A stretch of 64,000 bases of DNA from Deltaproteobacteria bacterium (lineage in GTDB: Bacteria > JAGRBM01 > JAHCIT01): positions 62,001 to 126,000 of the forward strand of contig JAHCIT010000005.1 of NCBI GenBank assembly GCA_026129095.1. Direction: 5' to 3'. Shown here in pieces: positions 1-64,000 of the stretch. The notes below the pieces were generated by a model. That model made no database searches and had not been told where the DNA came from. It worked only from the letters and a program-made list of their open reading frames with translations. Numbering within the stretch: position 1 is the stretch's first letter; every line of letters starts with the position of its first letter. Both the position numbers and the translations under genes were made by a program.

Positions 1-438
1 TTCGCCCATATTGGGGAAACGCCAGTCGTCGTCTTTCGGCAGATATCCCAGCACACGGCCGCCACCATTGCCTGAGCCACCGGTCTTTTCGGCTGCCTCG
101 AAGATTGTATCCCCCTTGAACACGCCATACGCGGCATCCTTGCCGCCACCTTCTCCGCTCCATGTTTGCCCGCCGGGGTTCTGTTCTTCGAGCATCTGGA
201 GGATGCGAATATCCCATCCATGCGGGTAACCGCCGTACGGCTTGGTCTCGACATTATTCCACCACATGTATTCCTGCCCCCGCGAGAACGTCCATGTGGA
301 CTTGCACGCCATGGTGCAGGTCTGACAGCCAATACAGCGGTTGATGTTGAATACGAAGGCAAACTGCGCGTCCGGATGCGCTTCCTCATGCGGGTAGCTC
401 ATCTCTCGGCCGATCTGCCAGTTTTGCACTTTAGGCAT
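1..438 (-). CDS. nxrB: NxrB/NarH-like Fe-S beta subunit of periplasmic nitrite oxidoreductase/nitrate reductase (N-terminal part; runs off window)
   Basis: Not in the ORF track (no stop inside window). Manual translation from ATG at 438 behind [78 protein letters not shown], matching Nitrospira/anammox-type NxrB N-termini. Confidence 0.93.
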
Positions 439-468
439 CGCTACTCTCCTTGGAGGATGACAAACTTG

Positions 469-717
469 TCAGCTGGACAGTCCGCCACCGCGGACCTGCC
501 CGATCACGTCGATCACAAACTGCTCTCCGTACTGCTGGAAAATGCGGTTGACACCGAGATAAAAGGGATCGCGGAAAAGCATGAGAAGCTCCTCGTCCGA
601 ATATCCCATCATCATGTATTCCTCGACGAAACATTCCGTCATTTTCCGGTCATCTCCGGGCACCAGCATGCCGACCATCTCGAACGGGTCTTCGACATCG
701 GGTTCATTCTTTGGCAT
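469..717 (-). CDS. Small acidic hypothetical protein between nxrA and nxrB
   Basis: 82-aa ORF filling the gap between the two subunit genes; AAAGAAA/GGTTG upstream, 6 nt after the nxrA stop. Confidence 0.8.
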   Translation of the reverse strand: MPKNEPDVEDPFEMVGMLVPGDDRKMTECFVEEYMMMGYSDEELLMLFRDPFYLGVNRIFQQYGEQFVIDVIGQVRGGGLSS

Positions 718-723
718 TTTCTT

Positions 724-3700
724 TCAACCTTTCCGGGTGAGCTCGCCAGCCAGATAGCGTTGCATCCATCCGGACTCGTTTCCGGGCATCATCCCGCGCC
801 TGGTGGGCGCAAACAGCCCTACTCCACCCAAGCCCCCATCTTCGGCCTTGGATACCTTGACCAGTGTCTCTTTCGGAACGGTGTTGACCGCGTGGTTGTC
901 GGCTTCGCCGCCAAACAGGTAGCTCATGTACACTTTGGCCTTGTGGAACAGGCTGTCGAGCTGATGCATCGGCATCAGCCAGCCCCGTGTGATCGACTGG
1001 TGGGATCCGTACCGGTAGTTCGACTGGTATCCCGTATCGAGTGACTGGGCCCGCCCGTCTGGGCGCGTTTCGGCCGCTTTCACGGTACGCTCGGTTGCCA
1101 TCCATGCACCGTGCTTGATCATCACTATTCCATACGGATAGGCAGGGTTGTATCTCGCCCGCAGCATCAGCCGGGAAACCCGGTAGAACGGGTCATCGGG
1201 TTTCCAACCGGTATACGGCCGGTCGGCGGGATTAGCGTCCACATACACGTAGTCCCCATCCTCAATGCCCATTTCCCTGGCTGCCTGCGGATTGATATGA
1301 ACCTGATGTTCACCAACGCCAGCGGCACGTTTGTCCAGCCGGTAGGGGTCACCAAAATCGTTGTTCCAGATGAAATGCCAGTCCGTCGTAAACCAGGAAG
1401 AATGGGTGGAATGCCGGGACTTCGGCGTAAGGCAGATAAACTTGTAGCCTTTCTCCCATAACGGGTTCTTTGTCTTTTTGACTTCCTTCCATGGCAGCCT
1501 GATGTTGCGGATCTGCCGCTCATCCGCACCCATGTGGCCGGGAGGAATCCCGTAATCCTCCGGACGAATAAAGGGATTCGAGCTGACAATAACGTTTGGC
1601 AGGTAGGGGGTCGCTTCCGGACCTTCCCTGTGAACAATGAAGTTCTCGCCGTATTCGATCACCTCGGGCTCATCGTTGTATGCCTGGAGACGGCCCGTTG
1701 GTGTGTAGAATGGCTGTGGATCGTGAATCTGCTCATAGAATGCCACTCTCGGATAGGTCCGGAAATTAAGAAGGGCGACGCCGGACTCCCCGTACTTGCC
1801 GGACATGATATCGGCGAGCTTGTAACCGCGTGTCGTGGTGGAAGAGTCGAGCAGACGCTGGATATAGGCATCCGTGGAACCTTCCAGAACGAACTTCCAC
1901 ATGTCCGCAAACCGCGACTCTCCAACGAGATCTCCTATCTTCTTCGACATCTCCGCCAGGATTCGCGCATCGTCGCGGGTGTCATAAACCGGAGCCAGCC
2001 CGCCCTTCCATATCTGCAGGAATGGATTGGAACAGGAGGCAGTGATTTCATGCACCTGCGCCTCGACCCATGAATTTGCTGCCAATGCAATGTCACAGTA
2101 TTCAATCGTCCCGTTCAGCTCGATATCGGTCGACATGATCAATTCGACATTCGGGTTTACGTTCTGGACCATCTCGTAAACCCACTTGGCGTTGTTGATC
2201 AGGTTGACATTGGTGAACCACATGACCTTGGTGGGCGTCGGCATATGGCTGTGTCCGGTGAATGATTTCCGGCCGTATTTGGGCGTATCAACCACTAGGG
2301 CCTTGTCGCCGTAATTCCAGTAGCCGGGTTCCTCGTCCTTCGAATACATATGAGCGTGGATCGACTTTCCATCTGCCGAGGGATCTAGGTTCAGCTCCCA
2401 CGGATCCTCACCTATCCAGCCCTTGAATCCGGGGCCTGACCACTTGGACCCCTGGAAAATTGCAGCCTTGTAGTTCCCCGCCCACGTGTAACTTCCGGCA
2501 CCCGGTTCACCGATATTCCCTGTAAGGATCAGTGGCAGATAGACCGCCCGGTTCATCTCCGTGGCATGAAACCAGTGATTCAGTCCTTCTCCTACATGGA
2601 TCGCCACCGGCTTGATGGTGGCAATGTCATTGGTCAGCCGCCGCACCAGTTCCTTGGGAGCACCGGTAATCTCATGGACCGAATCCAGGTCGTAATCCTT
2701 CAGGTGAAGCTTGTAGAGTTCGAACAGAGGATAAACTTCGGCCGTTTTCCCATCGAGAAGCTTTATCCTGAATTTCCCTTCAAGTGCGGCATCAATGCCA
2801 AGACTGTCATAGCGTGTGCCCACATCGTCACGGCTCACCGGGACAGCTGCGCCGGCTTTCATATCCCAGACCATGTAATCACCGAGCGTCTCACGTTGCT
2901 CTCTGGTCAGGCCCTGTTCCTTCATGGAGGGAGAGTCCGAAAGGTCCTTGGGCTTGTATCCTGGAATTACATCCGCCGGCTGAAGGCGCTTGAGCGTATC
3001 GGCACGAACCAGCAGCGGGAAATCCGAAAACCGCTTGATGAACGCCGGGTCGTATTTCTTTTCGTCGATCAGCAGCTTTGTGATCCCGAGAAGAAGCGCT
3101 GTATCACTGGCTGGCCGGACCGGAATCCAGTAGTCCGATTTTGTTGCCGGCGGCGAATATTCAGGGGTAATCGTCACTATCTTGGCGCCGCGCTCCATGC
3201 ACTCGATGAAAAAGTGGTTGTCGGCGCGCTTGTTTTCGACGAGATTCTTTCCGATCTGGATGTGCAGCTTGGTGACCCGCATGTCGTTCATGTCGCAGTC
3301 GGCCGCCTGGAGACCGTGAACGAACGGGTGGCCCGGCGCCTGGTCACCATGCCAGGTATAGTTCGACCAGACACGCCCGCCCTTGGCCTTTTCCGGCCCA
3401 ACTTTCCGGACCTTTGCATCAAGCAAGGCCAGACTGTTGCAAAACCGGTACATGCCGTATTTGCCAATGACTCCCAGAAGCCCCATGCCCCCGCGACACT
3501 TGAACAGCCGCGTTCCGGCCCCCTCCCAATGCTCCAGCATTTCCGGCTGATAGCCCTGATCCAGGAGCCGCTTTTTACCCTCTTCGCCGCTGTATTTCCC
3601 GGCGATATGGATCATCCCCTTGGCGGCATAGGTATAGGCTTCATCCCACGAGGCCCGGATGAACTGGTCCTGGCCGCGCGCATTGAACTTGTATTTGGTC

Positions 3701-4209
3701 TTGTTCGCTTCGGTGAGTTCGGGAAATCCGTCATCTGCCCATTCTTTCCAACCTTTCCGGATGATGGGGTGTTTCAGGCGGTACGGACCGTATACCCGGC
3801 GCTGGAACGTAAACCCGTTCGAGCAGCCGCGCGGATTCCATGCGTGGGACGCCTGGTTTCCGTACAGATCGGTGATGCGGTGACTGTCGTAGTTCTGCTC
3901 CGCCCGGATAAATACGCCGTTCCGGACAAACGCCCGCATCCGGCACTCGTGCGTGCAGTTTGGCGAGCATACCCATGAAAAATGGGAATCGTACCGGTAC
4001 TGGTCCAGGTAGACCTTTTCCCATCCCCGTGACGGATAGTGCCTGAGCGGATTGGCAATGTCCGTGGGCTGGAGAAATCCAAAAGAGAACCGTGGTGAGG
4101 CGAGCGCCGCAGCCGTACCGGCGGCAGCACCTTTAAGAAATTTGCGGCGGAAAATATCAGTTCCCAAGGGAAGTCTCCTCTTGCCGTGACTCCTGGTGCT
4201 GGCTGGCAT
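724..4209 (-). CDS. nxrA: Type II DMSO reductase family Mo-bisPGD catalytic subunit, periplasmic NXR/pNar clade (NxrA/NarG-like)
   Basis: Tat motif FRRKFLK; FS0 motif CSPNCTHEC...NPRGC; Mo-ligand region WSNYTWHGDQ; RGGMGLLGVIGKYG; C-terminal TPKSRHSTHS and NHAVNTVPKETLVK. Confidence 0.93.
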   Translation of the reverse strand: MPASTRSHGKRRLPLGTDIFRRKFLKGAAAGTAAALASPRFSFGFLQPTDIANPLRHYPSRGWEKVYLDQYRYDSHFSWVCSPNCTHECRMRAFVRNGVFIRAEQNYDSHRITDLYGNQASHAWNPRGCSNGFTFQRRVYGPYRLKHPIIRKGWKEWADDGFPELTEANKTKYKFNARGQDQFIRASWDEAYTYAAKGMIHIAGKYSGEEGKKRLLDQGYQPEMLEHWEGAGTRLFKCRGGMGLLGVIGKYGMYRFCNSLALLDAKVRKVGPEKAKGGRVWSNYTWHGDQAPGHPFVHGLQAADCDMNDMRVTKLHIQIGKNLVENKRADNHFFIECMERGAKIVTITPEYSPPATKSDYWIPVRPASDTALLLGITKLLIDEKKYDPAFIKRFSDFPLLVRADTLKRLQPADVIPGYKPKDLSDSPSMKEQGLTREQRETLGDYMVWDMKAGAAVPVSRDDVGTRYDSLGIDAALEGKFRIKLLDGKTAEVYPLFELYKLHLKDYDLDSVHEITGAPKELVRRLTNDIATIKPVAIHVGEGLNHWFHATEMNRAVYLPLILTGNIGEPGAGSYTWAGNYKAAIFQGSKWSGPGFKGWIGEDPWELNLDPSADGKSIHAHMYSKDEEPGYWNYGDKALVVDTPKYGRKSFTGHSHMPTPTKVMWFTNVNLINNAKWVYEMVQNVNPNVELIMSTDIELNGTIEYCDIALAANSWVEAQVHEITASCSNPFLQIWKGGLAPVYDTRDDARILAEMSKKIGDLVGESRFADMWKFVLEGSTDAYIQRLLDSSTTTRGYKLADIMSGKYGESGVALLNFRTYPRVAFYEQIHDPQPFYTPTGRLQAYNDEPEVIEYGENFIVHREGPEATPYLPNVIVSSNPFIRPEDYGIPPGHMGADERQIRNIRLPWKEVKKTKNPLWEKGYKFICLTPKSRHSTHSSWFTTDWHFIWNNDFGDPYRLDKRAAGVGEHQVHINPQAAREMGIEDGDYVYVDANPADRPYTGWKPDDPFYRVSRLMLRARYNPAYPYGIVMIKHGAWMATERTVKAAETRPDGRAQSLDTGYQSNYRYGSHQSITRGWLMPMHQLDSLFHKAKVYMSYLFGGEADNHAVNTVPKETLVKVSKAEDGGLGGVGLFAPTRRGMMPGNESGWMQRYLAGELTRKG

Positions 4210-5134
4210 GACCAGCTCCCGCAGTTGTGATCATGATTTCAAGCCGTTCCTGGCACTGGCCACAGATGGCGCCGTGAACATCGGGGTAAAATGTCCCGAT
4301 TGCGTCTTTCAGGATGCCCTTGTCCGGGATATCGCCGGTCATGACGAACTCGGCCGCAGGGAAACCGCAGAATCCACACTCACAAATAGCCCCGCTTCGC
4401 AGCCGGCGCCGCTGCTGCTGGAGTCCTCTTGCAGCCTCGGCAAGATGCTCATGTGTGATCGTCCGGTGTGCGTCCAGCCACGGCTGGAATTCGGCCGCCT
4501 GCCCCCCTGACAACTGGTCCAACACGGAAAGACGCTCGGCATATTTATCTGTGGCTGCCCAGCCCGCCTTCCGCATGCGGTAATCTGCGTAGAGGGCCCA
4601 CAATAGTGAGTATGCACGGGTGAGCTGCTGGACTTCTGCCGGGTGCCGGCCAGCAAACACCGCATCACCGGTATAGACAAACTCCGGATTTACAAGGTCC
4701 TGGAGCTGAAGCCAGCTGAACTTGAGAAATGAGTCCAGTTTTGCGCCGTCAGTCAGGCTTCCAGCTGTTATGTACAGTGCTGCCTGATTGTTTCCCGCGG
4801 AGGCGTCTTGGTTCCCGGGGAGATCTGCCCCCTCGTCTCCAGACTGGCGTGCCTGGAAAACGACGATTTTCCTGAGCCGCTTCGTGATGAGCGGAAAGTC
4901 CGCCAGGGATTCCTGAAAAACTTCGGGATACCCGAGTTTCTCGAATAATGAGTGGTATACAGTCCTGAATTTCGCTTCACGTACCGCGTCTACCGCCGTT
5001 TCTGCATATATCCTGTCGGCCTGTCGGCGAAAATCGGATTCAAGACGGTGAGCCAGCCGGTCGACAGCAGACCGGATTCGCAATTCGATCGCCGTCTCGA
5101 TCAGGAGAGGATCGAATTCGAAGTCTGTGCCCAT
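4157..5134 (-). CDS. Hypothetical protein with C-terminal CxxC...CxxC metal-binding motif; first gene of the nxr operon
   Basis: ATG at 5134 preceded by GGAGAGAGG (ORF extends to 5224); stop overlaps the nxrA start by 53 bp; CECGFCGFP...CGQC. Confidence 0.8.
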   Translation of the reverse strand: MGTDFEFDPLLIETAIELRIRSAVDRLAHRLESDFRRQADRIYAETAVDAVREAKFRTVYHSLFEKLGYPEVFQESLADFPLITKRLRKIVVFQARQSGDEGADLPGNQDASAGNNQAALYITAGSLTDGAKLDSFLKFSWLQLQDLVNPEFVYTGDAVFAGRHPAEVQQLTRAYSLLWALYADYRMRKAGWAATDKYAERLSVLDQLSGGQAAEFQPWLDAHRTITHEHLAEAARGLQQQRRRLRSGAICECGFCGFPAAEFVMTGDIPDKGILKDAIGTFYPDVHGAICGQCQERLEIMITTAGAGHASQHQESRQEETSLGN

Positions 5135-5240
5135 TCGCCTCTCTCCAAATGCACTCCCGGCAATAACCTCTACAGATGAAATATCCACAGAAAATACCGG
5201 CTTGGACTTCCTAGTTACCGACACCCCCGCGGCTCACGAT

Positions 5241-5254
5241 ATGACAGGTATCAT
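5241..5254 (-). promoter_or_regulatory. Possible FNR/DNR/CRP-family box upstream of the nxr operon
   Basis: ATGAT-ACCT-GTCAT on the minus strand versus consensus TTGAT-N4-ATCAA. Confidence 0.3.
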
Positions 5255-5448
5255 CATCAGAATAATGAAGAAGCGCGGTTTCCACGGACGTCGGTACAGA
5301 TTTGGAAAGACAAGAACTCTCCCTATGGATCCCTGACCGGGCTGATCTGAAATTTTTGGTGGAGGATCTCACCTCCGAATACCGGCCACTCGGAGCACAA
5401 GGAAGGTCACTCACCTGCCCCGCCTCATATCAGCCTTATGCCCCCACA

Positions 5449-5500
5449 GGGCGCACATGACTTTGCTTTTTTGTCCGGAAACCTACGAACTTCTACGAAC
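5449..5500 (+). repeat. att-proximal 52-bp repeat, copy 1, containing CTACGAAC twice at 10-bp spacing
   Basis: 50/52 identical to 13051-13102. Confidence 0.9.
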
Positions 5501-5539
5501 TGGCACGACGGTTTCCCCGTAACTGGAGAGGGTTAAAGG

Positions 5540-5590
5540 GCCGGACTCTTAATCAGCGGGTCGCCGGTTCGAGCCCGGCATCTCCCACCA
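5540..5590 (+). pseudogene. 3' half of tRNA-Lys(CTT); putative attR
   Basis: GACTCTTAATCAGCGGGTCGCCGGTTCGAGCCCGGCATCTCCCACCA has anticodon loop, T-arm and CCA, but no D-arm and a broken 5' anticodon stem. Confidence 0.85.
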
Positions 5591-5878
5591 CACCTTCCCC
5601 CGGCAGCTAAACCCCCGGTATCCCTGTCAGATTGCAGGAATGGGTCCATTACGGCCGGTTCCGGCCAAGACCGCCCGAACTCCTGAAAAACGGGAGCGGA
5701 TGACTTTGGGACAGCGTTTTCGCTGGCAAGCGGGGCTGGTCTTGTGACCTTCCCACAGAGAGCAGGTACAGTTTTTGGGGTGAGGTTGAGACTGGCACCG
5801 CACCAGTTGGTCCATGTTATACGAGTATACGGCTTTCGGTGATTACTCCCGCGAGCCCGAAAGCAGGCGGCCGTAAGC

Positions 5879-6136
5879 GTGAAAACCCCGTCTTCAGTCT
5901 TCAATGATCTCTCAAGATGGCTGGAAGCCTGTGGATGCAGTTTCTCCGGAGAAGAAGTTGGCCGTCTTATTGACCAGGCACTCGACCACCACGAATCCCC
6001 GCAGGTTCTGGTCTCGGCAATTCTCGATCGTTGCTCTGCATTCGACGAATACAACGGAGAACTGCTCTTCCAGTCCGTTTTTGCTCTCTGGAACGACAAG
6101 GCCCGGGAATGGAACCGGGCCCGGCGGTTCAACTAG
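5879..6136 (+). CDS. Small hypothetical protein
   Basis: 85-aa ORF converging on and overlapping the activator stop; no motif recognised. Confidence 0.45.
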   Translation: MKTPSSVFNDLSRWLEACGCSFSGEEVGRLIDQALDHHESPQVLVSAILDRCSAFDEYNGELLFQSVFALWNDKAREWNRARRFN

Positions 6137-7634
6137 GCTCCTCATCAACCCGGACCCCGGAACGAATCAGCCGGTTGTGAAGCGTGGTCCGGGGGATCCC
6201 CAGCAGCCGTGCGGCCTGGGACAGGTTTCCGCCTGACAGGTCCAGTGCCCTGCGAACGAGAGCCAGTTCGAATTCCGCCAATGTCCGGTCCAGATCGAAC
6301 GATCCCCCGAAGTCAGAATCCTTTACCTCGATAATAACCGTCCTGCTGACGGTTGATGGCCGGGCGGCTTCCGCGTCGATGTGGATCACATCAGGCGGTA
6401 TCCGGCCTGACTGGACCGTAATCATCGCCCGTTCAAGGACGTTTTCCAGTTCCCGGACGTTTCCCGGCCAGCCATATTCGCTCATCCGCCTGATCGCCTC
6501 GCTGTCGATGCCAGTGACCGACGTCCCTAGCCGGTTATTCAGCTTCTCAACAATCGCTCTCGCAAGCATTGGCAGGTCATCAATGCGCTCGCGAAGCGGC
6601 TTGAGTTCAACCGGATAGACGGAGAGACGGTAGTACAGATCCTGCCGGAAGCGGCCAGCTTCAACCTCTGCGAGCAGATTCCGGTGCGTCGCCGCAATGA
6701 TACGGCAGTCGCTCCGTTCGGCCCGTTCGGCTCCGACCGGCAGATATTCACGGTTCTGAATCGCCCTGAGGAGCTTCACCTGGATTTCGAGCGGCGCCTC
6801 GCCGATCTCGTCGAGAAACAGCGTGCCACCGCGTGCGACCGAGAATGCCCCCTTGCGCGACTGGGTGGCGCCGGTAAACGAACCCCGCACATGGCCAAAC
6901 AGTTCGCTCTCCACCAGATCCCTGGGCATGGCGGCAAGATTGATTGAAACAAACGGCCCCTTGGCCTTCTGGCTCAGAACGTGGATTATCCGTGCGGCCA
7001 CTTCCTTTCCCGACCCCGTTTCTCCCTGAAGCAGAACAGTCGTCGGAAACGGTGCCACAGTTTCAATCGCGGCAACCACATTGGGGTCCAGATCTTCTTT
7101 CCGGACAAGAATATCCGCCGCCTGAAGGAGCTCATCGGTCAGGTGGACCTTCACGGGTTCCGGCCGGTGCTTCCAGTTGTGCAATGCATCCAGCCGCCGG
7201 AACAGAACAGACTCGGCCGTTGGGATGCACAGATAGTCCCTGAACCCCACATCAAGAGCCCGCCGGGCCAGTGCCATTTCCTCATGAGACAGGCAGGCGA
7301 GTCCCGGCGAAATTCTCAATGCCTCGACCAGAGAACCGGAAATATCCTGTTCCCGCTCCAGGATGCAGACCCAGATTTCGCCCGGATGGACGGGTAGCGG
7401 ATTCAGCACTTCGCGAAGGGAACGGAAGGGCTCGCCCCGCATTCCGGCCCATCGGTTGGCCGATATTTCAAGTGACCGGCTCTGTCCCACAAACAGCACA
7501 AAGAAATCCTTCGACGAAAAACCGTCAGGCAGGACAACAACATCGCCCAGAAGTGGATATTTTGGATGATCTGGAGAGATATATAAACCCGAAATCTGTA
7601 TTACTTCCAGATAGTTACAAAAAGAGACATTCAC
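6129..7634 (-). CDS. Sigma54-dependent activator (degenerate receiver-like N-terminus, AAA+, Fis-type HTH); true start may be downstream
   Basis: GETGSGKE, ESELFGHVRGSFTGA, LFLDEIGE, FRQDLYYRL, WPGNVRELEN, GNLSQAARLLGIPRTTL. Confidence 0.93.
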   Translation of the reverse strand: MNVSFCNYLEVIQISGLYISPDHPKYPLLGDVVVLPDGFSSKDFFVLFVGQSRSLEISANRWAGMRGEPFRSLREVLNPLPVHPGEIWVCILEREQDISGSLVEALRISPGLACLSHEEMALARRALDVGFRDYLCIPTAESVLFRRLDALHNWKHRPEPVKVHLTDELLQAADILVRKEDLDPNVVAAIETVAPFPTTVLLQGETGSGKEVAARIIHVLSQKAKGPFVSINLAAMPRDLVESELFGHVRGSFTGATQSRKGAFSVARGGTLFLDEIGEAPLEIQVKLLRAIQNREYLPVGAERAERSDCRIIAATHRNLLAEVEAGRFRQDLYYRLSVYPVELKPLRERIDDLPMLARAIVEKLNNRLGTSVTGIDSEAIRRMSEYGWPGNVRELENVLERAMITVQSGRIPPDVIHIDAEAARPSTVSRTVIIEVKDSDFGGSFDLDRTLAEFELALVRRALDLSGGNLSQAARLLGIPRTTLHNRLIRSGVRVDEEPS

Positions 7635-7649
7635 GGCATCCTTTTTGAG
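7634..7649 (+). promoter_or_regulatory. Putative sigma54 -24/-12 promoter for the ligase operon
   Basis: CGGCATCCTTTTTGAG: GG-N10-GA versus TGGCAC-N5-TTGC (the -12 C is replaced); about 40 bp upstream of the ATG at 7690. Confidence 0.4.
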
Positions 7650-7689
7650 CTTGTCCCCTCAACCGCACTTCCCCGCGATGGAGGGTTCG

Positions 7690-10581
7690 ATGCCTTTCGA
7701 CCAGAGTGTTAACGGACCCTTTCCCGGACTGGCGGCCATACCATTAACGCTGGCCAATCCCGACGGAAATCCGGCTACCGCACTGCTGGATATACCGGAA
7801 ATGGCGGACGGGCCCTTGATTCCGGTTCTCGTGCCGCCAGTATTCGGACGTCCGAAAGAGGAACTTGGGCCCGTATCAGAGGCTCTCACGGCCCAAAACC
7901 GATTTATCGTGTTCCGGCCTGCATTCCGGTCCACAGGTGACGAAGCTCCCGGCAATCTCGATGACATGTATCTGTCGGGAGAGGAATGCACCTACTGGGG
8001 CCGGTATCTCAGGTCAGAACAGTTCCATACGCTCTGCCGGAACAGGCAGCCAGACATCCAGATCGATACCCGTGTTGCCTGTGTGGCCATGTCCATCGGG
8101 GCCACACAGGCATTTCTGTCCCAGGCCGAACACCAAACTTTCGATGCGCTTGCCCTTCTGTCCTTCGTTCCCCACTACCCGACATTCGTCCGGAACAAGG
8201 TCAAACGCGACTACTACGACCTCGTATCGATCGCCTGGGCACTTCGGATGAAGTCACGGCCCGGCTGGGCCGCCTGTTGCGGGGCAATTGCCGCCCGCAA
8301 AGCCGAAGAAGGCGAAGACCGAGAGACGGCCCGGCGGTATCAGCTGCTGGCAGACCGACTCTCCAACACCTCCAGAATCGACCGGAGCCAGATGGCCTCG
8401 ATGCTCGAAGGAGTGCCGGTCAACGCCTTCTCCGGCATCTGGAATGCCATTCGTGGCACTTTTGATTGCCGCTATGATCTTGAGGCGAATCTGCAGTCGA
8501 ACGCCAAAGTCGGGATTCCGCTTACCTTCATATCCGGCGGCAAGGATGACTACTTCCTGCAGGAAGAGATGGACGAATTCATTGCCCTGGCACGCCGTGA
8601 AGGCCGCGTCCGGCGGCTGCTCCGCCTTGAGAATGCCTGTCACCAGCTCCGTCCGTATCCCTGTTTCGAAAAAGCCATGGAGTTTGTCATCCAAGGGCTA
8701 TATAGCGATCTTGGAATTCAGGACGTACCTGTTCCGTTCTCACTAGCAAGAATAGCGGTCCGCCGGTTTTACGAGGTCCGGGGATTCGCCCTGCGCCATT
8801 CCAAAGACCTGGGCGCACCACCGGAGTTGACCCAAAAGGTTCTGCTTTCCAGCGAGGATCTCGCCCGGGTACTCGGGGAACTGTTCAAGCGCCCGGCAGA
8901 AACCGGCGCACTGGTCCGGCTGCTCGCCAGATCAGCGGAACAGATCGGTGGCGAACGGAGCATTCTCGACGAACTGGAACCGGTCCGGATAGGAAAGATC
9001 CTCAACAAATCGCTTTCACCGGAATTGTACCCTTCCATCGCAATAGGACTCTCTGAAGTTCCCGAACTGATCGGCCATCTGTTCCCAGACCATCTGCTTC
9101 AGGCGCTGGATCCGGAACACCTGGATGGATTGCTCCAGGAATTGCTCCGCCACACAGAAGCACTGGAAGCGTTCCTGACCACGGCAAATCCGGAACTGCT
9201 GCTCTCTCTTGGCAGGCGCAAGGCCCTCGCAGCCGCGCAACGTGCGATAAAACTGGTACCGGCTTTTACTGGACACAATCTACCGAAGGATCTCGATCAG
9301 GTTCCGTTCACCAGCAAGGAAGACTATGTCGAGGCGTTCCCGCTCGAAGACAGGTGCATCCACCGGGAACTTCCGCGGGAAGGGCTCATCGATGAATCGA
9401 GCGGTTCCAGCGGAATCCCAACCAACTGGACCCGTTGCCGCGAGGAGGAAGACCGGCTCGCAAACGGTGCCCGGTTCATCTACCGGTTCCTCTTTGGCCG
9501 TCCCGGTGACGACCGCCCGGTAATTCTGCTCAACGGTTTCAGTCAAGGTGCCTGGGCGACGTCAACCAAGCTAACCGTGCTCGCCCGCCATGTGGCACTC
9601 GTCAAGAATATCGGCCCGGAAGAAGAGCGTATTCTGGATTCCCTCGAGTACTTCGGCCGCCGTTACCGTTACATTATCGCCGGGTATCCGCCGTTTCTGA
9701 GGGAACTTGTCCGGGCCGCCACGGAACGGGTGGGGTTTGATTTGAAACCATATACCATCGATATCCTGCATGGCGGCGAAGGCTATACGGCCGGATGGCG
9801 ACGTTATCTTGAAGTGAATCTGGGATCGGGTGCCCGGATCGTGTCTTCATACGGTGCCTCGGATCTTGATCTCGGCGTTGCATACGAAACCACCCTCGCC
9901 CTCGTGGCCAGAAAAATACTGGAGGAAAACCCTGAGTTCCGCCGGGCCCTTCTGGAGACAGAGCGGATTCCGGTGTTTTTCGGCCAATATAATCCGATAG
10001 AGTTCTTTCTGGAAACCCGCCGCCACGACGGAGAATGCAGGACCCTCGTCTGCACCGTGACTAATCTGAAAGCGCACCAGCCCCGCATCCGTTACGATAT
10101 CGGAGACGAAGGGGATATCCTCCCATTTGACCGGATTGTAAACACGGCAAGGGAGTTCGGATTCGACCTGCCAGCATCAGGTTCCCTGAAGTTTCCGTTC
10201 GTCTACATATTCGGCCGTCTCGACGGGACCATCAGCATTGACGGTGCGAATGTTTATCCCGACCAGGTGCACGAGGCGATCCTGACCGATCATCAGCTGG
10301 CTCCCCTGGTCCGCGGCTTCCGTCTACGCCGTTCGGAAAACAGTTCCGGAGAAGTGCGATTCGAAATCGATCTGGAAATGTTCGGGGATGAGACAACGGG
10401 TGGCCCTGATGTCAGCACGGTTGCGGGCAAGCGGATATGCGATTATCTTGCGAAAGTGAACATAGATTTCCGTGAATCGCTGGCTCATAACCCGGCAGCC
10501 ACCAGTCCGGAAGTCAGGGTAGTCCGACCGGGTGAACTGGGAATCGGCACGACCATCAAACGCCGGTATGTGGATCGCTAA
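7690..10581 (+). CDS. Fusion: LuxD-like alpha/beta-hydrolase (acyl-thioesterase/transferase) + helical linker + PaaK/LuxE-like adenylate-forming ligase
   Basis: GGAGGG RBS before ATG 7690; triad-like VAMSIG / GKDDY / ACHQL; C-terminal PFTSKEDY, SSGSSGIP, AGYPPFL, GGEG, SYGASD, RYDIGD, GRLDGTISIDGANVYP. Confidence 0.8.
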   Translation: MPFDQSVNGPFPGLAAIPLTLANPDGNPATALLDIPEMADGPLIPVLVPPVFGRPKEELGPVSEALTAQNRFIVFRPAFRSTGDEAPGNLDDMYLSGEECTYWGRYLRSEQFHTLCRNRQPDIQIDTRVACVAMSIGATQAFLSQAEHQTFDALALLSFVPHYPTFVRNKVKRDYYDLVSIAWALRMKSRPGWAACCGAIAARKAEEGEDRETARRYQLLADRLSNTSRIDRSQMASMLEGVPVNAFSGIWNAIRGTFDCRYDLEANLQSNAKVGIPLTFISGGKDDYFLQEEMDEFIALARREGRVRRLLRLENACHQLRPYPCFEKAMEFVIQGLYSDLGIQDVPVPFSLARIAVRRFYEVRGFALRHSKDLGAPPELTQKVLLSSEDLARVLGELFKRPAETGALVRLLARSAEQIGGERSILDELEPVRIGKILNKSLSPELYPSIAIGLSEVPELIGHLFPDHLLQALDPEHLDGLLQELLRHTEALEAFLTTANPELLLSLGRRKALAAAQRAIKLVPAFTGHNLPKDLDQVPFTSKEDYVEAFPLEDRCIHRELPREGLIDESSGSSGIPTNWTRCREEEDRLANGARFIYRFLFGRPGDDRPVILLNGFSQGAWATSTKLTVLARHVALVKNIGPEEERILDSLEYFGRRYRYIIAGYPPFLRELVRAATERVGFDLKPYTIDILHGGEGYTAGWRRYLEVNLGSGARIVSSYGASDLDLGVAYETTLALVARKILEENPEFRRALLETERIPVFFGQYNPIEFFLETRRHDGECRTLVCTVTNLKAHQPRIRYDIGDEGDILPFDRIVNTAREFGFDLPASGSLKFPFVYIFGRLDGTISIDGANVYPDQVHEAILTDHQLAPLVRGFRLRRSENSSGEVRFEIDLEMFGDETTGGPDVSTVAGKRICDYLAKVNIDFRESLAHNPAATSPEVRVVRPGELGIGTTIKRRYVDR

Positions 10582-10613
10582 CGGACTGGCATCATTGAGG
10601 AGATAGGCAGGCA

Positions 10614-12272
10614 GTGAACCTCCAATCAGCCATCCTGCTACTGCTTGGAATCTCCCTCATTCCGCTGGCGGGCTATGTCTACAGGTTTGCTCACGACCGG
10701 GCCGAGGCACGCTGGTTTGCTCTGGGAGTCGTTGCGGCGTCTACTTATCTCATGGCCATCGCCATGATCGATCTGGCCCCATCTGACCGGGCAGCCCTTT
10801 GGGCCACCCGTTTGGCTTATGCAGGCCCCAGCATCGGCTTCCCCGCGATGATCCTGCTCGTCCGCAGAATCCTTCTGGCTACAGACGCCTCCCGGTCACT
10901 GTCAGCATTGCTGTTTCTGGCCTCCATCGCCGCCCACTCATTCGCCCTGTTTGGCGGCTCGGTGATCTCCGGAATCGACCGGACGACCATGCCCCCATCC
11001 TTTGTCTACGGACCATTCGCAATTGTCCCGCTGTCTTTCGATGCCGGAATACTCCTGTTTCTGGTTGCCGTCGTCATACGTGACTGGCCCAAGGCACCTT
11101 GGAGAGCCCAGAACCGGTTTCTCGTTCTGGTTGTTTCCCTGATCCTCTGGACGTTTTTCACCATCACTTCCAACCTGGTCCTGCCCATTCTCTACGGAGA
11201 TAACCGGTACTATCTGGTTGGCCCTGCCCTGCTTTTGCTTCCCGCCTGCGGCGGCGCCTGGGTCATTGCAGGAGAGCGGCTGCCGGATCTGCTTGCAATG
11301 GCAGGCCGGCTGTTCCCAAACGGGCGTTCCCGGTTGCTTCGGAAACTCGCCGATCTGGAACAGGGCCTGCTTGAGTTGCCAGACATTCATGCTCTCGTTT
11401 CAGAACTGGAGGGAGTGATGGGAGGCCGGCAGTTTGCCTACGCAGGAGCCGGAGACGGACTCAGCTTTACCCCGGGAGCCGTGGATTTTCTATACAAACC
11501 CGGTGACCGGCAGCGTGTCGAGAAACTGGCGAGCCATTACGCCCATTCTCCGGAAACCCTGGATGAAAACCTCCTGCTGACCGGATGGACGGAAGTTATC
11601 GGCTTTGCCGAGCCTGTAGCCTCTCCGTGGCCCGTCTCTTCTGCCCGGGAGATCGAGGTGATAAACAGGATGACCACCTCTCTCGCGGCTGAACCAGTGG
11701 TGATCCTTTCCGCAACAGGATATCTCGATACGATTTCCATCAAGTCCCTTGCCAAACAGGTCCGGCGAAGCCTGGTCTTCACGGCTGAACTGGTCGCAAA
11801 ACTGGATGGCGGCCGCGAGGATGCGGTCCGGTTGCTGAAGGAAGAACGGAACCTCAGGGATGTCATGATTGTCATCCGGCTGGCGGAGCAGGCCCGTGCC
11901 GAACATCTGGAAACCACGGTTTCCGCCTGTGTCTCAGATGGAGCCAAGCTCCTGCTCGTTACTGCTATGGACCGGAACGATCTGATTGGATACGGCCTCT
12001 TCGGCGGTACGGATATCAATCTTCAGGAAGCTCCCCTCTTCGCCTTGGGCAGTCCGCTGCAACGGGCTTCCAACATATCGGTCCATCTGGATCTCATTCT
12101 TTCCCGGCTCGAAGCCAGCTACGGCACCTTCTTCCGCCTGACGCCGGAAGAGAGACACTCGTTCTGCCGCCGGCAGTGGCGGTCAATCCAGGAACTGGAG
12201 TTTGAACTGGAAAAGCATCTGCTGATGTTCCGTTTTTCCCCTTCGGCAAGCCAGAAAGGAATACCCGTATGA
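10614..12272 (+). CDS. Membrane protein with about 7 N-terminal TM helices (HisKA_7TM-like) and a degenerate cytoplasmic AAA-like domain
   Basis: First ~220 aa hydrophobic; C-terminus resembles the sigma54-activator AAA lid; GAGGAG RBS; stop overlaps next start (ATGA). Confidence 0.7.
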   Translation: MNLQSAILLLLGISLIPLAGYVYRFAHDRAEARWFALGVVAASTYLMAIAMIDLAPSDRAALWATRLAYAGPSIGFPAMILLVRRILLATDASRSLSALLFLASIAAHSFALFGGSVISGIDRTTMPPSFVYGPFAIVPLSFDAGILLFLVAVVIRDWPKAPWRAQNRFLVLVVSLILWTFFTITSNLVLPILYGDNRYYLVGPALLLLPACGGAWVIAGERLPDLLAMAGRLFPNGRSRLLRKLADLEQGLLELPDIHALVSELEGVMGGRQFAYAGAGDGLSFTPGAVDFLYKPGDRQRVEKLASHYAHSPETLDENLLLTGWTEVIGFAEPVASPWPVSSAREIEVINRMTTSLAAEPVVILSATGYLDTISIKSLAKQVRRSLVFTAELVAKLDGGREDAVRLLKEERNLRDVMIVIRLAEQARAEHLETTVSACVSDGAKLLLVTAMDRNDLIGYGLFGGTDINLQEAPLFALGSPLQRASNISVHLDLILSRLEASYGTFFRLTPEERHSFCRRQWRSIQELEFELEKHLLMFRFSPSASQKGIPV

Positions 12273-12712
12273 CCCCAGCGCAAGGCGAAAAGATCTATCA
12301 ACTCCGGACCAAACTCGGACTCACTCCCCAGCAATTTGGACGCATGGCCGGAGTAACGGCGGTGGTTGTTGCCAAATGGGAATCCGGTTTTGCCGAACCC
12401 GGCTGGCTGGCGCTCGGCCGGATAAGACGCGCCTGCGACGTCGACCTCAACTGGCTGCTGGACAGCGGCGATGACCGGCCGGACTATCTCCAAAACGCTG
12501 CCATCTGCGAGGGGAAGCTCGTCGATTCATCACTCCCTAAAATCAGCCGGAATCTCGAGCAAAAACTGATTGGCGACTACCGCAAGCTGAACGAAATCGA
12601 CAGGAGCTTCGTCAGAATGGTTCTGGAAACAGTCGGGAAAACTCCAGAAGTACCTGTGGCCAGGAGGTCGTCTCCCAAATTGCGCCCAAATCCATCAGAC
12701 AAGTTTGTCTAA
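12269..12712 (+). CDS. XRE-family HTH transcriptional regulator
   Basis: LRTKLGLTPQQFGRMAGVTAVVVAKWESG...VDLNWLL. Confidence 0.88.
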   Translation: MTPAQGEKIYQLRTKLGLTPQQFGRMAGVTAVVVAKWESGFAEPGWLALGRIRRACDVDLNWLLDSGDDRPDYLQNAAICEGKLVDSSLPKISRNLEQKLIGDYRKLNEIDRSFVRMVLETVGKTPEVPVARRSSPKLRPNPSDKFV

Positions 12713-13050
12713 ACGACCACCGTCACAGCCTTTGGATACAAATGGTCCCTTAATCCCATTCCCGGTCTTAAATAGAACCGGTTTCATGAATGCCTGGGGA
12801 GGATCAGGAGTAAAGTTTGGCAGATGAAGCCGAAGAAGTTTTCCGGATAAAACTCCGTGCCTGGCAAACATTTTTCAGAACCAGCCGATTCAGGCGAACA
12901 GGCGCTCGATATGCGGCGAAACCCCGCTCGCCATAGCCGCCGGAGAAAAACCTCTCCACCTCGTCGTTATCGGACGTGGCGCAAAGCCGCTGGTGGCTGT
13001 CTGTAAAGCGATCAAGACCAGCGAACATCTTTTCGTCGTCTCGGTTCGCC

Positions 13051-13102
13051 GGGCGCACATGGCTTTGCTTTTTTGCCCGGAAACCTACGAACTTCTACGA
13101 AC
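13051..13102 (+). repeat. att-proximal 52-bp repeat, copy 2
   Basis: 50/52 identical to 5449-5500. Confidence 0.9.
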
Positions 13103-13148
13103 CTTGAGAATTACTGATATTTCTGGCCGCAGTTCGCGGAATGCCAGT

Positions 13149-13194
13149 GCCGGACTCTTAATCAGCGAGTCGCCGGTTCGAGCCCGGCATCTCC
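13149..13194 (+). pseudogene. Second 3' fragment of tRNA-Lys(CTT); putative attR, lacking CCA
   Basis: 45/46 identical to 5540-5585. Confidence 0.85.
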
Positions 13195-13203
13195 TGTCGC
13201 AAG

Positions 13204-14007
13204 CTACTTGCCGAATAATCCCATCAGCGTGCCAGGGGCCTTGGGCATCAGGCGCGAGAGGGCGTCGAGGACTCTGGCGTCCGGACCGATCAGCAGGCGG
13301 GGTTCGTTAGACTGGATGGCATCCGCGATCTGCCGGGCGGCTAACTCCGGCTTCACGCCGAACTTTGCCACTAGACCCCTGCCCCGGTCTTTCAGCGTGG
13401 TGGCTTTGCCCCGGTAGCGGGCGGCGGCGGGAATGTTCGTCCGGACGGCACCGGGATGGACGCAGGTGACGCCGATATGTTTCGATGCCAGTTCGGCGCG
13501 CAGTGTCTCCGAAAATCCCCGTACGGCGTGCTTGGTCAGTACGTAACCCGGCATGCCGGCGATGGGCATGAAACCGGCTATGCTCGAAATGTTCACGATG
13601 TGTGCTTCAGGCCGGTTCTCAAGCAGCGGCAGGAAGAACTTGCAGCCATAGATCACGCCCCACAGGTTGACGCCGATGACCCACTCGAAGTCCTCGATCG
13701 TGTGATCTGCGAAACCGCCCAGCAGCGCGACGCCGGCATTGTTCACCAGGATATCGGCCTGCCCGTGCTCACCAAGGACCGCTCCGGGGAGCTTTTCCAT
13801 CTCGTCCCGCCTGGAGACATCCATCCGGTGGACTGACGCCCTTCGGCCAAGTCCCTCGACACGCTGGCGGACCGATTCGAGACCGGTTTCATTGATATCC
13901 ACAAGGGCGACATCGCAACCCCGAAGGGCCAGCTCAAGGCTCACGGCCTCGCCGATCCCGCTACCGGCACCCGTTATAACGGCAACCTTTCCGGTGAGGT
14001 CTTTCAT
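13204..14007 (-). CDS. SDR-family oxidoreductase
   Basis: TGAGSGIG, NNAG, YVLTK. Confidence 0.93.
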   Translation of the reverse strand: MKDLTGKVAVITGAGSGIGEAVSLELALRGCDVALVDINETGLESVRQRVEGLGRRASVHRMDVSRRDEMEKLPGAVLGEHGQADILVNNAGVALLGGFADHTIEDFEWVIGVNLWGVIYGCKFFLPLLENRPEAHIVNISSIAGFMPIAGMPGYVLTKHAVRGFSETLRAELASKHIGVTCVHPGAVRTNIPAAARYRGKATTLKDRGRGLVAKFGVKPELAARQIADAIQSNEPRLLIGPDARVLDALSRLMPKAPGTLMGLFGK

Positions 14008-14011
14008 GAAC

Positions 14012-14848
14012 TTATTTCGGCGGAGTTTTCATCATCCCTCGCGGGTCGATGAGCAGCTTGTGCACCTGCATGTTGTGGGAATGGCCAAGCTGCTGGAGCG
14101 ACATCGCCGCCTGCAGCGCCGTCCAGAGGCCCTGAGCATCCTGGGTCTGGTTCACCGACTGCTTGGCCAGCCGGAGCCCCATGCTGGGCCGGGAAGCGAT
14201 CTTCGAGGCCAGTTCAAGCGTCCGCTTTTCCAGTTCATCCCTCGGTACCACCTGATTCACCATGCCAAGCGCCTTCGCTTCGGCAGCTGTGACCGGATCC
14301 CCGGTAAAGAGCATTTCCTTCGCCTTGCGAACGCCGACTTCCCAGGGGTGGGCGAAATACTCGACACCATTCACGCCGAAACCGACGACCGGGTCTGAAA
14401 ACGTCGCATCATCACTGGCAATGATGAGGTCGCAGACCCAGATCAGCATCAGCCCGCCGGCAATCGTCTTTCCCTGCACCTGGGCGATCGTCGGCTTCGG
14501 CAGATTTCTCCAACGCCAGCAAAGACCGAGATAAATCTCTTCCTCTTGCGCCATGTACCCTTCGGCTCCCGGCAGGTCGAAGCCGCCCCAGTTCGTGACC
14601 GGAGTGAACGACGTCAGGGGCGTATTGTCCCGAAGATCGTGTCCCGAAGAAAAGTGCGGACCATCGGCGGCGAGGACGATCACCTTCACGTCCTTGTCAT
14701 GCGCTGCCAGGTCGAACGCGGTATTGATCTCATAGAGCATCTTCTTGCTCTGGGCGTTCCGGGTCTCTGGGCGGGCCAGGGTGATCCGGGCCACTCCGGC
14801 AGAGGGGGAATCATAACGGATTGTGGTGAACTCGGGATCTGTGCCCAT
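14012..14848 (-). CDS. Enoyl-CoA hydratase/isomerase family protein
   Basis: RPETRNA, FSSGHDL, KPTIAQVQG..AGG. Confidence 0.93.
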   Translation of the reverse strand: MGTDPEFTTIRYDSPSAGVARITLARPETRNAQSKKMLYEINTAFDLAAHDKDVKVIVLAADGPHFSSGHDLRDNTPLTSFTPVTNWGGFDLPGAEGYMAQEEEIYLGLCWRWRNLPKPTIAQVQGKTIAGGLMLIWVCDLIIASDDATFSDPVVGFGVNGVEYFAHPWEVGVRKAKEMLFTGDPVTAAEAKALGMVNQVVPRDELEKRTLELASKIASRPSMGLRLAKQSVNQTQDAQGLWTALQAAMSLQQLGHSHNMQVHKLLIDPRGMMKTPPK

Positions 14849-14872
14849 GCTGTCCGCTCCCTGAAACCGGGC

Positions 14873-15631
14873 TCAGAATGCCACGCGTTTCGTAAAACCG
14901 CCGTCGGCGACCAGATTGATACCAGTGACAAGACTCGCCACGGGACTTGCAAGAAAAGCGGCGGCCCGTCCGATCTCTTCCGGTGTACCCATGCGGCCGA
15001 TGGCGCACTGCCTGACGGTCTGTTCATAGAACGCCGGCATGCCTTTCTTCATCATTTCCCACTGCCCGCCCTCGAAGATCACCGGACCGGGTGAAATGCA
15101 GTTCACACGGATCCCCTTTGCCGCGTACATCTGGGACAGGCCCTTGGCATGGGTAATCAGGGCCGCCTTGAGCGCGCTGTAGGGGATCGGGGCCATGAAA
15201 TACTCGACTGCCGCCGTGCTGCTGATGAACACCACGCTGGCCTCGCCACTTTTCAGGAGAAACGGCAGCGCAGCGTCAAAACATCTCACGCTCCCCATGA
15301 GATCGGTCTCGAAATTCGCCTGCCAGGCGGCTTCTCCGGGGTTTCCTCCACCAGTCGGATTCGGCACCAGGATGTCGATTCCACCGAGTTGTCCGGCGGC
15401 TTCGGCGATCCAGGTCTTCAGCGTCTTTGCATCCTTTACATCGACGGATTTGGTAAACACTCTCCCGCCATGGCGGGCAAGACTCTCTGCAGCCGTCTTG
15501 AGTCCCGCCTCGTTGCGGGCACAGACAGCGATGTCGGCACCTTCGGCCGCGAGTGTTTCGGCTATGGCCCGACCGATGCCACGGCTGGCCCCAGTCACGA
15601 TCGCCTTCTTGCCCTTCAGTTTCAGATCCAT
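14873..15631 (-). CDS. SDR-family oxidoreductase (FabG-like)
   Basis: TGASRGIG, YSALK, IRVNCISPG, ADGG. Confidence 0.93.
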   Translation of the reverse strand: MDLKLKGKKAIVTGASRGIGRAIAETLAAEGADIAVCARNEAGLKTAAESLARHGGRVFTKSVDVKDAKTLKTWIAEAAGQLGGIDILVPNPTGGGNPGEAAWQANFETDLMGSVRCFDAALPFLLKSGEASVVFISSTAAVEYFMAPIPYSALKAALITHAKGLSQMYAAKGIRVNCISPGPVIFEGGQWEMMKKGMPAFYEQTVRQCAIGRMGTPEEIGRAAAFLASPVASLVTGINLVADGGFTKRVAF

Positions 15632-15660
15632 GCTTTCCTCCCGGCAGGCCTGCTCTTGGC

Positions 15661-15683
15661 TTTAACACGTTTAAAATGTTAAA
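15661..15683. promoter_or_regulatory. TetR operator(s), TnnAACnnGTTnnA type
   Basis: TTTAACACGTTTAA plus overlapping TTTAAAATGTTAAA, between the divergent SDR and TetR genes. Confidence 0.7.
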
Positions 15684-15733
15684 CGCAATATGGTTTATCC
15701 GGAAAATCCCCGGACCATTACAGGAGCGTCGGC

Positions 15734-16420
15734 ATGGGTCTTCTGGAAAATCAGCGGCAGGAACGGATCGACAGGATCATGGAAACCGCCCGGCGAATGA
15801 TCGCCGAGCGGGGCTATGAAGGGGTCAACATGCGGGATCTCGCAGCAGCGAGCCGGGTGTCGGTTCCGACGCTCTACAACCTTTGCGGAGACAAGGCGGA
15901 ACTACTGTCCCGGTCCATGCAGGGACAGTTCTCGACCCTTCTCAAGACGATAGACCGGGAAACCCGCACGAAGGGCCTTGACAGGGTGATATCCATTGTC
16001 ACCCGGTGCAGCTCGGAAATGCTGCGACTGTCGCGCTACTCCCGGGCCGTCCTCGATGTGTTTGTGAACTCCGGGCAGATGCGGGAGGTGAGCGAGATGA
16101 TCGCCGGTGCTCTTGCACGGGACATCGAAAACGCCCTCCATGAAATGAAATCATCCCGCGAAATCGAGGCATGGGTCGATCCCCGTATCCTGTCAGAACA
16201 GGTCGCCAGCCATCTCATCATCTGTGCGCTCCAGTGGGAGAGTGGCTATCTCAGCGACAAGGCCCTGCCGGCCTCGATGCTGTACGGTTCCTGCCTCATG
16301 CTGCGGGGAGTTGCGGCGGGTCCGGCGGCCAGAGTGCTGGAGAAACGGATCCGTACCGTGCAGGCCGATGCCTATTCTGAAAAACCAGCCCGCCGGCAAC
16401 CGGCAAGCCGCACGTCCTGA
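15734..16420 (+). CDS. TetR-family regulator
   Basis: ARRMIAERGYEGVNMRDLAAASRVSVPTLYN. Confidence 0.93.
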   Translation: MGLLENQRQERIDRIMETARRMIAERGYEGVNMRDLAAASRVSVPTLYNLCGDKAELLSRSMQGQFSTLLKTIDRETRTKGLDRVISIVTRCSSEMLRLSRYSRAVLDVFVNSGQMREVSEMIAGALARDIENALHEMKSSREIEAWVDPRILSEQVASHLIICALQWESGYLSDKALPASMLYGSCLMLRGVAAGPAARVLEKRIRTVQADAYSEKPARRQPASRTS

Positions 16421-16452
16421 TGTGATTGGGAAGACTGTCCGGCCATGGAACA

Positions 16453-17997
16453 ATGACCATGCCTTCATTCGCTGCCGCCCGTTCAATCTCGAATCCGGAC
16501 CAGATTGCACTCCGGGACCACCTTCAGGAGTTCAACTGGAGCGATATCGACCGGATTCTGAACCGTATCGCCAACGGAGTGCTGGCGCTGGACCCAACTC
16601 CGGTTCGTCGCGTGGCCATCTTCGCCCAGAATTCGGCGGAAACGCTGCTAGCGCATCTGGGTGGCCTTATTGGCGGTGCATCAACCGTACCGGCGAGCTT
16701 CCATCTCACGGCCCCGGAGCTTGCCTACATCCTGGAGGATTCCGGCTCGACGGTGCTGTTCGTCGGTCCGGAAACGGCCCGGACGGGGCTCGAGGCCGCC
16801 CGGCTCGCCCGGATCCCCCTCGTCATCGGCTGGCGTTGCCAGCCTGCAGAGGGGGTCGTCCACTGGAATGACTGGCTGGATCGGGCGTCTACCCAGCCAC
16901 CTCCGCTGGACCATGCTCCCAGGGCGAATTTCATGTACACGTCCGGCACCACCGGGCGGCCGAAAGGCACGGAGTTGCCGCCGACGATGTTCGCAGGTGG
17001 TGCGACCGTGGAGGAACATCTGGAGCGCCTTGCCCGGGCTCCCTTTGCCCTGTTCGGAACGCATCTGGTTGCAGGCCCGCTCTATCATACGGGGCCTCTC
17101 ACAGGCGTCCGGGTGCTGGGCGGAGGCAAGCCGGTCGTCGTGCTTCCGAAGTTTGACGCTGAAGCGGTCCTTGCGGCCATTGATAACTATAAAGTGGAAA
17201 GCTCGGTTCTGGTGCCGACCCATTTTATCCGCCTGCTGGCGCTGCCGGAGGATATCCGGAAGAAATACAATACCCGCAGCCTGAAGTTTGTCTTCCACAC
17301 GGGCTCCGCCTGCCCGGTGGACGTGAAACGGGGGATGCTCGACTGGTGGGGACCGGTTCTCTATGAGGCCTACGGCGCGACTGAAGTCGGAACGACCTGC
17401 GCCATCTCGCCGTACGACTGGCTGAAACATCCCGGCTCTGTGGGGAAACCCGTACCGCCATTCAGCGTGCTGGTGACCGACGATCAGGGCAGGGAACTTC
17501 CTCCCGGTACCGAGGGCAGGCTCTACTTCCGTGACTCTACCGGCCGGGGCATTGTCTATCACAACGACCCAGCCAAGTCGGCCGCGGCGCATCTTGCACC
17601 TGGTATATTCACTCTTGGCGAGATCGGCTACGTGGATTCCGGCGGCTTCGTCTATATTACCGACCGGTTCTCAGACATGGTCGTGTCGGGCGGTGTGAAC
17701 ATCTACCCCGCCGAGTCAGAGTCGGTAATCCTTCGTCATCCACAGGTGGACGACGTCGCCTGTATCGGGGTTCCCCATCCGGTGATGGGAGAGGAACTGA
17801 AAGCCATCGTGGTGGCCGCAGACCCGGGAAAACCGCCCCCGGCCCAGGAGATCATCAGCTTCTGCAAGGCGAATCTCGCCCACTACAAATGCCCAAAATC
17901 GGTGGACTTCGTTGCCGATCTGGGCCGCACGGCCGCCGGCAAGGTGAACAAGAAAAAGCTCAAGGCCCCCTACTGGCCGGAATCCCGCTCGCCGTAA
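16453..17997 (+). CDS. Acyl-CoA synthetase (AMP-binding)
   Basis: YTSGTTGRPKG, YGATE, DRFSDMVVSGGVNIYP, GKVNKK. Confidence 0.93.
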   Translation: MTMPSFAAARSISNPDQIALRDHLQEFNWSDIDRILNRIANGVLALDPTPVRRVAIFAQNSAETLLAHLGGLIGGASTVPASFHLTAPELAYILEDSGSTVLFVGPETARTGLEAARLARIPLVIGWRCQPAEGVVHWNDWLDRASTQPPPLDHAPRANFMYTSGTTGRPKGTELPPTMFAGGATVEEHLERLARAPFALFGTHLVAGPLYHTGPLTGVRVLGGGKPVVVLPKFDAEAVLAAIDNYKVESSVLVPTHFIRLLALPEDIRKKYNTRSLKFVFHTGSACPVDVKRGMLDWWGPVLYEAYGATEVGTTCAISPYDWLKHPGSVGKPVPPFSVLVTDDQGRELPPGTEGRLYFRDSTGRGIVYHNDPAKSAAAHLAPGIFTLGEIGYVDSGGFVYITDRFSDMVVSGGVNIYPAESESVILRHPQVDDVACIGVPHPVMGEELKAIVVAADPGKPPPAQEIISFCKANLAHYKCPKSVDFVADLGRTAAGKVNKKKLKAPYWPESRSP

Positions 17998-18008
17998 CGT
18001 GAGGTCGG

Positions 18009-19394
18009 TCAACCCTTCAGGTAATCATCGAGCGTCCTGTGCAGATGCCGGATGCGGCTCTCCTGGTAGTTTCCGAGCGTAACGCCCGGCTTCACGGCGG
18101 CTTTAAGCCCCTTTTGTACGAATGGAATATTGCTCATGTCCTGATCGAATACCGGACCGAGAAGCCCCAGTTCCTTGGCCGATGCCCAGGCTTCATCTGA
18201 ACCCAGAAGCCGGTATTTTGCCGGCGGTGGCCGCTCGCCGCCCTTCCGGACCGGCGCAAGCAGCATCACCTCCATCAGGCAGGAATCCGGGTCGTGCCCG
18301 TCCGGCCGGAACCGGTAGACAATGTTGTTGAAGAATCCTCCCCAGGGAAACAGATTGGGGAAAACGAAATACTGGATCGCGTCGAGCATCTCGCTGTCGG
18401 TAGCCTGCTTGAGATCCCAGCCGCTGCTGCCGCCGATCATCCCTCTCAGCATGTTCGCCGTGAAACTCCGGGCGGTCTGGCCGGGCGGCAGTTTCACACT
18501 GATCTTGTTTCCTTCCCGGCCGGCGTACTCCGCCATCATCGAGTCGAGGATCTTCTCATCCGGGTAAGCATCCCCGCCCAGGTGCGGACTCGCCACCCCC
18601 ATCGCCGTGATCATCCGGTTGAAGTGCGGCTTGCCGGGATAGACGTCGTACTGGGTATTGGCGTCCGCCGTGGAAGGCATGATCTGTGGATGGGTGGCGA
18701 TCACATGGTATGATTCCATGAACGCCTCCGCGCAGACCTTCCAGTTTGCGGCGACGATCTTGCCGACATGCGCCGACTTGTACCGGTTCCCGAGATCCCA
18801 CCGCTCGAAATGTTGCGGCACGACGTCCAGATAATCGGCGAGCGGCCTTGCCTCTGGATCAAGGTTGATAAAGACGAACCCGCCCCACAGGCCGGTCTTC
18901 ACTTCCGGCAGCCGGAACTCCTCGTCTGTCTTGTGGGCAAAATCCCAGCGGCAGGGGATTTCATGAATCGAACCGTCCAGCTTCCATGTGAACCCGTGAA
19001 ACGGACATCGAATCGCGGCGGCATGGCCCTGTCCCGTTTTCAGCAGCCGTCCACGGTGCAAGCAGACGTTATGATAGGCCCGTATGTCGCCATCCTGGGT
19101 GCGGAGAAGCAGGACTGAATGATCGCCGATCTCGTAGACCAGATAGTCGCCAGGTTTCGCAATATCTTCCTCCCGGCAAGCCATCTGCCATACCCGGTTC
19201 CACATGCGCGCCATTTCGAGGTCATGGAACTCCCGCGAGGTGTAGCGCTCCACTGGCAGGTCGGCGGCCGGCATCTTTTCGGCCACCGTTTCACGAAGGG
19301 CGGGAGGGACTGGCCGGGTCTCCCGGTCGAGAATCTGCTGTACGGTTGGCGCCTTGCACCGGTTGTCGGTGGTCTTCAGGTTCGACTCGCCCAT
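18009..19394 (-). CDS. Rieske ring-hydroxylating oxygenase alpha subunit
   Basis: CLHRG...CPFHG Rieske motif; NWKVCAEAFMESYHVIATH; DQD iron-ligand region. Confidence 0.93.
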   Translation of the reverse strand: MGESNLKTTDNRCKAPTVQQILDRETRPVPPALRETVAEKMPAADLPVERYTSREFHDLEMARMWNRVWQMACREEDIAKPGDYLVYEIGDHSVLLLRTQDGDIRAYHNVCLHRGRLLKTGQGHAAAIRCPFHGFTWKLDGSIHEIPCRWDFAHKTDEEFRLPEVKTGLWGGFVFINLDPEARPLADYLDVVPQHFERWDLGNRYKSAHVGKIVAANWKVCAEAFMESYHVIATHPQIMPSTADANTQYDVYPGKPHFNRMITAMGVASPHLGGDAYPDEKILDSMMAEYAGREGNKISVKLPPGQTARSFTANMLRGMIGGSSGWDLKQATDSEMLDAIQYFVFPNLFPWGGFFNNIVYRFRPDGHDPDSCLMEVMLLAPVRKGGERPPPAKYRLLGSDEAWASAKELGLLGPVFDQDMSNIPFVQKGLKAAVKPGVTLGNYQESRIRHLHRTLDDYLKG

Positions 19395-19428
19395 CTCTGC
19401 TCCCTCCAGTCACCCGGCAACGACAGAA

Positions 19429-19460
19429 TGCAACAGGTTCAATAGATTAAACATGTTTAA
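19429..19460. promoter_or_regulatory. Tandem TnnAACnnGTTnnA operators upstream of the Rieske gene
   Basis: TGCAACAGGTTCAA (19429-19442) and perfect palindrome TTAAACATGTTTAA (19447-19460). Confidence 0.7.
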
Positions 19461-19526
19461 AGCAAAGCAGCAACCGGCAACCGGATGGATATCCAGATTA
19501 AACAAAACCCTCCCGGATTCAGGCAC

Positions 19527-20144
19527 TCACTTCGCGAGGTAGCGGACGATCAGGTCGGCAGCTTCGTCGGCACAGTATTCCGCCGACAGGTGCCGGGGGC
19601 GGTCAAAGACGATCCGGAAGGTGAGATTCTCGGCGAGAGAGGTCACGAAGAACGCTGCCAGATCAATGTCGGTGATCCGCAGTTCCGTGCGGTGTGCCCC
19701 CAGATACATCCTGGCAAGATCCTTGCCCCGCTGGCGTACTGCTCCGATCATCCCGCGGCGTCCTACCCGCGGCACCTGCTCCACCAGATTCCTTACGAGT
19801 CTCGGCTGCACGGTCGCCAGCATCTCGACGAGCGCCCGCATCATCTTGTGTGCTGCGGTCTCAAGTGGCTCGTTCATCACCTCTGCAAGACGTTTCTGGA
19901 GTATGGTACCGAACCGATCGAGCAGGGAATCCAGCAACGCGGCGATGATGGCTTCCTTGTTCGGGAAATACTGGTAGAGGGAGCCGGGACTCACTCCAGC
20001 AGTCCGTGCGATCCGGTTCGTGGAGAGGTTGTCGTAGCCTTGTTCTGTCAGAATGCGAGCAGATGCCTTAACAATTGCATCAAATGTTTCACGGGAACGC
20101 GCCTGCTGGGGTTTTTTGCGGGGTCTGGCAGTATTTACCGTCAT
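19527..20144 (-). CDS. TetR-family regulator
   Basis: RKKPQQARSRET...STNRIARTAGVSPGSLYQYFPNKEA. Confidence 0.93.
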   Translation of the reverse strand: MTVNTARPRKKPQQARSRETFDAIVKASARILTEQGYDNLSTNRIARTAGVSPGSLYQYFPNKEAIIAALLDSLLDRFGTILQKRLAEVMNEPLETAAHKMMRALVEMLATVQPRLVRNLVEQVPRVGRRGMIGAVRQRGKDLARMYLGAHRTELRITDIDLAAFFVTSLAENLTFRIVFDRPRHLSAEYCADEAADLIVRYLAK

Positions 20145-20192
20145 GCCCAACCTCTCCGAATGCGAATTGAACATTAACCCGACGTGGCCAAC

Positions 20193-20214
20193 AATACGAG
20201 CGTAAGCTCGTATT
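20193..20214. promoter_or_regulatory. Probable TetR operator between TetR and P450
   Basis: Perfect inverted repeat AATACGAGC-GTAA-GCTCGTATT. Confidence 0.65.
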
Positions 20215-20254
20215 TTCCGGGGACGTACCCCGCGAGTGGCAAGGAGAGATACGG

Positions 20255-21490
20255 GTGCAGTTCAATCCACTGCTGCTTCCGCCCGGATGCTCCCGTTTCG
20301 AGGCCTATCGTGAGGCGATGGAGCGTAGCCCTGTCCATCAGCAGGGGATTTTTCCCGTCTGGCACATCCTGGGATATGAGGAATGCGTGCGCTCACTCCG
20401 CGAGGCGGAAAACTTCTCCTCAAGTCCCCTCAATTCATTTCTGGTGGCAGGCGCCCCCGACCGGCGGGAGGAACGGATCAAGCGGCTCGTCCCGGTCATG
20501 GGACAAACGGCGGAATTTGTCGACAATCTGATGTTGATGAATGACCCGCCCAGGCATACACGCCTGCGCGGGCTTGTCACAAGGGCCTTCTCTCCCACGG
20601 CGATCCGAAAGCTCCAGGACCGGATACAGGTGATGACCGACGAGCTGGTTGATAGCATCCTGAAGAAGGACACCTTCGATTTCGTAGAGGATTTCGCCAT
20701 CCCTCTTCCGGTCCATGTGGTCGCGGAGATTCTGGGCGTTGATATCGAACGGCGCCACGACTTCAAGCGCTGGTCCGATGGCTTTGTCTCCGTTCCGGTC
20801 CAGAAAATCATGTCTGGCGATATCGGTGACGAAAACATGGAGTGGCGCCGGGAGTTCACGGACTACTTTCTGGAGATTTTTGCGAGACGCCGCCGCGAAC
20901 CGGGCGACGACCTCGTGAGCCAGCTTGTCCAGCTTGAGCAGCAGGGCGAGAAACTCTCAGCCGATGAGCTTCTGGCGACCTGCGTCCTGCTGATGGTCGC
21001 CGGCAACGAGACCACCACGAATCTTCTCAGCAACACGGCCCTTGCACTGACCCAGTTTCCTGAGGAGATGGATCATATTGTCAGGAAACCGGCGGCGATA
21101 CCCGATGCGATCGAGGAATCGCTACGGTATTACGCCCCGATACAGGGTTTTCCCCGCTACTGCATCCGGAAGACGGAACTCGGAGACAAGACCATCAGGC
21201 CCGGCGACATGATGATGGTGTGGGCCGGGGCCGCCAACCGCGACGAAGCGGTCTTTGCCGATCCCGACCGGTTCGACATTACCCGCCCGCCCGGCAAGCA
21301 CCTCTCGTTCGGCATGGGAATCCACCATTGTCTTGGAGCCACACTCGCCCGCGTCGAAGGCCAAATCGCTTTCGAGACATTTTTCAGGCGGGTCGGCCCG
21401 CTGCGGCCAGTTGGTGATGAGCCACCCCAGTTCTTGCCATCCTCGTTCCTGTTTGGGCTCAAGACTTTTCGTATGTCGCGAGCACCATGA
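20255..21490 (+). CDS. Cytochrome P450
   Basis: DPPRHTRLR, AGNETT, EESLR, FGMGIHHCLG. Confidence 0.95.
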   Translation: MQFNPLLLPPGCSRFEAYREAMERSPVHQQGIFPVWHILGYEECVRSLREAENFSSSPLNSFLVAGAPDRREERIKRLVPVMGQTAEFVDNLMLMNDPPRHTRLRGLVTRAFSPTAIRKLQDRIQVMTDELVDSILKKDTFDFVEDFAIPLPVHVVAEILGVDIERRHDFKRWSDGFVSVPVQKIMSGDIGDENMEWRREFTDYFLEIFARRRREPGDDLVSQLVQLEQQGEKLSADELLATCVLLMVAGNETTTNLLSNTALALTQFPEEMDHIVRKPAAIPDAIEESLRYYAPIQGFPRYCIRKTELGDKTIRPGDMMMVWAGAANRDEAVFADPDRFDITRPPGKHLSFGMGIHHCLGATLARVEGQIAFETFFRRVGPLRPVGDEPPQFLPSSFLFGLKTFRMSRAP

Positions 21491-21617
21491 ACTTTTCCCT
21501 GACACCGGAGTCATTGACATTTTTATTGGTAGTCGTAGAAAATGGTTCGGGCTCTTGTTCATTCGGATTGCTGGTCTGAGCCCGGTATCTGCACCAGCTT
21601 TCAAGGCACTTTCTCCC

Positions 21618-22094
21618 GTGAATACAAGACACGACATTTCTTCCCTTGCCGGCCTGTCGCTTTCCGAACTGGCCCGGATTTTTGCACAGTTACCGTCTGG
21701 TTCTGCCGGCGATCTGAGCGGCACCTATACAGGCAAGGTTCTGGCGACGCCCGGCCTCGACTCGCTTCCAGAAACGCTCCGATCCGCCCTGCTCTCTATC
21801 GTCAACAGCCCCGTATCGCCCTGGCGCGGAAAGCGGTTTGGTGACGGCACCGGATCGAACGTCTGGCTGGGCGGCTCTACCGAGTTCGCCTCGTTCCGGA
21901 TAGCACAGGCAGAGGCTCTGGATGGTACCGGCCCCGTCATCCAGTTCGACTATGACGTGGACGGAAATCCCGCACCGGTACGGAAAATCCTTGGCGAAGC
22001 CCGTCCACTCGGGGAGGGCCGGTACCTGGCACGCATGAACTACCGGTTCGATTCCGGCCCGGTGCTGATCCTGTATTTCACGCTGGAGCCCTGA
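21618..22094 (+). CDS. Hypothetical protein
   Basis: 3' part of ORF 21255-22094 from GTG 21618; PWRGKRF and FDYD segments. Confidence 0.65.
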   Translation: MNTRHDISSLAGLSLSELARIFAQLPSGSAGDLSGTYTGKVLATPGLDSLPETLRSALLSIVNSPVSPWRGKRFGDGTGSNVWLGGSTEFASFRIAQAEALDGTGPVIQFDYDVDGNPAPVRKILGEARPLGEGRYLARMNYRFDSGPVLILYFTLEP

Positions 22095-22103
22095 GCGTCA
22101 TCC

Positions 22104-22466
22104 ATGGGCCTCAAGGAACGGTTCTGGTGGATCCCCTTCGGCAGTGTGCCGGAAATATCCGCCGTGGAGTTGCACCATCTTCTGGAAAGCCACCGGACGC
22201 CCCAGATCATTGACGTCCGGACCAGAATGGAATGGAAAAATCGCAGGATCCGCGGCGCTGTGAGTGTGCCTATTACTGAGCTTCCGGAGCGGCTTACGGA
22301 CCTCGAACTGGACAAGACCCGTCCCGTCGTTGCCATCTGCCTGTCGGCCCATCGCAGTATTCCAGCCGTTCGCCTGCTCCAGAAGGCGGGGTTTGAGAAT
22401 GCCGCCCAGCTTTCGGGCGGCATGAAGAGCTGGTGGAAACTGGGTTACCCGGCCGAAAAGGGATGA
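22104..22466 (+). CDS. Rhodanese-like domain protein
   Basis: IIDVRT..EW...IRGA, ICLSAHRS, LSGGMKSW. Confidence 0.9.
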   Translation: MGLKERFWWIPFGSVPEISAVELHHLLESHRTPQIIDVRTRMEWKNRRIRGAVSVPITELPERLTDLELDKTRPVVAICLSAHRSIPAVRLLQKAGFENAAQLSGGMKSWWKLGYPAEKG

Positions 22467-22534
22467 CCCGCCAGGCCCGGCTTCCCTGTGCTTCTTGATC
22501 TTCTCTCACCGGTGCCGCTATCCGCTATCCCGCC

Positions 22535-24430
22535 ATGCCGGTCGTAGCCGCTACTTCCCTCTATAAGACTTACGGAACCCGCCAGGTTCTTGGCGACGTG
22601 TCGGTAAGTATCCACGCCGGCGAACGCGTAGGGCTGGTGGGGCTGAACGGGGCAGGCAAGTCGACGCTGGCCCGTATTCTGGCAGGGCTCGAAACTCCAG
22701 ACCACGGCGAAATACGCCGGCGTCGGGAGACGACAACCCTTTATCTTGAGCAGGATCCGGCACTCGATCCCACCCTGTCGGCGAGGGAAGCGGTGCTGGC
22801 CGGGCTCGCGGAATGGGATCACGCCCGCCGCCGTCATGAAGCGGCCAGCCGGGAGATTGAGGTTGGGTCCGGCGACACGGAAAAGCTTGTACAGGTACAG
22901 GCTGATGCGGCTGCAGATCTCGAACGTCTGGGCGGCTGGGACCTGATGCACCGGGCCGAAGAAACCCTGAGCCACCTCGGAGTTCCCGATCCCAACGCCC
23001 TGTGTGGCACCCTGTCAGGAGGAGAACGCCGCCGGGTGGCACTGGCAAGAATACTGGTCGCCCGCCCCACGCTCGCCATTCTGGACGAACCCACCAACCA
23101 CCTCGATATGGAGACAATCGAATGGCTGGAGAAATACCTGATCGAGGATTACCCGGGAGCACTCCTGCTCATCACGCACGACCGCTATGTTCTGGACCGG
23201 GTAACCCAGCGGACGCTGGAGATCGAGAACGGGCGTCTTTTCGATTACGACGGCGGCTACGAATTCTATCTTGAGGCCCGTGCCGAGAGGCTTGCCCATG
23301 AAGAACGTGCCGAGTCCACGCGACAGAACTTTCTCCGCCGGGAGCTGGAGTGGCTCCGCCGCCAGCCCAAGGCCCGCCAAACCAAGCAGAAGGCCCGTAT
23401 CCAGCGCGTTCAGGAAGTCGTCCGCAATGTTCCCGTGCGGGAGGCCCAGACGGCCGACTTTTCCGTCACGGCCTCACGCTCAGGCAAGACGATCCTGGAA
23501 CTCCGTGCCGTGGGAATCGATATTGGCGGCCGCACACTGGTGCGGACGCTCGACCTTGGCCTGTGTGCCGGGGACCGGATCGGTATCGTCGGGCCCAACG
23601 GCGCCGGCAAGACGACCCTGCTCCGGGCTGTGCTTGGCGATACCACTCCTGCACGCGGCGAAATTGTCACGGGCAGCAATACCATCATCGCCTATCTCGA
23701 CCAGAACCGGTCGTCCCTGAAACCGGACGAAACCGTTCTGGAGAACGTCATCGGCAACCGGGGAAGCGAGACCGATGCCAAGATATATCTTGGCCGGTTC
23801 CGCTTCGATGGCGGTCAGCAGAGACTTAAGGTGGGGCTGCTTTCCGGCGGCGAGAGGGCGCGGGTGGCACTGGCGAAACTGCTTGCCGGACGGCCCAACC
23901 TGATTGTCATGGACGAGCCCACCAATGACCTCGATACGTCAACACTCGCTGCTCTCGAAAGCACACTGATCGACTTTGACGGGGCGCTGCTGGTGGTAAG
24001 CCACGACCGGTGGTTTCTGGACCGGGTGGCTACATCGATTCTGGCATTCGAAGATGGCGGCGAGGCGGTGCTGTACCCGGGCAACTGGTCTGATTACCGG
24101 CGGCGGGTTCTGGGTCTGGCGGCGTCGGCTAATCCGATGCCGCCTTCATCGCCGGCAGCCCCCACCCCAGTGAGGGCCTCTCTGGCTGGTGCAGGGAAAA
24201 AACTCACCTACGCTGAACGCATTGAGCTGGACGGCATCATGGAGAGAATAGCGGAAGCGGAAATACGCGTTGCGGAACTGGAGAAACGGCTAGAGGATCC
24301 GGCCCTCTACAGTGGCCGGGGCGAAGAAATCCGGCCGCTGATGGATCAACTGGATACCGGCCGGAAAAACCTGGAAGACCTGATTACCCGCTGGGAGACC
24401 CTAGAGTCTCGAAAATCCGAAAATTGTTAA
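22535..24430 (+). CDS. ABC-F family ATPase (Uup-like)
   Basis: Two ABC domains (GLNGAGKST and [19 protein letters not shown]), no TM segments, C-terminal coiled coil starting KLTYAE. Confidence 0.93.
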
Positions 24431-24607
24431 AATGATGATATTAATGTCATTATGACTGATGTGTGGTCAGCTATCGGCCCAATGTTTTACGCATATATAA
24501 CTACTTGAAATTACTATATATTTTATATTTTCACTCAAGTGCTCCATTCAAATACGATTTTTCCATTGACGCAAATCACACTCAATGGTCAAATCGGCCG
24601 CACCATC

Positions 24608-24979
24608 ATGGACGGTAAGCCCCTAACCATCGTTGCCTGCGAAGACGACCCGATCACCATCGCCTATATCAAGAAGGCGATCCGGCTGATTCCAAACGCA
24701 CAGGTCCAAACCTACAACAGACTTGGGGATGCCATGCTGGCCGTTCGCCGGGAAAAGCCGCAGGTTTTCATCTGTGACCATCATCTGCCCGGCCAGGATG
24801 GGACCGATGGGGTGAGACTGGTAAAAGGCTCGGACTGGGGCCGTGACGTCAAGGTTCTCGTCTATACCGGTGCCGATGTGCGCGAAAAGGCCATGGCGGC
24901 CGGGGCCGATCTTTTCCTCAAGAAGCCGGCCACAGTCGATACGCTCATCAATGCCGTCAGGTCTCTGGTCGGCGCCTGA
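24608..24979 (+). CDS. Single-domain response regulator
   Basis: CEDD, ICDHHLPGQDG, YTG, GADLFLKKP. Confidence 0.88.
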   Translation: MDGKPLTIVACEDDPITIAYIKKAIRLIPNAQVQTYNRLGDAMLAVRREKPQVFICDHHLPGQDGTDGVRLVKGSDWGRDVKVLVYTGADVREKAMAAGADLFLKKPATVDTLINAVRSLVGA

Positions 24980-25194
24980 ATCCAGCCACGTCAGGCTTCC
25001 GGCACCTCCACTCTCTCCATCCTGCCAAGTGTGTGAAACATTTGTGCCTTGTAGGATACTCCCCTAGGCAAATCCGCGTACCCCCGCCATAGTTCTCCCC
25101 ATTAATCCGGTTACCCATGGGCGCTGCTGGCCAGTAATGGCCGGAGCGGGTGTGTGGCTGGCTGCTGCCAACACTGAAAGCGACCTGCGGGACC

Positions 25195-26325
25195 ATGCCT
25201 CCACATTCCAAAATCTCTTTCGTTGCACCTGAAAACGACCCGTTCACCATAGCCGTCAAGGCCCGTATCAATGCCTACTTCAGGGCCAGCGGGAAGTCCC
25301 GCCATTGGAACGGACTCATGCTGGCAAAGACTTGTTTCTATATCGGCGGACTGCTTGGTTGCTATCTGGCCATCCTGTCAGGCCAGTTCAGCGAGCCGGT
25401 TCTGCTTGGACTTTGCGTCGGCATGGGGCTGTTCACTGCCGGAATCGGGTTTAATGTCGGGCACGACGCCATACATGGCGGCTATTCGTCTGGACGTCTG
25501 CTCACCCGGATCATGTCACATTCGTTCACGATGATCGGGGCGAACGTCTACAACTGGAACATTTCCCACAACATCGTTCACCACACCTACACCAACATAC
25601 CTGGCGCCGATGGTGACCTGAGCACTGTGCCAGCCCTCCGGTTTTCATCCGAGGCGCCATGGAAACCATTCCACCGGTACCAGCACCTCTATGCCTATAT
25701 CCTCTACGCCCTCTCGACTCTCATGTGGGTGACGAAGAAGGACTACCGCCACTTCTTTGAGGAAAAACTCCTGATCTACCAGAAGCCTTCACGACCGCCG
25801 CGACGTGAATACTTTATCCTTTTCGGCGGAAAGCTCGTTTACTACTTCATGATGCTGGTAATTCCGGCACTCGTTCTCGATCTCCCGGTCTGGAAGATCA
25901 TCACCGGATTTGTCGTCATGCATTTGGCCGCCGGCGCTGCACTCGCCAACGTGTTCGCCATGGGGCACATGGTCGAGGGTACTGCCTTACGCCCGGCCGG
26001 ACCCGATGGTCATATCCACGAATCATGGGCTGCGCACCAGGTGCGGACCTCCGCCAATTTCGGAACCCGTTATCCGCATCTGTCCAACTGGTTCTGTGGT
26101 GGGCTCAATTTCCAGATTGAGCACCATCTGTTCCCGCGGATCTGCCATGTCCACTATCCTGACATCGCCCCCATCGTTAAGCAGACTGCCGCAGAGTTTG
26201 GCATCCCCTATACTGAGTTTGAGACCATCTTGGCCGGAGCCCGATCCCACTACCGGTGGCTGAGACATTACGGAGCCGGCCGGCGAGGAGTTCAGCCAAT
26301 CCCCGCTGCACCAACAGTACCCTGA
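25195..26325 (+). CDS. Fatty acid (acyl-CoA) desaturase
   Basis: His boxes HDAIH, HNIVHH, QIEHH. Confidence 0.93.
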   Translation: MPPHSKISFVAPENDPFTIAVKARINAYFRASGKSRHWNGLMLAKTCFYIGGLLGCYLAILSGQFSEPVLLGLCVGMGLFTAGIGFNVGHDAIHGGYSSGRLLTRIMSHSFTMIGANVYNWNISHNIVHHTYTNIPGADGDLSTVPALRFSSEAPWKPFHRYQHLYAYILYALSTLMWVTKKDYRHFFEEKLLIYQKPSRPPRREYFILFGGKLVYYFMMLVIPALVLDLPVWKIITGFVVMHLAAGAALANVFAMGHMVEGTALRPAGPDGHIHESWAAHQVRTSANFGTRYPHLSNWFCGGLNFQIEHHLFPRICHVHYPDIAPIVKQTAAEFGIPYTEFETILAGARSHYRWLRHYGAGRRGVQPIPAAPTVP

Positions 26326-26365
26326 CATCTGGCCCCTTCCTGTTCCGGCCCCTATAGTTCCTCGC

Positions 26366-26740
26366 ATGGAACCCAGTATCGGGAAATTACGCGAGTCAGC
26401 ACGTCAGTGGATCGACGCATGGAACCGCCGGGATCTCGACGGAATCCTCGAACACTATGCCGACAACGTGAGGATATGCTCCCCCATGGTAACCGTTCGT
26501 ACGGGTTCACCCGACGGATGGCTTCACGGCAAGGCGAACCTGCGAGACTACTTTGCCATGGGCCTGCGAAAACCCGATATCCGCTTCGAACTGATCGACG
26601 TACTGATCGGAATTAATGCGGTAACCGTTGTCTATCGCCGTGAAAACGGAGCCATGGTAGCCGACTGCTCCGAACTGGATGCCCATGGGCGAATCATCCG
26701 GATGATTGCCTGTTATGGCAGTCCGGCGGGAACGCCCTGA
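26366..26740 (+). CDS. NTF2/SnoaL-like protein
   Basis: WIDAWNRRDLDGILEHYA...G...LRDYF. Confidence 0.88.
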   Translation: MEPSIGKLRESARQWIDAWNRRDLDGILEHYADNVRICSPMVTVRTGSPDGWLHGKANLRDYFAMGLRKPDIRFELIDVLIGINAVTVVYRRENGAMVADCSELDAHGRIIRMIACYGSPAGTP

Positions 26741-26746
26741 CCTGGT

Positions 26747-27202
26747 TCATCTTTTCCCTGTATCGTCTTTCACATAACCAAGTTCGCGGGCCTTATCGAT
26801 CACCCTGTCAGCCAGCAGCAGCAGAAAGCCCGGTGGGTCAGTCAGTTCGAACTGCGTGAATGCGACACCGAAAGTCCTGCCTCGTGAAACGACTTTCAGG
26901 CGATCCCAGGGAATAAGCAGCGGTTCATGGCCGAAGCCGAATATCCAGGGCATGGCGATATAAAGGCCGGCAGATGCCAGCTTCACCGTGAGACAGTTGT
27001 TGTAGCCGCACCACCTGCCAAGCCGCCCGCTCTGCATCCGGAATGTCTCGGCCCGCATTGGCTCCAGCCGCGCACGGTACCGTTCGGCCAGTGGCCTCCA
27101 GCCACCCACACGGGCGACCACATGGAATATCCCGATCCACAAGATGACAAAGAAGACCGGAAAGGCATAGACATAACAGTAACCCGGAGGACAGGCGGCC
27201 AT
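26747..27202 (-). CDS. Hypothetical membrane protein
   Basis: N-terminal TM; GGWRPLAERY, YNNCL, HEPLLIPW. Confidence 0.75.
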   Translation of the reverse strand: MAACPPGYCYVYAFPVFFVILWIGIFHVVARVGGWRPLAERYRARLEPMRAETFRMQSGRLGRWCGYNNCLTVKLASAGLYIAMPWIFGFGHEPLLIPWDRLKVVSRGRTFGVAFTQFELTDPPGFLLLLADRVIDKARELGYVKDDTGKR

Positions 27203-27208
27203 TTCCGG

Positions 27209-27958
27209 TTATCGCGCAAGCCGCTCCTGCGGTGGAACAGAAGCACTGCCCTTCGGCTGCGATGCCGCCCGCGCGGTTTTTTCCTTTTCACCATCCAGCC
27301 AGGACAGTGTCTTTCGCGCCCAGAACCGAACCTTCTGGTCCGGATCGTTTTTTGCCTTCTCCAGCGCCGGGCGTGCCGGCTCAGCATCCATCCCCATGCG
27401 TGAAAGCGCACGGGCAGCACCATACCGGTAACCCGGATCGTCGTCTTCAAGCGCCTCGATGAGCGCTGGGACCGACGGACCTCCGATATTGACGATCGCC
27501 CGGCCCACGTGGCGCTTGGTTTCCTTGTGAACCCGGGGATCGCGAATCATGGCGGTCAGCTCAGGCACCGCTTCGCCGGCTGCCTCACCAATCTGTCCGA
27601 TCGCGCCAAGCGCGCTTACCACCATGGCTTCATCGCGGGCTTTCAGCCGCCCGACAAGCGCCGGCACCGCCTCTTTTGCTTCTGCTCCCATGCGGCCCAG
27701 CACCTGTGCGGCGCGGTTCCGAAGAGCGGCATTCTGCTCGGAGAGCAGCGGAATTATCCTCGGCACGGCCCGGGCACCATGCTGGACGAGGGCGTCCATC
27801 GCCTGATTGCGGATTTCAGACTCGGTGTTCCGCAGGTCTGATACCTTTGCCATGATCGACAGCTCAACCGGATCGAAAGAAGGCAGCTTGTCCTCTTCCT
27901 CGCAAGCTGAAAGCGCGAGCACAGCGGAAACCAGCACCAAGCGAATATGCCTCTTCAT
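27209..27958 (-). CDS. HEAT-repeat lipoprotein
   Basis: Lipobox LSAC after MKRHIR; repeats such as AAQVLGRMGAEAKEAVPAL. Confidence 0.85.
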   Translation of the reverse strand: MKRHIRLVLVSAVLALSACEEEDKLPSFDPVELSIMAKVSDLRNTESEIRNQAMDALVQHGARAVPRIIPLLSEQNAALRNRAAQVLGRMGAEAKEAVPALVGRLKARDEAMVVSALGAIGQIGEAAGEAVPELTAMIRDPRVHKETKRHVGRAIVNIGGPSVPALIEALEDDDPGYRYGAARALSRMGMDAEPARPALEKAKNDPDQKVRFWARKTLSWLDGEKEKTARAASQPKGSASVPPQERLAR

Positions 27959-28181
27959 GACTGCCCTTCCCCCGGAAAGAACCCCTCGAATTACAGCTCT
28001 GCCCGGCCAGCTTAGGCGTTCAACGGGCAAGGTGCCAGCATGGCCAGGTCCATTCTGAATCCCATATGAAATTCCGGAAATTGGCGCACTGCGGCTGTTT
28101 GGACCTGCTATCCGCCCCCATAATGTGAATGGATGATCTGTGAAGGCGGAGCGGACCTTAAGGTGAGAAAGGACCGCTGGC

Positions 28182-28856
28182 ATGGCTCTCCGCACCCGGA
28201 TCGCCTTCGCTTTCGCAGCTACGCTGACGGTTTTTACCGGATATCCCGGCAACTTAACTGCGCAAACATTCCCGCACCGCTCTTCCCCGGCACTCCTGGC
28301 TATCCAGTCCCCGCCTCCGCCGGTGCCCCTTGGCGCGGCGAGTCCCGTGCAGATCGGCCGTTACTGCACCGTATGCCCACGCCACTCCCGCATCGACGAA
28401 GACCTGACACAGTTTCTGATGCTCTCGGTTCTGGCAGGGGCGGGCTATTCGCAAACGGCGCCAGGCCTCCTCCATCCCGATACTGCCAGCTGGAAGCGGA
28501 ATATGGGGAGTTTCCGGTTCTACGACGGTGACCAGTGGTATACGGATGCCATCGCGCATCCGGTCGCCGCAACGGCGACCTACCTCACGCTCCGGGAACG
28601 TGGCTACACCCGGTGGGAATCGGCGGTATTCCTGTTCAGCGCGCTTGCGATTCGCGAGGTCGGCGTCAAGGCCTGGAGCACGCCGGCCGCCATGGACGAT
28701 CCGCTGATATTTACCGCGAGCGGTATCCTCCTGGGGACGCTCATCGAGGAGTTCACACCCTGGCGGCGCTACTTTGCCTATGCCGATCCCGACCACCACC
28801 TGCCGGGACAGGTTTCCACATACTGGTCGCCCACCCGGATTTCCGTTACCTGGTAA
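28182..28856 (+). CDS. Hypothetical exported/membrane protein (DUF3943-like)
   Basis: Signal-like N-terminus; DGDQWYTDAIAHP...RERGY. Confidence 0.6.
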   Translation: MALRTRIAFAFAATLTVFTGYPGNLTAQTFPHRSSPALLAIQSPPPPVPLGAASPVQIGRYCTVCPRHSRIDEDLTQFLMLSVLAGAGYSQTAPGLLHPDTASWKRNMGSFRFYDGDQWYTDAIAHPVAATATYLTLRERGYTRWESAVFLFSALAIREVGVKAWSTPAAMDDPLIFTASGILLGTLIEEFTPWRRYFAYADPDHHLPGQVSTYWSPTRISVTW

Positions 28857-28896
28857 GACCCTTGCGCCGGACACCACCAGTGGCCATCTTTCCGGC

Positions 28897-29505
28897 ATGT
28901 CTTTCTATGCTGAACGGATATTCCCGCGCCTCAATGACCTTGCCACCCAGCCCTTCGCCCATCTTCGCGCCCGTGCGCTGGAAAAGGCCGCAGGGAATAC
29001 GCTAGAAATCGGCGCCGGCACGGGACTGAACTTCCCGCACTACCCGGAAACGGTCACACGGCTGACGGCAATAGAACCCTCACCCGGCATGATCGAGCGG
29101 GCAAGGCCGAGGGCATCTTCGGCCTCCATGCCGGTCGAACTCGTCGAGGGCACCGCCGAAAAACTGCCTTTCCCGGACAGCACATTCGATACCGTTACAG
29201 GCACCCTTGTATTCTGCTCGGTGACAGACCCTGAAAAGGCAGCCCGCGAGGTCTGGCGTGTCCTGAAACCCGGCGGCCAGTGGATCATCCTTGAGCATAT
29301 CCGCTCGAACAACGCCGGCACCCTCAGGTGGCAGCAACGCTGGAATCCGCTGTGGCAGCGCATCTTCCTCGGCTGCACGCTCGACCGTGATCTTCCTGCC
29401 CTGCTTGCCTCTGCCGGGTTCAATACGTCCGGCACGAAGGAAATTGACATTGACAGCCCCGCCATTGTGCGGCACCTGCTCGTGGGCGAGGCGATCAAGC
29501 AATAG
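28897..29505 (+). CDS. Class I SAM-dependent methyltransferase
   Basis: LEIGAGTG, AEKLPFPDSTFD, RVLKPGG. Confidence 0.92.
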   Translation: MSFYAERIFPRLNDLATQPFAHLRARALEKAAGNTLEIGAGTGLNFPHYPETVTRLTAIEPSPGMIERARPRASSASMPVELVEGTAEKLPFPDSTFDTVTGTLVFCSVTDPEKAAREVWRVLKPGGQWIILEHIRSNNAGTLRWQQRWNPLWQRIFLGCTLDRDLPALLASAGFNTSGTKEIDIDSPAIVRHLLVGEAIKQ

Positions 29506-29624
29506 CGGTTTCTTTCATCTCACCGTGAAACTCTTGGCACCCGGCCTCTCGCCCGGCTACCGTCGCCCGGCTGACAGGGGCGTCATCCGCACTTGCCGAG
29601 ATTACCCCCAGGCATGAGGAGGCC

Positions 29625-31001
29625 TTGAGAAGGCCCGTGAAAAAATTCTTCTACTCGGCCATCCGGCTCGTCACCATCTATCTCCTGGTCGTCAAGTATG
29701 CGTTCGTTTTTGCATGGTGGACCCTCAAGCGTTTCCTGCCGGGTGGCAAGAAGGACGAGTTCAACCAGAACGCACTGACGCGCTTTGCCTGGTGCTTCCG
29801 CCGGATGCTGGAAGACCTGGGGGCGACCTTCATCAAGATGGGCCAGATCATGTCCACGCGGCCCGACATATTCCCACCCTTTTTCATTGACGAGCTGAAA
29901 CACCTCCAGGATAACGTCCCGCCGTTCGATCCACGGCTCATTCCCCACGAATTTGAGTTCGCCTTCGGCAAGCAGCCACGGGAGATTTTCGCCGAGTTCA
30001 ATGAGACACCCATCGCCTCGGCCTCGGTGGCCCAGGTCCATGAAGCCCGCCTCAAGACCGGCGAACGGGTCGCCGTGAAAATCCGGCGGCCCGGTGTCCA
30101 GCAGAAGGTGGAGTACGACCTTGCCGTCATGCGGATCTTCGCCAAGTCCATCTCGTTTATTCCGTCAGTGGAAGTCACCTCGCCGGTCGAGACCGTCGAG
30201 GAGTTCGGAAATGCCATCAAGGGTCAGCTCGACCTGCGAAACGAGGCCAACAACAACCGCCGGTTCCGCAAGAACTTCGAGGGGAACCAGTTTGTCGGTT
30301 TTCCCAGGCTCTATGAAGACTATTGCGCCGAGAACATCCTGGTGATGGAGTTCGTGACGGGCTACCACATTGACGATGTGGGCCAGACTGACTGCGATCC
30401 ACAATGGCTGGCGCGCCACGGCCTGCGGGCGATTTTCCAGATGATCTACAAGGACGGTTTCGTCCATGCGGACCTGCACCCGGGGAACTTCCTGTTCAAC
30501 AACGGCAACCACGTCACCTATCTCGATGTCGGCATGGTGGGGGAGCTTTCCGACAGGGACCGGGAAAACTTCATCGAATCGTTCATGGCGATGGCCGACA
30601 ACAATGGACCCAAGGTTGCCGAGTGCCTGATGAACTTTGCCCCTTCACACCGGATCAGGGACTACGACGAATACGTGAAGGACGTTTCGACCCACGTCAA
30701 CGAGTTTTTCGGCAAGCCCCTGAACGAGATCGAGATTTCCATTGCTGTCGCCAAGATGGTGAACATCCTGCGAAAGCACCGGGTACGGGTGAATGCCGCC
30801 TATACGGTCGTGAATGTGGGGCTGCTCGTTGCCGAGGGCGTCGGCCGCAAGCTCTATCCGCAGATCAACCTGAACGAGGAGCTGTACCCGTTCCTGAACG
30901 AACTCTTCCAGGAGATGATGAAACGGCGCCTTGCGCAGATGAAGGTCCAGGCCGAGCAGGCGGCCAAACAGCGTGCAGCAGGTTCTGCTGCCAGCGCGTA
31001 G
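29625..31001 (+). CDS. ABC1/UbiB/AarF family atypical kinase
   Basis: LGATFIKMGQ, ASASVAQVH, VAVK, HADLHPGN, DVGM. Confidence 0.93.
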   Translation: MRRPVKKFFYSAIRLVTIYLLVVKYAFVFAWWTLKRFLPGGKKDEFNQNALTRFAWCFRRMLEDLGATFIKMGQIMSTRPDIFPPFFIDELKHLQDNVPPFDPRLIPHEFEFAFGKQPREIFAEFNETPIASASVAQVHEARLKTGERVAVKIRRPGVQQKVEYDLAVMRIFAKSISFIPSVEVTSPVETVEEFGNAIKGQLDLRNEANNNRRFRKNFEGNQFVGFPRLYEDYCAENILVMEFVTGYHIDDVGQTDCDPQWLARHGLRAIFQMIYKDGFVHADLHPGNFLFNNGNHVTYLDVGMVGELSDRDRENFIESFMAMADNNGPKVAECLMNFAPSHRIRDYDEYVKDVSTHVNEFFGKPLNEIEISIAVAKMVNILRKHRVRVNAAYTVVNVGLLVAEGVGRKLYPQINLNEELYPFLNELFQEMMKRRLAQMKVQAEQAAKQRAAGSAASA

Positions 31002-31005
31002 AGGC

Positions 31006-31794
31006 TTATTCCTCCGGTTTCGGCCCCACGCTCAGCGTGAAATTTGCGGCCAGATCGCCCAGCGCATAACCCACTCCATAAACCGGCGGGTAGACAACAC
31101 GGGTCTTTCGCTTTTCGACACCATCGAGAATGAGTTTCGCCAGTTCGGCGGGATCCCCTGTCGGCATAGCCTTTGCCAGCCGCCCTCCGCCGTACTGCTG
31201 CCGGGCGCCCCGCTCCAGAGCCGAGTAGACCGGTCCCGGATAGACCGTGAGCACATGCACATTCTTCGGCTTGAGTTCCTCGCGGGCCACCTCGGAAGCC
31301 ATCGCCAGTCCCGCCTTGGCAGATCCATAATAAGCGCAGCCCTTGAGACGTACCCGGCCCGCCATGCTGCTGATATTCACAATGGCACCCCGGCGGGACG
31401 CCGCCATCGGTGCAGCGCACAGGCTCATGAGCCGCATGGGAGCGAGATAATCAACAACAAGAACCCGCTCGCCCGCATCCCAGGGCGTCCCTTCGAGCGA
31501 GCGGACGTCCATGATACCCGCGCAATTGACGAGCAACGCTACCGGGCCATTCACCGATACCGCCTGCTCCATCACCTCCGGCAATCCCGATATGTTGGTC
31601 AGGTCGTGAGGGATAATGAGCGACTGGCCGCCGAGTTCTCCGGCCAGTTTTTCTGATGCTGCGCCATCCCTGTCTACCAGTGTCAGTTTCGCCTGCGGGT
31701 ACCGGCGGCGGAGCGACCTTACCAGTTCGCCGCCAATCGCTCCGGATGTTCCGGTAACAAACGCATGAAAATCAGCGGGGAAAGTGTCGAGCAT
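31006..31794 (-). CDS. SDR-family oxidoreductase
   Basis: TGTSGAIG, NCAG, YGSAK. Confidence 0.9.
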   Translation of the reverse strand: MLDTFPADFHAFVTGTSGAIGGELVRSLRRRYPQAKLTLVDRDGAASEKLAGELGGQSLIIPHDLTNISGLPEVMEQAVSVNGPVALLVNCAGIMDVRSLEGTPWDAGERVLVVDYLAPMRLMSLCAAPMAASRRGAIVNISSMAGRVRLKGCAYYGSAKAGLAMASEVAREELKPKNVHVLTVYPGPVYSALERGARQQYGGGRLAKAMPTGDPAELAKLILDGVEKRKTRVVYPPVYGVGYALGDLAANFTLSVGPKPEE

Positions 31795-31918
31795 GGGCGG
31801 TCTCCCTGGACTTCCCGGCAGTCTCACCGGCTGCCACCTATGGGGTCAAAACGCGCCGTCTTCATGCGAATTGCCGCTTCTTGCCGCCAGGCCCCGCCGT
31901 CTTGTAATTAGATGCGCC

Positions 31919-32710
31919 ATGCCAATCGCCGACACCGGACGCCTCAAGATCTATTACGAAACCCACGGCCGGGGAGACCCTGTTCTCATGATCATGGGGC
32001 TGGGGGCCACCCGGCACTGGTGGTACAAGCAGGTGGAAGCGCTCTCCCGTGATTTCCAGGTCACTGTTTTCGATAACCGGGGAGTCGGGGAAACCGAGCG
32101 GCCCAAGGCGGCCTGGACACTTGGCGACATGGCCCTGGACACAGCTGCCCTCATGGATCACCTCGGCATCGACAGCGCGCATATTGTCGGCGCGTCGATG
32201 GGCGGGATGATCTCACAGCATTTCGCTCTGGAACATCCCGAACGGGTGCGAAAACTGGTGCTGGCCTGCACGACGCCCGCCATCGGTTTCAAGCCGCCGG
32301 ACCCGGCGGCCAGCTCGCTCCTTACGCCCCGTCCCGGCATCGGCCGGGAACAGGCCGCCAGGGATTCCCTCAAGATCATGTTCGTTCCCGAGTTCATCGA
32401 GCAGGGTGGCGAGGAGATCAGCCGGGTCATGGACATCTCGCTCAAATGGATGGCCCCGGCCCGCTCTCTGATGAACCAGATCGCCGCCGTGATGCAGCAC
32501 GACACCCGCCACCGGCTGAAGGATGTTTTCCACCCGACAATGGTCATCACAGGCGCGGCGGACATCCTCATTCCGCCGGAGCATTCTGACCTGCTGGCGG
32601 AGCTCATCCCCGGCGCCCGTCTGGTCAAGATCCCCAACGCCGGACACGGGTTCTTCATCGAGGCCGCCCCCGAGGCCAACCAGCACCTGCTGGAGTTTTT
32701 GCGCGACTAA
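31919..32710 (+). CDS. Alpha/beta hydrolase
   Basis: FDNRGVG, GASMGG, D and GH triad positions. Confidence 0.92.
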   Translation: MPIADTGRLKIYYETHGRGDPVLMIMGLGATRHWWYKQVEALSRDFQVTVFDNRGVGETERPKAAWTLGDMALDTAALMDHLGIDSAHIVGASMGGMISQHFALEHPERVRKLVLACTTPAIGFKPPDPAASSLLTPRPGIGREQAARDSLKIMFVPEFIEQGGEEISRVMDISLKWMAPARSLMNQIAAVMQHDTRHRLKDVFHPTMVITGAADILIPPEHSDLLAELIPGARLVKIPNAGHGFFIEAAPEANQHLLEFLRD

Positions 32711-32726
32711 TGCCTTAATTGTCCCA

Positions 32727-34382
32727 GTGCCGCCACTGGACGACTCCACGGAAGGTTCCCCCAGCCGCGCCCCCGGCCAGCTCGCCGAGGCGGGCCCCAT
32801 CACGCTCGCCGTCCTTGCCTCTCGGGTTCTGGGGGTCTTGCGGGAGACGATATTCGCCGTATTGTTTGGGGCCTCCTGGGTGGCCGATGCCTATGTCATC
32901 GCATTCCGCATCCCGAATCTTCTGCGCGACATGTTCGCCGAGGGAGCACTGTCGGCGGCCTTCGTCCCCTCGTTCACCGAACGGCAGACAAAAGAAGGCC
33001 GCGAGAGCGCCCAGCGGCTTTTTTCGCTCACTCTGGGTGCAGCACTTACCCTGACCGGAATCCTGACCGTCCTTGCCATCATCTTCGCCGGGACCGTCGT
33101 TGACCTGATCGCGCCGGGATTCGCCGCCTCGGCGGAAAAACACGAACTGGCCACATCGCTCACCCGCGTGATGATGCCTTTCCTGCCGCTCATCTCGGCA
33201 ACGGCCCTCGTGATGGGCGTCCTGAACTCGAACCGCCGGTTCTTCGTTCCGGCGGCTGCCCCGGCACTGTTCAATGTCGTCTCGATCGTGGCGGGCGCGG
33301 CGATCTATCTGGTTACAAGCGAACCGGTGGCCGCCGCCTGGGCATGGTCGGTGGCGGTGATTCTCGCCGGCCTGGCGCAGATCGCCGTGCAGATCCCGGC
33401 GCTCGGAAAAACCGGCTACCGCCTCCGGCTGGTACTCCGGGGCGCATGGGAAGACCCCGGTCTCCGGCGGATCGCCCAGCTCATGGGCCCGGCCGTCCTT
33501 GGGCTCGCCATCGTCCAGATCAACATATTCGTCAATTCTGTCTTCGCGTCCCTGCTGGGCGACGGGCCGCTCTCCCACCTCAACTACGCTTTCAGGGTCT
33601 ACTACCTTCCCATCGGCCTGTTCGGCGTCGCGCTCGGCACCGTGGCCACGACTGCCTCGGCCGAGGCCGCCGCCCGAGGTGATCTCGACGCCCTCAAGAC
33701 GAATACTTCCCGTGCGCTCCGGAACGTCTTTCTGCTCACGCTCCCGTCGGTGACGGGGCTCATCGCCCTCTCGATGCCCACCGTAAGGCTTCTGTTTGAG
33801 TACGGCCGCTTCACACCGGCGGATACGACTGACACTGCACTGGTACTGTCGGCCTACGTAACGGGCCTGACGTTCGCCTCAGTCACGAAAGTCCTGGCAC
33901 CGGTATTCTACGCGCTGGACCGGCCCCGGTTTCCGGTGGCGGCGTCCATCACGGCCGTCATCGTCAACATCGCCTTCAACTGGGCGACCTACCGGACTCT
34001 CGGCGCTCCGGGCCTTGCTCTCGGCACGGCGCTGGGATCGCTTGCCGGGGCCGCGGTGCAGCTCACCGCCGCAGGGCGGCTCCTGCCCGGCTTCGGCATG
34101 GGGAGCCTTGCGGTTTCTTTCCTCCGGCTGCTGCTGGCCGCCGCCCTCACCGGCGGGGCCGCCTGGGGCCTCTGGCAAATGCTGGAAGCAAATCTCGGGA
34201 CCATGCTCGCTTCCGTCGCTGGCCGGATACCGGCCCGGCTCCTCGTCACCTTTCTGCCCATCGGTGCCGCTGTCGCCATCTATGCTCTGCTCCTGAGACT
34301 CGTCAAAGCCCCTGAAGCGGACGAACTGTTCGAACTGCTGGGGAAAGTGCGGCGAAAAGTGATGGGCAGAACCGGACCATGA
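32727..34382 (+). CDS. murJ: Lipid II flippase MurJ
   Basis: SRVLGVLRE, AFRIPNLLR..FAEGALSAAFVP, LFEYGRFT. Confidence 0.95.
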   Translation: MPPLDDSTEGSPSRAPGQLAEAGPITLAVLASRVLGVLRETIFAVLFGASWVADAYVIAFRIPNLLRDMFAEGALSAAFVPSFTERQTKEGRESAQRLFSLTLGAALTLTGILTVLAIIFAGTVVDLIAPGFAASAEKHELATSLTRVMMPFLPLISATALVMGVLNSNRRFFVPAAAPALFNVVSIVAGAAIYLVTSEPVAAAWAWSVAVILAGLAQIAVQIPALGKTGYRLRLVLRGAWEDPGLRRIAQLMGPAVLGLAIVQINIFVNSVFASLLGDGPLSHLNYAFRVYYLPIGLFGVALGTVATTASAEAAARGDLDALKTNTSRALRNVFLLTLPSVTGLIALSMPTVRLLFEYGRFTPADTTDTALVLSAYVTGLTFASVTKVLAPVFYALDRPRFPVAASITAVIVNIAFNWATYRTLGAPGLALGTALGSLAGAAVQLTAAGRLLPGFGMGSLAVSFLRLLLAAALTGGAAWGLWQMLEANLGTMLASVAGRIPARLLVTFLPIGAAVAIYALLLRLVKAPEADELFELLGKVRRKVMGRTGP

Positions 34383-34409
34383 ATTGCAGCCCCATCGTGG
34401 TCATCAATG

Positions 34410-34440
34410 AAAAGCGGCCTCCCTGTCCGGGAGGCCGCTT
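34410..34440. terminator. Intrinsic terminator hairpin between convergent murJ and ndk
   Basis: AAGCGGCCTCCC-TGTCC-GGGAGGCCGCTT with an A-run on the left. Confidence 0.8.
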
Positions 34441-34465
34441 CCGTTCAAGTCCGTAGCCAGACCGC

Positions 34466-34897
34466 TTACTTGCGTCCCGCGTACACCTGCCGCTGGGGGA
34501 AGAACCAGCCGATCTCGAACTTCGCCGTGTCGGGGGCGTCGGAGCCGTGGACGGCGTTCCGCTCGATGTTCGTGCCAAAGAGCTTGCGGAGCGTGCCCGC
34601 GTCGGCCTTCTCGGGGTTGGTGGCGCCCATGATCTCCCGGTTCCGGGCGATGGCGTTCTCGCCTTCCAGCACCATGAGGAGCACCGGCCCCTCGGTCATG
34701 AACCTGATGAGGTCCGGGAAGAACGGGCGCGCCTTGTGGACAGCGTAGAACCCCTCGGCTTCCTCCTTCGAGAGGTGTTTCATCTGGGCCGCCACGACGC
34801 GGAGGCCCTTCTCCTCGAACTTCGAGATGATGCCGCCGATCGAGTTCTTCTGCACGGCGTCGGGCTTGATGATGCTCAGGGTCTGTTCAATGGCCAT
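34466..34897 (-). CDS. ndk: Nucleoside diphosphate kinase
   Basis: IIKPDAV, GATNP, NAVHGSD. Confidence 0.97.
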
Positions 34898-34920
34898 TTC
34901 GGTTTACCTGCTTGCTCCTG

Positions 34921-36060
34921 TTACTTCTTTTTCTTCGCGGCTTTCTTCTTCGGCGCTTTCCGGGCGGCCTTCTTTTTTGCAGGCGCCTTCTTGCCGCCGA
35001 CGCTGGCCTTGATCCGGTTGAAAAGCTTCTTGCCTTCGGCTTTCGCCTTGTTTGCCGCCTTCTTTACCTGCGATTCGGCCTTCTTTTCGAGCTTCTTGAG
35101 CCCGCTTTCGGCCCGCTTCTCCAGCTTGCGGAGTTTCGGTTCAGCGTCCTTGATCGCCCTGGAGACACGCACCGAAATCTTCTTCGAGTGTTTGGCGCGT
35201 GCTTCCTCAAGTGTCTTGCCGAGGTCAGCCGGCGACATGGAGACATGGATCCCCGCCGCATGGAACGCCTCGATCTTGCTCTTCGCATCGCCCTTGCCGC
35301 CGGCGATGATCGCCCCGGCGTGGCCCATGCGCTTGCCCTTCGGGGCCGTCTGGCCGCCGATGAACCCGACAACCGGCTTCGTGCAGTTGGCCTTGATCCA
35401 GGTAGCGGCATTCTCCTCTGCACTGCCGCCGATCTCGCCGATCATGATGATCGCCTCGGTCTTGTCGTCTTCCTCGAACAGATCCAGCACCTCGATGAAG
35501 TCCATTCCCTTCACCGGATCGCCGCCAATACCAACACAGGTCGACTGCCCGAGCCCGATCCGGGTCACCTGGTGCACGGCCTCATAGGTGAGCGTCCCCG
35601 ACCGGGAGACGATGCCGATTGAGCCCGGCCGGTGGATATGGCCCGGCATAATTCCGATCTTGCACTGTCCCGGAGTGATGATACCGGGGCAGTTGGGGCC
35701 GATAAGCCGGGTCTTGCGGCCGCACATGGCCCGCTTCACCTTCAGCATGTCGGCAACCGGGATTCCCTCGGTGATGCAGACGACAAGATCCAGTTCGGCG
35801 TCGAGAGCCTCCAGTATGGCGTCGGCGGCAAACGGAGGCGGCACGTAGATGACGCTCGCATTCGCCCCGGTGGCCTCCCGTGCCTGCCGCACGGTATCGA
35901 ATATCGGAATGCCCTCGAAGTCGGTCCCGCCCTTGCCCGGCGTCACCCCCGCCACCATCTTGGTGCCGTAGTCGCGGCAGCCCCGCGTGTGGAACTGGCC
36001 GGTCGAACCGGTGATGCCTTGGGTAATGACCTTCGTGTTCTTGTCTACGAGTACCGCCAT
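34921..36060 (-). CDS. sucD: Succinyl-CoA synthetase alpha subunit with Lys/Ala-rich C-terminal extension
   Basis: [26 protein letters not shown]. Confidence 0.97.
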
Positions 36061-36063
36061 GAC

Positions 36064-37233
36064 CTAGCGCGCCTCCTTCGAGAGCCGGACGACCTTCTCG
36101 GCCGCATCGGCAAGACCGTCGGCCGAAACGAGCTTGAGCCCCGACTCGCTGAGCAGTTTCTTGCCCAGTTCCACGTTTGTACCTTCCAGCCGGACCACCA
36201 CCGGGACCGTGAGCCCCATTTCCTTGGCCGCCGAGATCACGCCCTGCGCGATCACGTCACACTTCATGATGCCGCCGAAGATGTTGACCAGCACGGCCTT
36301 TACCGACTTGTCGGACAGGATGATCTGGAACGCGGCCTTCACCTTCTCGGCCGTCGCGCCGCCGCCCACATCAAGGAAGTTCGCGGGCTCGGCGCCGTAG
36401 AGCTTGATGATATCCATCGTCGCCATGGCGAGGCCCGCGCCGTTCACCATGCAGCCGATCGTTCCGTCGAGGGCCACATAGGAGAGGTCGTATTTCTTCG
36501 CCTCGGTTTCGCGGGGGTCTTCCTCGTTGAGGTCACGCAGCCCTTCCCAGTCCTTGTGGCGGAACACGGCGTTATCATCCATGTTCAGCTTCGCGTCCAG
36601 CGCGACGACATCGCCCTCTGCCGTGACGATGAGCGGATTAATCTCGACCAGCGAACAGTCGTTTTCGAGATAGCAGCGGTACAATTTCTGCGTGAGGTCG
36701 ACGAACTTCTTCAGCGTGTCCCCTGAAAGGCCGAGCCGGTAGCCTAGTTCGCGGCCGTGGCAGGCGCTGACCCCCGAAGCCGGGTCCACCGCCACACGGA
36801 TGATCTTCTCCGGTGTCCGGTGCGCGACTTCCTCGATCTCCATGCCGCCTTCGGTCGAGGCGATGAACGACAGCCGCCCCGCCTCACGGTCCAGGGTGAT
36901 GGCGAGATAAAGCTCACGGACGATTTTCGCGCCCTTTTCCACCAGCACGGTGTGGACCTTCTTCCCCTCGGGGCCGGTCTGGTGGGTAACGAGCGTCATT
37001 CCCAGAATCCGGCCCGCCGCTTCGCGGGCCTCGTCGGGGCTCTTGCACACCTTCACGCCACCGCCCTTGCCGCGGCCGCCGGCGTGAATCTGCGCCTTCA
37101 CAACGACAACCGGGCTGGCCAGATCCCGGGCGATCCGGGCGGCCTCGTCCGCGGTCTTCGCGGTCCGGCCCTCAGGCACCGGGACGCCGTATTTGCGGAA
37201 AATCTCTTTCCCCTGGTATTCGTGAACGTTCAA
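36064..37233 (-). CDS. sucC: Succinyl-CoA synthetase beta subunit
   Basis: [39 protein letters not shown] start behind GGGAG. Confidence 0.97.
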
Positions 37234-37413
37234 GGCGCGTTCTCCCTGCTTATCGCTTTAAGGATTTGGGTGAACCCCAAAAGGCGCTTCTCCATAGCCA
37301 TCCGGCCATCTGGAAATCAAGACGCTTTAAGGGGAAGACAGCAGCACTGCCGCCTCATGCTACAGGGCCATTGCCACCCCCGGCCGGCATGGGCCAACCT
37401 GCCCTCGCGTCTC

Positions 37414-38139
37414 ATGGCAGAACCTTTCATCCAGGCCGTGCTGTTCGATTTCGATGGCGTCATGGTCGATTCCGAACCCCTGCACCTCCGGCTGTTCCAG
37501 CGGGTGCTGGCCGGCGATGGCATCGACCTGACCCGGGAACTTTACTACGCCCGTTATCTCCATCTGGATGATGAAGGGCTGTTCCGGGCCGTTTACGAGG
37601 ACACGGGCAGGCCGGTCAGCGAAAAGCACCTGCATGAACTGGTTCAGCGCAAGGAAGATATCTTCATGGAAGAAGCGCTGCATGGCGAGGGACAGGTGCG
37701 GATGTTCCCCGGAGTCGCCGATCTGGTGCGTGATCTCCACCACGAGGGCGTTCCGGTCGCGGTGGCATCGGGCGCGCTTGCCAGCGAGATCAATCCGATT
37801 CTCGAACATTTTGGCCTGCGTGGCTGCTTTACCGCCGTCATCGGTGCACGCGAATGCGGGCGTCACAAGCCACATCCCGAGCCGTACGAACGGGCATTCG
37901 GGGCCATGGTGACAGAGCGGACGGGCACAGGTCCGGTTCCCGTGATTACCCGAGCCCTCGCCATCGAGGACTCAGCGGGAGGCCTCCAGTCAGCCCGTGC
38001 CGCCGGATGCCGGGTAATGGCAGTCACCAATACCTACCCGGCGGAAAGGCTCCGGCCCCTGGCCGATGTGGTCGTTGATCGCCTGCCAGTGACCTTCGGC
38101 GAACTTGACCGGATCGCCCGGGGTGATGCCAGTACATGA
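37414..38139 (+). CDS. HAD-family phosphatase
   Basis: FDFDGVMVDSE, KPHPEPY, IEDS..G. Confidence 0.92.
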   Translation: MAEPFIQAVLFDFDGVMVDSEPLHLRLFQRVLAGDGIDLTRELYYARYLHLDDEGLFRAVYEDTGRPVSEKHLHELVQRKEDIFMEEALHGEGQVRMFPGVADLVRDLHHEGVPVAVASGALASEINPILEHFGLRGCFTAVIGARECGRHKPHPEPYERAFGAMVTERTGTGPVPVITRALAIEDSAGGLQSARAAGCRVMAVTNTYPAERLRPLADVVVDRLPVTFGELDRIARGDAST

Positions 38140-38663
38140 ACAGCGCCTCAACGGAAGCCGCCGCGGCAAGCGGGAGCTCAAAAAAACCGCCAGAGGTACC
38201 CCATGCGACCGGGTTTGCGGCCGGTATCTCGTTTGGCATCTGCATTAGCGGGATCTGGTATTCCTACACATTGATGACCACGCCTCCTGCGGTGATTGTC
38301 ACCACCTGGAGCCTGCCACTGGCCATCCTTGCGGCTGGCTTTGCCGGCGTCCTGGCCGGCTCACGCGGCGCACTCCGGTTTACCCGCTTTACCGTGGGAC
38401 TTCTGCTGGCCACAGGATCACCGGTGCTCGTCCATACCATCGCAGCCGGAGAGAGCATGCCGCTCCGGATCGCCTCGTTCGGCCTGACCTGCTACCTCGT
38501 GTCACTGCTCCTGATCCTCAGCGGCGACCCGGACGGAGTGCTGGGACCACCCCCGCAGCGGGGACAGATACCCCGGCGGGGGATCGCCATCGGAATAGTC
38601 GCGGTGGCCTTCTCCGCTGCTGCCTGGATTTGGGCCGAACGGAACGGCATCCGGCTATGGTAA
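38136..38663 (+). CDS. Hypothetical membrane protein
   Basis: About 5 hydrophobic segments; ATGA overlap with the HAD gene. Confidence 0.65.
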   Translation: MNSASTEAAAASGSSKKPPEVPHATGFAAGISFGICISGIWYSYTLMTTPPAVIVTTWSLPLAILAAGFAGVLAGSRGALRFTRFTVGLLLATGSPVLVHTIAAGESMPLRIASFGLTCYLVSLLLILSGDPDGVLGPPPQRGQIPRRGIAIGIVAVAFSAAAWIWAERNGIRLW

Positions 38664-38756
38664 ACAGCCGTGGCCGTTCGCTACGGTTTCGCCTACGATT
38701 GCCACCAAACCCAGGGCCCACTGACCGTAATCTCCCAGGAGAGGATTAGCTGCCGC

Positions 38757-39473
38757 ATGCCGCGGACCATTGTCCATGTCGATGACGATCCCGTTGTCCT
38801 ACAGCTACTCGCCACGGTGCTGGGGCGGGATGGTGTTCGTGTCGTGTCCGTCAGCAACCCGCTGACTGCCGCCAAAACGATCGCCGAAAACCATCCAGAC
38901 CTCGTCATCTGTGATATCTCCATGCCCGGGAAAAACGGGTTCGAGGTCATCCGCGAAATCCGCTACGCCACCCCGCCGGTTGACTGTCCGGTTATTTTCT
39001 TTTCAGCGATGGGGGATGATGTCTATCTGCGGATGGCGATGGACCTCGGCGCAGTGGATTTCGTCCGCAAGCCGGCATCTACCTCTGAAATCCGTGCGCG
39101 CGTCAAGGCCTGGTTCGCACCGGAAGGTGATCCCGCCCGCCGGCAAAAACACACGGTGATGCGCGGCCAGATGGATCTGCTCAGCGTGGCCGACATGCTG
39201 AGGTTCTTCGACCTGCGCCGGAAATCCGGCATCATCAAGATCTGGACTAACGGGGAGCGCCGGGGGGAACTGCACGTTTCGGGAAGCGTGGTCGTGAATG
39301 CACTCGACTCGCAGGGGTCGGGCGAGGAAGCCGCCCGGCGGCTTCTGGCAGTGAAATCAGGTGAAATCGAAGCGGTGATACTGGACAGTGTGGAAGCCCG
39401 CTCCGGAATGCAGATGCCGGTTTCCAGGCTGCTGGGGGAGTCGCTGCCTCCTCCGCCCGAAGAAGCCGGCTGA
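38757..39473 (+). CDS. Response regulator with C-terminal DUF4388/PATAN-like domain
   Basis: VDDD, CDISMPGKNG, KP; then GQMDLLSVADMLRFFDLRRKSG. Confidence 0.85.
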   Translation: MPRTIVHVDDDPVVLQLLATVLGRDGVRVVSVSNPLTAAKTIAENHPDLVICDISMPGKNGFEVIREIRYATPPVDCPVIFFSAMGDDVYLRMAMDLGAVDFVRKPASTSEIRARVKAWFAPEGDPARRQKHTVMRGQMDLLSVADMLRFFDLRRKSGIIKIWTNGERRGELHVSGSVVVNALDSQGSGEEAARRLLAVKSGEIEAVILDSVEARSGMQMPVSRLLGESLPPPPEEAG

Positions 39474-39474
39474 G

Positions 39475-39687
39475 TCAGTTTCCCAGCCGGGCTACCGGGG
39501 CACGGACCGGGCCGGTGAACCCCTCGAAGACCACTTCGATCACCTCGGTGCCGTCCACCGTTTCGGCCATGCCAACCACCGTTCCCGTCGTCCCGGCCCT
39601 GATCTGGGCCTCGCCTCCGCCCCGTATCAGCGGTGCGGAAAAATCCGCCACCGCCTTGATGACATCGCCCGGCATGAAGTCGCTCAT
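39475..39687 (-). CDS. Small hypothetical beta-rich (SH3-like) protein
   Basis: 70 aa; FMPGDVIKA...AGTTGTVV. Confidence 0.55.
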   Translation of the reverse strand: MSDFMPGDVIKAVADFSAPLIRGGGEAQIRAGTTGTVVGMAETVDGTEVIEVVFEGFTGPVRAPVARLGN

Positions 39688-39780
39688 GATTGCTCAGTCC
39701 CGCTTTCCCGTAAAAACCAGTCAGGGCGCGGGAGTTAGCATGCCCCCGCGCCCTGCTGGCGAATGGCTGCCCCTACCGGG

Positions 39781-40248
39781 TCAGGACTTGGAGAACCGGC
39801 TGATGTCCCCCGGCTTGCGGAGCATCTTGTCCACTTCGCCCAAGTGCATCGTCTCCATGTAGATATGTTCGCGGGCATATTCTTCCAGCATCACGTCCTC
39901 GCCCTCGACTGCCTCCAGCAGTTCCTCATAGAGCTTGAGCGTGGCCCGCTCGTGGTTGAGGGATTCCCGGAGGATGTCCCCGATGTCGTGCTTCTGGGTC
40001 TCCAGCAGCGGTCCGATACCGAGCGAGGGATGGTCCCCCAGCGTCGTCACCAGTTCGCCGGCGGTTTCCGCATGCTTGAGCGACTCGGCGGCCTGTTCCC
40101 GGAGCCAGCTCACGATCGGAATCCGGTTGTAGCCATAAACCATGAACGAGTAGTGGGTGTAGTGAACGGCACCAGCCAGCTCCATCTCCAGGATACGGTT
40201 CAGGAACTTCACGGCCTTTTTTCGTACAGCGTCTTTCATCGTGTGCAT
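39781..40248 (-). CDS. bfr: Bacterioferritin / ferritin-like protein
   Basis: LEMELAG..HY, ES.KH, HE, EE..H diiron pattern. Confidence 0.85.
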   Translation of the reverse strand: MHTMKDAVRKKAVKFLNRILEMELAGAVHYTHYSFMVYGYNRIPIVSWLREQAAESLKHAETAGELVTTLGDHPSLGIGPLLETQKHDIGDILRESLNHERATLKLYEELLEAVEGEDVMLEEYAREHIYMETMHLGEVDKMLRKPGDISRFSKS

Positions 40249-40352
40249 TTCCCTTTGGTCTGCTTCGCCCTCGGGCGGTATTCAGGACCACTTCTTATCC
40301 AAAAATCCGGCCTTCTGTCAGCCGCATTTTCCGATGTCTCTAGTCGGACGAA

Positions 40353-40367
40353 TGAAAATCACAATCA
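40353..40367. promoter_or_regulatory. Fur-like box upstream of bfr
   Basis: TGAAAATCACAATCA versus TGATAATnATTATCA (11/14). Confidence 0.45.
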
Positions 40368-40381
40368 GGTTTGACTGCGGG

Positions 40382-41818
40382 CTAGAAGTTCCAGCCCACG
40401 GCCAGGTTGAACTGCTGCGGGTCGTCGCTGGTGTTCGAGAACATCCACTCGTAATCAGCCTTGAACACCACCCCCGGATGCGGAAGCCAGGCGACTCCGG
40501 CCACCACCTGGCGCCGGAGGCGGTTCGGATCCTTGACGTACCCTGCGGGAACCTTGCTCTGCATGTCCACGTCCTCGTACCGCAGGAACACCCGGCCACT
40601 CTGGTCCAGCGTCGGTGCCACGGCCGCCAGCAGGTCATAGGAAGCCTCCATATTCCAGCCCCAGAACCGCCCCGACACGACATTCCTTGAAGTCACACTG
40701 CCGGGTGCGACCGGCAGGAAGGTCGCGCTGTCGCCGTCATCGTTACGGATCGCCGACAGGGCAGCGTTGAGCGCACCGGCACGGCTGATGAAGCCAAGGC
40801 CGTGGCCGAACCGGAACTCGGCCCTTTCGATTTTGGCAATGATGTCACTGGTGAACATGCTGACGCGGATATCCTTGAGTCCGTTGAGCGAACAGGGATT
40901 CGCACCCGCCGCCGCCGACTGTCCTGACACCTTGCAGTCCTGGAACAGGTTGTGATCGGCGCCTCCGTGGTAGCCAAACAGGCCGATCAGGATATCCTCG
41001 GTCGGGTAGAGTTCGATCCGTCCTGCAAACGCGAGGTCATCGGCAAATGCCTGGATGCCTTTCTGGCGGCCGTTGCGGATACCGTCACGTGCGCGGAACC
41101 TGTCGGCACGGAGGCCATCGATCACCTGGACTTCGTAGTGCAGCCAGTCGGTTGGTTGGCCGTAAATACCGATACCGGGCTCCCACCACGTTGTCGGCCG
41201 GACAATCCGGTCGAGCAACGGGCGCTGCGCGCTCCAGTAGGTCGTGGGCTCGTGATACTTGTTAATATGGCTGACCGGAACGAGCAGGACGCCCGCCTGG
41301 ACACCGAACGCCTTGTGGGGCCTCAGGTCAATGAGGAGCTGTTCCATCTCGACTTCTGCACCGCCGTGCTCAATCTCGACCTCGGCAAAAAACCGGATCC
41401 AGTCATTGAAGTCATGCCCCAGGAACAGGATGAACCGGTAAGCATCCACGTTGTTGGCGTTGTCGAAGTTGTTGAAACTTGCGAAACCCGGACCCACATC
41501 GCTGGGTGCACGGTAAATCACCTCACCATACGAACCGATTGACGTGCCGCCCATGATCCGCTGGGTGAACGAGCGGAATGGGCCCCCTGGCGCAGCGGCC
41601 GAAAGCGAATCCGGGTCGCCGTCAGTGGCACCCTTTTGCAGGGTTCCCGATTTTGCACTCTTTCCGAGTGCCTCAACCTGCTGCCGAAGCTCCTGTATCT
41701 CCTTGCGGAGTTCCACCGACGTGTCGGCGGCCTCTTCGGCCCGAAGCGGCGATACGGCTGCGATTAGGGAAAAAATCATTCCAATAACAAGCCCCGCACT
41801 TACATGGTGCTGTTTCAT
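40382..41818 (-). CDS. Outer-membrane beta-barrel porin-like protein
   Basis: Signal peptide, coiled coil, IGSYGE, EVEIEHG, HEPTT, terminal AVGWNF. Confidence 0.82.
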   Translation of the reverse strand: MKQHHVSAGLVIGMIFSLIAAVSPLRAEEAADTSVELRKEIQELRQQVEALGKSAKSGTLQKGATDGDPDSLSAAAPGGPFRSFTQRIMGGTSIGSYGEVIYRAPSDVGPGFASFNNFDNANNVDAYRFILFLGHDFNDWIRFFAEVEIEHGGAEVEMEQLLIDLRPHKAFGVQAGVLLVPVSHINKYHEPTTYWSAQRPLLDRIVRPTTWWEPGIGIYGQPTDWLHYEVQVIDGLRADRFRARDGIRNGRQKGIQAFADDLAFAGRIELYPTEDILIGLFGYHGGADHNLFQDCKVSGQSAAAGANPCSLNGLKDIRVSMFTSDIIAKIERAEFRFGHGLGFISRAGALNAALSAIRNDDGDSATFLPVAPGSVTSRNVVSGRFWGWNMEASYDLLAAVAPTLDQSGRVFLRYEDVDMQSKVPAGYVKDPNRLRRQVVAGVAWLPHPGVVFKADYEWMFSNTSDDPQQFNLAVGWNF

Positions 41819-41885
41819 CTTTCACTCCCCTGAAGCACCTCGAGTTGCCGGGTGCTTCCTGTCCACACCGAGGATTAGTCTTTTT

Positions 41886-41900
41886 TGAAAACGATTGTCA
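41886..41900. promoter_or_regulatory. Fur-like box upstream of the porin
   Basis: TGAAAACGATTGTCA (11/14 to the 7-1-7 consensus) in AT-rich context. Confidence 0.55.
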
Positions 41901-42025
41901 ATTACATTTTCATATCAGGTCTGTTCAAACTGGCAACCCTGCCCACCAGGGATCAGCAAGTCGCTAGAAATAATGGGATTTCAGGGTCTTGTGTTCCGCC
42001 AGAAAAATTGGCGGTAGCTTCGGGG

Positions 42026-42508
42026 TCAGCCTGGTTTTCGGGCCTGCTGGTGACGGTAGACAAACGCCCGAACGGCGTCGCGAAGCTCGCTATCAGCGAC
42101 TTCCGCCAGCCGGGCTTCAACGTCAGGAGGGAGTGCGCCCGGTGGCGGGGCGGGCAGGCGGTTCACCCGTGGCGAGCCGTTGCCGCCGGGAGTGCTGTCC
42201 GCCCACCGGCGGGTGCGGACACGGACCTCGCGGAACCGGGCGAATCCGCGCTCATGGAGGTGCTCAAGGATCATTCCGCTCAGGTTCCGGGCCTCCTCGG
42301 CCCAGGCATCCGTGCGGGCGTCCAGAAAGAGGATTTCGCCCTGGCTGAAGGCCGGACGGACATTCCGGGCAAAAGGGCCACCGACGACCAGTGGCCAGGC
42401 GCGGCGCAGCTCGATATCGGCCGACCGGGCGGAATGGCCCGTCACGCCGAGCGTTTCGCCCAGAAGCTCGTCAGCCCGGCGCACCGGTTTGTGCCGTTTG
42501 GGAGGCAT
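42026..42508 (-). CDS. DUF721/DciA-like protein
   Basis: WPLVVG..FARNVRP....GEILFL....AWAEE. Confidence 0.75.
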   Translation of the reverse strand: MPPKRHKPVRRADELLGETLGVTGHSARSADIELRRAWPLVVGGPFARNVRPAFSQGEILFLDARTDAWAEEARNLSGMILEHLHERGFARFREVRVRTRRWADSTPGGNGSPRVNRLPAPPPGALPPDVEARLAEVADSELRDAVRAFVYRHQQARKPG

Positions 42509-42647
42509 ATACCCTGAAGGAAAGGCTGGCCCCTGCACGGCCGGGGTTCAAACCCGTCCATTATGAGATGTTGTTCATGTGAATTGACTCTCCGGGGCCC
42601 CATCGGGAAAATGGACAAGAGGGGCACCGCCTGCTGAAAGCCTGATA

Positions 42648-43244
42648 GTGATCCGATTCCTCGTCATAGCCGCACTCCTGTTCGTCGCCTTCGTACTGGG
42701 CATTATCGTCGCCAGGGACGACCTGCGCGAGGACGCCATCGACCACGCCCGCACGGCCATGACCCAGGCGTCCAGGGACGCCGCCAGGAAGGACCGGGAA
42801 ACTGCCCGGAAAGACAAGGACCGCAAGAGCGGCAGCCCTTCCTGGGGGCCCTGGGGAAGTTCCGGTCTGGGCGACCAGGACCGGGAAGACCAGAAGGTCG
42901 CCACCCGCCGCGACCCGCCTCCCACCCTGCGCCAGTCCCCCGATGCACCGGTTGACTACTCGGTGCCCGAGGAACGGCTCCCGGTTTCGCCAGCCGAAGA
43001 GGCCGCCGTCCGCCGGAGCCAGGAAAAGGGAAAAACCACCGGCGATCCCGAACGGCTTCGCCGGGCCGAGGAACGCCGGGCCGAACGCGAGCGGCTGCTG
43101 GCCATGACCCCCGAGCAGCGCAAGGCCTACCGCGAGGAGCGCAAGGCCGAGCGCGAGGCCCGGCGTGCACAGCGGGGCAGCCGCAACAACACGAAGACGG
43201 AAAATCCCCAGAGCGTCGAGGATATCCTCGAAGATAATCCCTGA
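42648..43244 (+). CDS. Hypothetical membrane-anchored charged protein
   Basis: N-terminal TM, Arg/Glu-rich; stop overlaps the ggt start. Confidence 0.65.
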   Translation: MIRFLVIAALLFVAFVLGIIVARDDLREDAIDHARTAMTQASRDAARKDRETARKDKDRKSGSPSWGPWGSSGLGDQDREDQKVATRRDPPPTLRQSPDAPVDYSVPEERLPVSPAEEAAVRRSQEKGKTTGDPERLRRAEERRAERERLLAMTPEQRKAYREERKAEREARRAQRGSRNNTKTENPQSVEDILEDNP

Positions 43245-44938
43245 TGACGGGAACTGCTCCGGCAGCGGCACGACTGGCCCCCAGCCTTCTGGCCGGGTTC
43301 CTCGCCATCACGGCGGTTGCCTGCGCCGGATTTCTCCAGTCCAGGCCCCCATCCCGCACGTCGGCTGTTGCGGCCAGCCACCCGCTGGCGACGGAATCGG
43401 CGGCACGGATCCTGACCGAAGGCGGATCAGCCATTGATGCGGCCATCGCGGCGGCGCTGGTGCTCAACGTGGCCGAGCCCTGGAACTCCGGCCTCGGCGG
43501 CGGCGGGTTCGCACTGGTTCACGACCCGGAGAAAGGCGCCGTCTCGTTCGACTTCCGCGAGCGGGCCCCCGCCGGGTTCGATGCCGCCGCGTTCGAGAAG
43601 ATACTGGCGAAACAGATTCACGCCTCGGTGGACGGCCCCCTTGCGGTCGCGGTTCCGTCCCTCTGGCCCGCGCTCATTGAACTCCACGCCCGCTACGGGC
43701 GGCTCCCCCTGGACCGGCTGGTCGAGGACGCCCGGCGGCACGCGGCAGATGGAGTGGCCCTAACGGGAGCTTACGGCGAGCGGTGCGAGCGGCGGAAGGC
43801 GGCCCTGGCGGCCGACTCCAATGCCCGGCGGATATTCCTGGACAGCAGCGGCAACTGCCCCGCTTCAGGGTGGATTCTGGTTCAGCCGGAACTGGCCAGC
43901 GTGCTGGGCCGCCTTGCCCCCAATCCGTCGCTCGATGAATGGAACGGCATCGTTGAGGCTCCGCTCGCCAAGCGGCTCGCACCGGCGGGAAATCCCGTCT
44001 CCGGGGCGGATCTTCGCGCCGCCGTTCCGGTCGAACGGCCCCCCGTGCGCGGCCGGTTCCGCAACCACGAGATCGTCTCGATGGGGCCGCCCTCGTCGGG
44101 CGGCATCATCGTGATCGGGCTTCTGCAAACGTACGAGGCAGCGGCGGGACTGTTTGCGGAGATGCCCCGCGATCTCCTGTGGATCAAGGCGTCGCGGCTC
44201 GCCTTCTTTGACCGGGCGAAACTCCTGGGCGATCCCGGCTTCTCGGATGTCCCGTCGCAGAAGCTGACCTCGGCGGATTACGCCCGCCGCCAGGCGGCCC
44301 GGATCAAACCCGGCTCGCGTCTGTTGCTGGACGAAGCATCACCCTCGCCTGCCGGTGGTACCGACACGACGCATCTCTCTGTCGTTGACAAGAGCGGGCT
44401 CGCCGTCGCCATGACGCTCTCCATCAACACGTCATTCGGTTCCGGCGTGGTGATCCCCGGAACCGGGATCCTCCTGAACAACCACATGGACGATTTCTAC
44501 CTCCGCCGCCCGAACGCCTACGGGCTCGTGGGGAACGAGCGTAACGCCCCCGCCCCCGGCAAGCGGCCTCTTTCCAGCATGGCCCCGACCCTTCTCTACG
44601 GGCCGGACGGGAAGCTCACTGCCGCACTCGGCTCACCGGGCGGAAGCCGGATCCCCTCGGCCGTTGCGTGGACGATCCGTGGACTGGTGGAAAAGAATCT
44701 TTCCGGCCGTGAGGCCATCTGCTCGCCCCGCCTTCACCACCAGTGGCAGCCGGATATCCTTTTTGCCGACCGGGAGGCCCCGGCAGCCGAACTCGCCGCT
44801 GCCGGATATACGGTACAGCCCGCCGCCACCGGCATCGGAAACGTGCAGATGGTCCTTCGCACACCGTCCGGCTGGGAGGCCCACTCCGACTGCCGCGGGG
44901 AAGGGACCGGCTGGTCTGGAACCGCCGGAGCGCCATGA
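43244..44938 (+). CDS. ggt: Gamma-glutamyltransferase
   Basis: GGSAIDAA, SGLGGGGF, DFRERAP, TTHLSVVD, LNNHMDDF, RPLSSM, GSPGG. Confidence 0.95.
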   Translation: MTGTAPAAARLAPSLLAGFLAITAVACAGFLQSRPPSRTSAVAASHPLATESAARILTEGGSAIDAAIAAALVLNVAEPWNSGLGGGGFALVHDPEKGAVSFDFRERAPAGFDAAAFEKILAKQIHASVDGPLAVAVPSLWPALIELHARYGRLPLDRLVEDARRHAADGVALTGAYGERCERRKAALAADSNARRIFLDSSGNCPASGWILVQPELASVLGRLAPNPSLDEWNGIVEAPLAKRLAPAGNPVSGADLRAAVPVERPPVRGRFRNHEIVSMGPPSSGGIIVIGLLQTYEAAAGLFAEMPRDLLWIKASRLAFFDRAKLLGDPGFSDVPSQKLTSADYARRQAARIKPGSRLLLDEASPSPAGGTDTTHLSVVDKSGLAVAMTLSINTSFGSGVVIPGTGILLNNHMDDFYLRRPNAYGLVGNERNAPAPGKRPLSSMAPTLLYGPDGKLTAALGSPGGSRIPSAVAWTIRGLVEKNLSGREAICSPRLHHQWQPDILFADREAPAAELAAAGYTVQPAATGIGNVQMVLRTPSGWEAHSDCRGEGTGWSGTAGAP

Positions 44939-46062
44939 TCTGCCACCTCACCTCCAGCTATCCCACCAGCCGGGTGCCCTATTCGGGACACTTCATCCAT
45001 GCGCTCGCCCGCCAGCAGCAACTGACCGGCAGCGGCGTGCTGGTCATCGCCCCGGAGGCTGACCGCCCGGCGGCCCTCCGCGAAACCGGAGAGCCGCGCC
45101 TTGTCACCTTCGAGGCGGGAACCGGATTCGACCTGCCGGGCGGGCTCAAGGCGCTGCTGGAGACGAAACCCGCCGCCACCTCGGCGCGGCTCCCCGGCTA
45201 CCTGCAGAAGATGCTAATGGCGGTCCTCGATCAGGCGCGGACGGCGGAAGTGATCCATGCCCACTGGCTCGCCCCGGCGGGAATCGTCGCACTCATCGCA
45301 CGGGCGGCCATCGGGATTCCCGTCTGTCTCACCGCGCGAGGGAGCGACGTGACGCTGCTCGAAAAACTCCCGGCGGCGGCCGCCCTGCTCTTTGCCGGCG
45401 TACCAGTCGCTGCCGTTTCGGACCCGCTCGCCGCACGGCTACGTGCGCTGGGACTTGTCCGCGTCCGGACGATCGCGCAGCCGGCGGCCACCGGCACCGG
45501 CGAGCCGCCGCCCTGGACCAGCCGGGACCGGAGCCGGTTCGGCTGGGCAGGATCGCTCGTTCCGGGCAAGAGGCCCGATCTTGCCATCGAGGCGGTCCGG
45601 CTGCTCCCCGGTGCGACGCTGGACATACTGGGCGATGGCCCCCTGCGGGCAGAACTGGAAAAGACCTGTACAGATAACGGGCTCGGCGGCCGTGTCCGGT
45701 TTCATGGTGCGGTACCGCCGGACTCCATCCCTGCCTTTCTCAAGGAGATATCCGCTCTCGTTTTCACATCGGAGGCCGAAGGCCGCCCGAACATCGTGCT
45801 GGAGGCTGTCCTCACCGGGACGCCCGTCATCGCCTCGGCCATTCCGGCGGTCACGGAACTCCGGGGGCTCGGCGGAAACTTCCGCCCGTTCGCACCGGGA
45901 TCGGCCGGGGAACTCGCCGCCGCCATGCGCGACCACATGGCCAGCCTGATGCAGAGCCGCCAGATGGCCGAAGCGGCACGGGCGGGGATTCGCCTTCCTT
46001 CGTGGCCGGAAACCCTCGAAAGCTACGCGGAACTCTACCGCTCGGCGGCCGCCGCCGTCTGA
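44935..46062 (+). CDS. Glycosyltransferase family 4
   Basis: IHAHW, TARGSD, GDGPLR, EGRPNIVLEA. Confidence 0.92.
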   Translation: MICHLTSSYPTSRVPYSGHFIHALARQQQLTGSGVLVIAPEADRPAALRETGEPRLVTFEAGTGFDLPGGLKALLETKPAATSARLPGYLQKMLMAVLDQARTAEVIHAHWLAPAGIVALIARAAIGIPVCLTARGSDVTLLEKLPAAAALLFAGVPVAAVSDPLAARLRALGLVRVRTIAQPAATGTGEPPPWTSRDRSRFGWAGSLVPGKRPDLAIEAVRLLPGATLDILGDGPLRAELEKTCTDNGLGGRVRFHGAVPPDSIPAFLKEISALVFTSEAEGRPNIVLEAVLTGTPVIASAIPAVTELRGLGGNFRPFAPGSAGELAAAMRDHMASLMQSRQMAEAARAGIRLPSWPETLESYAELYRSAAAAV

Positions 46063-46173
46063 CCGGGCCTCTGGTTTCGGCCGGCTTTCCCCGGCGCCTT
46101 GAAAAAACGGGCCGGTGCGTTCACAAGAGTTTCGCCTTGAGTTGAGGGGGCTCCCGCCCCCCATGTTCACACT

Positions 46174-46250
46174 GGGTCGCTAGCTCAGCTGGTTAGAGCA
46201 TCTGCCTTTTAAGCAGAGGGTCCCGGGTTCGAGTCCCGGGCGACCCACCA
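46174..46250 (+). tRNA. tRNA-Lys(TTT)
   Basis: Full cloverleaf GGGTCGC...GCGACCC-ACCA; anticodon arm TCTGC-CTTTTAA-GCAGA. Confidence 0.97.
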
Positions 46251-46296
46251 CTTTAAAGCCATTCTAAGACCGATTTCAGTTTCAGCCGATATGCTG

Positions 46297-46316
46297 GAGC
46301 AACCATAGAGCAACCA
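46297..46316 (+). repeat. Putative integrase arm sites, left (GAGCAACCA x2)
   Basis: Copies at 46297 and 46308; same pair at 50853 and 50864. Confidence 0.75.
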
Positions 46317-46668
46317 GACGGCTCCGTTACTACCGAACACCCAGGATCACTCCCGAACGACCCCACCACCGGGGGAAAAAAACCGCCCCCTTGCACAAAT
46401 AGTTCAACCTGGGTTCCCCCCCGAGGGGTGAAAAAATGGGATTTTCGCCGTAATTCCCGCCGGGGTTATCTCTTTCGGGGTTATCCCCCCGCCCGGAAAA
46501 ATAATTACGGAGCCGCCGGAAATTACCGGAGCCAGGTTATTCCGGCGGGGCAGATTGCCACCTTGCCGTTCCGTTCAGGTATCACACGCTAAAAGCCGGT
46601 TCCGGCAACTTACCGGCAGGTCCAGGTTGCGGGACTGGCGCCCCGGGCCGGTTAGCCCACTCGAAACG

Positions 46669-48150
46669 TCAACTTTGCAACTTGTCCGTTTCAGAGTGCC
46701 CCGCGTCATCCGCCGGGAGCGACCACCACCAGCCGCCTTGCCCCCGGTTGCCCTCGCTCCGGCGTTCCTTCCGGCATCCGAGCGCCCGGAAAACCCGGCG
46801 GACGGTCTTGTCACCGTGACCGAGGGCACGGGCGGCCTTGAACAACTCGCTAGATTTCTTGGGACCGTCCGACAACTGTTCTTCCACGAATTGGCGGGCC
46901 TCTTCCCGTGCGCTCCGTTCCTCGCTGGTGGCCTCGGGCGCGAGCAGGTCATGGGCCTGAAGATCGGTTTCGCCGGTCCACTGGAACCGTCCGTCCGCCA
47001 GCGAAAAGGTCAGTGATTTACCCGGCGCGGAACAGGACGCCTTGACGTGGGCAATGACCCGGCCGGCCGGGTTATCAGGCAGCGGCGCAACCAGCAGTTG
47101 CGAACGGGCCGCCGCCGTGAAGTCTATTGAGCCGAGCCCCCGGTATAACGCCGCGTCCTTCGCCTGTTTGCCGAGGTGCCGGATGAGCACGATGGCGCAC
47201 CCGTGCTTTTGGGCCAGCCCGGAGAGGGTGTCCAGAACGGGCCGGACCTCGTTCGCCTTGTTCATATCCACGTTCGGCCCGAGAAAACTCTGCACCGGGT
47301 CCACCACGGCCAGCGCCGGGCGGACTTGGGAAAGGTGCCGGTCGAGAAACGCCACGTCCTGAAGGGAGAACGTGCCGAGCCGCTTTCCCTCCGTCCGCTT
47401 CCCCTGAAGGGCGAACACCCTCGAAGGTTCGCCGCCGTAGGCTTCCAGTCTCGGGCGGATCGTATCGGCCAGCCCGTCCTCGCGGGTCATGTAAAGGGTA
47501 CTTGACGGTTCCCGCCCCGCCGTGTCGCCGGGCAGCGTACCGCCACGGGAAAGGGCCGCCGCTATCTGGAGCAAGAGCGAGGTTTTCCCGCAGCCCGGAT
47601 TGCCTTCAACGATGGTCAGCTTCCGCACCGGGAGAAACGGATTCCACAGGTATTCGACCGTTTCCGGTTCCACGTCCGCCAGACAGACCAGTTCAGACTC
47701 GCCGGAGCCCGGCGGCTGAAGCGCACCGCCAAGCTCCTGGAGTTCCGCCAGAAGCGGCGATACATCCTCACCTTGCCGGTTTCCGTCAATGGCCTGCCGC
47801 AGCAGCCGGTCCCGCTCCCGGTTGGACTTCAGCCGGGCCAGCGTTTCCAGCTTGCCCGGCAGTTCAACGGCGCTCACGGCTTCGGCTTCCAGTTCCGCCA
47901 GAAACGAATGAACGCCCTGAAGCATTTCCCCGCGAAGGGTGATCCGCCGCCCGAGGTTCACCGGGTCAATCGCTTCCCCGGACTCCCGAAGCTCCCGCAT
48001 CGCTTCAAAGGCTTCCCGGCAATGGGCGTGCGTGAACACCTCGGGCGCGATTTCACCGGCACGGTCCAGCCCGGCAGGGTCCAGCAGGATCATGCCGAGA
48101 ACCGCCTTTTCCGTCGCCTCGTCGGCAAGGTGCGGATTCCCGGGCGTCAT
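46669..48150 (-). CDS. DnaB N-terminal-like domain fused to RepA/AAA_25-type helicase
   Basis: EKAVLGMILLDP...F....R..FEAM..L...GEAIDPV; Walker A GNPGCGKT; VVDP; RHLGK; GLGSIDFTAAARS. Confidence 0.85.
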   Translation of the reverse strand: MTPGNPHLADEATEKAVLGMILLDPAGLDRAGEIAPEVFTHAHCREAFEAMRELRESGEAIDPVNLGRRITLRGEMLQGVHSFLAELEAEAVSAVELPGKLETLARLKSNRERDRLLRQAIDGNRQGEDVSPLLAELQELGGALQPPGSGESELVCLADVEPETVEYLWNPFLPVRKLTIVEGNPGCGKTSLLLQIAAALSRGGTLPGDTAGREPSSTLYMTREDGLADTIRPRLEAYGGEPSRVFALQGKRTEGKRLGTFSLQDVAFLDRHLSQVRPALAVVDPVQSFLGPNVDMNKANEVRPVLDTLSGLAQKHGCAIVLIRHLGKQAKDAALYRGLGSIDFTAAARSQLLVAPLPDNPAGRVIAHVKASCSAPGKSLTFSLADGRFQWTGETDLQAHDLLAPEATSEERSAREEARQFVEEQLSDGPKKSSELFKAARALGHGDKTVRRVFRALGCRKERRSEGNRGQGGWWWSLPADDAGHSETDKLQS

Positions 48151-48404
48151 ACGGCAGTTCTCCCTCTGTCCGTCAACCTGACCGCTGGAAATTTGTATAA
48201 GGGATGAATACAGAATTGAACCAGTCCGTCCTTCTCAAGCGCCTTCAATATCGCTGTGAGCCTGGTGTTCGTCAAAGACCCACCTAGCGAGTCTCGCACC
48301 GACTCGATGGATATATCATCGTTTCGCCCGCCCAATTGACGTATCCTGATCAGGACGTGTTGCTGGATCACAAGATCGAGCGAACTGTTCCGCGTGCGTT
48401 TCAT
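48147..48404 (-). CDS. Small winged-helix-like protein
   Basis: 85 aa; ILKALEKDGLV...VRLTDRG; ATGA overlaps on both sides. Confidence 0.65.
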   Translation of the reverse strand: MKRTRNSSLDLVIQQHVLIRIRQLGGRNDDISIESVRDSLGGSLTNTRLTAILKALEKDGLVQFCIHPLYKFPAVRLTDRGRTAV

Positions 48405-48628
48405 GACCGCCCCTTTCCGGCGGCCCGGGCCGCCGCGTCAGAGGTGGAAGTAACGAGCCGTTCAGCAACCCATGAGTCCAGGTCCTCGGGCCGGTAGCGG
48501 ACAATGCGGTAACCCGCCTTCACGTAACGGGGGCCGCCTCCACGGTGACGCCACGCCTCAAGGCACCTTGCAGTGAGCCCGAGCCGTTCGGCGGCCTGTT
48601 TGGGTTTTAAAAATGTGTTGTCTGGCAT
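48401..48628 (-). CDS. Excisionase/AlpA-like HTH protein
   Basis: FLKPKQAAERLGL....LEAWRHRGGGPRYVK.G..VRY...DLDSW. Confidence 0.9.
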   Translation of the reverse strand: MPDNTFLKPKQAAERLGLTARCLEAWRHRGGGPRYVKAGYRIVRYRPEDLDSWVAERLVTSTSDAAARAAGKGRS

Positions 48629-48725
48629 AATCGGAGCATCCTTTCGTCCAGCGGTAGGCGCTGGTTCTGATGCTCGATTGTGCCGGGTTTCGGGGCGGAG
48701 ATCGCTGTAAGAAACTGCACCTGTT

Positions 48726-49604
48726 TTATGGCTGTTTTCGGGGGCTCTTTTTTACAGGTTCAGGCAACTTCATGCCAAGCACCTGACAGACTTGTTCGAC
48801 GGCCAGTTGGACGGAACGGGTATGATTTTCCATGGCACGCGCTTTGGGTCTGGCAACCCGTACTATTTCTTCAAGTGTGCACCTATGGACGATTCGCTTC
48901 ACGGCCCACTCGAAATGTTCCGTGACAAAACCGTGATTCTTCTCGGGAGATTTAAGGACTCCCTGCCGCTGGTATTCAAGTTCCAGTCTGTCCAAGTGCT
49001 TCGACAGCCGCTCCATAAAAGTGTCCTTGAAGGATTTAGGGCGGCTCTTGGAACGTTTGAGGTTAATTTCTCGCCGAAACTCCCTCCAGACGATTTTGGC
49101 TGCTTTACTCCTGTGTTGAGTTTCAAGATCAACCCACATTGGGACAGCATCAAAACAGTAAAGAGACTTATTTTCCAGCGCCCATTTATGATGATTTACG
49201 CCCGGGCCCGGTGCTGGAAACACCTGCTTCATCCGTTCGCCATTTTTTTTCGCCACATACGTCCACGTCTCAAGCGTCTCGACTACGGAATCCAAGAACC
49301 AATCGTCTGGGATATTCGTTCTCAGAAGCCACCGGCGAAATTCGTCCGCAAACTCCCGGTAGTCCTGGGAACATTTGTTCGTGCTGGGCGTTCGCACCAG
49401 ACAGCGAATGATCTGGGGGTCAACTGGATTCTCCTTGCATTTTAGACGTACGTACACAGGGGCTACCTTTTGCCTGAGGTCAACAACGAGTTCCGGTGCA
49501 ACGCGGTTGAAGGCCTGGAGAAATTCGACTCTTGCCCGTAACGCATCTCCTGGCGTGTAATAGTCACCACTCGCTAGCGGCACGCGACCTTTCTTGCGTG
49601 GCAT
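48726..49604 (-). CDS. Hypothetical protein downstream of integrase (possible C-terminal HTH)
   Basis: 292-aa ORF, visibly more AT-rich; GGGAGG RBS at the integrase end. Confidence 0.7.
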   Translation of the reverse strand: MPRKKGRVPLASGDYYTPGDALRARVEFLQAFNRVAPELVVDLRQKVAPVYVRLKCKENPVDPQIIRCLVRTPSTNKCSQDYREFADEFRRWLLRTNIPDDWFLDSVVETLETWTYVAKKNGERMKQVFPAPGPGVNHHKWALENKSLYCFDAVPMWVDLETQHRSKAAKIVWREFRREINLKRSKSRPKSFKDTFMERLSKHLDRLELEYQRQGVLKSPEKNHGFVTEHFEWAVKRIVHRCTLEEIVRVARPKARAMENHTRSVQLAVEQVCQVLGMKLPEPVKKSPRKQP

Positions 49605-49608
49605 CAGT

Positions 49609-50808
49609 TCACCCTCCCGCCTGGCGGATCGGAACCACTTCCCCGCCCGTCCGTTTCTTCGCCACAGCCATTAGCTGTTTGCCGTGCCGGTCAAGGGCCT
49701 TACGGGCCTGATCTTCCCCGAGACGGGCATAAATCTTGGTGGTCTGAACGCTTGAGTGGTTGAGGACGTGGCCGATAAGCACAAGGGAGTTGCCCGACTG
49801 GGCGAGCCAGCTTCCCACGGTGCGGCGCAGGTCATGGAGCGTCACGTCCGTCACCCCGGCCTTTTCCCGCACGCTCCGCCACGCCTTGCCGATGTTCACG
49901 TAATGGCTTCCCGGTATCCCTCCGGGGATTACGTAGGGGTTCCCCTCTTCCCTCGGGAGTTCTTTCAGGATCGCCACGGCCTCGGGCGAGAGCGGAACCG
50001 TGTGCGCCCTGCCCGACTTGGTATCCGGCAACCGGAGTTCCTTGCTCTTTAAGTCAACGTCCGACCATTTGGCCCTGAGCAGTTCATTCTTGCGGACACC
50101 GGTGAGCAGGTAGAGCCACAGGGCCTTGCGGACATACAGGTTGGAATACCCGTTGATCGCCTTGGCGAGTTCCGGCAGCTCTTTGGCCGTTACCCACCGG
50201 TCCCGCTTTCGCTCCGGGTAAAGTTCGATACCCCGTGCGGGGTTGGGCAACCCCTCGGGCATCAGCCCCCACTGCTTCGCCAGTTCAAACACCTTGGCGA
50301 GCATCTTGATTGTTCGGTTGGCCTCAATCGGGGCGCCCTTGCCGATTTTCCGGTGAAGGTCCGCAATTTCCGCCCGGGTGATCGTAACGGGCTTCCGGTT
50401 GAGCCAGCCCGAGGGAACGTGCTTGTTGAGCCGCCTTTCGTCCTCTTCCCACGTCCGCTTGCGGGGCTTGGCGTGCCGTTCGATATAGACGGCCTTCAGG
50501 TCCCTGAACGTCTCGCCGCTACGGCCCTTTTCACGCTCCGCTTGCGGGTCTTTCCCTTCAATCACTTCAACCAGCTTGCGGCGTGCCAGGTCCCGCGCCT
50601 CATCCACCGTGAGCACCCCGTATTGCCCGAGGGCCATGAACCGTTGCCGCCCCTGTGCCCGGTATTTGATGACGAACGACTTTATGCCCGAGGGGTAGAC
50701 CCGCAATCCGAAACCGGGAAGCTGGCCGTCCCATTCGACCCGGCACCCCTTCCGGTTCGTGCCGCCCGGGTAGTAAACAGAGTCCACTTTTCGCTTGCTT
50801 AGTGCCAC
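49609..50808 (-). CDS. int: Tyrosine integrase with P4-like arm-binding N-terminal domain
   Basis: WDGQLPGFGLRV..SG.KSF; TGVRKNE; K; HDLRRT; LNH....TKIY; GTG start at 50808 behind GGAAGG. Confidence 0.95.
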   Translation of the reverse strand: MALSKRKVDSVYYPGGTNRKGCRVEWDGQLPGFGLRVYPSGIKSFVIKYRAQGRQRFMALGQYGVLTVDEARDLARRKLVEVIEGKDPQAEREKGRSGETFRDLKAVYIERHAKPRKRTWEEDERRLNKHVPSGWLNRKPVTITRAEIADLHRKIGKGAPIEANRTIKMLAKVFELAKQWGLMPEGLPNPARGIELYPERKRDRWVTAKELPELAKAINGYSNLYVRKALWLYLLTGVRKNELLRAKWSDVDLKSKELRLPDTKSGRAHTVPLSPEAVAILKELPREEGNPYVIPGGIPGSHYVNIGKAWRSVREKAGVTDVTLHDLRRTVGSWLAQSGNSLVLIGHVLNHSSVQTTKIYARLGEDQARKALDRHGKQLMAVAKKRTGGEVVPIRQAGG

Positions 50809-50838
50809 GCGAGCCGCCTTCCCGTCCCCGTGTCCGGC

Positions 50839-50872
50839 TGGTTGCTCGGCTGGAGCAACCACGGAGCAACCA
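50839..50872. repeat. Putative integrase arm sites, right
   Basis: TGGTTGCTC (inverted copy, 50839) and GAGCAACCA at 50853 and 50864. Confidence 0.75.
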
Positions 50873-50988
50873 CACGGCATGATTTCACGTGCGGGAACGT
50901 GCTTTCAATATGAGGCACCTTTCGGCATTTTTGCAAGCAATTTGTAGGGGTTATCGTATTTGGAAGGGTCTGGAAGGGTCACGAAACC

Positions 50989-51037
50989 CTGCCTTTTAAG
51001 CAGAGGGTCCCGGGTTCGAGTCCCGGGCGACCCACCA
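50989..51037 (+). repeat. attR: duplicated 3' 49 bp of tRNA-Lys(TTT)
   Basis: Identical to 46202-46250; preceded by TGGAAGGGTC x2 (50961-50980). Confidence 0.95.
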
Positions 51038-51297
51038 GTTTTAGGGCGGTCCAAGGCCGCATGTGTATTCCCGGCTGGCCCAATAAACCTGCGAAGTCCG
51101 CTATGCGTCAGCCCCCCGCCGGCTGCTGCTCGCTTCCGTCTGGATTTATCTCGCGGCGGTTTACCTGATGTTTCTCGTCTCGCCCTGGTACGGCGACATG
51201 CAGGTCCGGGCCGCCTTCGACCGGATACTCACCCACGCGGGGGTGGTGATGGGGGTGGCGGCGATTTCAAATCGTACCAAACATGTTCGGGATATCA

Positions 51298-51696
51298 TTA
51301 CCATACCACCCCGTACTTTCCATCGTAATCAGCGCAATGATCTTCCGGACCAGTAAATCCCTCATAATAGTAAACCTGCCCCAGCCTGCGAGCGTCTTCG
51401 CCCTCTTCGCCCAGCACCGGATGGTTCTCGATCAGGCAAACATCGATTAGGTCATCCCGACTGCACAGATCATCAGGGGAGAACTCGCCCCCGTCCTCTG
51501 AACAGTATTTTTCGACCTTCTCCTCTTCGAAACCGAAATAGCCTGACACATTTGATTGTATATTGATTTCAATACACATCTTTTCGTCAATATAATCACA
51601 TGAAACCACTTTAGCGCGAAATCTGTCGCATCCCGATAGGGCCAGTACAATCCACAGCACCCGTAGACCGATAGCACTGGTGAGTTCTGCTCTCAT
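51298..51696 (-). CDS. Acidic Cys-rich lipoprotein, candidate immunity protein
   Basis: Lipobox LSGC plus six more Cys; ATG overlaps the RHS stop (ATGA); more AT-rich than flanks. Confidence 0.7.
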   Translation of the reverse strand: MRAELTSAIGLRVLWIVLALSGCDRFRAKVVSCDYIDEKMCIEINIQSNVSGYFGFEEEKVEKYCSEDGGEFSPDDLCSRDDLIDVCLIENHPVLGEEGEDARRLGQVYYYEGFTGPEDHCADYDGKYGVVW

Positions 51697-52715
51697 GGCC
51701 ACCTGCCCCATTTCCATGGCGAATCGTTTTCATGGTCTTCCAGGAAGTTTATCTTTGGATCATGCCATTTATCGCGTAGAACGTTGCCTTGGTCATCTTT
51801 CAATTCCCGGCCAAACATCATGGCAAGCATGCCCATTGTTACATGTGACGCCACATATCCATCACCAAGCACGCCCGCCTGCTGTAAGTGCAACGATTCG
51901 TGGCTTACCCAATCGTGAAAGTTCCAGCCTTTACGGATTCCGTTCCGTTCGACCTTGAGCAGCATGGCGTGGCCGATAGTTTGCGCGGATGCTTTTCCCA
52001 TCACGAACCCGGTGCCTGAAAATACGATCGTCCCTTGGCCACCGACAGATTCGGCATGGATGCCAACATGCTTCCCCTGCATCGCACCAACTGCAATGGC
52101 CGCTAAACCTACCGACAGTCCAAGCATGGTGGTTTTCGCGCCGACCAGATAGCCATGGAATCCAATCCCCCCTTTTTGCTGGGTCGATGCGTAGGTTGCC
52201 GCGTCAGCACCGATCACAAATGGGTTTGCCGCCATCTGCCCAAGTGTATCCCAGAACGCATCCGACAGCCCAAAGCCGGGCAAGGGAATGGGGAGAATTG
52301 CCATGAAGAGTGCCTGCATGACGATGCTGATCACGCTGGATAACACTTTCAGCACGAACTTCTTCACCCACTTCCAGAACCCGTACCCGTCCACATCCAC
52401 CCGGTTCAGCGGGTTGTTGAGCACGTAGCTGAAGCGGTTCAGATCCTGCGGCTCGAACGTCCGCCCCTGCCAGTCCCGCACCTGCTCCGGGATGCCGTCC
52501 GCGGGCGAGGCGCTTCCCGACTGGAACCCCCATTCGACAAGCCGCATCGCCTGAAGCGGCGCGGGTTCGAGTTGCCGGGGGTCGGCCGAGATGAACCGGC
52601 CCGCCTGGGGGTCGTAGTAGCGGTTCTCGAAGTTCACGAGGCCAAGCGCGGCGTCCTGCCGCTTGCGCGTGAAGGTCCGGTCATTGGCCGGTCCGGTATT
52701 CATCGTCAGTTCCAC
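51693..52715 (-). CDS. Orphan RHS core C-terminus with HExxH-containing extension (5'-truncated rhs)
   Basis: RYYDPQAGRFISADP, LNRFSYVLNNPLNRVDVDG; then hydrophobic segments and HESLHLQQ. Confidence 0.85.
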   Translation of the reverse strand: MELTMNTGPANDRTFTRKRQDAALGLVNFENRYYDPQAGRFISADPRQLEPAPLQAMRLVEWGFQSGSASPADGIPEQVRDWQGRTFEPQDLNRFSYVLNNPLNRVDVDGYGFWKWVKKFVLKVLSSVISIVMQALFMAILPIPLPGFGLSDAFWDTLGQMAANPFVIGADAATYASTQQKGGIGFHGYLVGAKTTMLGLSVGLAAIAVGAMQGKHVGIHAESVGGQGTIVFSGTGFVMGKASAQTIGHAMLLKVERNGIRKGWNFHDWVSHESLHLQQAGVLGDGYVASHVTMGMLAMMFGRELKDDQGNVLRDKWHDPKINFLEDHENDSPWKWGRWP

Positions 52716-52821
52716 TGCCTTGCGCCCAGTATATCACGGCCCCCTGATCCCCATAATCAGAACTGATTTCTGTTTCTAATAACCCTTTTCCGGCATTCCC
52801 AGGGGCTAGGTCCGCCCAGTG

Positions 52822-52975
52822 GCCACGCCTCACCTCAAACGAGGCGTGGTGAGCCGTGGTGAAGCGTGGTGGCTGTAATTGACTGTTTTCACTCGCTATT
52901 TTTATGTGATATCCATCACTTTCTACCGGCCTGACCCGTGTTGAGGTGTGGCGAAGCGTGGTGAGCCGTGGCGGC
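52822..52975. repeat. Iteron-like 10-bp repeats (GAnnYGTGGY) in two triplets flanking an AT-rich spacer
   Basis: Triplets at 52841-52870 and 52943-52972; inverted copy at 52822-52831. Confidence 0.75.
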
Positions 52976-53114
52976 GGCCCGGTTCACCGGCCGGGCGCAA
53001 CCGGCTGGCGGCCGGTTTTCCGGGACCATAGTTTCCTGAAATAGAAGTAAATTACGGAACATTTAAGTCCCTTTGAGGCGGGGCCAGCGCCGGGAACGGG
53101 CTGGAACTGGCGGA

Positions 53115-53900
53115 TCAGCTTCCGAACCACTTGCGTAGTTCGTACTTGATCGTCTCGCGGCCCATCTTGGCGATGGACTCGGTCAGGGGGATTTCCTTCG
53201 GGCAGACCTGGACGCAGTTCTGCGCGTTGCCGCAGGCGGCGATGCCGCCGGGACCGAGCAGCGCCTCCAGCCTCTCGTCGGCATTGCGCTCGCCGGTCGG
53301 GTGCATGTTGAACAGGCGCGCCTGGCTGATGGCCGCCGCCCCGATGAAGCCGGTTTTCTCGTTGTAGTTCGGGCAGGCCTCCACGCAGCAGCCGCAGGTC
53401 ATGCAGGTGGACAGCGTATAGGTCACATGCTGGTCCTTCGGGCTCTGGCGCGGGCCGGGGCCCAGGTCATAGGTCCCGTCGATCGGGATCCACGCCTTCA
53501 CGCGCTTCAATGCCTCGAACATCGGCTGGCGGCTCACCTGCAGGTCGCGGATCACCGGGAACTTGCCCATGGGCTCCAGGACGATGGGCTGCTCCAGATG
53601 GTCCACAATGGCCGAACAGCTCTGGCGCACCTTCCCGTTGATGACCATGGTGCAGGAGCCGCAGACCTCCTCCAGGCAGGCGCATTCCCAGTTCACGGGG
53701 GTGGTGGGCTCGCCTCCGGCGGTTTTCGGATTCTTCTGGACGCCCATCAGCAGCGAGATCACGTTCATGCCCGCCTCGTAGGGGACCTCGAACTCCTGCC
53801 AGTAGGGCGCCGAGCCGGCCTCGTCCTGCCGCTTCACCTTGAACCGGACGGTCTTGCCGCCGCCTGTGTGCTGCTGTTCGCTACCGTGCGCCTGCGTCAT
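53115..53900 (-). CDS. sdhB: Succinate dehydrogenase iron-sulfur subunit
   Basis: CLEEVCGSC, CMTCGCCVEAC, CGNAQNCVQVCPK. Confidence 0.96.
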   Translation of the reverse strand: MTQAHGSEQQHTGGGKTVRFKVKRQDEAGSAPYWQEFEVPYEAGMNVISLLMGVQKNPKTAGGEPTTPVNWECACLEEVCGSCTMVINGKVRQSCSAIVDHLEQPIVLEPMGKFPVIRDLQVSRQPMFEALKRVKAWIPIDGTYDLGPGPRQSPKDQHVTYTLSTCMTCGCCVEACPNYNEKTGFIGAAAISQARLFNMHPTGERNADERLEALLGPGGIAACGNAQNCVQVCPKEIPLTESIAKMGRETIKYELRKWFGS

Positions 53901-53946
53901 CTTTGTCTGCTCCTGGAAAAATATCCGGCCTGTCCCGCCCGCCGTG

Positions 53947-55704
53947 TCAGTCGTATTTCCGGGCCACCGGCTTCATCAGGGAGATATCCACGTCCTCGTA
54001 GGCAATCTCCGGTGCCTCGGTGAGCCCCACGAACTTCGCTCGCGTGGTCTTGAGGAACTTCTCGTCATTGCGGTCAGGAAAATCGGGCTTGTAGTGGGAA
54101 CCCCGCGATTCGTCGCGCTTCAGGGCCCCCAGCGTGATGACCCGCGCCAGCGCCAGCATGTACTTGAACTGGCGGGTGAACAGGATCTCCCGGTTCATGC
54201 GCGAGCCCCGGTCCACGATTCCCGTCCGGCTCCAGCGGTCCTGAAGCTCCTGGAGCTTCACGTCGGTTTCCTTGAGCTTGTCGTTGTACCGGACGATCGT
54301 GACGTTCTCGGTCATCAGGTCGCCGAGCTGGTCGAGCATCCGGAAGCAGTTCTCGCTGCCGCTCATGCCCTTGATCCGGTCGAACTCCTCCTGCTCGATC
54401 CTCACCGCGCCGGTGAATACCGATTCGGCCACCTTGTCGCCGGCCTTCTTCTGGTTGCCGAGGTAGTCCAGTATCTTTTCGGCCGAGTAGAACCCGCCGA
54501 AGATGCAGGAGACGAGCGAGTTCGCGCCGAGGCGGTTCGCGCCGTGATACTGGTAATCGACCTCTCCGGCGGCGAACAGGCCCGGAAGGTTCGTCATGTG
54601 GCCGTCATCCACCCACAGGCCGCCCATCGAGTAGTGGACGCCGGGGAACACCTTCATGGGCACCTTGCGCGGGTCGAAACCGGCGAACTTCTCGTAGATT
54701 TCGAGCACCGCCTTGAGCTTGGTGTCCAGGTAGTCCTTCGGCAGGTGCGTCACGTCCAGGTAGACCATCGCCTTGCCGTCTATGCCGAGCCCCTTGTTGA
54801 ACACGACATCGTGGATTTCGCGGGAGGCGACGTCACGCGGCACCAGGTTCCCGAAGCGCGGATACTTCTCCTCAAGGAAATACCAGGGCTTGCCGTCCCG
54901 GTAGACCCACACCCGGCCTCCTTCGCCGCGCACCGATTCGGAGATGAGCCGCAGCTTGTCCGAGCCGGGGATGGCGGTCGGGTGGATCTGGATGAACTCG
55001 CCGTTGGCATAGTGCGCGCCGCAGGCGTAGGTAGACGCCGCCGCGCCGCCGGTGTTGATGGCCGAGTTCGTGGACTTGCCGAAAATGAGGCCTGGGCCGC
55101 CCGTGGCCACCAGCACGGCGTCAGCCTTGAACACCTTGAGTTCCATCGTCGGCATGTAGACCGCCACGATGCCCCGGCAGATGCCTTCTTCATCCAGCAC
55201 GGGACGGAGGTATTCCCATCCCTCGAACTTCTCGACCGCACCCTCGGCCTCGTAGCGGCGGACCTGCTCGTCCAGCGCGTACAAAAGCTGCTGGCCGGTG
55301 GACGCGCCGGCGAACGCCGTGCGGTGATGGAGCGTGCCGCCGAACCGGCGGAAATCGAGGAGCCCCTCCGGTGTGCGGTTGAACGTGACGCCCATCCGGT
55401 CGAACAGGTAGATGATCCGGGGCGCGGCATCGCACATCAGCTTCGGCAGCTTCTGGTTGGCGAGGAAGTCCCCGCCCTTGATCGTGTCCTTGAAGTGAAG
55501 CTCCGGTGAATCGCCCTGGCCCTTGGTGTTCACCGCGCCGTTGATGCCGCCCTGGGCGCAAACGGAGTGGGAACGCTTCACCGGAACGATGGAAAACAGC
55601 GACACGGTGCCGCCCAGTTCGCAAACCTTCATCGCGGCCGAGAGCCCCGCGAGCCCGCCGCCGACGATGATGACGTGATTTCCTGCCTTGCCCTGTGCTG
55701 TCAT
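53947..55704 (-). CDS. sdhA: Succinate dehydrogenase flavoprotein subunit
   Basis: GGGLAG, RSHSVCAQGG, QIHPT, HYSMGG, HGANRLGANSL. Confidence 0.97.
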   Translation of the reverse strand: MTAQGKAGNHVIIVGGGLAGLSAAMKVCELGGTVSLFSIVPVKRSHSVCAQGGINGAVNTKGQGDSPELHFKDTIKGGDFLANQKLPKLMCDAAPRIIYLFDRMGVTFNRTPEGLLDFRRFGGTLHHRTAFAGASTGQQLLYALDEQVRRYEAEGAVEKFEGWEYLRPVLDEEGICRGIVAVYMPTMELKVFKADAVLVATGGPGLIFGKSTNSAINTGGAAASTYACGAHYANGEFIQIHPTAIPGSDKLRLISESVRGEGGRVWVYRDGKPWYFLEEKYPRFGNLVPRDVASREIHDVVFNKGLGIDGKAMVYLDVTHLPKDYLDTKLKAVLEIYEKFAGFDPRKVPMKVFPGVHYSMGGLWVDDGHMTNLPGLFAAGEVDYQYHGANRLGANSLVSCIFGGFYSAEKILDYLGNQKKAGDKVAESVFTGAVRIEQEEFDRIKGMSGSENCFRMLDQLGDLMTENVTIVRYNDKLKETDVKLQELQDRWSRTGIVDRGSRMNREILFTRQFKYMLALARVITLGALKRDESRGSHYKPDFPDRNDEKFLKTTRAKFVGLTEAPEIAYEDVDISLMKPVARKYD

Positions 55705-55741
55705 GTGAGTTCCAAAATCCTTCAGTATTCGCCTGGAATAA

Positions 55742-56488
55742 TCAGTTGCCGGACGCTTCCGGCAGCGCCGGTGCCTCTGAAGCCGTTTCAGCGAGCACGG
55801 CGTGGTGCTTGCCCGCCTCCTCCGTGCGGGGCTTGCCCCAGCCGAAGATCACGGCGGCCCCGACGCCCATGCCCGCCAGCGCCAGGAACAGCCCGAAACA
55901 GGCCAGCGCGGCGAGCTTCTGCGCCCTTGCCGTGATGGCGATGCCCCACTTGCAGAGAATCGAGAACATCCCGTTGGCGAAGTGGACCGCCGCGAAGACA
56001 CAGAAAACGACGTAGAAGATGTTGGCCGGGATTCCGAGCACCGAGCCGCTGCCGATGTAGTTGTACATGTAGGCGGCATCCGGCTCGACGCCATTCACCA
56101 GATAGTTCCAGCGGGTGTGATAGACGTGGTAGCCGATCATCACGAACAGGGCGACGCCGCTCCACCGCTGGATGTCGAACATCCAGTTCCGCAGGTACGG
56201 GTACTGGGTCGCGTTCTGCTTGGCCTCATACGTGAGGTAGAAGCCGTAGACGCCGTGAAACAGGAGCGCGGCGACGAGCCCGATCTCGATGACCGGGAGC
56301 ACGGGGATCGCCTGGATCGCCTCGCCGTGCTCGTTCCATGCCTTGTCGCTCCAGAAAATATACGTGTGGGCGTACAGGTGCTGGAGCAGGAACACGCCCA
56401 GCGGCACGACGCCGCTCAGGGCGTGGAGCCGCCGGAGAAGGAAATACCGTTCGTTCTGGGTGGGTAGGACCGAAGCGTCGTGAGCCAT
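55742..56488 (-). CDS. sdhC: Succinate dehydrogenase cytochrome b558 subunit (single-anchor, Bacillus-like)
   Basis: RRLHALSGVVPLG.FL..HL, FHG, QRWSG, YH, HFANG. Confidence 0.93.
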   Translation of the reverse strand: MAHDASVLPTQNERYFLLRRLHALSGVVPLGVFLLQHLYAHTYIFWSDKAWNEHGEAIQAIPVLPVIEIGLVAALLFHGVYGFYLTYEAKQNATQYPYLRNWMFDIQRWSGVALFVMIGYHVYHTRWNYLVNGVEPDAAYMYNYIGSGSVLGIPANIFYVVFCVFAAVHFANGMFSILCKWGIAITARAQKLAALACFGLFLALAGMGVGAAVIFGWGKPRTEEAGKHHAVLAETASEAPALPEASGN

Positions 56489-56535
56489 ATCTGGTTTCTG
56501 CTGTCTTGCCGCCGTGATGTAGTTTGGCCGTATGC

Positions 56536-56552
56536 CTGTATACTGTATACAG
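56536..56552. promoter_or_regulatory. Palindromic operator upstream of sdhCAB
   Basis: CTGTATAC-T-GTATACAG. Confidence 0.55.
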
Positions 56553-56610
56553 ATATACGGCCCAACGCTGGCCCGCAGTGACCGCCGTGTCAAGATGAAT
56601 GCGGCTACAC

Positions 56611-56647
56611 AAAAAAGTTGCCCTTCCCCGGTCAGGGGAAGGGCAGC
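56611..56647 (-). terminator. Intrinsic terminator after dps
   Basis: GCTGCCCTTCCCC-TGACC-GGGGAAGGGCAAC followed by TTTTTT on the minus strand. Confidence 0.85.
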
Positions 56648-56663
56648 CTGCAAACAAAAGCCC

Positions 56664-57173
56664 TTATTCTTCCAGCAGGGAGCGGAGCATCCAGGCGTTC
56701 TTTTCGTGGAGCTGCATCCGCTGGGTCAGGAGGTCCAGCGTGGCCTCGTCACTGGCCTTTTCGGCTGTCGCCACGATGGACCGGGCCGTGCGGATCACCG
56801 TCTCCTGCCCGTTAACCAGTTGCCGGATCATCGCCTTGGCCTTGGGAACCCCCTTGGACTCGGAAAGCGACGACAGTTTGGCGAAGTCCGAATAGGTGCC
56901 GGGCGCCGGTTCGCCAAGGGCCCGGATACGCTCGGCGATCAGGTCAACGGCCAGGGCCAGCTCGTTGTACTGGGTTTCAAACATGAGGTGCAGCGTCTGG
57001 AACATGGGCCCGGTGACGTTCCAGTGGAAATTGTGGGTGGTGAGATACAGCGTATAGGTGTCGGCCAGAAGGCTGCTCAAGCCCCTGGCGATGGCCACCC
57101 GGTCCTTCTCCCCGATGCCGATGTCGATTTTCGGCGGCCCGCTGGCGCCGCCGCCCTTGTTCTTCTTGCCCAT
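56664..57173 (-). CDS. dps: DNA starvation/stationary phase protection protein Dps
   Basis: [36 protein letters not shown]. Confidence 0.96.
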
Positions 57174-57300
57174 GAAAACGTCTCCTTTGCTGCCGCGTTA
57201 TGTGCATGACACGCGGCAACACCCGCCGCGCATCCTATCCGTGATGCCGGCACCAAACCATGACATTTGGCAGGGATGTCCGGCTGGACGGGCAGCCTGA

Positions 57301-59781
57301 CTACCCGGCGCGCCGCTGGATCATGCCTTCGACGGCTTCGGGGGGAAGGATAAGATCGCGGCGGCCGGTCTGGCCCACCTGGGGGCCGACAATGCCGTCG
57401 TATTCCATCTGCTCGACGTAGCGGGCGGCCTTGTTGTAGCCGACGCTCATGCGGCGCTGGAGATAGCTGATGGATATCTTGCGCTCCTTGAGGACCACGC
57501 GGATCGCCTCGATGTAGCGGGGATCGCCGAACATGTCCTCGCTGGAGCCGCCGGGCCCCTCCTCGTCGTCACCGGGCATGGTGAGAATCTCGCCGATGTA
57601 TTCGGGCTTGCCGGTCTTGCGCAGAAAATCACAGACCGCGTTCACCTCGTCGTCGGAAATGAACGCCCCGTGAATACGCTCGGGGGCGCTCGATTTCGAG
57701 TGGATGAACAGCATGTCGCCGTTGCCGAGCAGTTCCTCTGCGCCGGGCTCGTCCAGCACGGTCTTGGAATCAACACCCGTGCGGAGCTTGAAGCTGACGC
57801 GGGTCGGCAGGTTCGCCTTGAGCGATCCGGTGACGATGTTCACCGACGGACGCTGGGTGGCGATGATGAGATGGATACCGACGGCACGGGCCATCTGGGC
57901 AATCCGCTGGATCTGGACTTCCACCTCCTTTCCCACGGTCATCATGAGGTCGGCCATCTCGTCCACGACAACGAAGATGCGGTGCATGGGCACAGGGGGA
58001 GTCAGCGCCATCGATTCGGGCAGCGGGGACGGCAGTCCCGATGCGGCATCCACTCCGGCCGATTCACCCGGCCGGATACCCTCGGCGGCGGCCTCGGCCG
58101 GAAGGCTGGAGCCGTGCCAGTTTTTCCACGAGCCATCCTTCAGGGCCTTGCGGACCGTCTCGTTATAACCGTCAATGCTCCGCACCCCGCGCTCGGCCAG
58201 TTGCGTCAGCCGGTGCTCCATTTCGGCCACGGCCCACCGGAGTGCCGAGGCGGCCTTCTTCACGTCCACGATGATCGGGGCCAGCAGGTGAGGGATGTCC
58301 TCATAAGGCTTCAGTTCGACCATCTTCGGGTCGATCATGATGAAGCGGGCGTCCTCCGGACGGCATTTGTACAGGAGCGAGATCAGGGTCGAGTTGATCC
58401 AGACCGACTTGCCTGCGCCCGTGGTGCCCGCAACGAGCAGGTGCGGCGCCTTGGTCAGCTCGAAATAGATCGGCTTGCCGTGGATGTTCTTGCCCATCGG
58501 AACGATGTAGGGCGACGGGGCCTTCTGGAACTCGTCGTCCTCGACCAGTTCCTTCAGCGTGATCGTCTCGCGGTCCTTGTTGGGCACCTCGATCCCGACC
58601 ACCGATTTGCCCGGGATGGGCGCGAGAATCCGGATGTTCGGCACGGCGAGGCCCAGCTTGAGGTCCGGTATGAGCTTCTGGATCGCCGAGACACGCACCC
58701 CCTGCCCCGGCTCGAACTCGTATGTCGTCGCCACCGGGCCGGGCTCGATCTGGGTCACGCCGCCCTTCACTCCAAAATCGAGAAGCTTCTTTTCGATGAG
58801 CCGCGCCGTCGCCTGGAGCGCATCGGGGTTCTGCCTGATGCGGCGGGCGTCGGTTTGCAGGAGTTCCACCGGCGGGAGCGGCGCGGGTGTCCCTTCGGCA
58901 CGGGCGAATTCAAACGCCTCCTGCACCACCTTCCGCACCTTGGCACGCTTTTTCTTCTGGGCCGGGGCGGCTTCCCCGGCCTCGTCGTGGGTCACCACCA
59001 CCGGTTCGGGCGTCGGACGCGCCGCATCCAGTTCGGCCGACATCTCGCGGACAATCGATTCGCGTTCTTCCAGGGCGTCCTGGACCAGCTTCTCCTCGCG
59101 GGCCTTTTCCATGGCCGCACGGGCCCAGTGCCAGGTGTCACGGATCGCCTTCAGGAGCGAGAACCGCACCAGCAACTGAAGGGAGACGACGGTAAGCGCA
59201 AGGCCGATCACCACCGCACCCGACCGGGAGAAGAACCGGGCCAGAAGGCCCTGCCCCACCAGGAGACCGATCGTTCCGCCACCAGCCACCTGACCGGCCG
59301 GACCATGGGAAAACACCACGCTCGACAGCGCCGCCGCGCATATAACGAGGCCGCCAAAGGCGGCTGTCCGGGCGGCGAGCGCCTTCCCCCACGGAATCTC
59401 CCGCTCGGTGAAAAACCGCCAGGCCAGATACAGTGCCGCCGGTCCCATGAGCCAGGAACCCCAGCCCACCATGTCGATCAGGAGATTCTCGGCCACCCAG
59501 TGCCCGGCACGGCCGAACCAGTTGGCCATCTGCTCGCCGGGACGGTCGCTCGCATCGTACGAAACGAGGCTCCCCAGAAGGAATATGCCCAGAAGTCCCC
59601 ATCCGAGGCCCACCATCTCGTTTTTGATTGCGCCAAAGCGGTCAGCTTCGCCGCCGGTGACAGCGGCGCCGTCCACCGCCGCAGGGGAAGTCCGGCGGGC
59701 GCGCCTTTTCGGCGTAGCGGCCTCCGGCGGCGGCAGTTCCGGCATCAGGTCTTCAGTGGTTTCGGGGACAATCGTCGGCAT
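57301..59781 (-). CDS. ftsK: DNA translocase FtsK
   Basis: N-terminal TMs, PHLLVAGTTGAGKS, DPKMVEL, ATQRPS, gamma domain ISYLQRRMSVGYNKAAR. Confidence 0.96.
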   Translation of the reverse strand: MPTIVPETTEDLMPELPPPEAATPKRRARRTSPAAVDGAAVTGGEADRFGAIKNEMVGLGWGLLGIFLLGSLVSYDASDRPGEQMANWFGRAGHWVAENLLIDMVGWGSWLMGPAALYLAWRFFTEREIPWGKALAARTAAFGGLVICAAALSSVVFSHGPAGQVAGGGTIGLLVGQGLLARFFSRSGAVVIGLALTVVSLQLLVRFSLLKAIRDTWHWARAAMEKAREEKLVQDALEERESIVREMSAELDAARPTPEPVVVTHDEAGEAAPAQKKKRAKVRKVVQEAFEFARAEGTPAPLPPVELLQTDARRIRQNPDALQATARLIEKKLLDFGVKGGVTQIEPGPVATTYEFEPGQGVRVSAIQKLIPDLKLGLAVPNIRILAPIPGKSVVGIEVPNKDRETITLKELVEDDEFQKAPSPYIVPMGKNIHGKPIYFELTKAPHLLVAGTTGAGKSVWINSTLISLLYKCRPEDARFIMIDPKMVELKPYEDIPHLLAPIIVDVKKAASALRWAVAEMEHRLTQLAERGVRSIDGYNETVRKALKDGSWKNWHGSSLPAEAAAEGIRPGESAGVDAASGLPSPLPESMALTPPVPMHRIFVVVDEMADLMMTVGKEVEVQIQRIAQMARAVGIHLIIATQRPSVNIVTGSLKANLPTRVSFKLRTGVDSKTVLDEPGAEELLGNGDMLFIHSKSSAPERIHGAFISDDEVNAVCDFLRKTGKPEYIGEILTMPGDDEEGPGGSSEDMFGDPRYIEAIRVVLKERKISISYLQRRMSVGYNKAARYVEQMEYDGIVGPQVGQTGRRDLILPPEAVEGMIQRRAG

Positions 59782-59899
59782 GGTCCGGGCGTACGTCCAA
59801 AGAAGGCGCGGCTCCACAAAAGTCGGCCGCACCTATATAAGCCCACACCTGACACCGGAACCCCAACAGGATACCGGACCCTGCGGGGATTGCAACGGA

Positions 59900-60874
59900 T
59901 TACCGCGCCGGTTCGAACAGGCCGGCCTTCAGGTAATCCGCGCCCGGAAAATCGGGCGGCGGCGGAAGCCGCTCGACAAGGCGGAACATGGCCAGCGACT
60001 GCCGGAACGATGCCCACGACCAGCCGGCAAGGTTCGACGCCGCCAGCAGAAGGCCGCCCGGCGCAAGGACCGTTTTCAGGTCATGGGCCATGCTCAGGTA
60101 CCCGTCACGAACAGTGAAACGGCCCTCCCGGCTCGTGGCATAGGAAGGCGGATCAACGACGATGATATCGAAACGCTCTCCACGGCCGGCCAGGTCCGCC
60201 AGATAGGCCACCGCGTCGGCCCGCACCTGACGGATTGAACCCTGCACTCCGGACAGTTCCGCGTTGGCCCTTGCCCAGTCGAGCCACCGGGGACCGATAT
60301 CCACCTCGACAACCTCCGGCGCACCGCGGAGCGCCGCCACCACCGAGAAGGCGCCGGTGTAGGAGAACAGATTCAGGGCACGAACGCCCCTGCCCTCCTT
60401 CAGCCGGCGCCTGACCTGCGCTCCAACAACCTTGCGGCCGTCGCGCATATCGAGAAAAAGACCGGTCGAAAACCCTGCCTCCAGCGACACCCATAACGGA
60501 ACGCCGTTTTCTGTCACCTGGAACCGTCCCGCCGGTGGCTCCCCGAACAGGACATCGGGCCTTGCAGGCTCGTCGCCGGAATGGGAGAGGTTGTCCGGCC
60601 GGGATTTCCAGACAGCACTCCTCGCTTCCATGCCAAACCGGTCCTTCAGGGCCGAAGCGGCCTGCTCGCACCAGTACCGGGCGGCATTCCGGGGATTCTT
60701 TTCGGTCTTCGGATAGTGGGTGGCCAGCAGGTGACCGGCATAGAAGTCGATGGTCAGTTCCGGATGCAGTTCAAAATGGGAAACCCGGAAGGCATCCGAT
60801 GCCTTGGCTACGCCCGCCCGGAGATCGAGCAGCCGGGCGAGATTGCCGGACGGTGATGATGAACCGGACGCCAT
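59900..60874 (-). CDS. RlmI/RlmK-family rRNA methyltransferase
   Basis: ENG, STGLFLDMR, LNLFSYTGAFS, DPPSY, YLK. Confidence 0.88.
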   Translation of the reverse strand: MASGSSSPSGNLARLLDLRAGVAKASDAFRVSHFELHPELTIDFYAGHLLATHYPKTEKNPRNAARYWCEQAASALKDRFGMEARSAVWKSRPDNLSHSGDEPARPDVLFGEPPAGRFQVTENGVPLWVSLEAGFSTGLFLDMRDGRKVVGAQVRRRLKEGRGVRALNLFSYTGAFSVVAALRGAPEVVEVDIGPRWLDWARANAELSGVQGSIRQVRADAVAYLADLAGRGERFDIIVVDPPSYATSREGRFTVRDGYLSMAHDLKTVLAPGGLLLAASNLAGWSWASFRQSLAMFRLVERLPPPPDFPGADYLKAGLFEPAR

Positions 60875-61064
60875 ACTCAAGGTGCCGAGTGTAGACGAAA
60901 AACCGGCATTTGCCGGGCGTTCCGGAAAGGCAGCCGGAACCTGCAACCGGCGTCTTTTCTCCGGGGTATGAATAGGCTACTCAAAAGGCCCGTTCGGCCG
61001 GACCGGCACTCCACATGCGGTCCGGATACTCCCCAAGCGCCCGGAAAAGGAGCCCCCGCCGCTC

Positions 61065-62369
<1,305 letters not shown>

Positions 62370-62399
62370 TCCGGCCTCAAGAACCGGGAAGGCAGGTAA

Positions 62400-64000
<1,601 letters not shown>

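Follow-up and report, generated by a model that had tools for sequence, protein, structure and literature searches.

A periplasmic NXR operon in an integrase-less segment of a probable tandem array at the 3' end of tRNA-Lys(CTT)

Related integrative elements and periplasmic NXR

For respiratory oxidoreductase operons carried on islands at a small-RNA gene, the closest described case is that of the ssrA-specific islands of Dehalococcoides, which include the vinyl-chloride reductase island (McMurdie et al. 2011, PMC3146451). In the account given there, the islands lie in tandem downstream of the small-RNA gene, a direct repeat of the gene's 3' end marks their boundaries, with extra conserved bases next to it, and they carry a respiratory oxidoreductase operon, in all of which they resemble the locus described here. 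According to the same account, fifteen islands have no integration module of their own; cis-mobilizable status and movement by accretion were proposed for these. The Dehalococcoides target is given as ssrA, with a 20-bp repeat and a CcrB-like serine recombinase, whereas the present locus involves tRNA-Lys(CTT), a 47-nt core with arms of about 100-150 nt, genes for a tyrosine integrase, an excisionase and a phage terminase, and an NXR cargo.

A second parallel is found in the CIMEs related to streptococcal ICEs and IMEs, for which site-specific accretion and a tandem arrangement at tRNA-Lys in S. agalactiae are described (Guedon et al. 2017, PMC5704250). As presented in that review, CIMEs have no integration or transfer genes, retain both attL and attR, and occur in tandem with an element whose integrase has the same specificity, a description that would suit the NXR segment. 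The streptococcal elements belong to Firmicutes, are linked to conjugation, and their excision and cis-mobilisation are reported as experimentally demonstrated; at the NXR locus, in contrast, the partner looks phage-derived and the evidence for mobility is one metagenomic contig. Single tRNA islands of the Islander/TIGER type have the intact tRNA gene at the left, a repeat of its 3' end at the right and a tyrosine integrase inside. Such an island, a single 4.8-kb unit at tRNA-Lys(TTT), occupies positions 46174-51037 of the window (the whole 64,000-nucleotide stretch that was analysed). Its own integrase adjoins the distal repeat, whereas the NXR segment is without an integrase and is one of several tandem units.

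Horizontal transfer of periplasmic NXR among Nitrospira, Nitrospina, anammox bacteria and many uncultured phyla is described as a conclusion from phylogenetic trees (PMC12758564, PMC6050957). A non-exhaustive literature search that did not extend to supplementary files found no report of NXR on a defined integrative element.

The NXR operon and its enzyme

The left end of the window lies within a minus-strand operon of seven genes, in the order orf355, nxrA, orf82, nxrB, chaperone, cytochrome c-nxrC fusion and moaA:

Window 4157-5224, minus strand: open reading frame of orf355, the first gene of the operon; probable gene 4157-5134
Window 724-4209, minus strand: nxrA, molybdopterin catalytic subunit, 1161 aa, PF00384
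Window 469-717, minus strand: orf82, small acidic protein, between nxrA and nxrB
Window <1-438, minus strand: 5' part of nxrB, matching Pfam Fer4_11 and NCBIfam DMSO_red_II_bet
Contig C19 61161-62438, minus strand: the full nxrB gene, 425 aa
Downstream of nxrB, beyond the window, minus strand: NarJ/TorD-type chaperone, 255 aa
Downstream, beyond the window, minus strand: diheme cytochrome c fused to the NxrC heme-b domain, 561 aa
Downstream, beyond the window, minus strand: moaA, 369 aa

Judged by its sequence, the operon encodes a complete NXR of the periplasmic kind represented by Nitrospira, Nitrospina and anammox bacteria (type II DMSO reductases). All three subunits give full-length matches to the NXR-ABC of Kuenenia stuttgartiensis (PDB 7B04): NxrA with 1794.9 bits over residues 19-1159 (7B04_B), NxrB with 608.7 bits (7B04_A), and the C-terminal part of the gamma subunit, which has two CxxCH motifs, with 116.5 bits (7B04_C), while the next best alpha match for NxrA, perchlorate reductase, scored only 209.8 bits. 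The twin-arginine motif of NxrA, FRRKFLKG at residues 20-27 (RRKF at 21), aligns with the Kuenenia signal, so that the two proteins have a TAT signal in common; the match to TIGR01409 is weak (17.1 bits against a cut-off of 16.7, E 0.0053). NxrA is thus predicted to be TAT-exported, and the cytochrome c-NxrC fusion to be membrane-anchored. The differences from Kuenenia are a diheme cytochrome c at the N-terminus of the fused NxrC, a membrane anchor at its C-terminus, a compact operon of 7 genes as opposed to a cluster given as 15 genes (PMC12758564), and a host without an anammox context.

The two accessory genes are less readily classified. orf82 has no family match in Pfam or NCBIfam, and is kept at the same position in five of the seven related loci (tblastn, 35-56% identity). 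The likely start of orf355, following its Atlas record, is residue 31 (window 5134), which gives a protein of 325 aa with no signal peptide and with Cys-rich C-terminal motifs; it has no match in Pfam, NCBIfam or PDB, its Atlas clusters are unnamed and come from Planctomycetota, Methylomirabilota and Omnitrophota, and homologues with 32-37% identity lie upstream of nxrA in a second genome of the phylum (G005) and at locus L035. Between the operon and the att site described below, neither a sigma-70 promoter nor a sigma-54 consensus promoter was found.

In the NxrA tree, the host sequence falls among rows of Nitrospinota, Scalindua and Brocadiaceae, and groups with G005 and one metagenome-assembled genome (MAG) in a clade of mixed membership, with Nitrospinota, Planctomycetota, Acidobacteriota and Marinimicrobia. 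We share the earlier view that the direction of the reaction, nitrite oxidation or nitrate reduction, is not readable from sequence, and the Kuenenia NXR is itself described as reversible (PMC12758564). The host genome has four heme-copper oxidase (COX1-family) genes and no match for RuBisCO, a combination that does not settle the direction; the search for ATP-citrate lyase carries no information, as its control had no match anywhere.

Att-type junctions and the tandem array

About 410 bp separate the start of the operon from a tRNA fragment (f4) on its right, in agreement with the distance of about 400 bp read from the sequence alone. The junction around the fragment and the segment to its right (E4) comprise the following features:

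Window 5413-5543, plus strand: right arm of the NXR segment (E3), P-arm-like, with the invariant direct repeat CTACGAAC-TT-CTACGAAC
Window 5544-5590, plus strand: core f4, exact 47-nt copy of the tRNA-Lys(CTT) 3' end, positions 30-76 (with CCA)
Window 5591-13152: segment E4, 7.6 kb, no recognised recombinase
Window 5591-5745, plus strand: left arm of E4, P'-arm-like
Window 5533-6132, minus strand: doubtful open reading frame in the E4 region
Window 6129-7634, minus strand: sigma-54 activator in E4
Window 12269-12712, plus strand: HTH_3 protein in E4
Window 13051-13152, plus strand: right arm of E4
Window 13153-13199, plus strand: core f5, the last fragment, degenerate, 42/47 bases

By direct comparison, f4 agrees at 47 of 47 bases with the only tRNA-Lys(CTT) gene of the genome (contig C14, c[90..165]), the identity beginning exactly at the first core base. 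Neither ARAGORN nor Rfam (E<=10) called a tRNA in window positions 1-12000, as expected for a truncated gene. Five such fragments, all in plus orientation, are present on the contig that holds the window (C19), of which f1-f4 are exact over 47 nt and f5 retains 42 of 47; all lie within 39 kb, with none elsewhere in the 3.67-Mb genome. Each is embedded in an attP-like junction of about 300 bp that consists of right arm, core and left arm. The flanking repeats noticed in the sequence-only reading are therefore real, and larger than it implied, being a unit of some 300 bp at five places: C19 carries four further copies of the unit at window 5413-5717, always on the plus strand and with 81-95% identity. 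Right arms precede all five fragments and are absent upstream of the intact tRNA gene, and their 18-nt motif occurs five times in the genome as against zero for a reversed-pattern control, far beyond chance. Left arms follow f1-f4 and the intact gene and are absent after f5; that of E4 shares 84-93% identity with those following f1-f3 and with the 89 nt downstream of the C14 gene. The lack of a left arm after f5 places the end of the array there, with native-looking chromosome beyond it, and the composition of this right flank is typical (1.7th-2.5th percentile of tetranucleotide distance).

The NXR segment E3 occupies C19 57443-67543 (10.1 kb) between two junctions, and is filled by the seven NXR genes: 34 nt separate the left arm from the stop codon of moaA, and the right arm is found 280 nt ahead of orf355. 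It fits the definition of a CIME in retaining att sites and having no integration genes of its own; both ends carry arms, nothing but NXR and MoaA is encoded, and none of the seven genes is a recombinase. No match to the integrase family PF00589 was found in E1-E4. The nearest match, at C19 18643-19944, is 38 kb to the left in segment E0, where an excisionase-like HTH open reading frame precedes it. E0, the sole segment with recognised recombination functions (the tyrosine integrase and the excisionase-like HTH protein), also has a PHROG large-terminase match (E 1.2e-62) and a ParB-methyltransferase gene, and looks phage-derived. Beside its integrase (C19 15300-18700, and the equivalent region of the sister-genus genome G001), comparison with core and arms gave only chance 9-12-mers. 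Four proteins of E1, E2 and E4 (401, 421, 978 and 552 aa, the last two encoded in E4) have no family match, and a recombinase of unrecognised type may be among them. The segments have nothing but their terminal arms in common, and conjugation genes are lacking except for an ArdC-N-like domain in E1. With respect to base composition, the whole left part of the contig is low in GC (0.536 for C19 1-15400, the 0.6th percentile), and E3 has 0.571 (9.9th percentile).

An intact tRNA-Lys(CTT) gene had been expected to the left of the window. It is absent from the 67.5 kb of contig on that side, which carries three further fragments instead; the intact gene lies near the end of a separate 13.5-kb contig, C14, and its linkage to the array is for this reason indirect. 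The last 136 nt of C14 are identical to f1 plus the left arm of E1 (junction 1), a sequence match that would join C14 to the array; no contig connects C14 with C19. No left arm was found in the first bases of C19 or at any other contig end, from which it follows that at least one piece between the two contigs is missing or unbinned. As a candidate for the missing left end of the array, C21 207.7-217.5 kb, which is 82-90% identical to DNA downstream of the tRNA in G001, was rejected: the similarity starts at a gene boundary, and no tRNA or arm adjoins it.

Taken together, E3 is probably an integrase-less unit in a tandem array (E0-E4) built on the tRNA-Lys(CTT) 3' end. The array would comprise at least five segments over at least 75 kb, assembled by repeated site-specific recombination at that end. 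Each junction would then consist of the right arm of the left-hand segment, the 47-nt core and the left arm of the right-hand segment, a pattern expected from successive integrations of circles with one type of attP; the intact tRNA gene with only a left arm would represent attL, and f5 the displaced original tRNA end. The integrase of E0 presumably acts on the sites of the array, and E3 may have entered as a circle or may still be able to leave as one. The proposal that the operon lies in an integrated element is upheld as regards foreign DNA tied to tRNA-Lys(CTT), and not as regards a self-contained island; the integrase sought as a check is missing from E3 and is present, together with an excisionase, in E0 of the same array. 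The predicted geometry, in which the 3' fragment has plus orientation and the element lies on its left side, was observed, and the tRNA-Lys(TTT) island is arranged alike.

Origin and possible mobility of the NXR segment

The phylum is represented by only six species genomes, and the comparison includes no genome of the same genus. The NXR module is present in none of the three same-family genomes and in two of the six in the phylum. In the second carrier, G005, which shares the seven-gene order, the module is at a different locus with no att motif, among genes whose host orthologues lie on contig C4. The two NxrA proteins are sisters in the tree (support 96) with 80% identity, within the range of about 64-85% for other orthologues of the two genomes, and the nearest relative outside the phylum is the MAG (NxrA 76%), in which the flanking genes are unrelated to the host genome. 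A horizontal origin of the operon, as proposed from the sequence alone, fits this patchy distribution, the differing loci and the unrelated flanks in the MAG. The sister-genus genome G001 has the same layout of integrase, terminase, ParB-methyltransferase, right arm and fragment, and its intact tRNA-Lys(CTT) likewise carries a left arm. The C14 and C19 flanks are not syntenic there: the C14 flank maps to G001 contig C3, where there is no tRNA, and the neighbours of tRNA-Lys(CTT) in G001 and G002 have their host orthologues on contig C23. As the tRNA synteny is not conserved in the sister genus and no same-genus genome is available, no empty site is demonstrable. Outside the phylum, the att pattern had 0 matches in metagenome_contigs and 0 in viral_contigs, collections that may not contain the lineage, and among 80 NXR loci of genome_contigs neither att arms (BLAST with four junction queries) nor a tRNA-Lys(CTT) gene were found.

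The NxrA identity of 80%, within the orthologue range, leaves room for inheritance of NXR from a common ancestor of the order, with loss elsewhere and later enclosure as unrelated elements integrated around it. The sister relationship and common gene order of the two carriers would agree with this, but E3 has element-type arms at both ends, of which trapped native DNA would have none, the G005 copy is in a different neighbourhood, the accessory genes reach no more than 32-56% identity, and the MAG with unrelated flanks is nearly as close in NxrA. The operon was, moreover, not found in four of the six genomes of the phylum; descent from an order-level ancestor is an unlikely explanation, though not a negligible one. 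An assembly or binning artefact, in which the repeats of about 300 bp chained non-adjacent pieces into a false array or order, deserves consideration in a MAG of 23 contigs of which C14 ends inside a repeat, and each att repeat interrupts the independent Logan contigs of runs X1 and X3, which therefore give no independent confirmation of the segment order. However, the repeats differ by 5-19% and have at most 95 exact nt in common, and can be bridged by ordinary read pairs; contigs of four runs from three studies reproduce the interiors of E2, E3 and E4, their arm-adjacent ends and the right flank with 0-1 differences (gaps in the coverage of the stretch by X5 and X6 do not indicate absence); and the regular distribution of arms, with f5 lacking a left and the tRNA a right one, is unlike random chaining. 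Even with a wrong order E3 would keep both arms, and we regard an artefact as quite improbable. That the tRNA-like pieces are a dispersed tRNA-derived repeat (MITE/SINE-like or regulatory) unrelated to integration is suggested by the lack of an intact tRNA on the contig and by junction units that are short and not clearly coding, and yet is hardly credible given their single orientation and confinement, a left arm that follows a real tRNA gene, a last copy decayed like a displaced gene end, and an integrase and excisionase in a layout repeated in the sister genus.

For E3 as a unit of the array, one observation bears on mobility. In run X5, from another sample, one 970-nt contig joins the right end of E3 to its left end, crossing the 95 nt common to f3 and f4 and going back 10148. 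This head-to-tail joint was seen in one of four runs, as a single contig of depth 5.7, and reflects a circular form, a second copy in tandem or an artefact of the assembly graph. An E2-E4 joint, the empty form, is not among the contigs listed. Linear arrays can yield a head-to-tail path in a k=31 graph if the competing branches are uncovered.

It is conceivable, although we consider it doubtful, that integrase-less att-bounded segments are live exchangeable cassettes excised and re-inserted in trans by E0, and that NXR travels as a 10-kb circle, by which periplasmic NXR reached many phyla. If so, the tRNA-gene array would be integron-like for operon-sized metabolic modules. For the NXR family, the locus presents a whole functional unit (catalytic and electron-transfer subunits, chaperone and cofactor gene) packed between recombination sites, and this 10-kb att-bounded block would be a physical carrier in the horizontal spread that is known for the enzyme. 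The locus also calls for caution in taking nxrA in a MAG as a marker of a nitrite-oxidising lineage, and the movement of NXR becomes testable by PCR and recombination assays.

Probable tandem array at the tRNA-Lys(CTT) 3' end

The sequence-only reading had noted a tRNA-Lys(CTT) 3' fragment with att-type repeats near the nxr operon, and this observation was borne out: the fragment f4 (window 5544-5590, plus strand) matches positions 30-76 of the sole tRNA-Lys(CTT) gene of the genome (G000; 23 contigs, 3.67 Mb, 96.65% complete) at 47/47 bases and lies between conserved arms. The exact 47-mer core recurs at 36617 (f1), 40723 (f2) and 57396 (f3) of the same contig, C19, all on the plus strand, and a copy with five substitutions (f5) is found at C19 75153 (window 13153-13199, plus strand). 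The match of the fragments to the tRNA gene sets in exactly at the first core base. Alignment of the copies revealed a conserved right arm of ~110-130 nt before each of f1-f5, containing the invariant direct repeat CTACGAAC-TT-CTACGAAC, and a conserved left arm of ~80-155 nt after f1-f4 and after the intact tRNA; the same alignment gave no left arm after f5 and no right arm at the tRNA gene. An 18-nt right-arm motif was identified five times in G000, always at junctions, once in the sister genus genome G001 and not at all in G002-G005, with zero matches for a reversed-pattern control. This pattern is the signature of a tandem array, tRNA(attL)-E0-f1-E1-f2-E2-f3-E3-f4-E4-f5-chromosome, with the core at each junction placed between the right end of an element and the left end of its right-hand neighbour. 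The terminal arms are all that the segments have in common.

Segments E1 to E4 of the array
E1, 4.1 kb: ArdC-N-like protein and unknowns
E2, 16.6 kb: histidine kinases, response regulators, GGDEF protein, sigma-54 activator
E3, 10.1 kb: the seven NXR genes, which fill it
E4, 7.6 kb: sigma-54 activator, two large family-less proteins, HTH_3 protein

The two large proteins of E4 (978 and 552 aa; window 7645-12272) are adjacent, adjoin the sigma-54 activator and match no Pfam or PHROG family, apart from a weak PaaK-like tail on the 978-aa protein. An integrase had been suggested as a further mark of the island, and none is present within E3; a whole-genome profile search detected no PF00589 integrase in E1-E4, the nearest being that of E0 (C19 18643-19944), which is preceded by a gene for a 72-aa excisionase-like HTH protein. 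E0 also encodes a P-type ATPase, an outer-membrane efflux protein, an RND pump and an IS3 transposase, and beside its right arm lie a PHROG large-terminase homologue (E 1.2e-62) and a ParB-N/DNA-methyltransferase gene. Compared against 354 10-kb windows, the GC content of the first 15.4 kb of C19 is 0.536 (0.6th percentile) and that of E3 is 0.571 (9.9th percentile); the DNA right of f5 is of typical composition. The proposal that the operon lies inside an element at tRNA-Lys(CTT) stands in so far as E3 is an att-bounded foreign segment, but E3 is one unit of several in tandem and lacks an integrase; the feature is judged to be a tandem tRNA-gene island array with a CIME-like (cis-mobilizable element) unit and notable cargo.

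The intact tRNA-Lys(CTT) gene, expected on the contig left of the operon, is absent from the 67.5 kb of C19 left of f4; the sole copy lies on the 13.5-kb contig C14, which ends 89 nt beyond it. The terminal 136 nt of C14 match f1 and the adjoining E1 left arm at 100% identity, against 84-93% between the C14 arm and the other left arms. The tRNA may directly adjoin E1 in part of the population, with E0 absent or excised; alternatively, E0 may start with an identical arm, the next piece being missing from the bin. As the end of C14 allows both readings and no arm is found at the start of C19, the link between the array and the tRNA gene is well supported but not demonstrated.

Related modules and islands

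The same att system is present in G001, a member of the same family. Its tRNA-Lys(CTT) gene is followed by left-arm-like sequence, and another contig encodes an integrase (44% identical to that of G000), a terminase homologue (75%), a 142-aa protein (72%) and a ParB-methyltransferase (79%). This module runs into a junction of right arm, fragment and left arm, and a terminal fragment comes after another 1.1 kb. The module common to the two genera, ending in the right arm, spans C19 31679-36616, left of the window, and 4621-10036 of the G001 locus L028, and comprises the integrase, the PHROG large-terminase homologue, a small ORF and the ParB-N/DNA methyltransferase. Its conservation between two genera suggests that the att system is that of a decayed prophage or of a phage-satellite-like element.

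The first 15 kb of C19 share 78-88% DNA identity with a G001 contig and are largely missing from G002, and C19 1-15400 (left of the window, GC 0.536) is therefore probably mobile cargo; it encodes ABC1 kinases, Coq4, a patatin-like lipase, an aldehyde dehydrogenase and a flavin monooxygenase. Another region, 207688-217474 of contig C21, shares 82-90% DNA identity with the sequence immediately downstream of the G001 tRNA-Lys(CTT) gene; no tRNA is adjacent to it in G000, and it looks like a module common to the genera at a different site. A second, simple island (window 46174-51037) serves as an internal example of classical tRNA-island geometry, with an intact tRNA-Lys(TTT) gene (46174-46250, plus strand), a perfect copy of at least 45 nt from the tRNA 3' end (50993-51037, plus strand) and a 423-aa tyrosine integrase (49609-50880, minus strand) just inside the distal repeat.

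The NXR operon and its origin

The window corresponds to C19 62001-126000. Every gene in window 1-5224 is on the minus strand, and the gene run extends left beyond the window; E3 occupies C19 57443-67543.

Genes of the NXR operon, all on the minus strand, from first to last in transcription order
window 4157-5224, likely start 5134: orf355, 355 aa (or 325 aa if translated from the likely start), family-less
window 724-4209: nxrA, 1161 aa, PF00384
window 469-717: orf82, 82 aa
C19 61161-62438: nxrB, 425 aa
left of the window: NarJ/TorD-type chaperone, 255 aa
left of the window: gamma subunit, 561 aa
left of the window: moaA, 369 aa, TIGR02666 above cut-off

The Kuenenia NXR structure 7B04 was matched by NxrA (1794.9 bits), NxrB (608.7) and the C-terminal half of the gamma subunit (116.5), the next best PDB alpha subunit for NxrA being perchlorate reductase at only 209.8 bits. 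The gamma subunit consists of two cytochrome c domains fused to an EB_dh/NxrC heme-b domain and a C-terminal hydrophobic anchor, and a twin-arginine motif at NxrA residues 21-22 aligns with the Kuenenia signal. By these matches, the operon encodes a complete NXR of the Nitrospira/Nitrospina/anammox type, exported according to its twin-arginine signal. The uncharacterised orf82 (between nxrA and nxrB) and orf355 (4157-5134, upstream of nxrA) accompany this NXR subclade, and orf355 belongs to an unnamed family found in Planctomycetota, Methylomirabilota and Omnitrophota.

The searched collection contains only six species genomes from the phylum of G000. No full-length NxrA relative was found in the three same-family genomes (83-99% complete), and one of the two genomes of the other family, G005, has one (80% identity). 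G005 carries all seven genes, identically ordered (32, 80, 56, 75, 52, 52 and 53% identity from orf355 to moaA) beside genes with G000 orthologues on contig C4, with no att motif or tRNA nearby. Vertical inheritance with synteny in all relatives, which would have spoken against an island, is at odds with the absence from three of three same-family genomes and by the different locus in G005. NxrA relatives are encoded by 228 of 234 candidate stretches in genome_contigs (the best 80 being 57-76% identical, from many phyla) and by 256 of 266 in metagenome_contigs (best 73% identical). A FastTree phylogeny of 83 rows, none dropped (G000, the partial G005 sequence, G008 and the best 80 of the 228 genome_contigs rows), grouped G000 with G005 (local support 96) and then with the uncultured MAG locus L035 (99), inside a 19-row clade mixing Nitrospinota, Planctomycetota, Acidobacteriota and Marinimicrobia. 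L035 carries orf355, nxrA, orf82, nxrB, the chaperone and the gamma subunit at 37-76% identity to G000, and its flanking genes show at most ~32% identity to anything in G000. Given the patchy distribution in the phylum, the mixed-phylum clade and the unrelated L035 flanks, horizontal acquisition of NXR by the G000 lineage is well supported, whether through a single event in the order or through separate events in G000 and G005; this agrees with the horizontal spread originally proposed.

Other NXR loci were also noted. On a Planctomycetota MAG contig (L036 19916-22169), a cluster of 16 tRNA genes lies ~6.5 kb downstream of the NXR operon. Identical NxrA in MAGs labelled Bacteroidetes and Neomarinimicrobiota (L068/L070), and near-identical NxrA in MAGs labelled Phycisphaerae and Pseudomonadales (L085/L086), more likely reflect binning or labelling conflicts than recent transfer.

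Mobility, known analogues and host physiology

Logan contigs of four sequencing runs were aligned to C19 56501-76500. In the possible source samples X1 and X3, contigs matched the segment interiors with 0-1 differences and every att repeat was a contig break. X5 comes from a different sample of the X1 study and has ~5x depth; in it, a single contig of 970 nt (depth 5.7) joins the right end of E3 (locus 10682-11011) to its left end (864-1503). It steps back 10148 nt, the exact f3-f4 spacing, and the 95 nt that fit both sides are the exact stretch common to f3 and f4. A circular E3 would be expected to give this junction, as would a tandem E3-E3. A path through the k=31 graph, with the competing branches lost in coverage gaps, could produce it too; X5 has no exact E4 left-arm contig at 11103-11155. 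The head-to-tail joint occurs in one of the four runs, and among the contigs listed for these runs there is no empty E2-E4 junction. The circular or tandem form of E3 is a lead, not proof.

The closest described analogue of the array is the set of tandem ssrA islands of Dehalococcoides, which, according to PMC3146451, carry reductive dehalogenase operons bounded by ssrA 3'-end repeats; 15 of them, without an integration module, were proposed there as cis-mobilizable elements. The CIME definition and accretion model derive from streptococcal ICEs and IMEs, including a tandem at a tRNA-Lys gene (PMC5704250), and E3 fits the structural definition. The present array differs from known systems in its tyrosine integrase with long arms, its phage-like partner element and its NXR cargo. 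Horizontal transfer of this NXR clade is already established from phylogeny (PMC12758564, PMC6050957); no report of NXR on a defined integrative element appeared among the papers listed in the literature searched.

The G000 genome search gave four COX1-family genes and no match for bd oxidase or for the RuBisCO large subunit, the latter bearing on the carbon-fixation genes that had been proposed as a check. These results fit an aerobic or microaerobic host without Calvin-cycle carbon fixation. As previously stated for this operon, sequence does not decide between nitrite oxidation and nitrate reduction: NXR might let the host use nitrite as a further electron donor, or it might serve to reduce nitrate.

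Follow-up and report, generated by a model that had tools for sequence, protein, structure and literature searches.

The 7.6-kb unit at positions 5586–13145 of the window (the 64,000-nt stretch of DNA that was analyzed) encodes one enzyme fusion and three regulatory proteins: a sigma54 enhancer-binding protein (EBP), a seven-transmembrane (7TM) sensor-like protein and an XRE-family helix-turn-helix (HTH) protein. We read the unit, with about even confidence, as an integrase-less tandem unit that carries a sensor-gated, sigma54-type, self-regulated operon for an acyl-modifying enzyme. The role that we prefer for this operon is modification of the envelope or of secondary lipids, controlled by the sensor, rather than cell–cell signaling. 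An earlier, sequence-only reading of the same DNA was right that the four genes are intact, that the EBP gene is divergent from the fusion, 7TM and XRE genes, that the 7TM and XRE genes are coupled by a 4-nt ATGA overlap, and that catabolic and transport genes are absent from the unit. The features are as follows:

5449..5500, + strand: 52-nt repeat, tandem CTACGAAC-TT-CTACGAAC, right-end arm of the tandem unit that precedes 5586–13145
5537..5585, + strand: 3' fragment of tRNA-Lys(CTT), from the anticodon loop to the acceptor end; the unit's left boundary
5586..5878, no strand: left arm of the unit, non-coding, from shared-sequence comparison
5879..6136, + strand: small ORF, 85 aa, no family; adjoins the EBP gene in a related genome too
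6129..7499, − strand: sigma54 EBP, 456 aa; start from orthologs and sequence
7500..7689, no strand: divergent intergenic control region, 190 bp
7634..7649, + strand: −24/−12-like element CGGCAT-CCTTT-TTGAG, 56 nt upstream of ATG 7690
7690..10581, + strand: enzyme fusion, 963 aa; ATG 7690 preceded by GGAGGG
10614..12272, + strand: 7TM sensor-like protein, 552 aa
12269..12712, + strand: XRE-family HTH protein, 147 aa
13051..13102, + strand: 52-nt repeat, right-end arm of the 5586–13145 unit
13146..13194, + strand: tRNA-Lys(CTT) 3' fragment, right boundary, with unique chromosomal sequence beyond

The unit and the tandem array

Two pairs of direct repeats mark the ends of the unit. The 49-nt blocks at 5537–5585 and 13146–13194 are 96% identical, lie 7609 nt apart and match positions ≈30–72 of the genome's tRNA-Lys(CTT). 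An intact copy of this tRNA lies at one end of a different contig, C14, and the left fragment is identical to its 3' part. The 52-nt repeats at 5449–5500 and 13051–13102, also 96% identical, are 7602 nt apart. Five copies of the repeat block (96–100% identical) were found on the contig, which therefore holds four tandem cargo units, with the 5586–13145 unit as the last. The first 87–159 nt of its left arm recur at the left end of each of the other three units and in the sequence that follows the intact tRNA (85–94% identity). All four units are without an integrase; the integrase family PF00589 had seven matches genome-wide, none of them within 36.5–75.2 kb of the contig.

The unit had been described as a tRNA island. 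Its mobile character and its bounds, direct repeats holding the 3' part of tRNA-Lys(CTT), bear this out, but the unit neither contains nor adjoins a tRNA gene: ARAGORN on the whole window gave only a tRNA-Lys(TTT) at 46174–46250, and Rfam had no matches on positions 1–20000. We read the unit as integrase-less cargo and as the last of four tandem insertions into tRNA-Lys(CTT). In tycheposons, serial integration at one tRNA is described as moving older elements inward, with partial tRNAs between them (bioRxiv 10.1101/2020.12.28.424599). The array resembles tycheposons, as portrayed there, in the repeated use of a tRNA site that leaves partial tRNAs between elements; it differs in that all four units lack an integrase yet have conserved left and right arms, and in belonging to an unrelated lineage.

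The small ORF gave no match in NCBIfam and Pfam searches; its homolog in locus L002 is 70.6% identical over 85 aa.

The array also encodes Fic/DOC and ArdC-N-like genes, and in PADLOC the XRE protein has weak matches to RmrA/CapH-type defense regulators (3.9e-8 and 3.6e-5). Such company would suit mobile island cargo that serves anti-phage defense or maintenance of the island. PADLOC has no model for either the fusion or the 7TM protein, though, and its match to the EBP is limited to the AAA+/HTH part; furthermore, paralogous fusions occur in ordinary chromosomal contexts together with a condensation enzyme. We consider a defense or maintenance role very improbable.

The enzyme fusion

The fusion consists of an α/β-hydrolase domain (residues ≈15–345), a helical linker of ≈190 residues (≈350–540) and a PaaK-fold adenylate-forming domain (≈540–963), an architecture that is very rare. 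In the hydrolase, Ser135, Asp286 and His318 are invariant in six of six homologs and are placed after strands as in the α/β-hydrolase fold. No Pfam hydrolase family was significant on the N-terminal 360 residues of the five homologs tried. The nearest named folds to the hydrolase model, most of which has a pLDDT below 50, include PF02273 LuxD-type clusters (TM 0.63–0.65). A 1174-aa relative has a PF02273/LuxD-like N-terminus (1.2e-10 and 1.8e-10) ahead of the same C-terminal domain, and this relative aligns to residues 39–98 of the window fusion, which itself matches neither PF02273 nor a LuxE model. The fusion and 7TM protein models had mean pLDDT values of 63.2 and 64.3 and were built on alignments of six and four sequences, respectively.

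The C-terminal half was assigned to the PaaK fold by Foldseek (4r1m, 1.9e-16; PaaK1/2, ≈1e-13) and by profile matches to the PDB (3e-4). Its adenylating loop reads SSGSSG.PT in five of six homologs (SSGSSGIPT here) and SGGTSGRPT in the sixth, and YGASD, RYD.GD, GR.DGT and Lys957 are invariant across the fusion homologs. The fold and the adenylation motifs are thus those of PaaK-family (ANL) ligases. Unlike these, the fusion matches no Pfam family and has only weak PaaK matches in NCBIfam, scoring 25.7 bits against the PaaK equivalog, for which the cut-off is 646.3. A dedicated role as phenylacetate-CoA ligase is therefore unlikely. The domain belongs instead to an unnamed family of ≈500-aa proteins for which Pfam has no model; the family counts 1723 representatives at E ≤ 0.001, and none of the eight checked had an adenylating-domain Pfam match.

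We propose that the fusion acts in the cytoplasm as a bifunctional acyl enzyme. Its LuxD-like Ser–Asp–His acyl transferase/thioesterase domain would accept or pass on an acyl group, and the PaaK-fold domain would convert a carboxylate to acyl-AMP. These steps would lead to an acylated compound, probably lipid-like, which in sister loci is presumably finished by a PapA5-like condensation enzyme. What speaks against this scheme is that neither a carrier protein nor a condensation gene was found in the host genome. In the lux fatty-acid reductase, LuxD is the acyl transferase and LuxE the acyl-protein synthetase, and the fusion would likewise pair an α/β-hydrolase acyl transferase with an adenylate-forming enzyme. 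In contrast to LuxD and LuxE, the two are joined by the helical linker into one chain, neither a LuxC reductase nor a luciferase is present, and the partner in the sister loci is the PapA5-like enzyme.

The activator, its control region and the 7TM protein

The EBP gene most likely starts at GTG 7499, judging from sequence and orthologs: the resulting 456 aa is the length of two of three orthologs, the third having 462 aa. A start at 7634 was rejected, as ortholog lengths favor GTG 7499. Because the fusion starts at ATG 7690, the intergenic region measures 190 bp. The protein consists of a pseudo-receiver (≈1–135), an AAA+ domain with its lid and a Fis-type HTH (Pfam Sigma54_activat, 7.1e-63; AAA_lid_14; HTH_8), with Walker A (GETGSGKE), a GSFTGA loop and Walker B (LFLDE). 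Sigma54 itself is encoded in the same genome. In its three-domain order, intact AAA+ ATPase, GAFTGA-type loop and Fis-type HTH, the EBP is like the NtrC/LuxO-type activators. The difference lies in the N-terminal domain, which can be aligned to a true receiver-EBP but lacks the conserved Lys in all four orthologs, with I-P in place of the receiver K-P, and has Glu at the acceptor position in three of the four and Asp in one. The cassette also encodes no histidine kinase, and every NCBIfam equivalog score of the EBP is far under its cut-off (256.9 bits for LuxO, where 800 is needed).

A −24/−12 element at 7634–7649 had been called near-consensus, a description that we cannot uphold. The −24 GG is kept, but A takes the place of the −12 C; there are four mismatches to TGGCAC-N5-TTGCW, that C included. 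The element falls outside the 21 window sites with at most two mismatches (26.2 expected by chance), and sites as weak turn up ≈1.08 times per 190 nt on each strand. A crude count over the genome placed 6 of 14 and 8 of 17 TGGCAY-N5-TTGC/T sites upstream of long ORFs, compared to 5 of 24 and 3 of 15 for TTGA/G sites (baseline ≈20%); this count and the missing −12 C argue, at the sequence level, against the element as a promoter. No sigma70-type consensus was found in 7500–7689. The position of the element is nevertheless conserved: a YGGC-N7-TTGR site is located 50–58 nt upstream of the RBS-supported fusion start in six of six loci, representing five independent lineages, and the DNA around it cannot be aligned among them. 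We suggest that the divergently transcribed EBP drives the fusion, 7TM and XRE genes from a −24/−12-type promoter ≈56 nt before the fusion start codon, and that the XRE protein may form a second layer of transcriptional control.

The 7TM protein is predicted to have a GPCR-like seven-helix bundle (residues 1–224; Z 16.4, rmsd 3.2 Å, 218 residues aligned), a poorly modeled linker and a degenerate EBP-type AAA+/lid domain (≈320–545). Its ortholog in L006 is above the HisKA_7TM cut-off (31.4 vs 28.6); the window protein has no kinase domains. Resemblance of the C-terminal domain to EBP AAA+ domains was seen in the Atlas model (TM 0.52–0.57), marginally in a second, independent model (Foldseek: FlrC, 1e-3; PspF, 3.8e-3) and in a profile–profile comparison with the EBP encoded in the cassette itself (probability 89%, E 2.2e-6), and the ortholog in L004 is above the AAA_lid_14 cut-off of Pfam (28.4 vs 27). 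Walker A and B are absent from all four 7TM sequences.

Complex prediction placed this AAA+/lid domain on the EBP pseudo-receiver with a score of 0.63, where the best of three controls gave 0.00. Among solved complexes, 58 of 80 attain the mark used, as do 2 of 110 mismatched pairs, a calibration that is rough because the prediction used our own alignments. The runs share at least 75% of their contacts, the partner has a pLDDT of 58 or more, and the contacts with the lowest error involve invariant residues (P511, E512 and R514 of the 7TM protein; A78, D88, P93 and E96 of the EBP). The prediction supports, but does not prove, binding between the two proteins, and the pass may reflect a memory of receiver–AAA+ contacts within solved EBPs.

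We propose that the EBP is controlled without phosphorylation: the cytoplasmic end of the 7TM protein, a catalytically dead copy of the EBP AAA+/lid module, would bind the α4-β5-α5 face of the pseudo-receiver, and the membrane sensor would hold or free the activator on a membrane or external cue. PspA–PspF, NifL–NifA, FleN–FleQ and HrpV–HrpS are known pairs in which a partner controls the EBP, and the proposed control is similarly by direct binding rather than phosphorylation. Unlike in those pairs, the partner here is a 7TM membrane protein, its binding module a dead EBP-type AAA+/lid domain, and the predicted target the pseudo-receiver rather than the AAA+ ring. Control of EBPs by partner proteins is the subject of PMC8528422, PMC12998190 and PMC3105312. 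Our literature search returned no description of a 7TM EBP partner with a dead EBP-type AAA+/lid module.

Alternatively, the unit could belong to a generic sigma54 regulon for stress or the envelope, in which sensor and EBP make no direct contact. The 7TM and XRE proteins would then act independently, the former for example as a membrane enzyme or transporter and the latter as an island repressor, and the EBP would be constitutively active, kept on by its Glu pseudo-receiver. A Glu at the acceptor position could indeed mimic phosphorylation, the structure models are weak, and the XRE gene of one relative lies 1.1 kb from an integrase and beside tmRNA, as is often the case for island repressors. 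We nevertheless consider this explanation unlikely, given that the complex prediction passes with controls at 0.00 and with contacts on invariant residues, that the C-terminal domain of the 7TM protein shares homology with the EBP lid, and that the 7TM gene adjoins an EBP or EBP-like gene, in two gene orders, in all six loci that have both (window, L004, L006, L019, L020 and L022). The XRE gene, too, still adjoins the 7TM gene in the trios described below.

Recurrence of the genes and the signaling hypothesis

A search for co-occurrence of the four genes in other genomes had been put forward as a check. Homologs of three of them do co-occur elsewhere: EBP, fusion and 7TM genes are together in three of the five fully flanked fusion loci (window, L004 and L006; 46–52% identity), and EBP and fusion genes are present on L002, a contig that ends early. 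The four-gene combination is real and conserved within a small lineage. The link between enzyme and sensor is not obligatory. Two of the five fully flanked loci have the fusion and a PapA5-like condensation gene, with no EBP or 7TM gene; the condensation gene follows the fusion in L003, L005, L006 and L007, although in L006 the 7TM gene separates the two. Conversely, trios of XRE, 7TM and EBP-like genes without a fusion were found at three loci beside OmpA/ChaN/ParA-type genes. Since fusion and sensor each occur without the other, the pattern is better matched by a lineage-specific sensor module wired to varied targets than by a receptor dedicated to an autoinducer. The XRE gene is kept only in close relatives and in the trios, and is absent from the two distant EBP–fusion–7TM loci.

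The sequence-only reading had compared the genes to the CqsA/CqsS/LuxO circuit. In a loop of this type, the fusion would make an acyl signal that diffuses, with the 7TM protein as its receptor, and the EBP and XRE proteins would relay the response, leading to autoinduction. Enzyme and sensor are apparently co-transcribed under the EBP in the three loci with all three genes, the unit is free of transport and catabolic genes, the 7TM fold is GPCR-like, and a sensor within the regulated operon would give feedback. The order of synthase, membrane sensor and sigma54 activator is also that of CqsA/CqsS/LuxO, as an analogy of layout only. Kinship between the two fails on every defining feature: the cassette has no PLP-dependent synthase, the 7TM protein no kinase, and the EBP, with its low LuxO score, no phosphorylatable receiver. 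By its Pfam and NCBIfam results, the fusion is also unlike any known autoinducer synthase, and the loci in which fusion and sensor occur apart, with the trios next to envelope-type genes, likewise speak against such a loop. A quorum-sensing role is possible but unsupported, and we regard the loop as decidedly improbable.

Selection on the ORFs is suggested by a variant that spans the entire unit at ≈95% identity. It was present in another study, in an RNA-labeled run that consists of contigs and covers the non-coding parts too; all nine of its listed indels fall outside the ORFs.

Gene structures and mobile context of the cassette

The four genes of the cassette were all found intact in the window, in the arrangement that the sequence-only reading had described, but two of the starts were moved by comparison with orthologs. 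Orthologs of the sigma54 activator, referred to in the following as EBP, are 456, 456 and 462 aa long and matched the long EBP ORF only from its residue 46 on, and AAGGA precedes a GTG at 7499; the gene was therefore read as starting there. The enzyme fusion is 963 aa in its database form, which places its start at the ATG at 7690, preceded by GGAGGG. With both starts moved, the divergent intergenic region is 190 bp long (7500-7689). An ATGA overlap joins the 7TM gene to the XRE gene. The features are as follows:

5586-13145: 7.6-kb unit carrying the cassette
6129-7499 (-): EBP, divergent from the other three genes
7690-10581 (+): enzyme fusion, 963 aa
10614-12272 (+): 7TM protein
12269-12712 (+): XRE regulator

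The XRE protein scored 33.1 bits against HTH_3 (cut-off 23), as expected for an XRE-family HTH regulator. Convergent with the EBP gene lies an 85-aa ORF (5879-6136(+)) that belongs to no family and is found at the same position, with 70.6% identity, in a fusion locus on a cut-off contig of another genome (L002). A variant of the entire unit, ≈95% identical and taken from another study, had all nine of its listed indels outside ORFs, a pattern consistent with selection on all cassette genes.

Two pairs of direct repeats (52 and 49 nt; 96% identity within each pair), spaced ≈7.6 kb apart, enclose the cassette genes. The 49-nt block corresponds to the 3' portion of this genome's tRNA-Lys(CTT), from the anticodon loop to the acceptor end. 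The sole intact tRNA-Lys(CTT) lies at one end of a different contig (C14), where the ≈90 nt that follow it are the same as the ≈90 nt after the tRNA fragment at 5586. There are five copies of the tRNA-fragment block on the window's own contig (C19), delimiting four tandem units of ≈4.1, 16.6, 10.1 and 7.6 kb. This array occupies window positions 1-13194 and C19 36.5-75.2 kb (L024, L025), and each unit ends in the 52-nt arm followed by the tRNA-Lys(CTT) 3' fragment. The left arms are common to the four units, with 85-94% identity over 87-159 nt, as is the 52-nt right arm, and unique sequence begins only after the last tRNA fragment. The genome encodes seven PF00589 integrases, the nearest to the array at contig 19.2 kb and 111.7 kb; none is located inside the cassette unit or the other three units. 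The cargo of those three was annotated from ten picked ORFs.

Cargo of the other units of the array
Unit 1, ≈4.1 kb: ArdC-N-like protein, Fic/DOC protein, HAD hydrolase
Unit 2, 16.6 kb: PAS kinases, REC-GGDEF protein, REC-sigma54 EBP
Unit 3, ≈10.1 kb: MoaA, EB_dh/cytochrome c subunit, 4Fe-4S subunit, 1161-aa molybdopterin oxidoreductase

The genes of unit 3 look like a complete ethylbenzene-dehydrogenase-type enzyme (type II DMSO reductase family) on a mobile unit. The translated molybdopterin oxidoreductase (724-4209(-), 1161 aa) has a twin-arginine-like N-terminus, and its gene is adjoined by those for the 4Fe-4S subunit, the EB_dh/cytochrome c subunit and MoaA at L025:1544-6438.

In two related genomes (G001 and G002), the window-type pair of 7TM and XRE genes was found at contig ends, with 75-77% and 70-71% identity, and homology to the window breaks off directly after the XRE gene. 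A tRNA-Pro lies 2.5 kb from the pair in one of these genomes, and in the other the pair adjoins a tmRNA gene and a tyrosine integrase (PF00589, 2e-37). The repeats, the array and the differing contexts in relatives together identify the cassette as mobile cargo, which in the window genome is carried on an integrase-less unit. The proposal of an att-bounded tRNA island was thus borne out in its tRNA-3' direct repeats at both ends and in the differing context in relatives, but the unit holds no integrase and no tRNA was found at it by ARAGORN or Rfam. Tycheposons are described as integrating serially at one tRNA, with partial tRNAs left behind (bioRxiv 10.1101/2020.12.28.424599). Integrase-less cargo units with conserved arms, in tandem at one tRNA, show how regulatory and metabolic modules are shuffled in a little-known phylum of six species.

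No junction that would excise or circularise the unit was found in four public runs, all of which consist of contigs. Junctions at 6470-6799 in these runs had short sides and were derived from conserved AAA+ regions of other organisms, and a loose end at 5544 was the tRNA-Lys 5' half of another organism, with no bearing on this site. The contigs of two MAGs (L017, G001:C21; L018, G002:C32) end at an identical point of the window-type 7TM gene, residue 287, which falls in a linker of low model confidence (pLDDT <50 over residues 225-319). Farther along the window, a second tyrosine-integrase match (49720-50196(-); C19:111720-112196) is located ≈3.5 kb from tRNA-Lys(TTT) (46174-46250(+)), the sole intact tRNA of the window, and may mark another integrated element.

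A predicted link between the 7TM protein and the sigma54 activator

The EBP matched PF00158 at 7.1e-63 and contains a Walker A motif (GETGSGKE), a GSFTGA loop and a Walker B motif (LFLDE), as well as a DNA-binding HTH (HTH_8 at 5.4e-11). Sigma54 itself is encoded in the genome (PF04552 at 5.3e-61, contig C17). By these features the protein is a bacterial sigma54 enhancer-binding protein. Its N-terminal domain aligned with a genuine receiver and had no Response_reg Pfam match. The EBP differs from an NtrC/LuxO-type response regulator in that the acceptor position is Asp in only one of the four EBP orthologs and Glu in the other three, and in that the conserved receiver Lys is absent in all four, with I-P in place of K-P. 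Against the LuxO model the EBP scored 256.9 bits, below the cut-off of 800.

The 7TM bundle (residues 1-224) appeared GPCR-like in a wide structure search, with a Z score of 16.4, slightly above the helical-bundle background of ≈14. Against HisKA_7TM (PF16927; gathering cut-off 28.6), the window protein scored 19.4 and its ortholog in another fusion locus (L006) 31.4, and there was no match at E≤0.001 in the L004 ortholog or in the paralogs at two related loci (L019 and L022). Neither HisKA nor HATPase_c was detected on the 7TM protein at E≤0.01. Its cytoplasmic end matched AAA+ domains of the FlrC, PspF, FleQ and NtrC type in two independent models, and hhalign aligned the C-terminus with the alignment of the cassette's own EBP at a probability of 89% (E 2.2e-6). 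The L004 ortholog also matched AAA_lid_14 (PF25601; 28.4 vs. a cut-off of 27), while the window protein had no Pfam match. Neither a Walker A nor a Walker B motif was found in any of the four 7TM sequences. On these four lines of evidence, the cytoplasmic end is a relative of EBP AAA+/lid modules.

When the complex of EBP residues 1-400 and 7TM residues 300-552 was predicted, the score was 0.63, compared to 0.00 for the best of three controls, a mark that 58 of 80 solved complexes but no more than 2 of 110 mismatched pairs had attained. At least 75% of contacts were shared between runs, with a partner pLDDT of at least 58. In the predicted interface, the alpha4-beta5-alpha5 region of the EBP pseudo-receiver contacts the lid helices of the 7TM protein around an invariant L-x-P-E-E-R motif. 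The modeling supports binding between EBP and the 7TM protein, but its pass may instead echo contacts between receiver and AAA+ domains that the predictor had learned from solved EBPs. Should the contact exist as predicted, a 7TM sensor would act on sigma54 transcription with no kinase in between, docking through a degenerate copy of the AAA+/lid module of the activator itself, and partner-controlled EBPs, a short list so far, would gain a further class.

The cassette had been likened to the CqsA/CqsS/LuxO quorum-sensing circuit, a comparison that failed at the kinase sensor, at the PLP-dependent synthase and at the phosphorylatable receiver. The sensor of that circuit is a histidine kinase (HisKA plus HATPase_c), whereas the C-terminus of the cassette's 7TM protein is AAA+/lid-like, and its synthase is a PLP-dependent acyl-CoA transferase, whereas the cassette fusion combines a hydrolase with a PaaK-like fold. 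A quorum-sensing role is possible, and none of the items tested spoke in its favor. PADLOC had a defence model for neither the fusion nor the 7TM protein, and no description of this cassette was found in a literature search of partial coverage. In the best-supported reading, a mobile cargo unit carries an operon of the sigma54 type, gated by a sensor, whose enzyme is a bifunctional acyl enzyme; the most interesting and testable feature of this reading is the predicted kinase-free link from 7TM protein to EBP via a dead AAA+/lid domain. A much bolder scheme, which we consider quite improbable, is that of a horizontally mobile, self-contained signalling cassette with a phosphorylation-independent route from 7TM protein to sigma54, in which the dead AAA+/lid decoy of a GPCR-like receptor holds the pseudo-receiver activator at the membrane until it is freed by an acyl compound made by the co-transcribed LuxD-like/PaaK-like fusion. 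If true, a single 7.6-kb unit would combine an autoinducer chemistry and a type of receptor that are both new.

The enzyme fusion and its probable promoter

No Pfam family was found on the fusion at E≤0.01, and against the PaaK equivalog TIGR02155 it reached 25.7 bits, below the phenylacetate-CoA ligase cut-off of 646.3. A word-index search of 5.8 billion clusters (8000 candidates scored) yielded six full-length fusions, and an exhaustive profile search among 1.84 billion representatives, of which 1723 matched at E≤0.001, gave three in the best 150 rows. As an enzyme architecture, the fusion is very rare. Almost all matches listed by the profile search cover only profile positions ≈480-964 and are mostly proteins of ≈500 aa; none of the ten listed relatives checked had an adenylating-domain Pfam match above threshold. 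Among plasmids, two records of stand-alone C-domain relatives were found by tblastn. At the Nonomuraea locus, which carries no annotation, Pfam showed, among ten picked ORFs, only an alpha/beta hydrolase nearby and a PQQ-repeat protein, an uninformative context.

Adenylate-forming enzymes of the ANL superfamily are marked by a phosphate loop and by a catalytic Lys in their C-terminal part. The C-terminal half of the fusion has a PaaK fold (Foldseek 4r1m, 1.9e-16), an S(S/G)G(S/T)SG.PT loop is present in 6/6 fusion homologs, and Lys957 and the other adenylation motifs are invariant among them. By its fold, the loop and the Lys, this half is an ANL (PaaK-fold) domain. A large, unnamed, Pfam-less PaaK-fold family underlies the fusion, and therefore one substrate solved would annotate many proteins.

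The N-terminal ≈345 aa form an alpha/beta hydrolase by structure, although the model of this part is poor. Clusters of the LuxD type (PF02273) are among the nearest named folds (TM 0.63-0.65), and in a 1174-aa relative a PF02273/LuxD-like N-terminus (1.2e-10) is joined to the C-domain as in the fusion. At E≤10, the N-terminal 360 aa of five homologs showed no Pfam match apart from weak generic hydrolase ones. Ser135, Asp286 and His318 are invariant in all six homologs, in canonical order and after strands in the model; we infer that they form the catalytic triad.

A PapA5-like condensation gene follows the fusion in four loci of other genomes (L003, L005, L006 and L007), with the 7TM gene in between in L006. 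No such partner was found in the window genome (96.65% complete) by tblastn with three queries at 1e-3.

The site at 7634-7649 had been described as a near-consensus -24/-12 element. That description was too generous: the -24 GG is present, but the -12 reads TTGA, and by chance alone ≈1.08 sites of such weakness would be found in every 190 nt. Each of the six loci nevertheless has a counterpart of this site, 50-58 nt upstream of a fusion start with RBS support and in flanking DNA that cannot be aligned. The chance of a site in this span, which was chosen after the data were seen, is ≈0.05-0.07 per locus, as calculated from 365 sites in 64,000 positions. Since four further independent lineages have it, chance is unlikely to be the source of this position. 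The -12 position is A or G, never C, in the six sites; when sites were crudely counted over the genome, those with TTGC/T resembled promoters more than those with TTGA/G did. Genome-wide, TGGCAY-N5-TTGN occurred 70 times vs. 18-28 for scrambled -24 controls, with counts per -12 base too small to decide on TTGA/G function here. No sigma70 promoter was found in the intergenic region at the tool threshold. Taken as a sequence prediction, a sigma54-type promoter upstream of the fusion is likely but unproven. An RNA-labelled run (X11) gave no sign of transcription, because its depth was flat over coding and non-coding parts alike.

Co-occurrence in other genomes

Co-occurrence of the cassette genes was upheld in part. 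Among the five fusion loci with both flanks, three (the window, L004 and L006) have a divergent EBP gene and a downstream 7TM gene, but the other two (L003 and L005) have neither. One further pair of EBP and fusion was found on the cut contig of L002. Of the six genomes of the phylum, the window genome included, five contain the fusion. Members of the 7TM family were present in each of the five other genomes from the order and in none of 35 outside it. In three related genomes (G001, G002 and G003; L019, L020 and L022), trios of XRE (38% identity), 7TM and EBP-like genes are present with no fusion. Considering these trios and the order-limited 7TM family, the sensor/EBP/XRE set is a lineage-specific regulatory module that serves different targets. 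Among these is the fusion, which can also function together with a condensation enzyme where the module is absent.

The EBP-like proteins of the trios (392-410 aa) had weak Sigma54_activat matches and no HTH_8 match. Downstream of the trios in L019 and L022 are OmpA-like, unknown, ChaN-like and ParA/AAA_31 genes, and in L019 a 1209-aa polysaccharide-deacetylase protein is encoded near the trio. Where the window has XRE, L004 carries a second sigma54 EBP (14629-16104(+)), with no match to the GAFTGA pattern and a receiver that is recognized by Pfam.

Follow-up and report, generated by a model that had tools for sequence, protein, structure and literature searches.

We analysed a 64,000-nt window of a contig from a Deltaproteobacteria bacterium, centring on a gene whose product, P0001, has a predicted seven-helix membrane domain followed by a degenerate AAA+ domain. 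P0001 is the 552-aa product of a GTG-start ORF at 10614..12272 (+ strand) and is encoded once in its own genome. A gene for a 978-aa protein (7645..10581, +) lies directly upstream with a gap of 32 nt, and the start of a gene for a 147-aa XRE-family HTH protein (12269..12712, +; HTH_3, 5.9e-8) overlaps the P0001 stop by 4 nt. On the opposite strand at 6129..7634 is a gene for a sigma-54 activator (bEBP), which is 501 aa in its longest ORF and whose start codon is uncertain, as homologues start near residue 42-46. The module is bracketed by two direct repeats spaced 7602-7609 nt apart. The left copy (5449..5592, +) consists of a conserved block and the 3' half of a tRNA-Lys(CTT)-like gene, and the right copy (13051..13194, +) contains two blocks 96% identical to it. 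Neither ARAGORN nor an Rfam scan of 4000-13500 called anything, and the tRNA-like repeats are not intact genes.

The putative membrane receptor and its degenerate cytoplasmic domain

The AF2 model of P0001, built with a 10-sequence alignment, had a mean pLDDT of 80.9 and placed seven helices at residues 3-25, 29-54, 58-88, 94-112, 137-160, 163-194 and 202-219, with a beta-hairpin (118-132) in the TM4-TM5 loop. Six K+R residues cluster in residues 220-245, directly after the last TM helix, compared to 0-1 in each of the other loops. Residues 1-225 (10614..11288, +) form a putative membrane domain of the HisKA_7TM type. This Pfam family was matched by 8/10 members of the P0001 family at E<=1 (best 2e-7); in P0001 itself the match, to residues 8-185, was below the cut-off (19.4 bits vs 28.6, E 0.001). 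Residues 1-222 also aligned to class C GPCR 7TM bundles with a VIA Z of 15.5, which is near the level that the tool calls common for helical bundles. The Pfam scan of P0001 found no HisKA, HATPase, GGDEF or other output domain, the NCBIfam scan gave no match, and DHp (HisKA) and HATPase_c domains were detected in 0/10 members by Pfam and in P0001 by neither database. A sequence-only reading of this DNA had described about seven TM helices with no output motif behind them, and both the seven modelled helices within residues 3-219 and the domain scans bear this out.

Behind the membrane domain, a juxtamembrane region of helices and a short hairpin (residues 226-311; 11289..11546, +) matched no Pfam family in P0001 or the other members, and contains the invariant residues G231, R240, L245, E249, P287, Y294, D298 and R301. 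It is followed by a linker (312-333) of low model confidence (pLDDT <50 in the monomer) that carries the motif T323-G324-W325 (TGW; 11580..11588, +), invariant in 10/10 members. The remainder was modelled as an alpha/beta core with five strands (residues 344-480; 11643..12053, +; strands 362-367, 387-392, 417-423, 445-450 and 475-478) and a three-helix lid of the AAA_lid_14 type (residues 481-540; 12054..12233, +).

Structure comparison places this region among the sigma-54 activators. Residues 339-542 of the model aligned to FlrC (6lua_D) with a VIA Z of 12.5 and an rmsd of 3.2 A over 196 residues, in line with the AAA+ fold that the earlier reading had proposed to look for by structure prediction. 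Foldseek matched FlrC (4qhs_B, E 7.6e-4) and also FleQ, ZraR, PspF, DmpR, RFC and ORC, and an independent ESM Atlas model of P0001 aligned to sigma-54 and DnaA AAA+ models with TM scores of 0.47-0.57. At the sequence level, a profile of the 10 full-length family members was compared with the PDB. All 18 matches at E<=0.01 were bEBPs (best 5.5e-6), as were 29/32 at E<=10; these matches span profile positions ~447-553, that is, the last core strand and the lid. The Pfam lid family AAA_lid_14 was matched by 6/10 members (best 5.9e-7), P0001 itself not among them, and Sigma54_activat by 0/10. An hhalign comparison of the family with the 18 bEBP AAA+ domains of the same genome gave a probability of 84% (E 8.5e-7, 219 columns). 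The claim that the C-terminus parallels that of the neighbouring activator therefore holds at the profile level and fails pairwise: the best BLASTP alignment of the two proteins scored 15.4 bits (E 5.2) and the LE-rich pair had an E of 8.5, both at chance level. Pairwise likeness was discarded as evidence of AAA+ kinship for this reason, and profile methods were used instead. On profile and model evidence, the cytoplasmic domain of P0001 is a derivative of a bEBP AAA+ module.

None of the catalytic motifs of such a module is retained. Walker A (GxxxxGK[ST]) was found in 0/10 members, and the aligned position in P0001 reads SATG-YLD. The acidic pair of Walker B (hhhhDE) is present in 0/10, the aligned strand being DVMIVIRL. 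GAFTGA, the L1 motif that contacts sigma-54, is likewise present in 0/10, and the profile-profile alignment has a gap where it would lie. Neither the sensor II arginine nor the Arg-finger positions show conservation in the hhalign column mapping and the member alignment. No HTH family was matched in P0001 or the members, and the protein stops ~12 residues past the lid. Judged by these motifs, the AAA+ domain of P0001 no longer binds or hydrolyses ATP, and both the L1 loop that contacts sigma-54 and the DNA-binding domain are gone. The loss of Walker A, GAFTGA and the HTH had been noticed earlier from the single sequence, and the family alignment agrees.

Despite these losses, the dead domain appears to be under selection still, given that the family is present with full-length open frames in 6/6 genomes of its small phylum, that the 10-member alignment has 19 invariant residues in the cytoplasmic part, and that the lid, the best-conserved cytoplasmic part (32-38% identity), exceeds the core, the least conserved (16-25%). 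The family is very rare, with 13 matches among 1.84 billion representative proteins, and its paralogues share 26-31% identity. Word-indexed protein searches with P0001 returned only itself and one 77% relative, and are uninformative on distant kin. A related-locus search with a 2-row alignment found no locus, and one with the C-terminal part of P0001 found two close relatives at contig ends and a doubtful 37% fragment. The distribution of the family is limited to an uncultured phylum about which little is known.

The partner activator and a modelled complex

The divergently encoded activator has the features of a working bEBP. It matched Sigma54_activat (7.1e-63), AAA_lid_14 (9.6e-21) and HTH_8 (5.4e-11) in Pfam, and its Walker A (GETGSGKE), GSFTGA, Walker B (in GGTLFLDEIGE), lid, GNVRELEN and Fis-type HTH are intact. 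An rpoN gene is present in the genome (430 bits vs a cut-off of 277). The N-terminal residues 40-165 (7140..7517, -) were modelled by AF2 with a pLDDT of 79, and the region 40-170 aligned to the receiver domain of NtrC4 (3dzd_B) with a Z of 14.7 and an rmsd of 3.0 A over 120 residues; NtrX and ~45 further receiver domains at Z>11.6 were also matched. Response_reg of Pfam had no match in the protein. In the phosphorylation pocket, G50-Q51 stand in place of the DD pair, I137 in place of the lysine and E93 at the phospho-acceptor position. This pseudo-receiver agrees with the earlier description of a receiver-like N-terminus that lacks the acidic pocket and the KP signature, except that of KP only the lysine is lost and P138 is kept. 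No kinase family was detected in the scanned ORFs between 724 and 19394, again as noted before. Since the sensor has no DHp or catalytic domain and the receiver no DD pocket and no lysine, phosphotransfer is excluded for this pair as far as sequence tells.

In 6/7 informative loci, the neighbour of the 7TM gene is a bEBP or bEBP-like gene whose product has the same pseudo-receiver. The partners in L011-L013 are themselves dead, with a degenerate Walker A and neither GAFTGA nor an HTH, which means that sigma-54 activation by the partner cannot be the output at these loci. In the genome G004 the neighbour of the 7TM gene is only a 146-aa Fis-HTH protein.

The complex of P0001 and the activator was modelled as a 1:1 pair. 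Three runs gave ipSAE values of 0.71, 0.74 and 0.71, shared at least 75% of their contacts and had a partner pLDDT of 74, compared to 0.51 for the best control and 0.00 for two others. The mark applied is reached by 116/157 solved complexes and 2/215 mismatched pairs in the calibration of the tool, which holds only roughly here because our own alignments were used, and the pair passes it by exactly the required margin (+0.20). The control in which the partner was kept and the activator swapped still scored 0.51, and the dead domain therefore looks sticky to the model. Receiver-AAA+ arrangements occur in solved bEBPs (3dzd and 1ny5, both among the matches), so the pass may reflect likeness to these. 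With these limits, the score of 0.71 vs 0.51 is support for, and not proof of, direct binding of the dead domain to the activator, and the multimer modelling that had been suggested for the 6129-7634 product passes narrowly.

In the model, residues 51-58 and 114-160 of the pseudo-receiver lie against the lid (485-542) and TGW (323-325) of P0001, and the few contacts on the AAA+ core of the activator involve residues 192-198, 294 and 331-340. All of the listed lowest-error pairs join the pseudo-receiver to TGW or the lid, and none is core-to-core. The lid interface includes the invariant residues S489, D493, Y503, P511, E512 and E533. Overall, 9/19 cytoplasmic invariants are among the 49 residues, out of 327, that form the interface (hypergeometric p 5e-4); on the pseudo-receiver side, 9/17 are among 34 out of 126 (p 0.014). 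With 6 and 10 rows the alignments are shallow, and since they also feed the model, this enrichment is not fully independent of it.

Proposed control by contact in place of phosphotransfer

Sigma-54 activators commonly serve as a model for the switching-on of AAA+ motors. Their known switches comprise phosphorylation, the binding of a ligand in cis and a small number of soluble anti-activators. With slightly better than even confidence, we interpret the dead AAA+ domain of the 7TM receptor as a docking module that controls the activator by contact, the two forming a phosphorylation-free pair. The lid and TGW of the dead domain would bind the pseudo-receiver of the activator, on the face normally addressed by a kinase or a phosphoryl group. 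A signal at the membrane domain would alter this contact, and the altered contact would decide whether the activator assembles an active ring and drives sigma-54 transcription. The outcome would resemble a two-component pair in which protein contact takes the place of phosphotransfer. Concerning direction, a resting state of tethering or anti-activation that a signal would release seems modestly favoured over activation by binding, because the modelled contacts include activator residues 331-340, which we take from the alignment to be the FRQDLYYRL helix that lies at the subunit interface in bEBPs. Membrane sequestration of the activator, as proposed earlier, would be one possibility. Of the hetero-oligomerisation without phosphorylation that was proposed alongside it, the dead AAA+ fold, the pseudo-receiver, the conserved gene pairing (6/7) and the narrow complex pass stand, but no mixed ring of the HrpR/S or FleQ/FleT kind appeared in the 1:1 model. 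The earlier observation is confirmed, and its interpretation is partly supported; of the two outcomes named there as refuting it, a cytoplasmic domain lacking the AAA+ fold and a lack of interaction with the activator, neither came up.

Such a ring is nevertheless a rival that we weighed. The dead domain might insert into or cap the AAA+ hexamer of the activator core-to-core, and as a membrane-tethered inactive subunit would then poison or tune the ring. Its bEBP paralogy and its conserved lid speak for this, as lids are part of AAA+ subunit interfaces; the few contacts modelled on the activator core also fit. FleQ/FleT of Rhodobacter sphaeroides (PMC7277832) and HrpR/HrpS with HrpV (PMC7057263) are documented hetero-oligomeric pairs, each likewise with two paralogous AAA+ proteins that are encoded together and act jointly. 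In those pairs, however, the partners are described as soluble activators in mixed complexes, whereas P0001 is predicted to be membrane-bound and dead and has no ring contact in the 1:1 model. The lowest-error contacts run from the pseudo-receiver to TGW and the lid, and the alpha/beta core, which would be expected to bear most of the ring contacts, is the least conserved part. We regard a mixed ring as unlikely.

Similarly improbable is that the operon mates of P0001 are its main partners, with the receptor being either a membrane scaffold or sensor for what the PaaK-like enzyme makes, or an anti-repressor of the translationally coupled XRE protein. The C-terminal half of the 978-aa protein resembles PaaK-type adenylate-forming enzymes (phenylacetate-CoA ligase 2y4o_A, E 1.2e-4, residues 549-748; a weak NCBIfam PaaK match at residues 794-899), and its N-terminal ~540 aa are without an assigned family. 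Both mates are on the same strand as the 7TM gene, one across a 32-nt gap and the other with a 4-nt overlap, and both recur: the 978-aa gene is kept in 3 loci, including type-A L009 and L010, and an XRE homologue in 6/9 loci, being next to the 7TM gene in L011, L012, L013, L015 and L016. Neither is universal, however. The 978-aa gene is missing from type-B L011-L013 and the XRE gene from L009, L010 and L014, whereas the pseudo-receiver bEBP or bEBP-like gene is the most constant neighbour.

That P0001 is an evolutionary relic, a decayed membrane-anchored bEBP-like regulator whose cytoplasmic domain no longer signals, is very improbable, since the loss of every catalytic motif and the existence of a distant protein, P0014, that suggests such an ancestor are outweighed by stop-free full-length frames in 6/6 genomes, at 26-31% identity between paralogues, by invariant TGW and lid residues and by the conserved pairing with a pseudo-receiver partner. 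P0014 (569 aa) is very distant kin, with a membrane region weakly like residues 105-238 of P0001 (E 3.3e-4) followed by Sigma54_activ_2, AAA_lid_14 and HTH_8. It differs from P0001 in keeping a Walker A (GEMGSGK) and a Fis HTH; on reading of the sequence it has no GAFTGA. Because the Fis HTH is retained, P0014 could bind DNA itself.

P0001 shares the alpha/beta core and helical lid of bEBPs (NtrC/FleQ/FlrC/ZraR/PspF; PF00158 and PF25601), with the lid homologous at the profile level, but it has neither Walker A/B, GAFTGA/L1 and conserved Arg-finger and sensor II residues nor a DNA-binding domain, carries a fused 7TM domain and is thus no activator itself. Like HisKA_7TM sensor kinases (PF16927), it has a receiver-fold partner next door, and its family has a related 7TM sensor region (8/10 members by Pfam, P0001 itself below the cut-off), but it lacks the DHp and catalytic domains and its partner lacks the DD pocket and lysine. 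PspA and HrpV target the AAA+ domain in activators without a regulatory domain, and the Psp system also has a membrane link. Unlike P0001, PspA and HrpV are not AAA+ derived, and the modelled target of P0001, the pseudo-receiver, differs from theirs. The proposed logic, control of an activator by contact and not by phosphorylation, is the same as that of PspA on PspF and HrpV on HrpS (PMC7057263).

A literature search, thin in subscription journals, found no description of this architecture. If true, docking by the dead domain would represent a new switching principle, in which a membrane receptor uses a dead copy of the motor as its output and the activator carries a receiver that cannot be phosphorylated, and would be a clear case of a pseudo-enzyme acting as a signalling adaptor. 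The predicted contact residues are named above and make these predictions directly testable.

Genomic and regulatory context

More tentatively, P0001 and its partner may belong to an undescribed two-component type, in which a 7TM domain with a dead AAA+ domain replaces the kinase, a pseudo-receiver replaces the phospho-receiver, and the lid and TGW bind the active-site and alpha4-beta5-alpha5 face. Within one small phylum, this type may have given rise to forms in which the activator is live, as here, and to doubly pseudo-enzyme forms with separate small HTH proteins for DNA binding. Here the module was perhaps placed by nxrAB through tandem insertion at the tRNA-Lys site, and could place energy metabolism under sigma-54 control in response to an external cue.

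Nitrite oxidoreductase is found in at least two genomes of the phylum, so the 7TM system may bear on self-regulation in such organisms. In Nitrospira, nxrAB has been described as preceded by sigma-54 regulators (PMC6606698). We did not adopt the activator as a regulator of nxrAB, as the adjacency is not conserved and a repeat boundary lies between the two gene sets. NxrA is present in 2/6 genomes, and in G005 it is on a different contig from the 7TM gene.

Sigma-54 promoter scans gave no convincing site for the activator. The pattern TGGC-N8-TGC had 15 matches vs 13 expected in the window and none in 4209-7700. In the divergent intergenic regions of six loci, no site scored above 8/12 of the sigma-54 consensus, and those at that level were inside coding starts; a TGG..TGCA site at 5648-5633 (-) also reaches only 8/12. 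Sigma-70 promoter and terminator scans were at or below shuffle expectation. PADLOC assigned no defence family to the 7TM or the 978-aa protein, and matched the activator to RtcR/PspF-type models only as a generic bEBP.

In three RNA libraries, contigs overlap parts of the 7TM gene, which indicates presence in an RNA library and is not proof of transcription; these contigs (X19, X20 and X18) leave many bins of the stretch uncovered, and no conclusion is drawn from those. An 85-aa ORF (5879..6136, +), which is convergent with the activator gene and matches no Pfam family, shows weak conservation by phmmer at the corresponding position in two relatives (L010, 4881-5207, E 4.9e-6; L009, 4510-4806, E 1e-3).

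The C-terminal domain of the 7TM protein

The gene proposed at 10614..12272 (+) is a real ORF with a GTG start, encoding 552 aa. Contigs of three RNA libraries, drawn from three studies, cover parts of it (an X19 contig at 10392-10634, identical in sequence; an X20 contig at 11820-12037; X9 contigs, 95-99% alike, over nearly all of 9291-13000), where coverage means presence in an RNA library, not transcription. To collect relatives of the product, 1.84 billion representative proteins were searched exhaustively with phmmer. There were 13 matches at E<=0.001, nine of them full-length (P0002 at 77% identity, P0003-P0010 at 28-33%), and these nine were aligned with the query (alignment A2, 10 rows). 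The sole Pfam match of the 7TM protein was a sub-threshold one to HisKA_7TM (residues 8-185, E 0.001, 19.4 bits against a cut-off of 28.6), a family matched by eight of the ten members when each was scanned singly (best 2e-7). Neither a Pfam scan of residues 226-552 nor an NCBIfam scan of the protein gave a match.

AlphaFold2, run on the 10-sequence family alignment, gave a model with a mean pLDDT of 80.9 and a pTM of 0.52. Seven long helices occupy residues 3-219, with a β-hairpin (118-132) in the TM4-TM5 loop. They are followed by a mixed helical region (226-310), a low-confidence linker (312-333), a five-stranded α/β domain (strands 362-367, 387-392, 417-423, 445-450 and 475-478) and three C-terminal helices (485-503, 511-519 and 525-540). 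The C-terminus fits the cytoplasmic side, because a basic cluster (6 K+R within residues 220-245) lies directly past TM7. In VIA-align the membrane part (residues 1-222) superposed on class C GPCR 7TM bundles with a Z of about 15, a level common for helical bundles by the tool's own warning. Since such a Z is common, the modelled membrane part is read only as "a seven-helix bundle".

The sequence-only reading had drawn a parallel between the C-terminus and the neighbouring sigma-54 activator (bacterial enhancer-binding protein, bEBP). Pairwise, this parallel fell away: BLASTP of the 7TM protein against the adjoining activator found no significant similarity (best 15.4 bits, E 5.2), and the quoted LE-rich pair had an E of 8.5. 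At the profile level it held, the kinship with sigma-54 activators emerging only once the relatives were included. Searching the whole set of PDB sequences with the A2 profile gave 32 matches at E<=10, of which 29 were bEBPs (FleQ, FlrA, FlrC, NtrC1, NtrC4, NtrX, ZraR, DmpR/CapR, NifA, VpsR and PspF). At E<=0.01 all 18 were bEBPs (best 5.5e-6); the three non-bEBP matches had E values of 0.074, 1.9 and 5. Matches to solved bEBPs always spanned the last core strand and the lid, and six of the ten members, scanned singly, matched Pfam AAA_lid_14 (best 5.9e-7). Using hhalign, the cytoplasmic part of the family aligned with the AAA+ domains of the 18 bEBPs of its own genome over 219 columns (query 326-552; probability 84%, E 8.5e-7). 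Structure prediction bore out the proposed sigma-54-activator-like AAA domain. Foldseek placed FlrC 4qhs_B first (E 7.6e-4), then FleQ, ZraR, PspF, NtrC4 and DmpR, with RFC and ORC subunits also among the matches, and VIA-align superposed model residues 339-542 on FlrC 6lua_D (Z 12.5, rmsd 3.2 Å, 196 residues). The ESM Atlas's own model of the protein aligned to sigma-54 and DnaA-type AAA+ models (TM 0.47-0.57).

As the sequence-only reading had stated, the catalytic and DNA-binding motifs are absent: neither Walker A (GxxxxGK[ST]) nor a GAFTGA-type motif was found in any of the ten members, and the 7TM protein has no HTH. At the aligned positions, SATG-YLD stands for the bEBP consensus GESGTGKE (Walker A), a gap for the GAFTGA stretch, DVMIVIRL for GGTLFLDE (Walker B) and RSIQE-LEF for GNVRELEN (sensor II), and none of these positions is conserved inside the family. 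Collectively, these results show a 7TM membrane protein with a bEBP-derived AAA+ domain that is catalytically dead, as far as the sequence tells. The lid of this dead domain is under selection. Among paralogues the lid (481-540) is 32-38% identical compared to 16-25% for the α/β core (344-480); S489, D493, Y503, P511, E512 and E533 are invariant in the lid, as are T323-G324-W325 (TGW) in the linker.

Gene partnership with activators carrying a pseudo-receiver

The 7TM family is confined to one small phylum. The relatives search located it in six of 41 genomes, which all belong to one family or order, and it occurs in 6/6 genomes of the phylum in the collection at one to three copies each. The genome of the window has one copy, 18 bEBPs and rpoN. 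We compared gene order across nine loci. In type A loci (the window, L009 and L010) a full bEBP gene is divergent to the gene of a 978-aa protein, and the 7TM gene follows the latter. In type B loci (L011, L012 and L013) the 7TM gene is divergent to a gene for a bEBP-like pseudo-ATPase of 375-410 aa (L011 4806-5984; L012 11227-12459; L013 10685-11812) and convergent with an XRE gene. L014 has only a 146-aa Fis-HTH protein, downstream of the 7TM gene, and two loci (L015, L016) are cut by contig ends upstream and so are not informative. A bEBP or bEBP-like neighbour was thus present in six of the seven informative loci, and all six neighbours share an N-terminal domain. The type A neighbours are intact (Walker A, GAFTGA (GSFTGA in the window), Walker B, lid and Fis HTH); the type B neighbours have a degenerate Walker A and lack GAFTGA and the HTH.

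In the window the activator is encoded at 6129-7634 (-). Its residues 40-170 were modelled as a (βα)5 domain (pLDDT 79), and a fold search against 48,161 PDB representatives, independent of Foldseek, returned receiver domains as the top match (NtrC4 3dzd_B, Z 14.7, rmsd 3.0 Å, 120 aligned), then NtrX, TorR, NtrC1, DctD and many others (Z>11.6). Receiver positions were assigned by mapping the model strands onto the sequence. The DD pair after β1 is replaced by G50-Q51, the phospho-acceptor after β3 by E93 (D, E, R, E and E in the five other neighbours) and the K-P after β5 by I137-P138, and S116-H117 follows β4. Pfam Response_reg does not match the activator. The activator N-terminus is a pseudo-receiver, in agreement with the earlier description of a receiver-like domain without the acidic pocket. 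The claim that no kinase is present also stood, as no kinase families were found among the ORFs scanned between 724 and 19394. Together, these comparisons show a conserved gene partnership between the 7TM protein and bEBPs with a pseudo-receiver.

Several smaller observations concern these loci. The C-terminal ~430 aa of the 978-aa protein (7645-10581, +) resemble PaaK-type adenylate-forming enzymes: residues 549-748 match phenylacetate-CoA ligase (E 1.2e-4), with one further weak PaaK-type match. Its first ~540 aa match no family, and the protein is conserved in L009 and L010 (about 1e-290). Taken as longest ORFs, the activator gene and the divergent 978-aa gene start just 10 nt apart (7634-7645). 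The 7634 GTG of the activator, which gives 501 aa, is preceded 4 nt upstream by AAGGA; activator homologues start about 42-46 residues further in. An 85-aa ORF (5879-6136, +), convergent with the activator, matches no Pfam family; L010 (E 4.9e-6) and L009 (E 1e-3) each have a weak homologue of it in the corresponding place. In L005 and L008, genes for small Fis-HTH proteins (141-175 aa) lie close by. P0014 (569 aa), another phmmer relative, joins a membrane region weakly similar to 7TM protein residues 105-238 to a bEBP-like module whose Walker A is intact and which also has AAA_lid_14 and a Fis HTH; by reading of the sequence, it lacks GAFTGA. This protein could represent an ancestor-like form or a relative that binds DNA while anchored in the membrane.

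Modelled complex and proposed mechanism

A complex was modelled from activator residues 40-440 (alignment A3, six rows) and 7TM protein residues 226-552 (A2). The model passed, with ipSAE values of 0.71, 0.74 and 0.71. Two controls with the 7TM partner replaced both scored 0.00 and one with the activator replaced scored 0.51, so that the margin over the best control (+0.20) was exactly the one required. The mark is reached by 116/157 solved complexes compared to 2/215 mismatched pairs, a calibration that applies only approximately here because we supplied our own alignments. The 0.51 of the activator-swapped control shows the dead domain to be sticky in silico. Moreover, the pass may partly reflect likeness to solved bEBPs, since receiver-AAA+ packings exist among them. 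Runs agreed in at least 75% of contacts (partner pLDDT 74). On the activator, the interface comprises pseudo-receiver residues 51-58, 114-127, 133-146 and 157-160 and a few AAA+ residues (192-198, 294, 331-340); on the 7TM protein, it comprises the TGW linker (320-327, 331-335) and the lid (485-542). Invariant residues are concentrated there, with 9/19 of the cytoplasmic part within 49 interface residues of 327 (p 5e-4) and 9/17 of the pseudo-receiver within 34 of 126 (p 0.014), although the alignments also inform the complex model. The earlier interpretation is partly supported: the dead bEBP-derived domain and the gene partnership with the activator stand, and the complex model narrowly supports binding (0.71-0.74 against 0.51), but the modelled interface is not an AAA+ ring contact.

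We infer that the pseudo-receiver is bound, on its active-site and α4-β5-α5 face, by the lid together with the TGW motif. The state of the membrane domain would govern this contact, which in turn would decide if the activator can assemble an active ring. The FRQDLYYRL segment of bEBPs lies at the subunit interface. Because the modelled contacts include this segment (activator 331-340), we lean towards tethering or anti-activation of the activator, with activation by binding as the alternative. At type A loci, a cue sensed by the 7TM domain could be a product or a substrate of the PaaK-like enzyme. At type B loci both partners are dead, so some other route must carry the output; genes for small Fis-HTH and XRE proteins are found close by. 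Sigma-54 promoter scans gave no convincing target promoter. Assembled from bEBP parts, this receiver-less, kinase-less sensor/activator pair is very rare and apparently undescribed, and would fall under two known kinds, trans-regulation of sigma-54 activators and pseudo-enzymes as adaptors.

Repeats and the neighbouring nxr genes

Downstream of the activator on the same strand lie orf355 (4157-5224, -; 355 aa, Cys-rich C-terminus, no family), a full-length, periplasmic-type NxrA with a Tat-like N-terminus (724-4209, -; 1795 bits to Kuenenia NXR subunit A 7b04_B) and the start of an NxrB-like gene (1-438, -). Sigma-54 regulators have been reported upstream of nxrAB in Nitrospira (PMC6606698), which made a role of the activator as nxrAB regulator attractive. 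The adjacency, however, is not conserved: NxrA was found in only 2/6 genomes of the phylum, and in one genome (G005) the NxrA and 7TM genes are on different contigs.

Direct repeats (5449-5592 and 13051-13194) flank the module (about 5590-13050), each holding a conserved block and the 3' half of a tRNA-Lys(CTT)-like gene. Two blocks are 96% identical (5449-5500 with 13051-13102; 5537-5585 with 13146-13194). The ~145-240-nt repeat has five same-orientation copies on contig C19 (about 36.5, 40.6, 57.3, 67.4 and 75.0 kb), and the only intact tRNA-Lys(CTT)-like copy is at the end of contig C14. The region resembles the product of tandem insertion at a single tRNA att site. The repeats place nxrB-nxrA-orf355 in one segment and the activator/7TM module in the next, and the nxr adjacency is therefore possibly incidental. 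Within the repeat and immediately upstream of its tRNA-like half, 5501-5516 (+) reads TGGCAC-N5-TTTC, in which the sigma-54 -24 element is close to consensus and the -12 element imperfect. Two other repeat copies have variants of this sequence, and the site may be chance. Past the right repeat, the genes at 13204-19394 (two SDRs, an enoyl-CoA hydratase, a TetR/KstR-like regulator, an acyl-CoA synthetase and a Rieske oxygenase α subunit) form a cluster of the lipid or aromatic-acid type.
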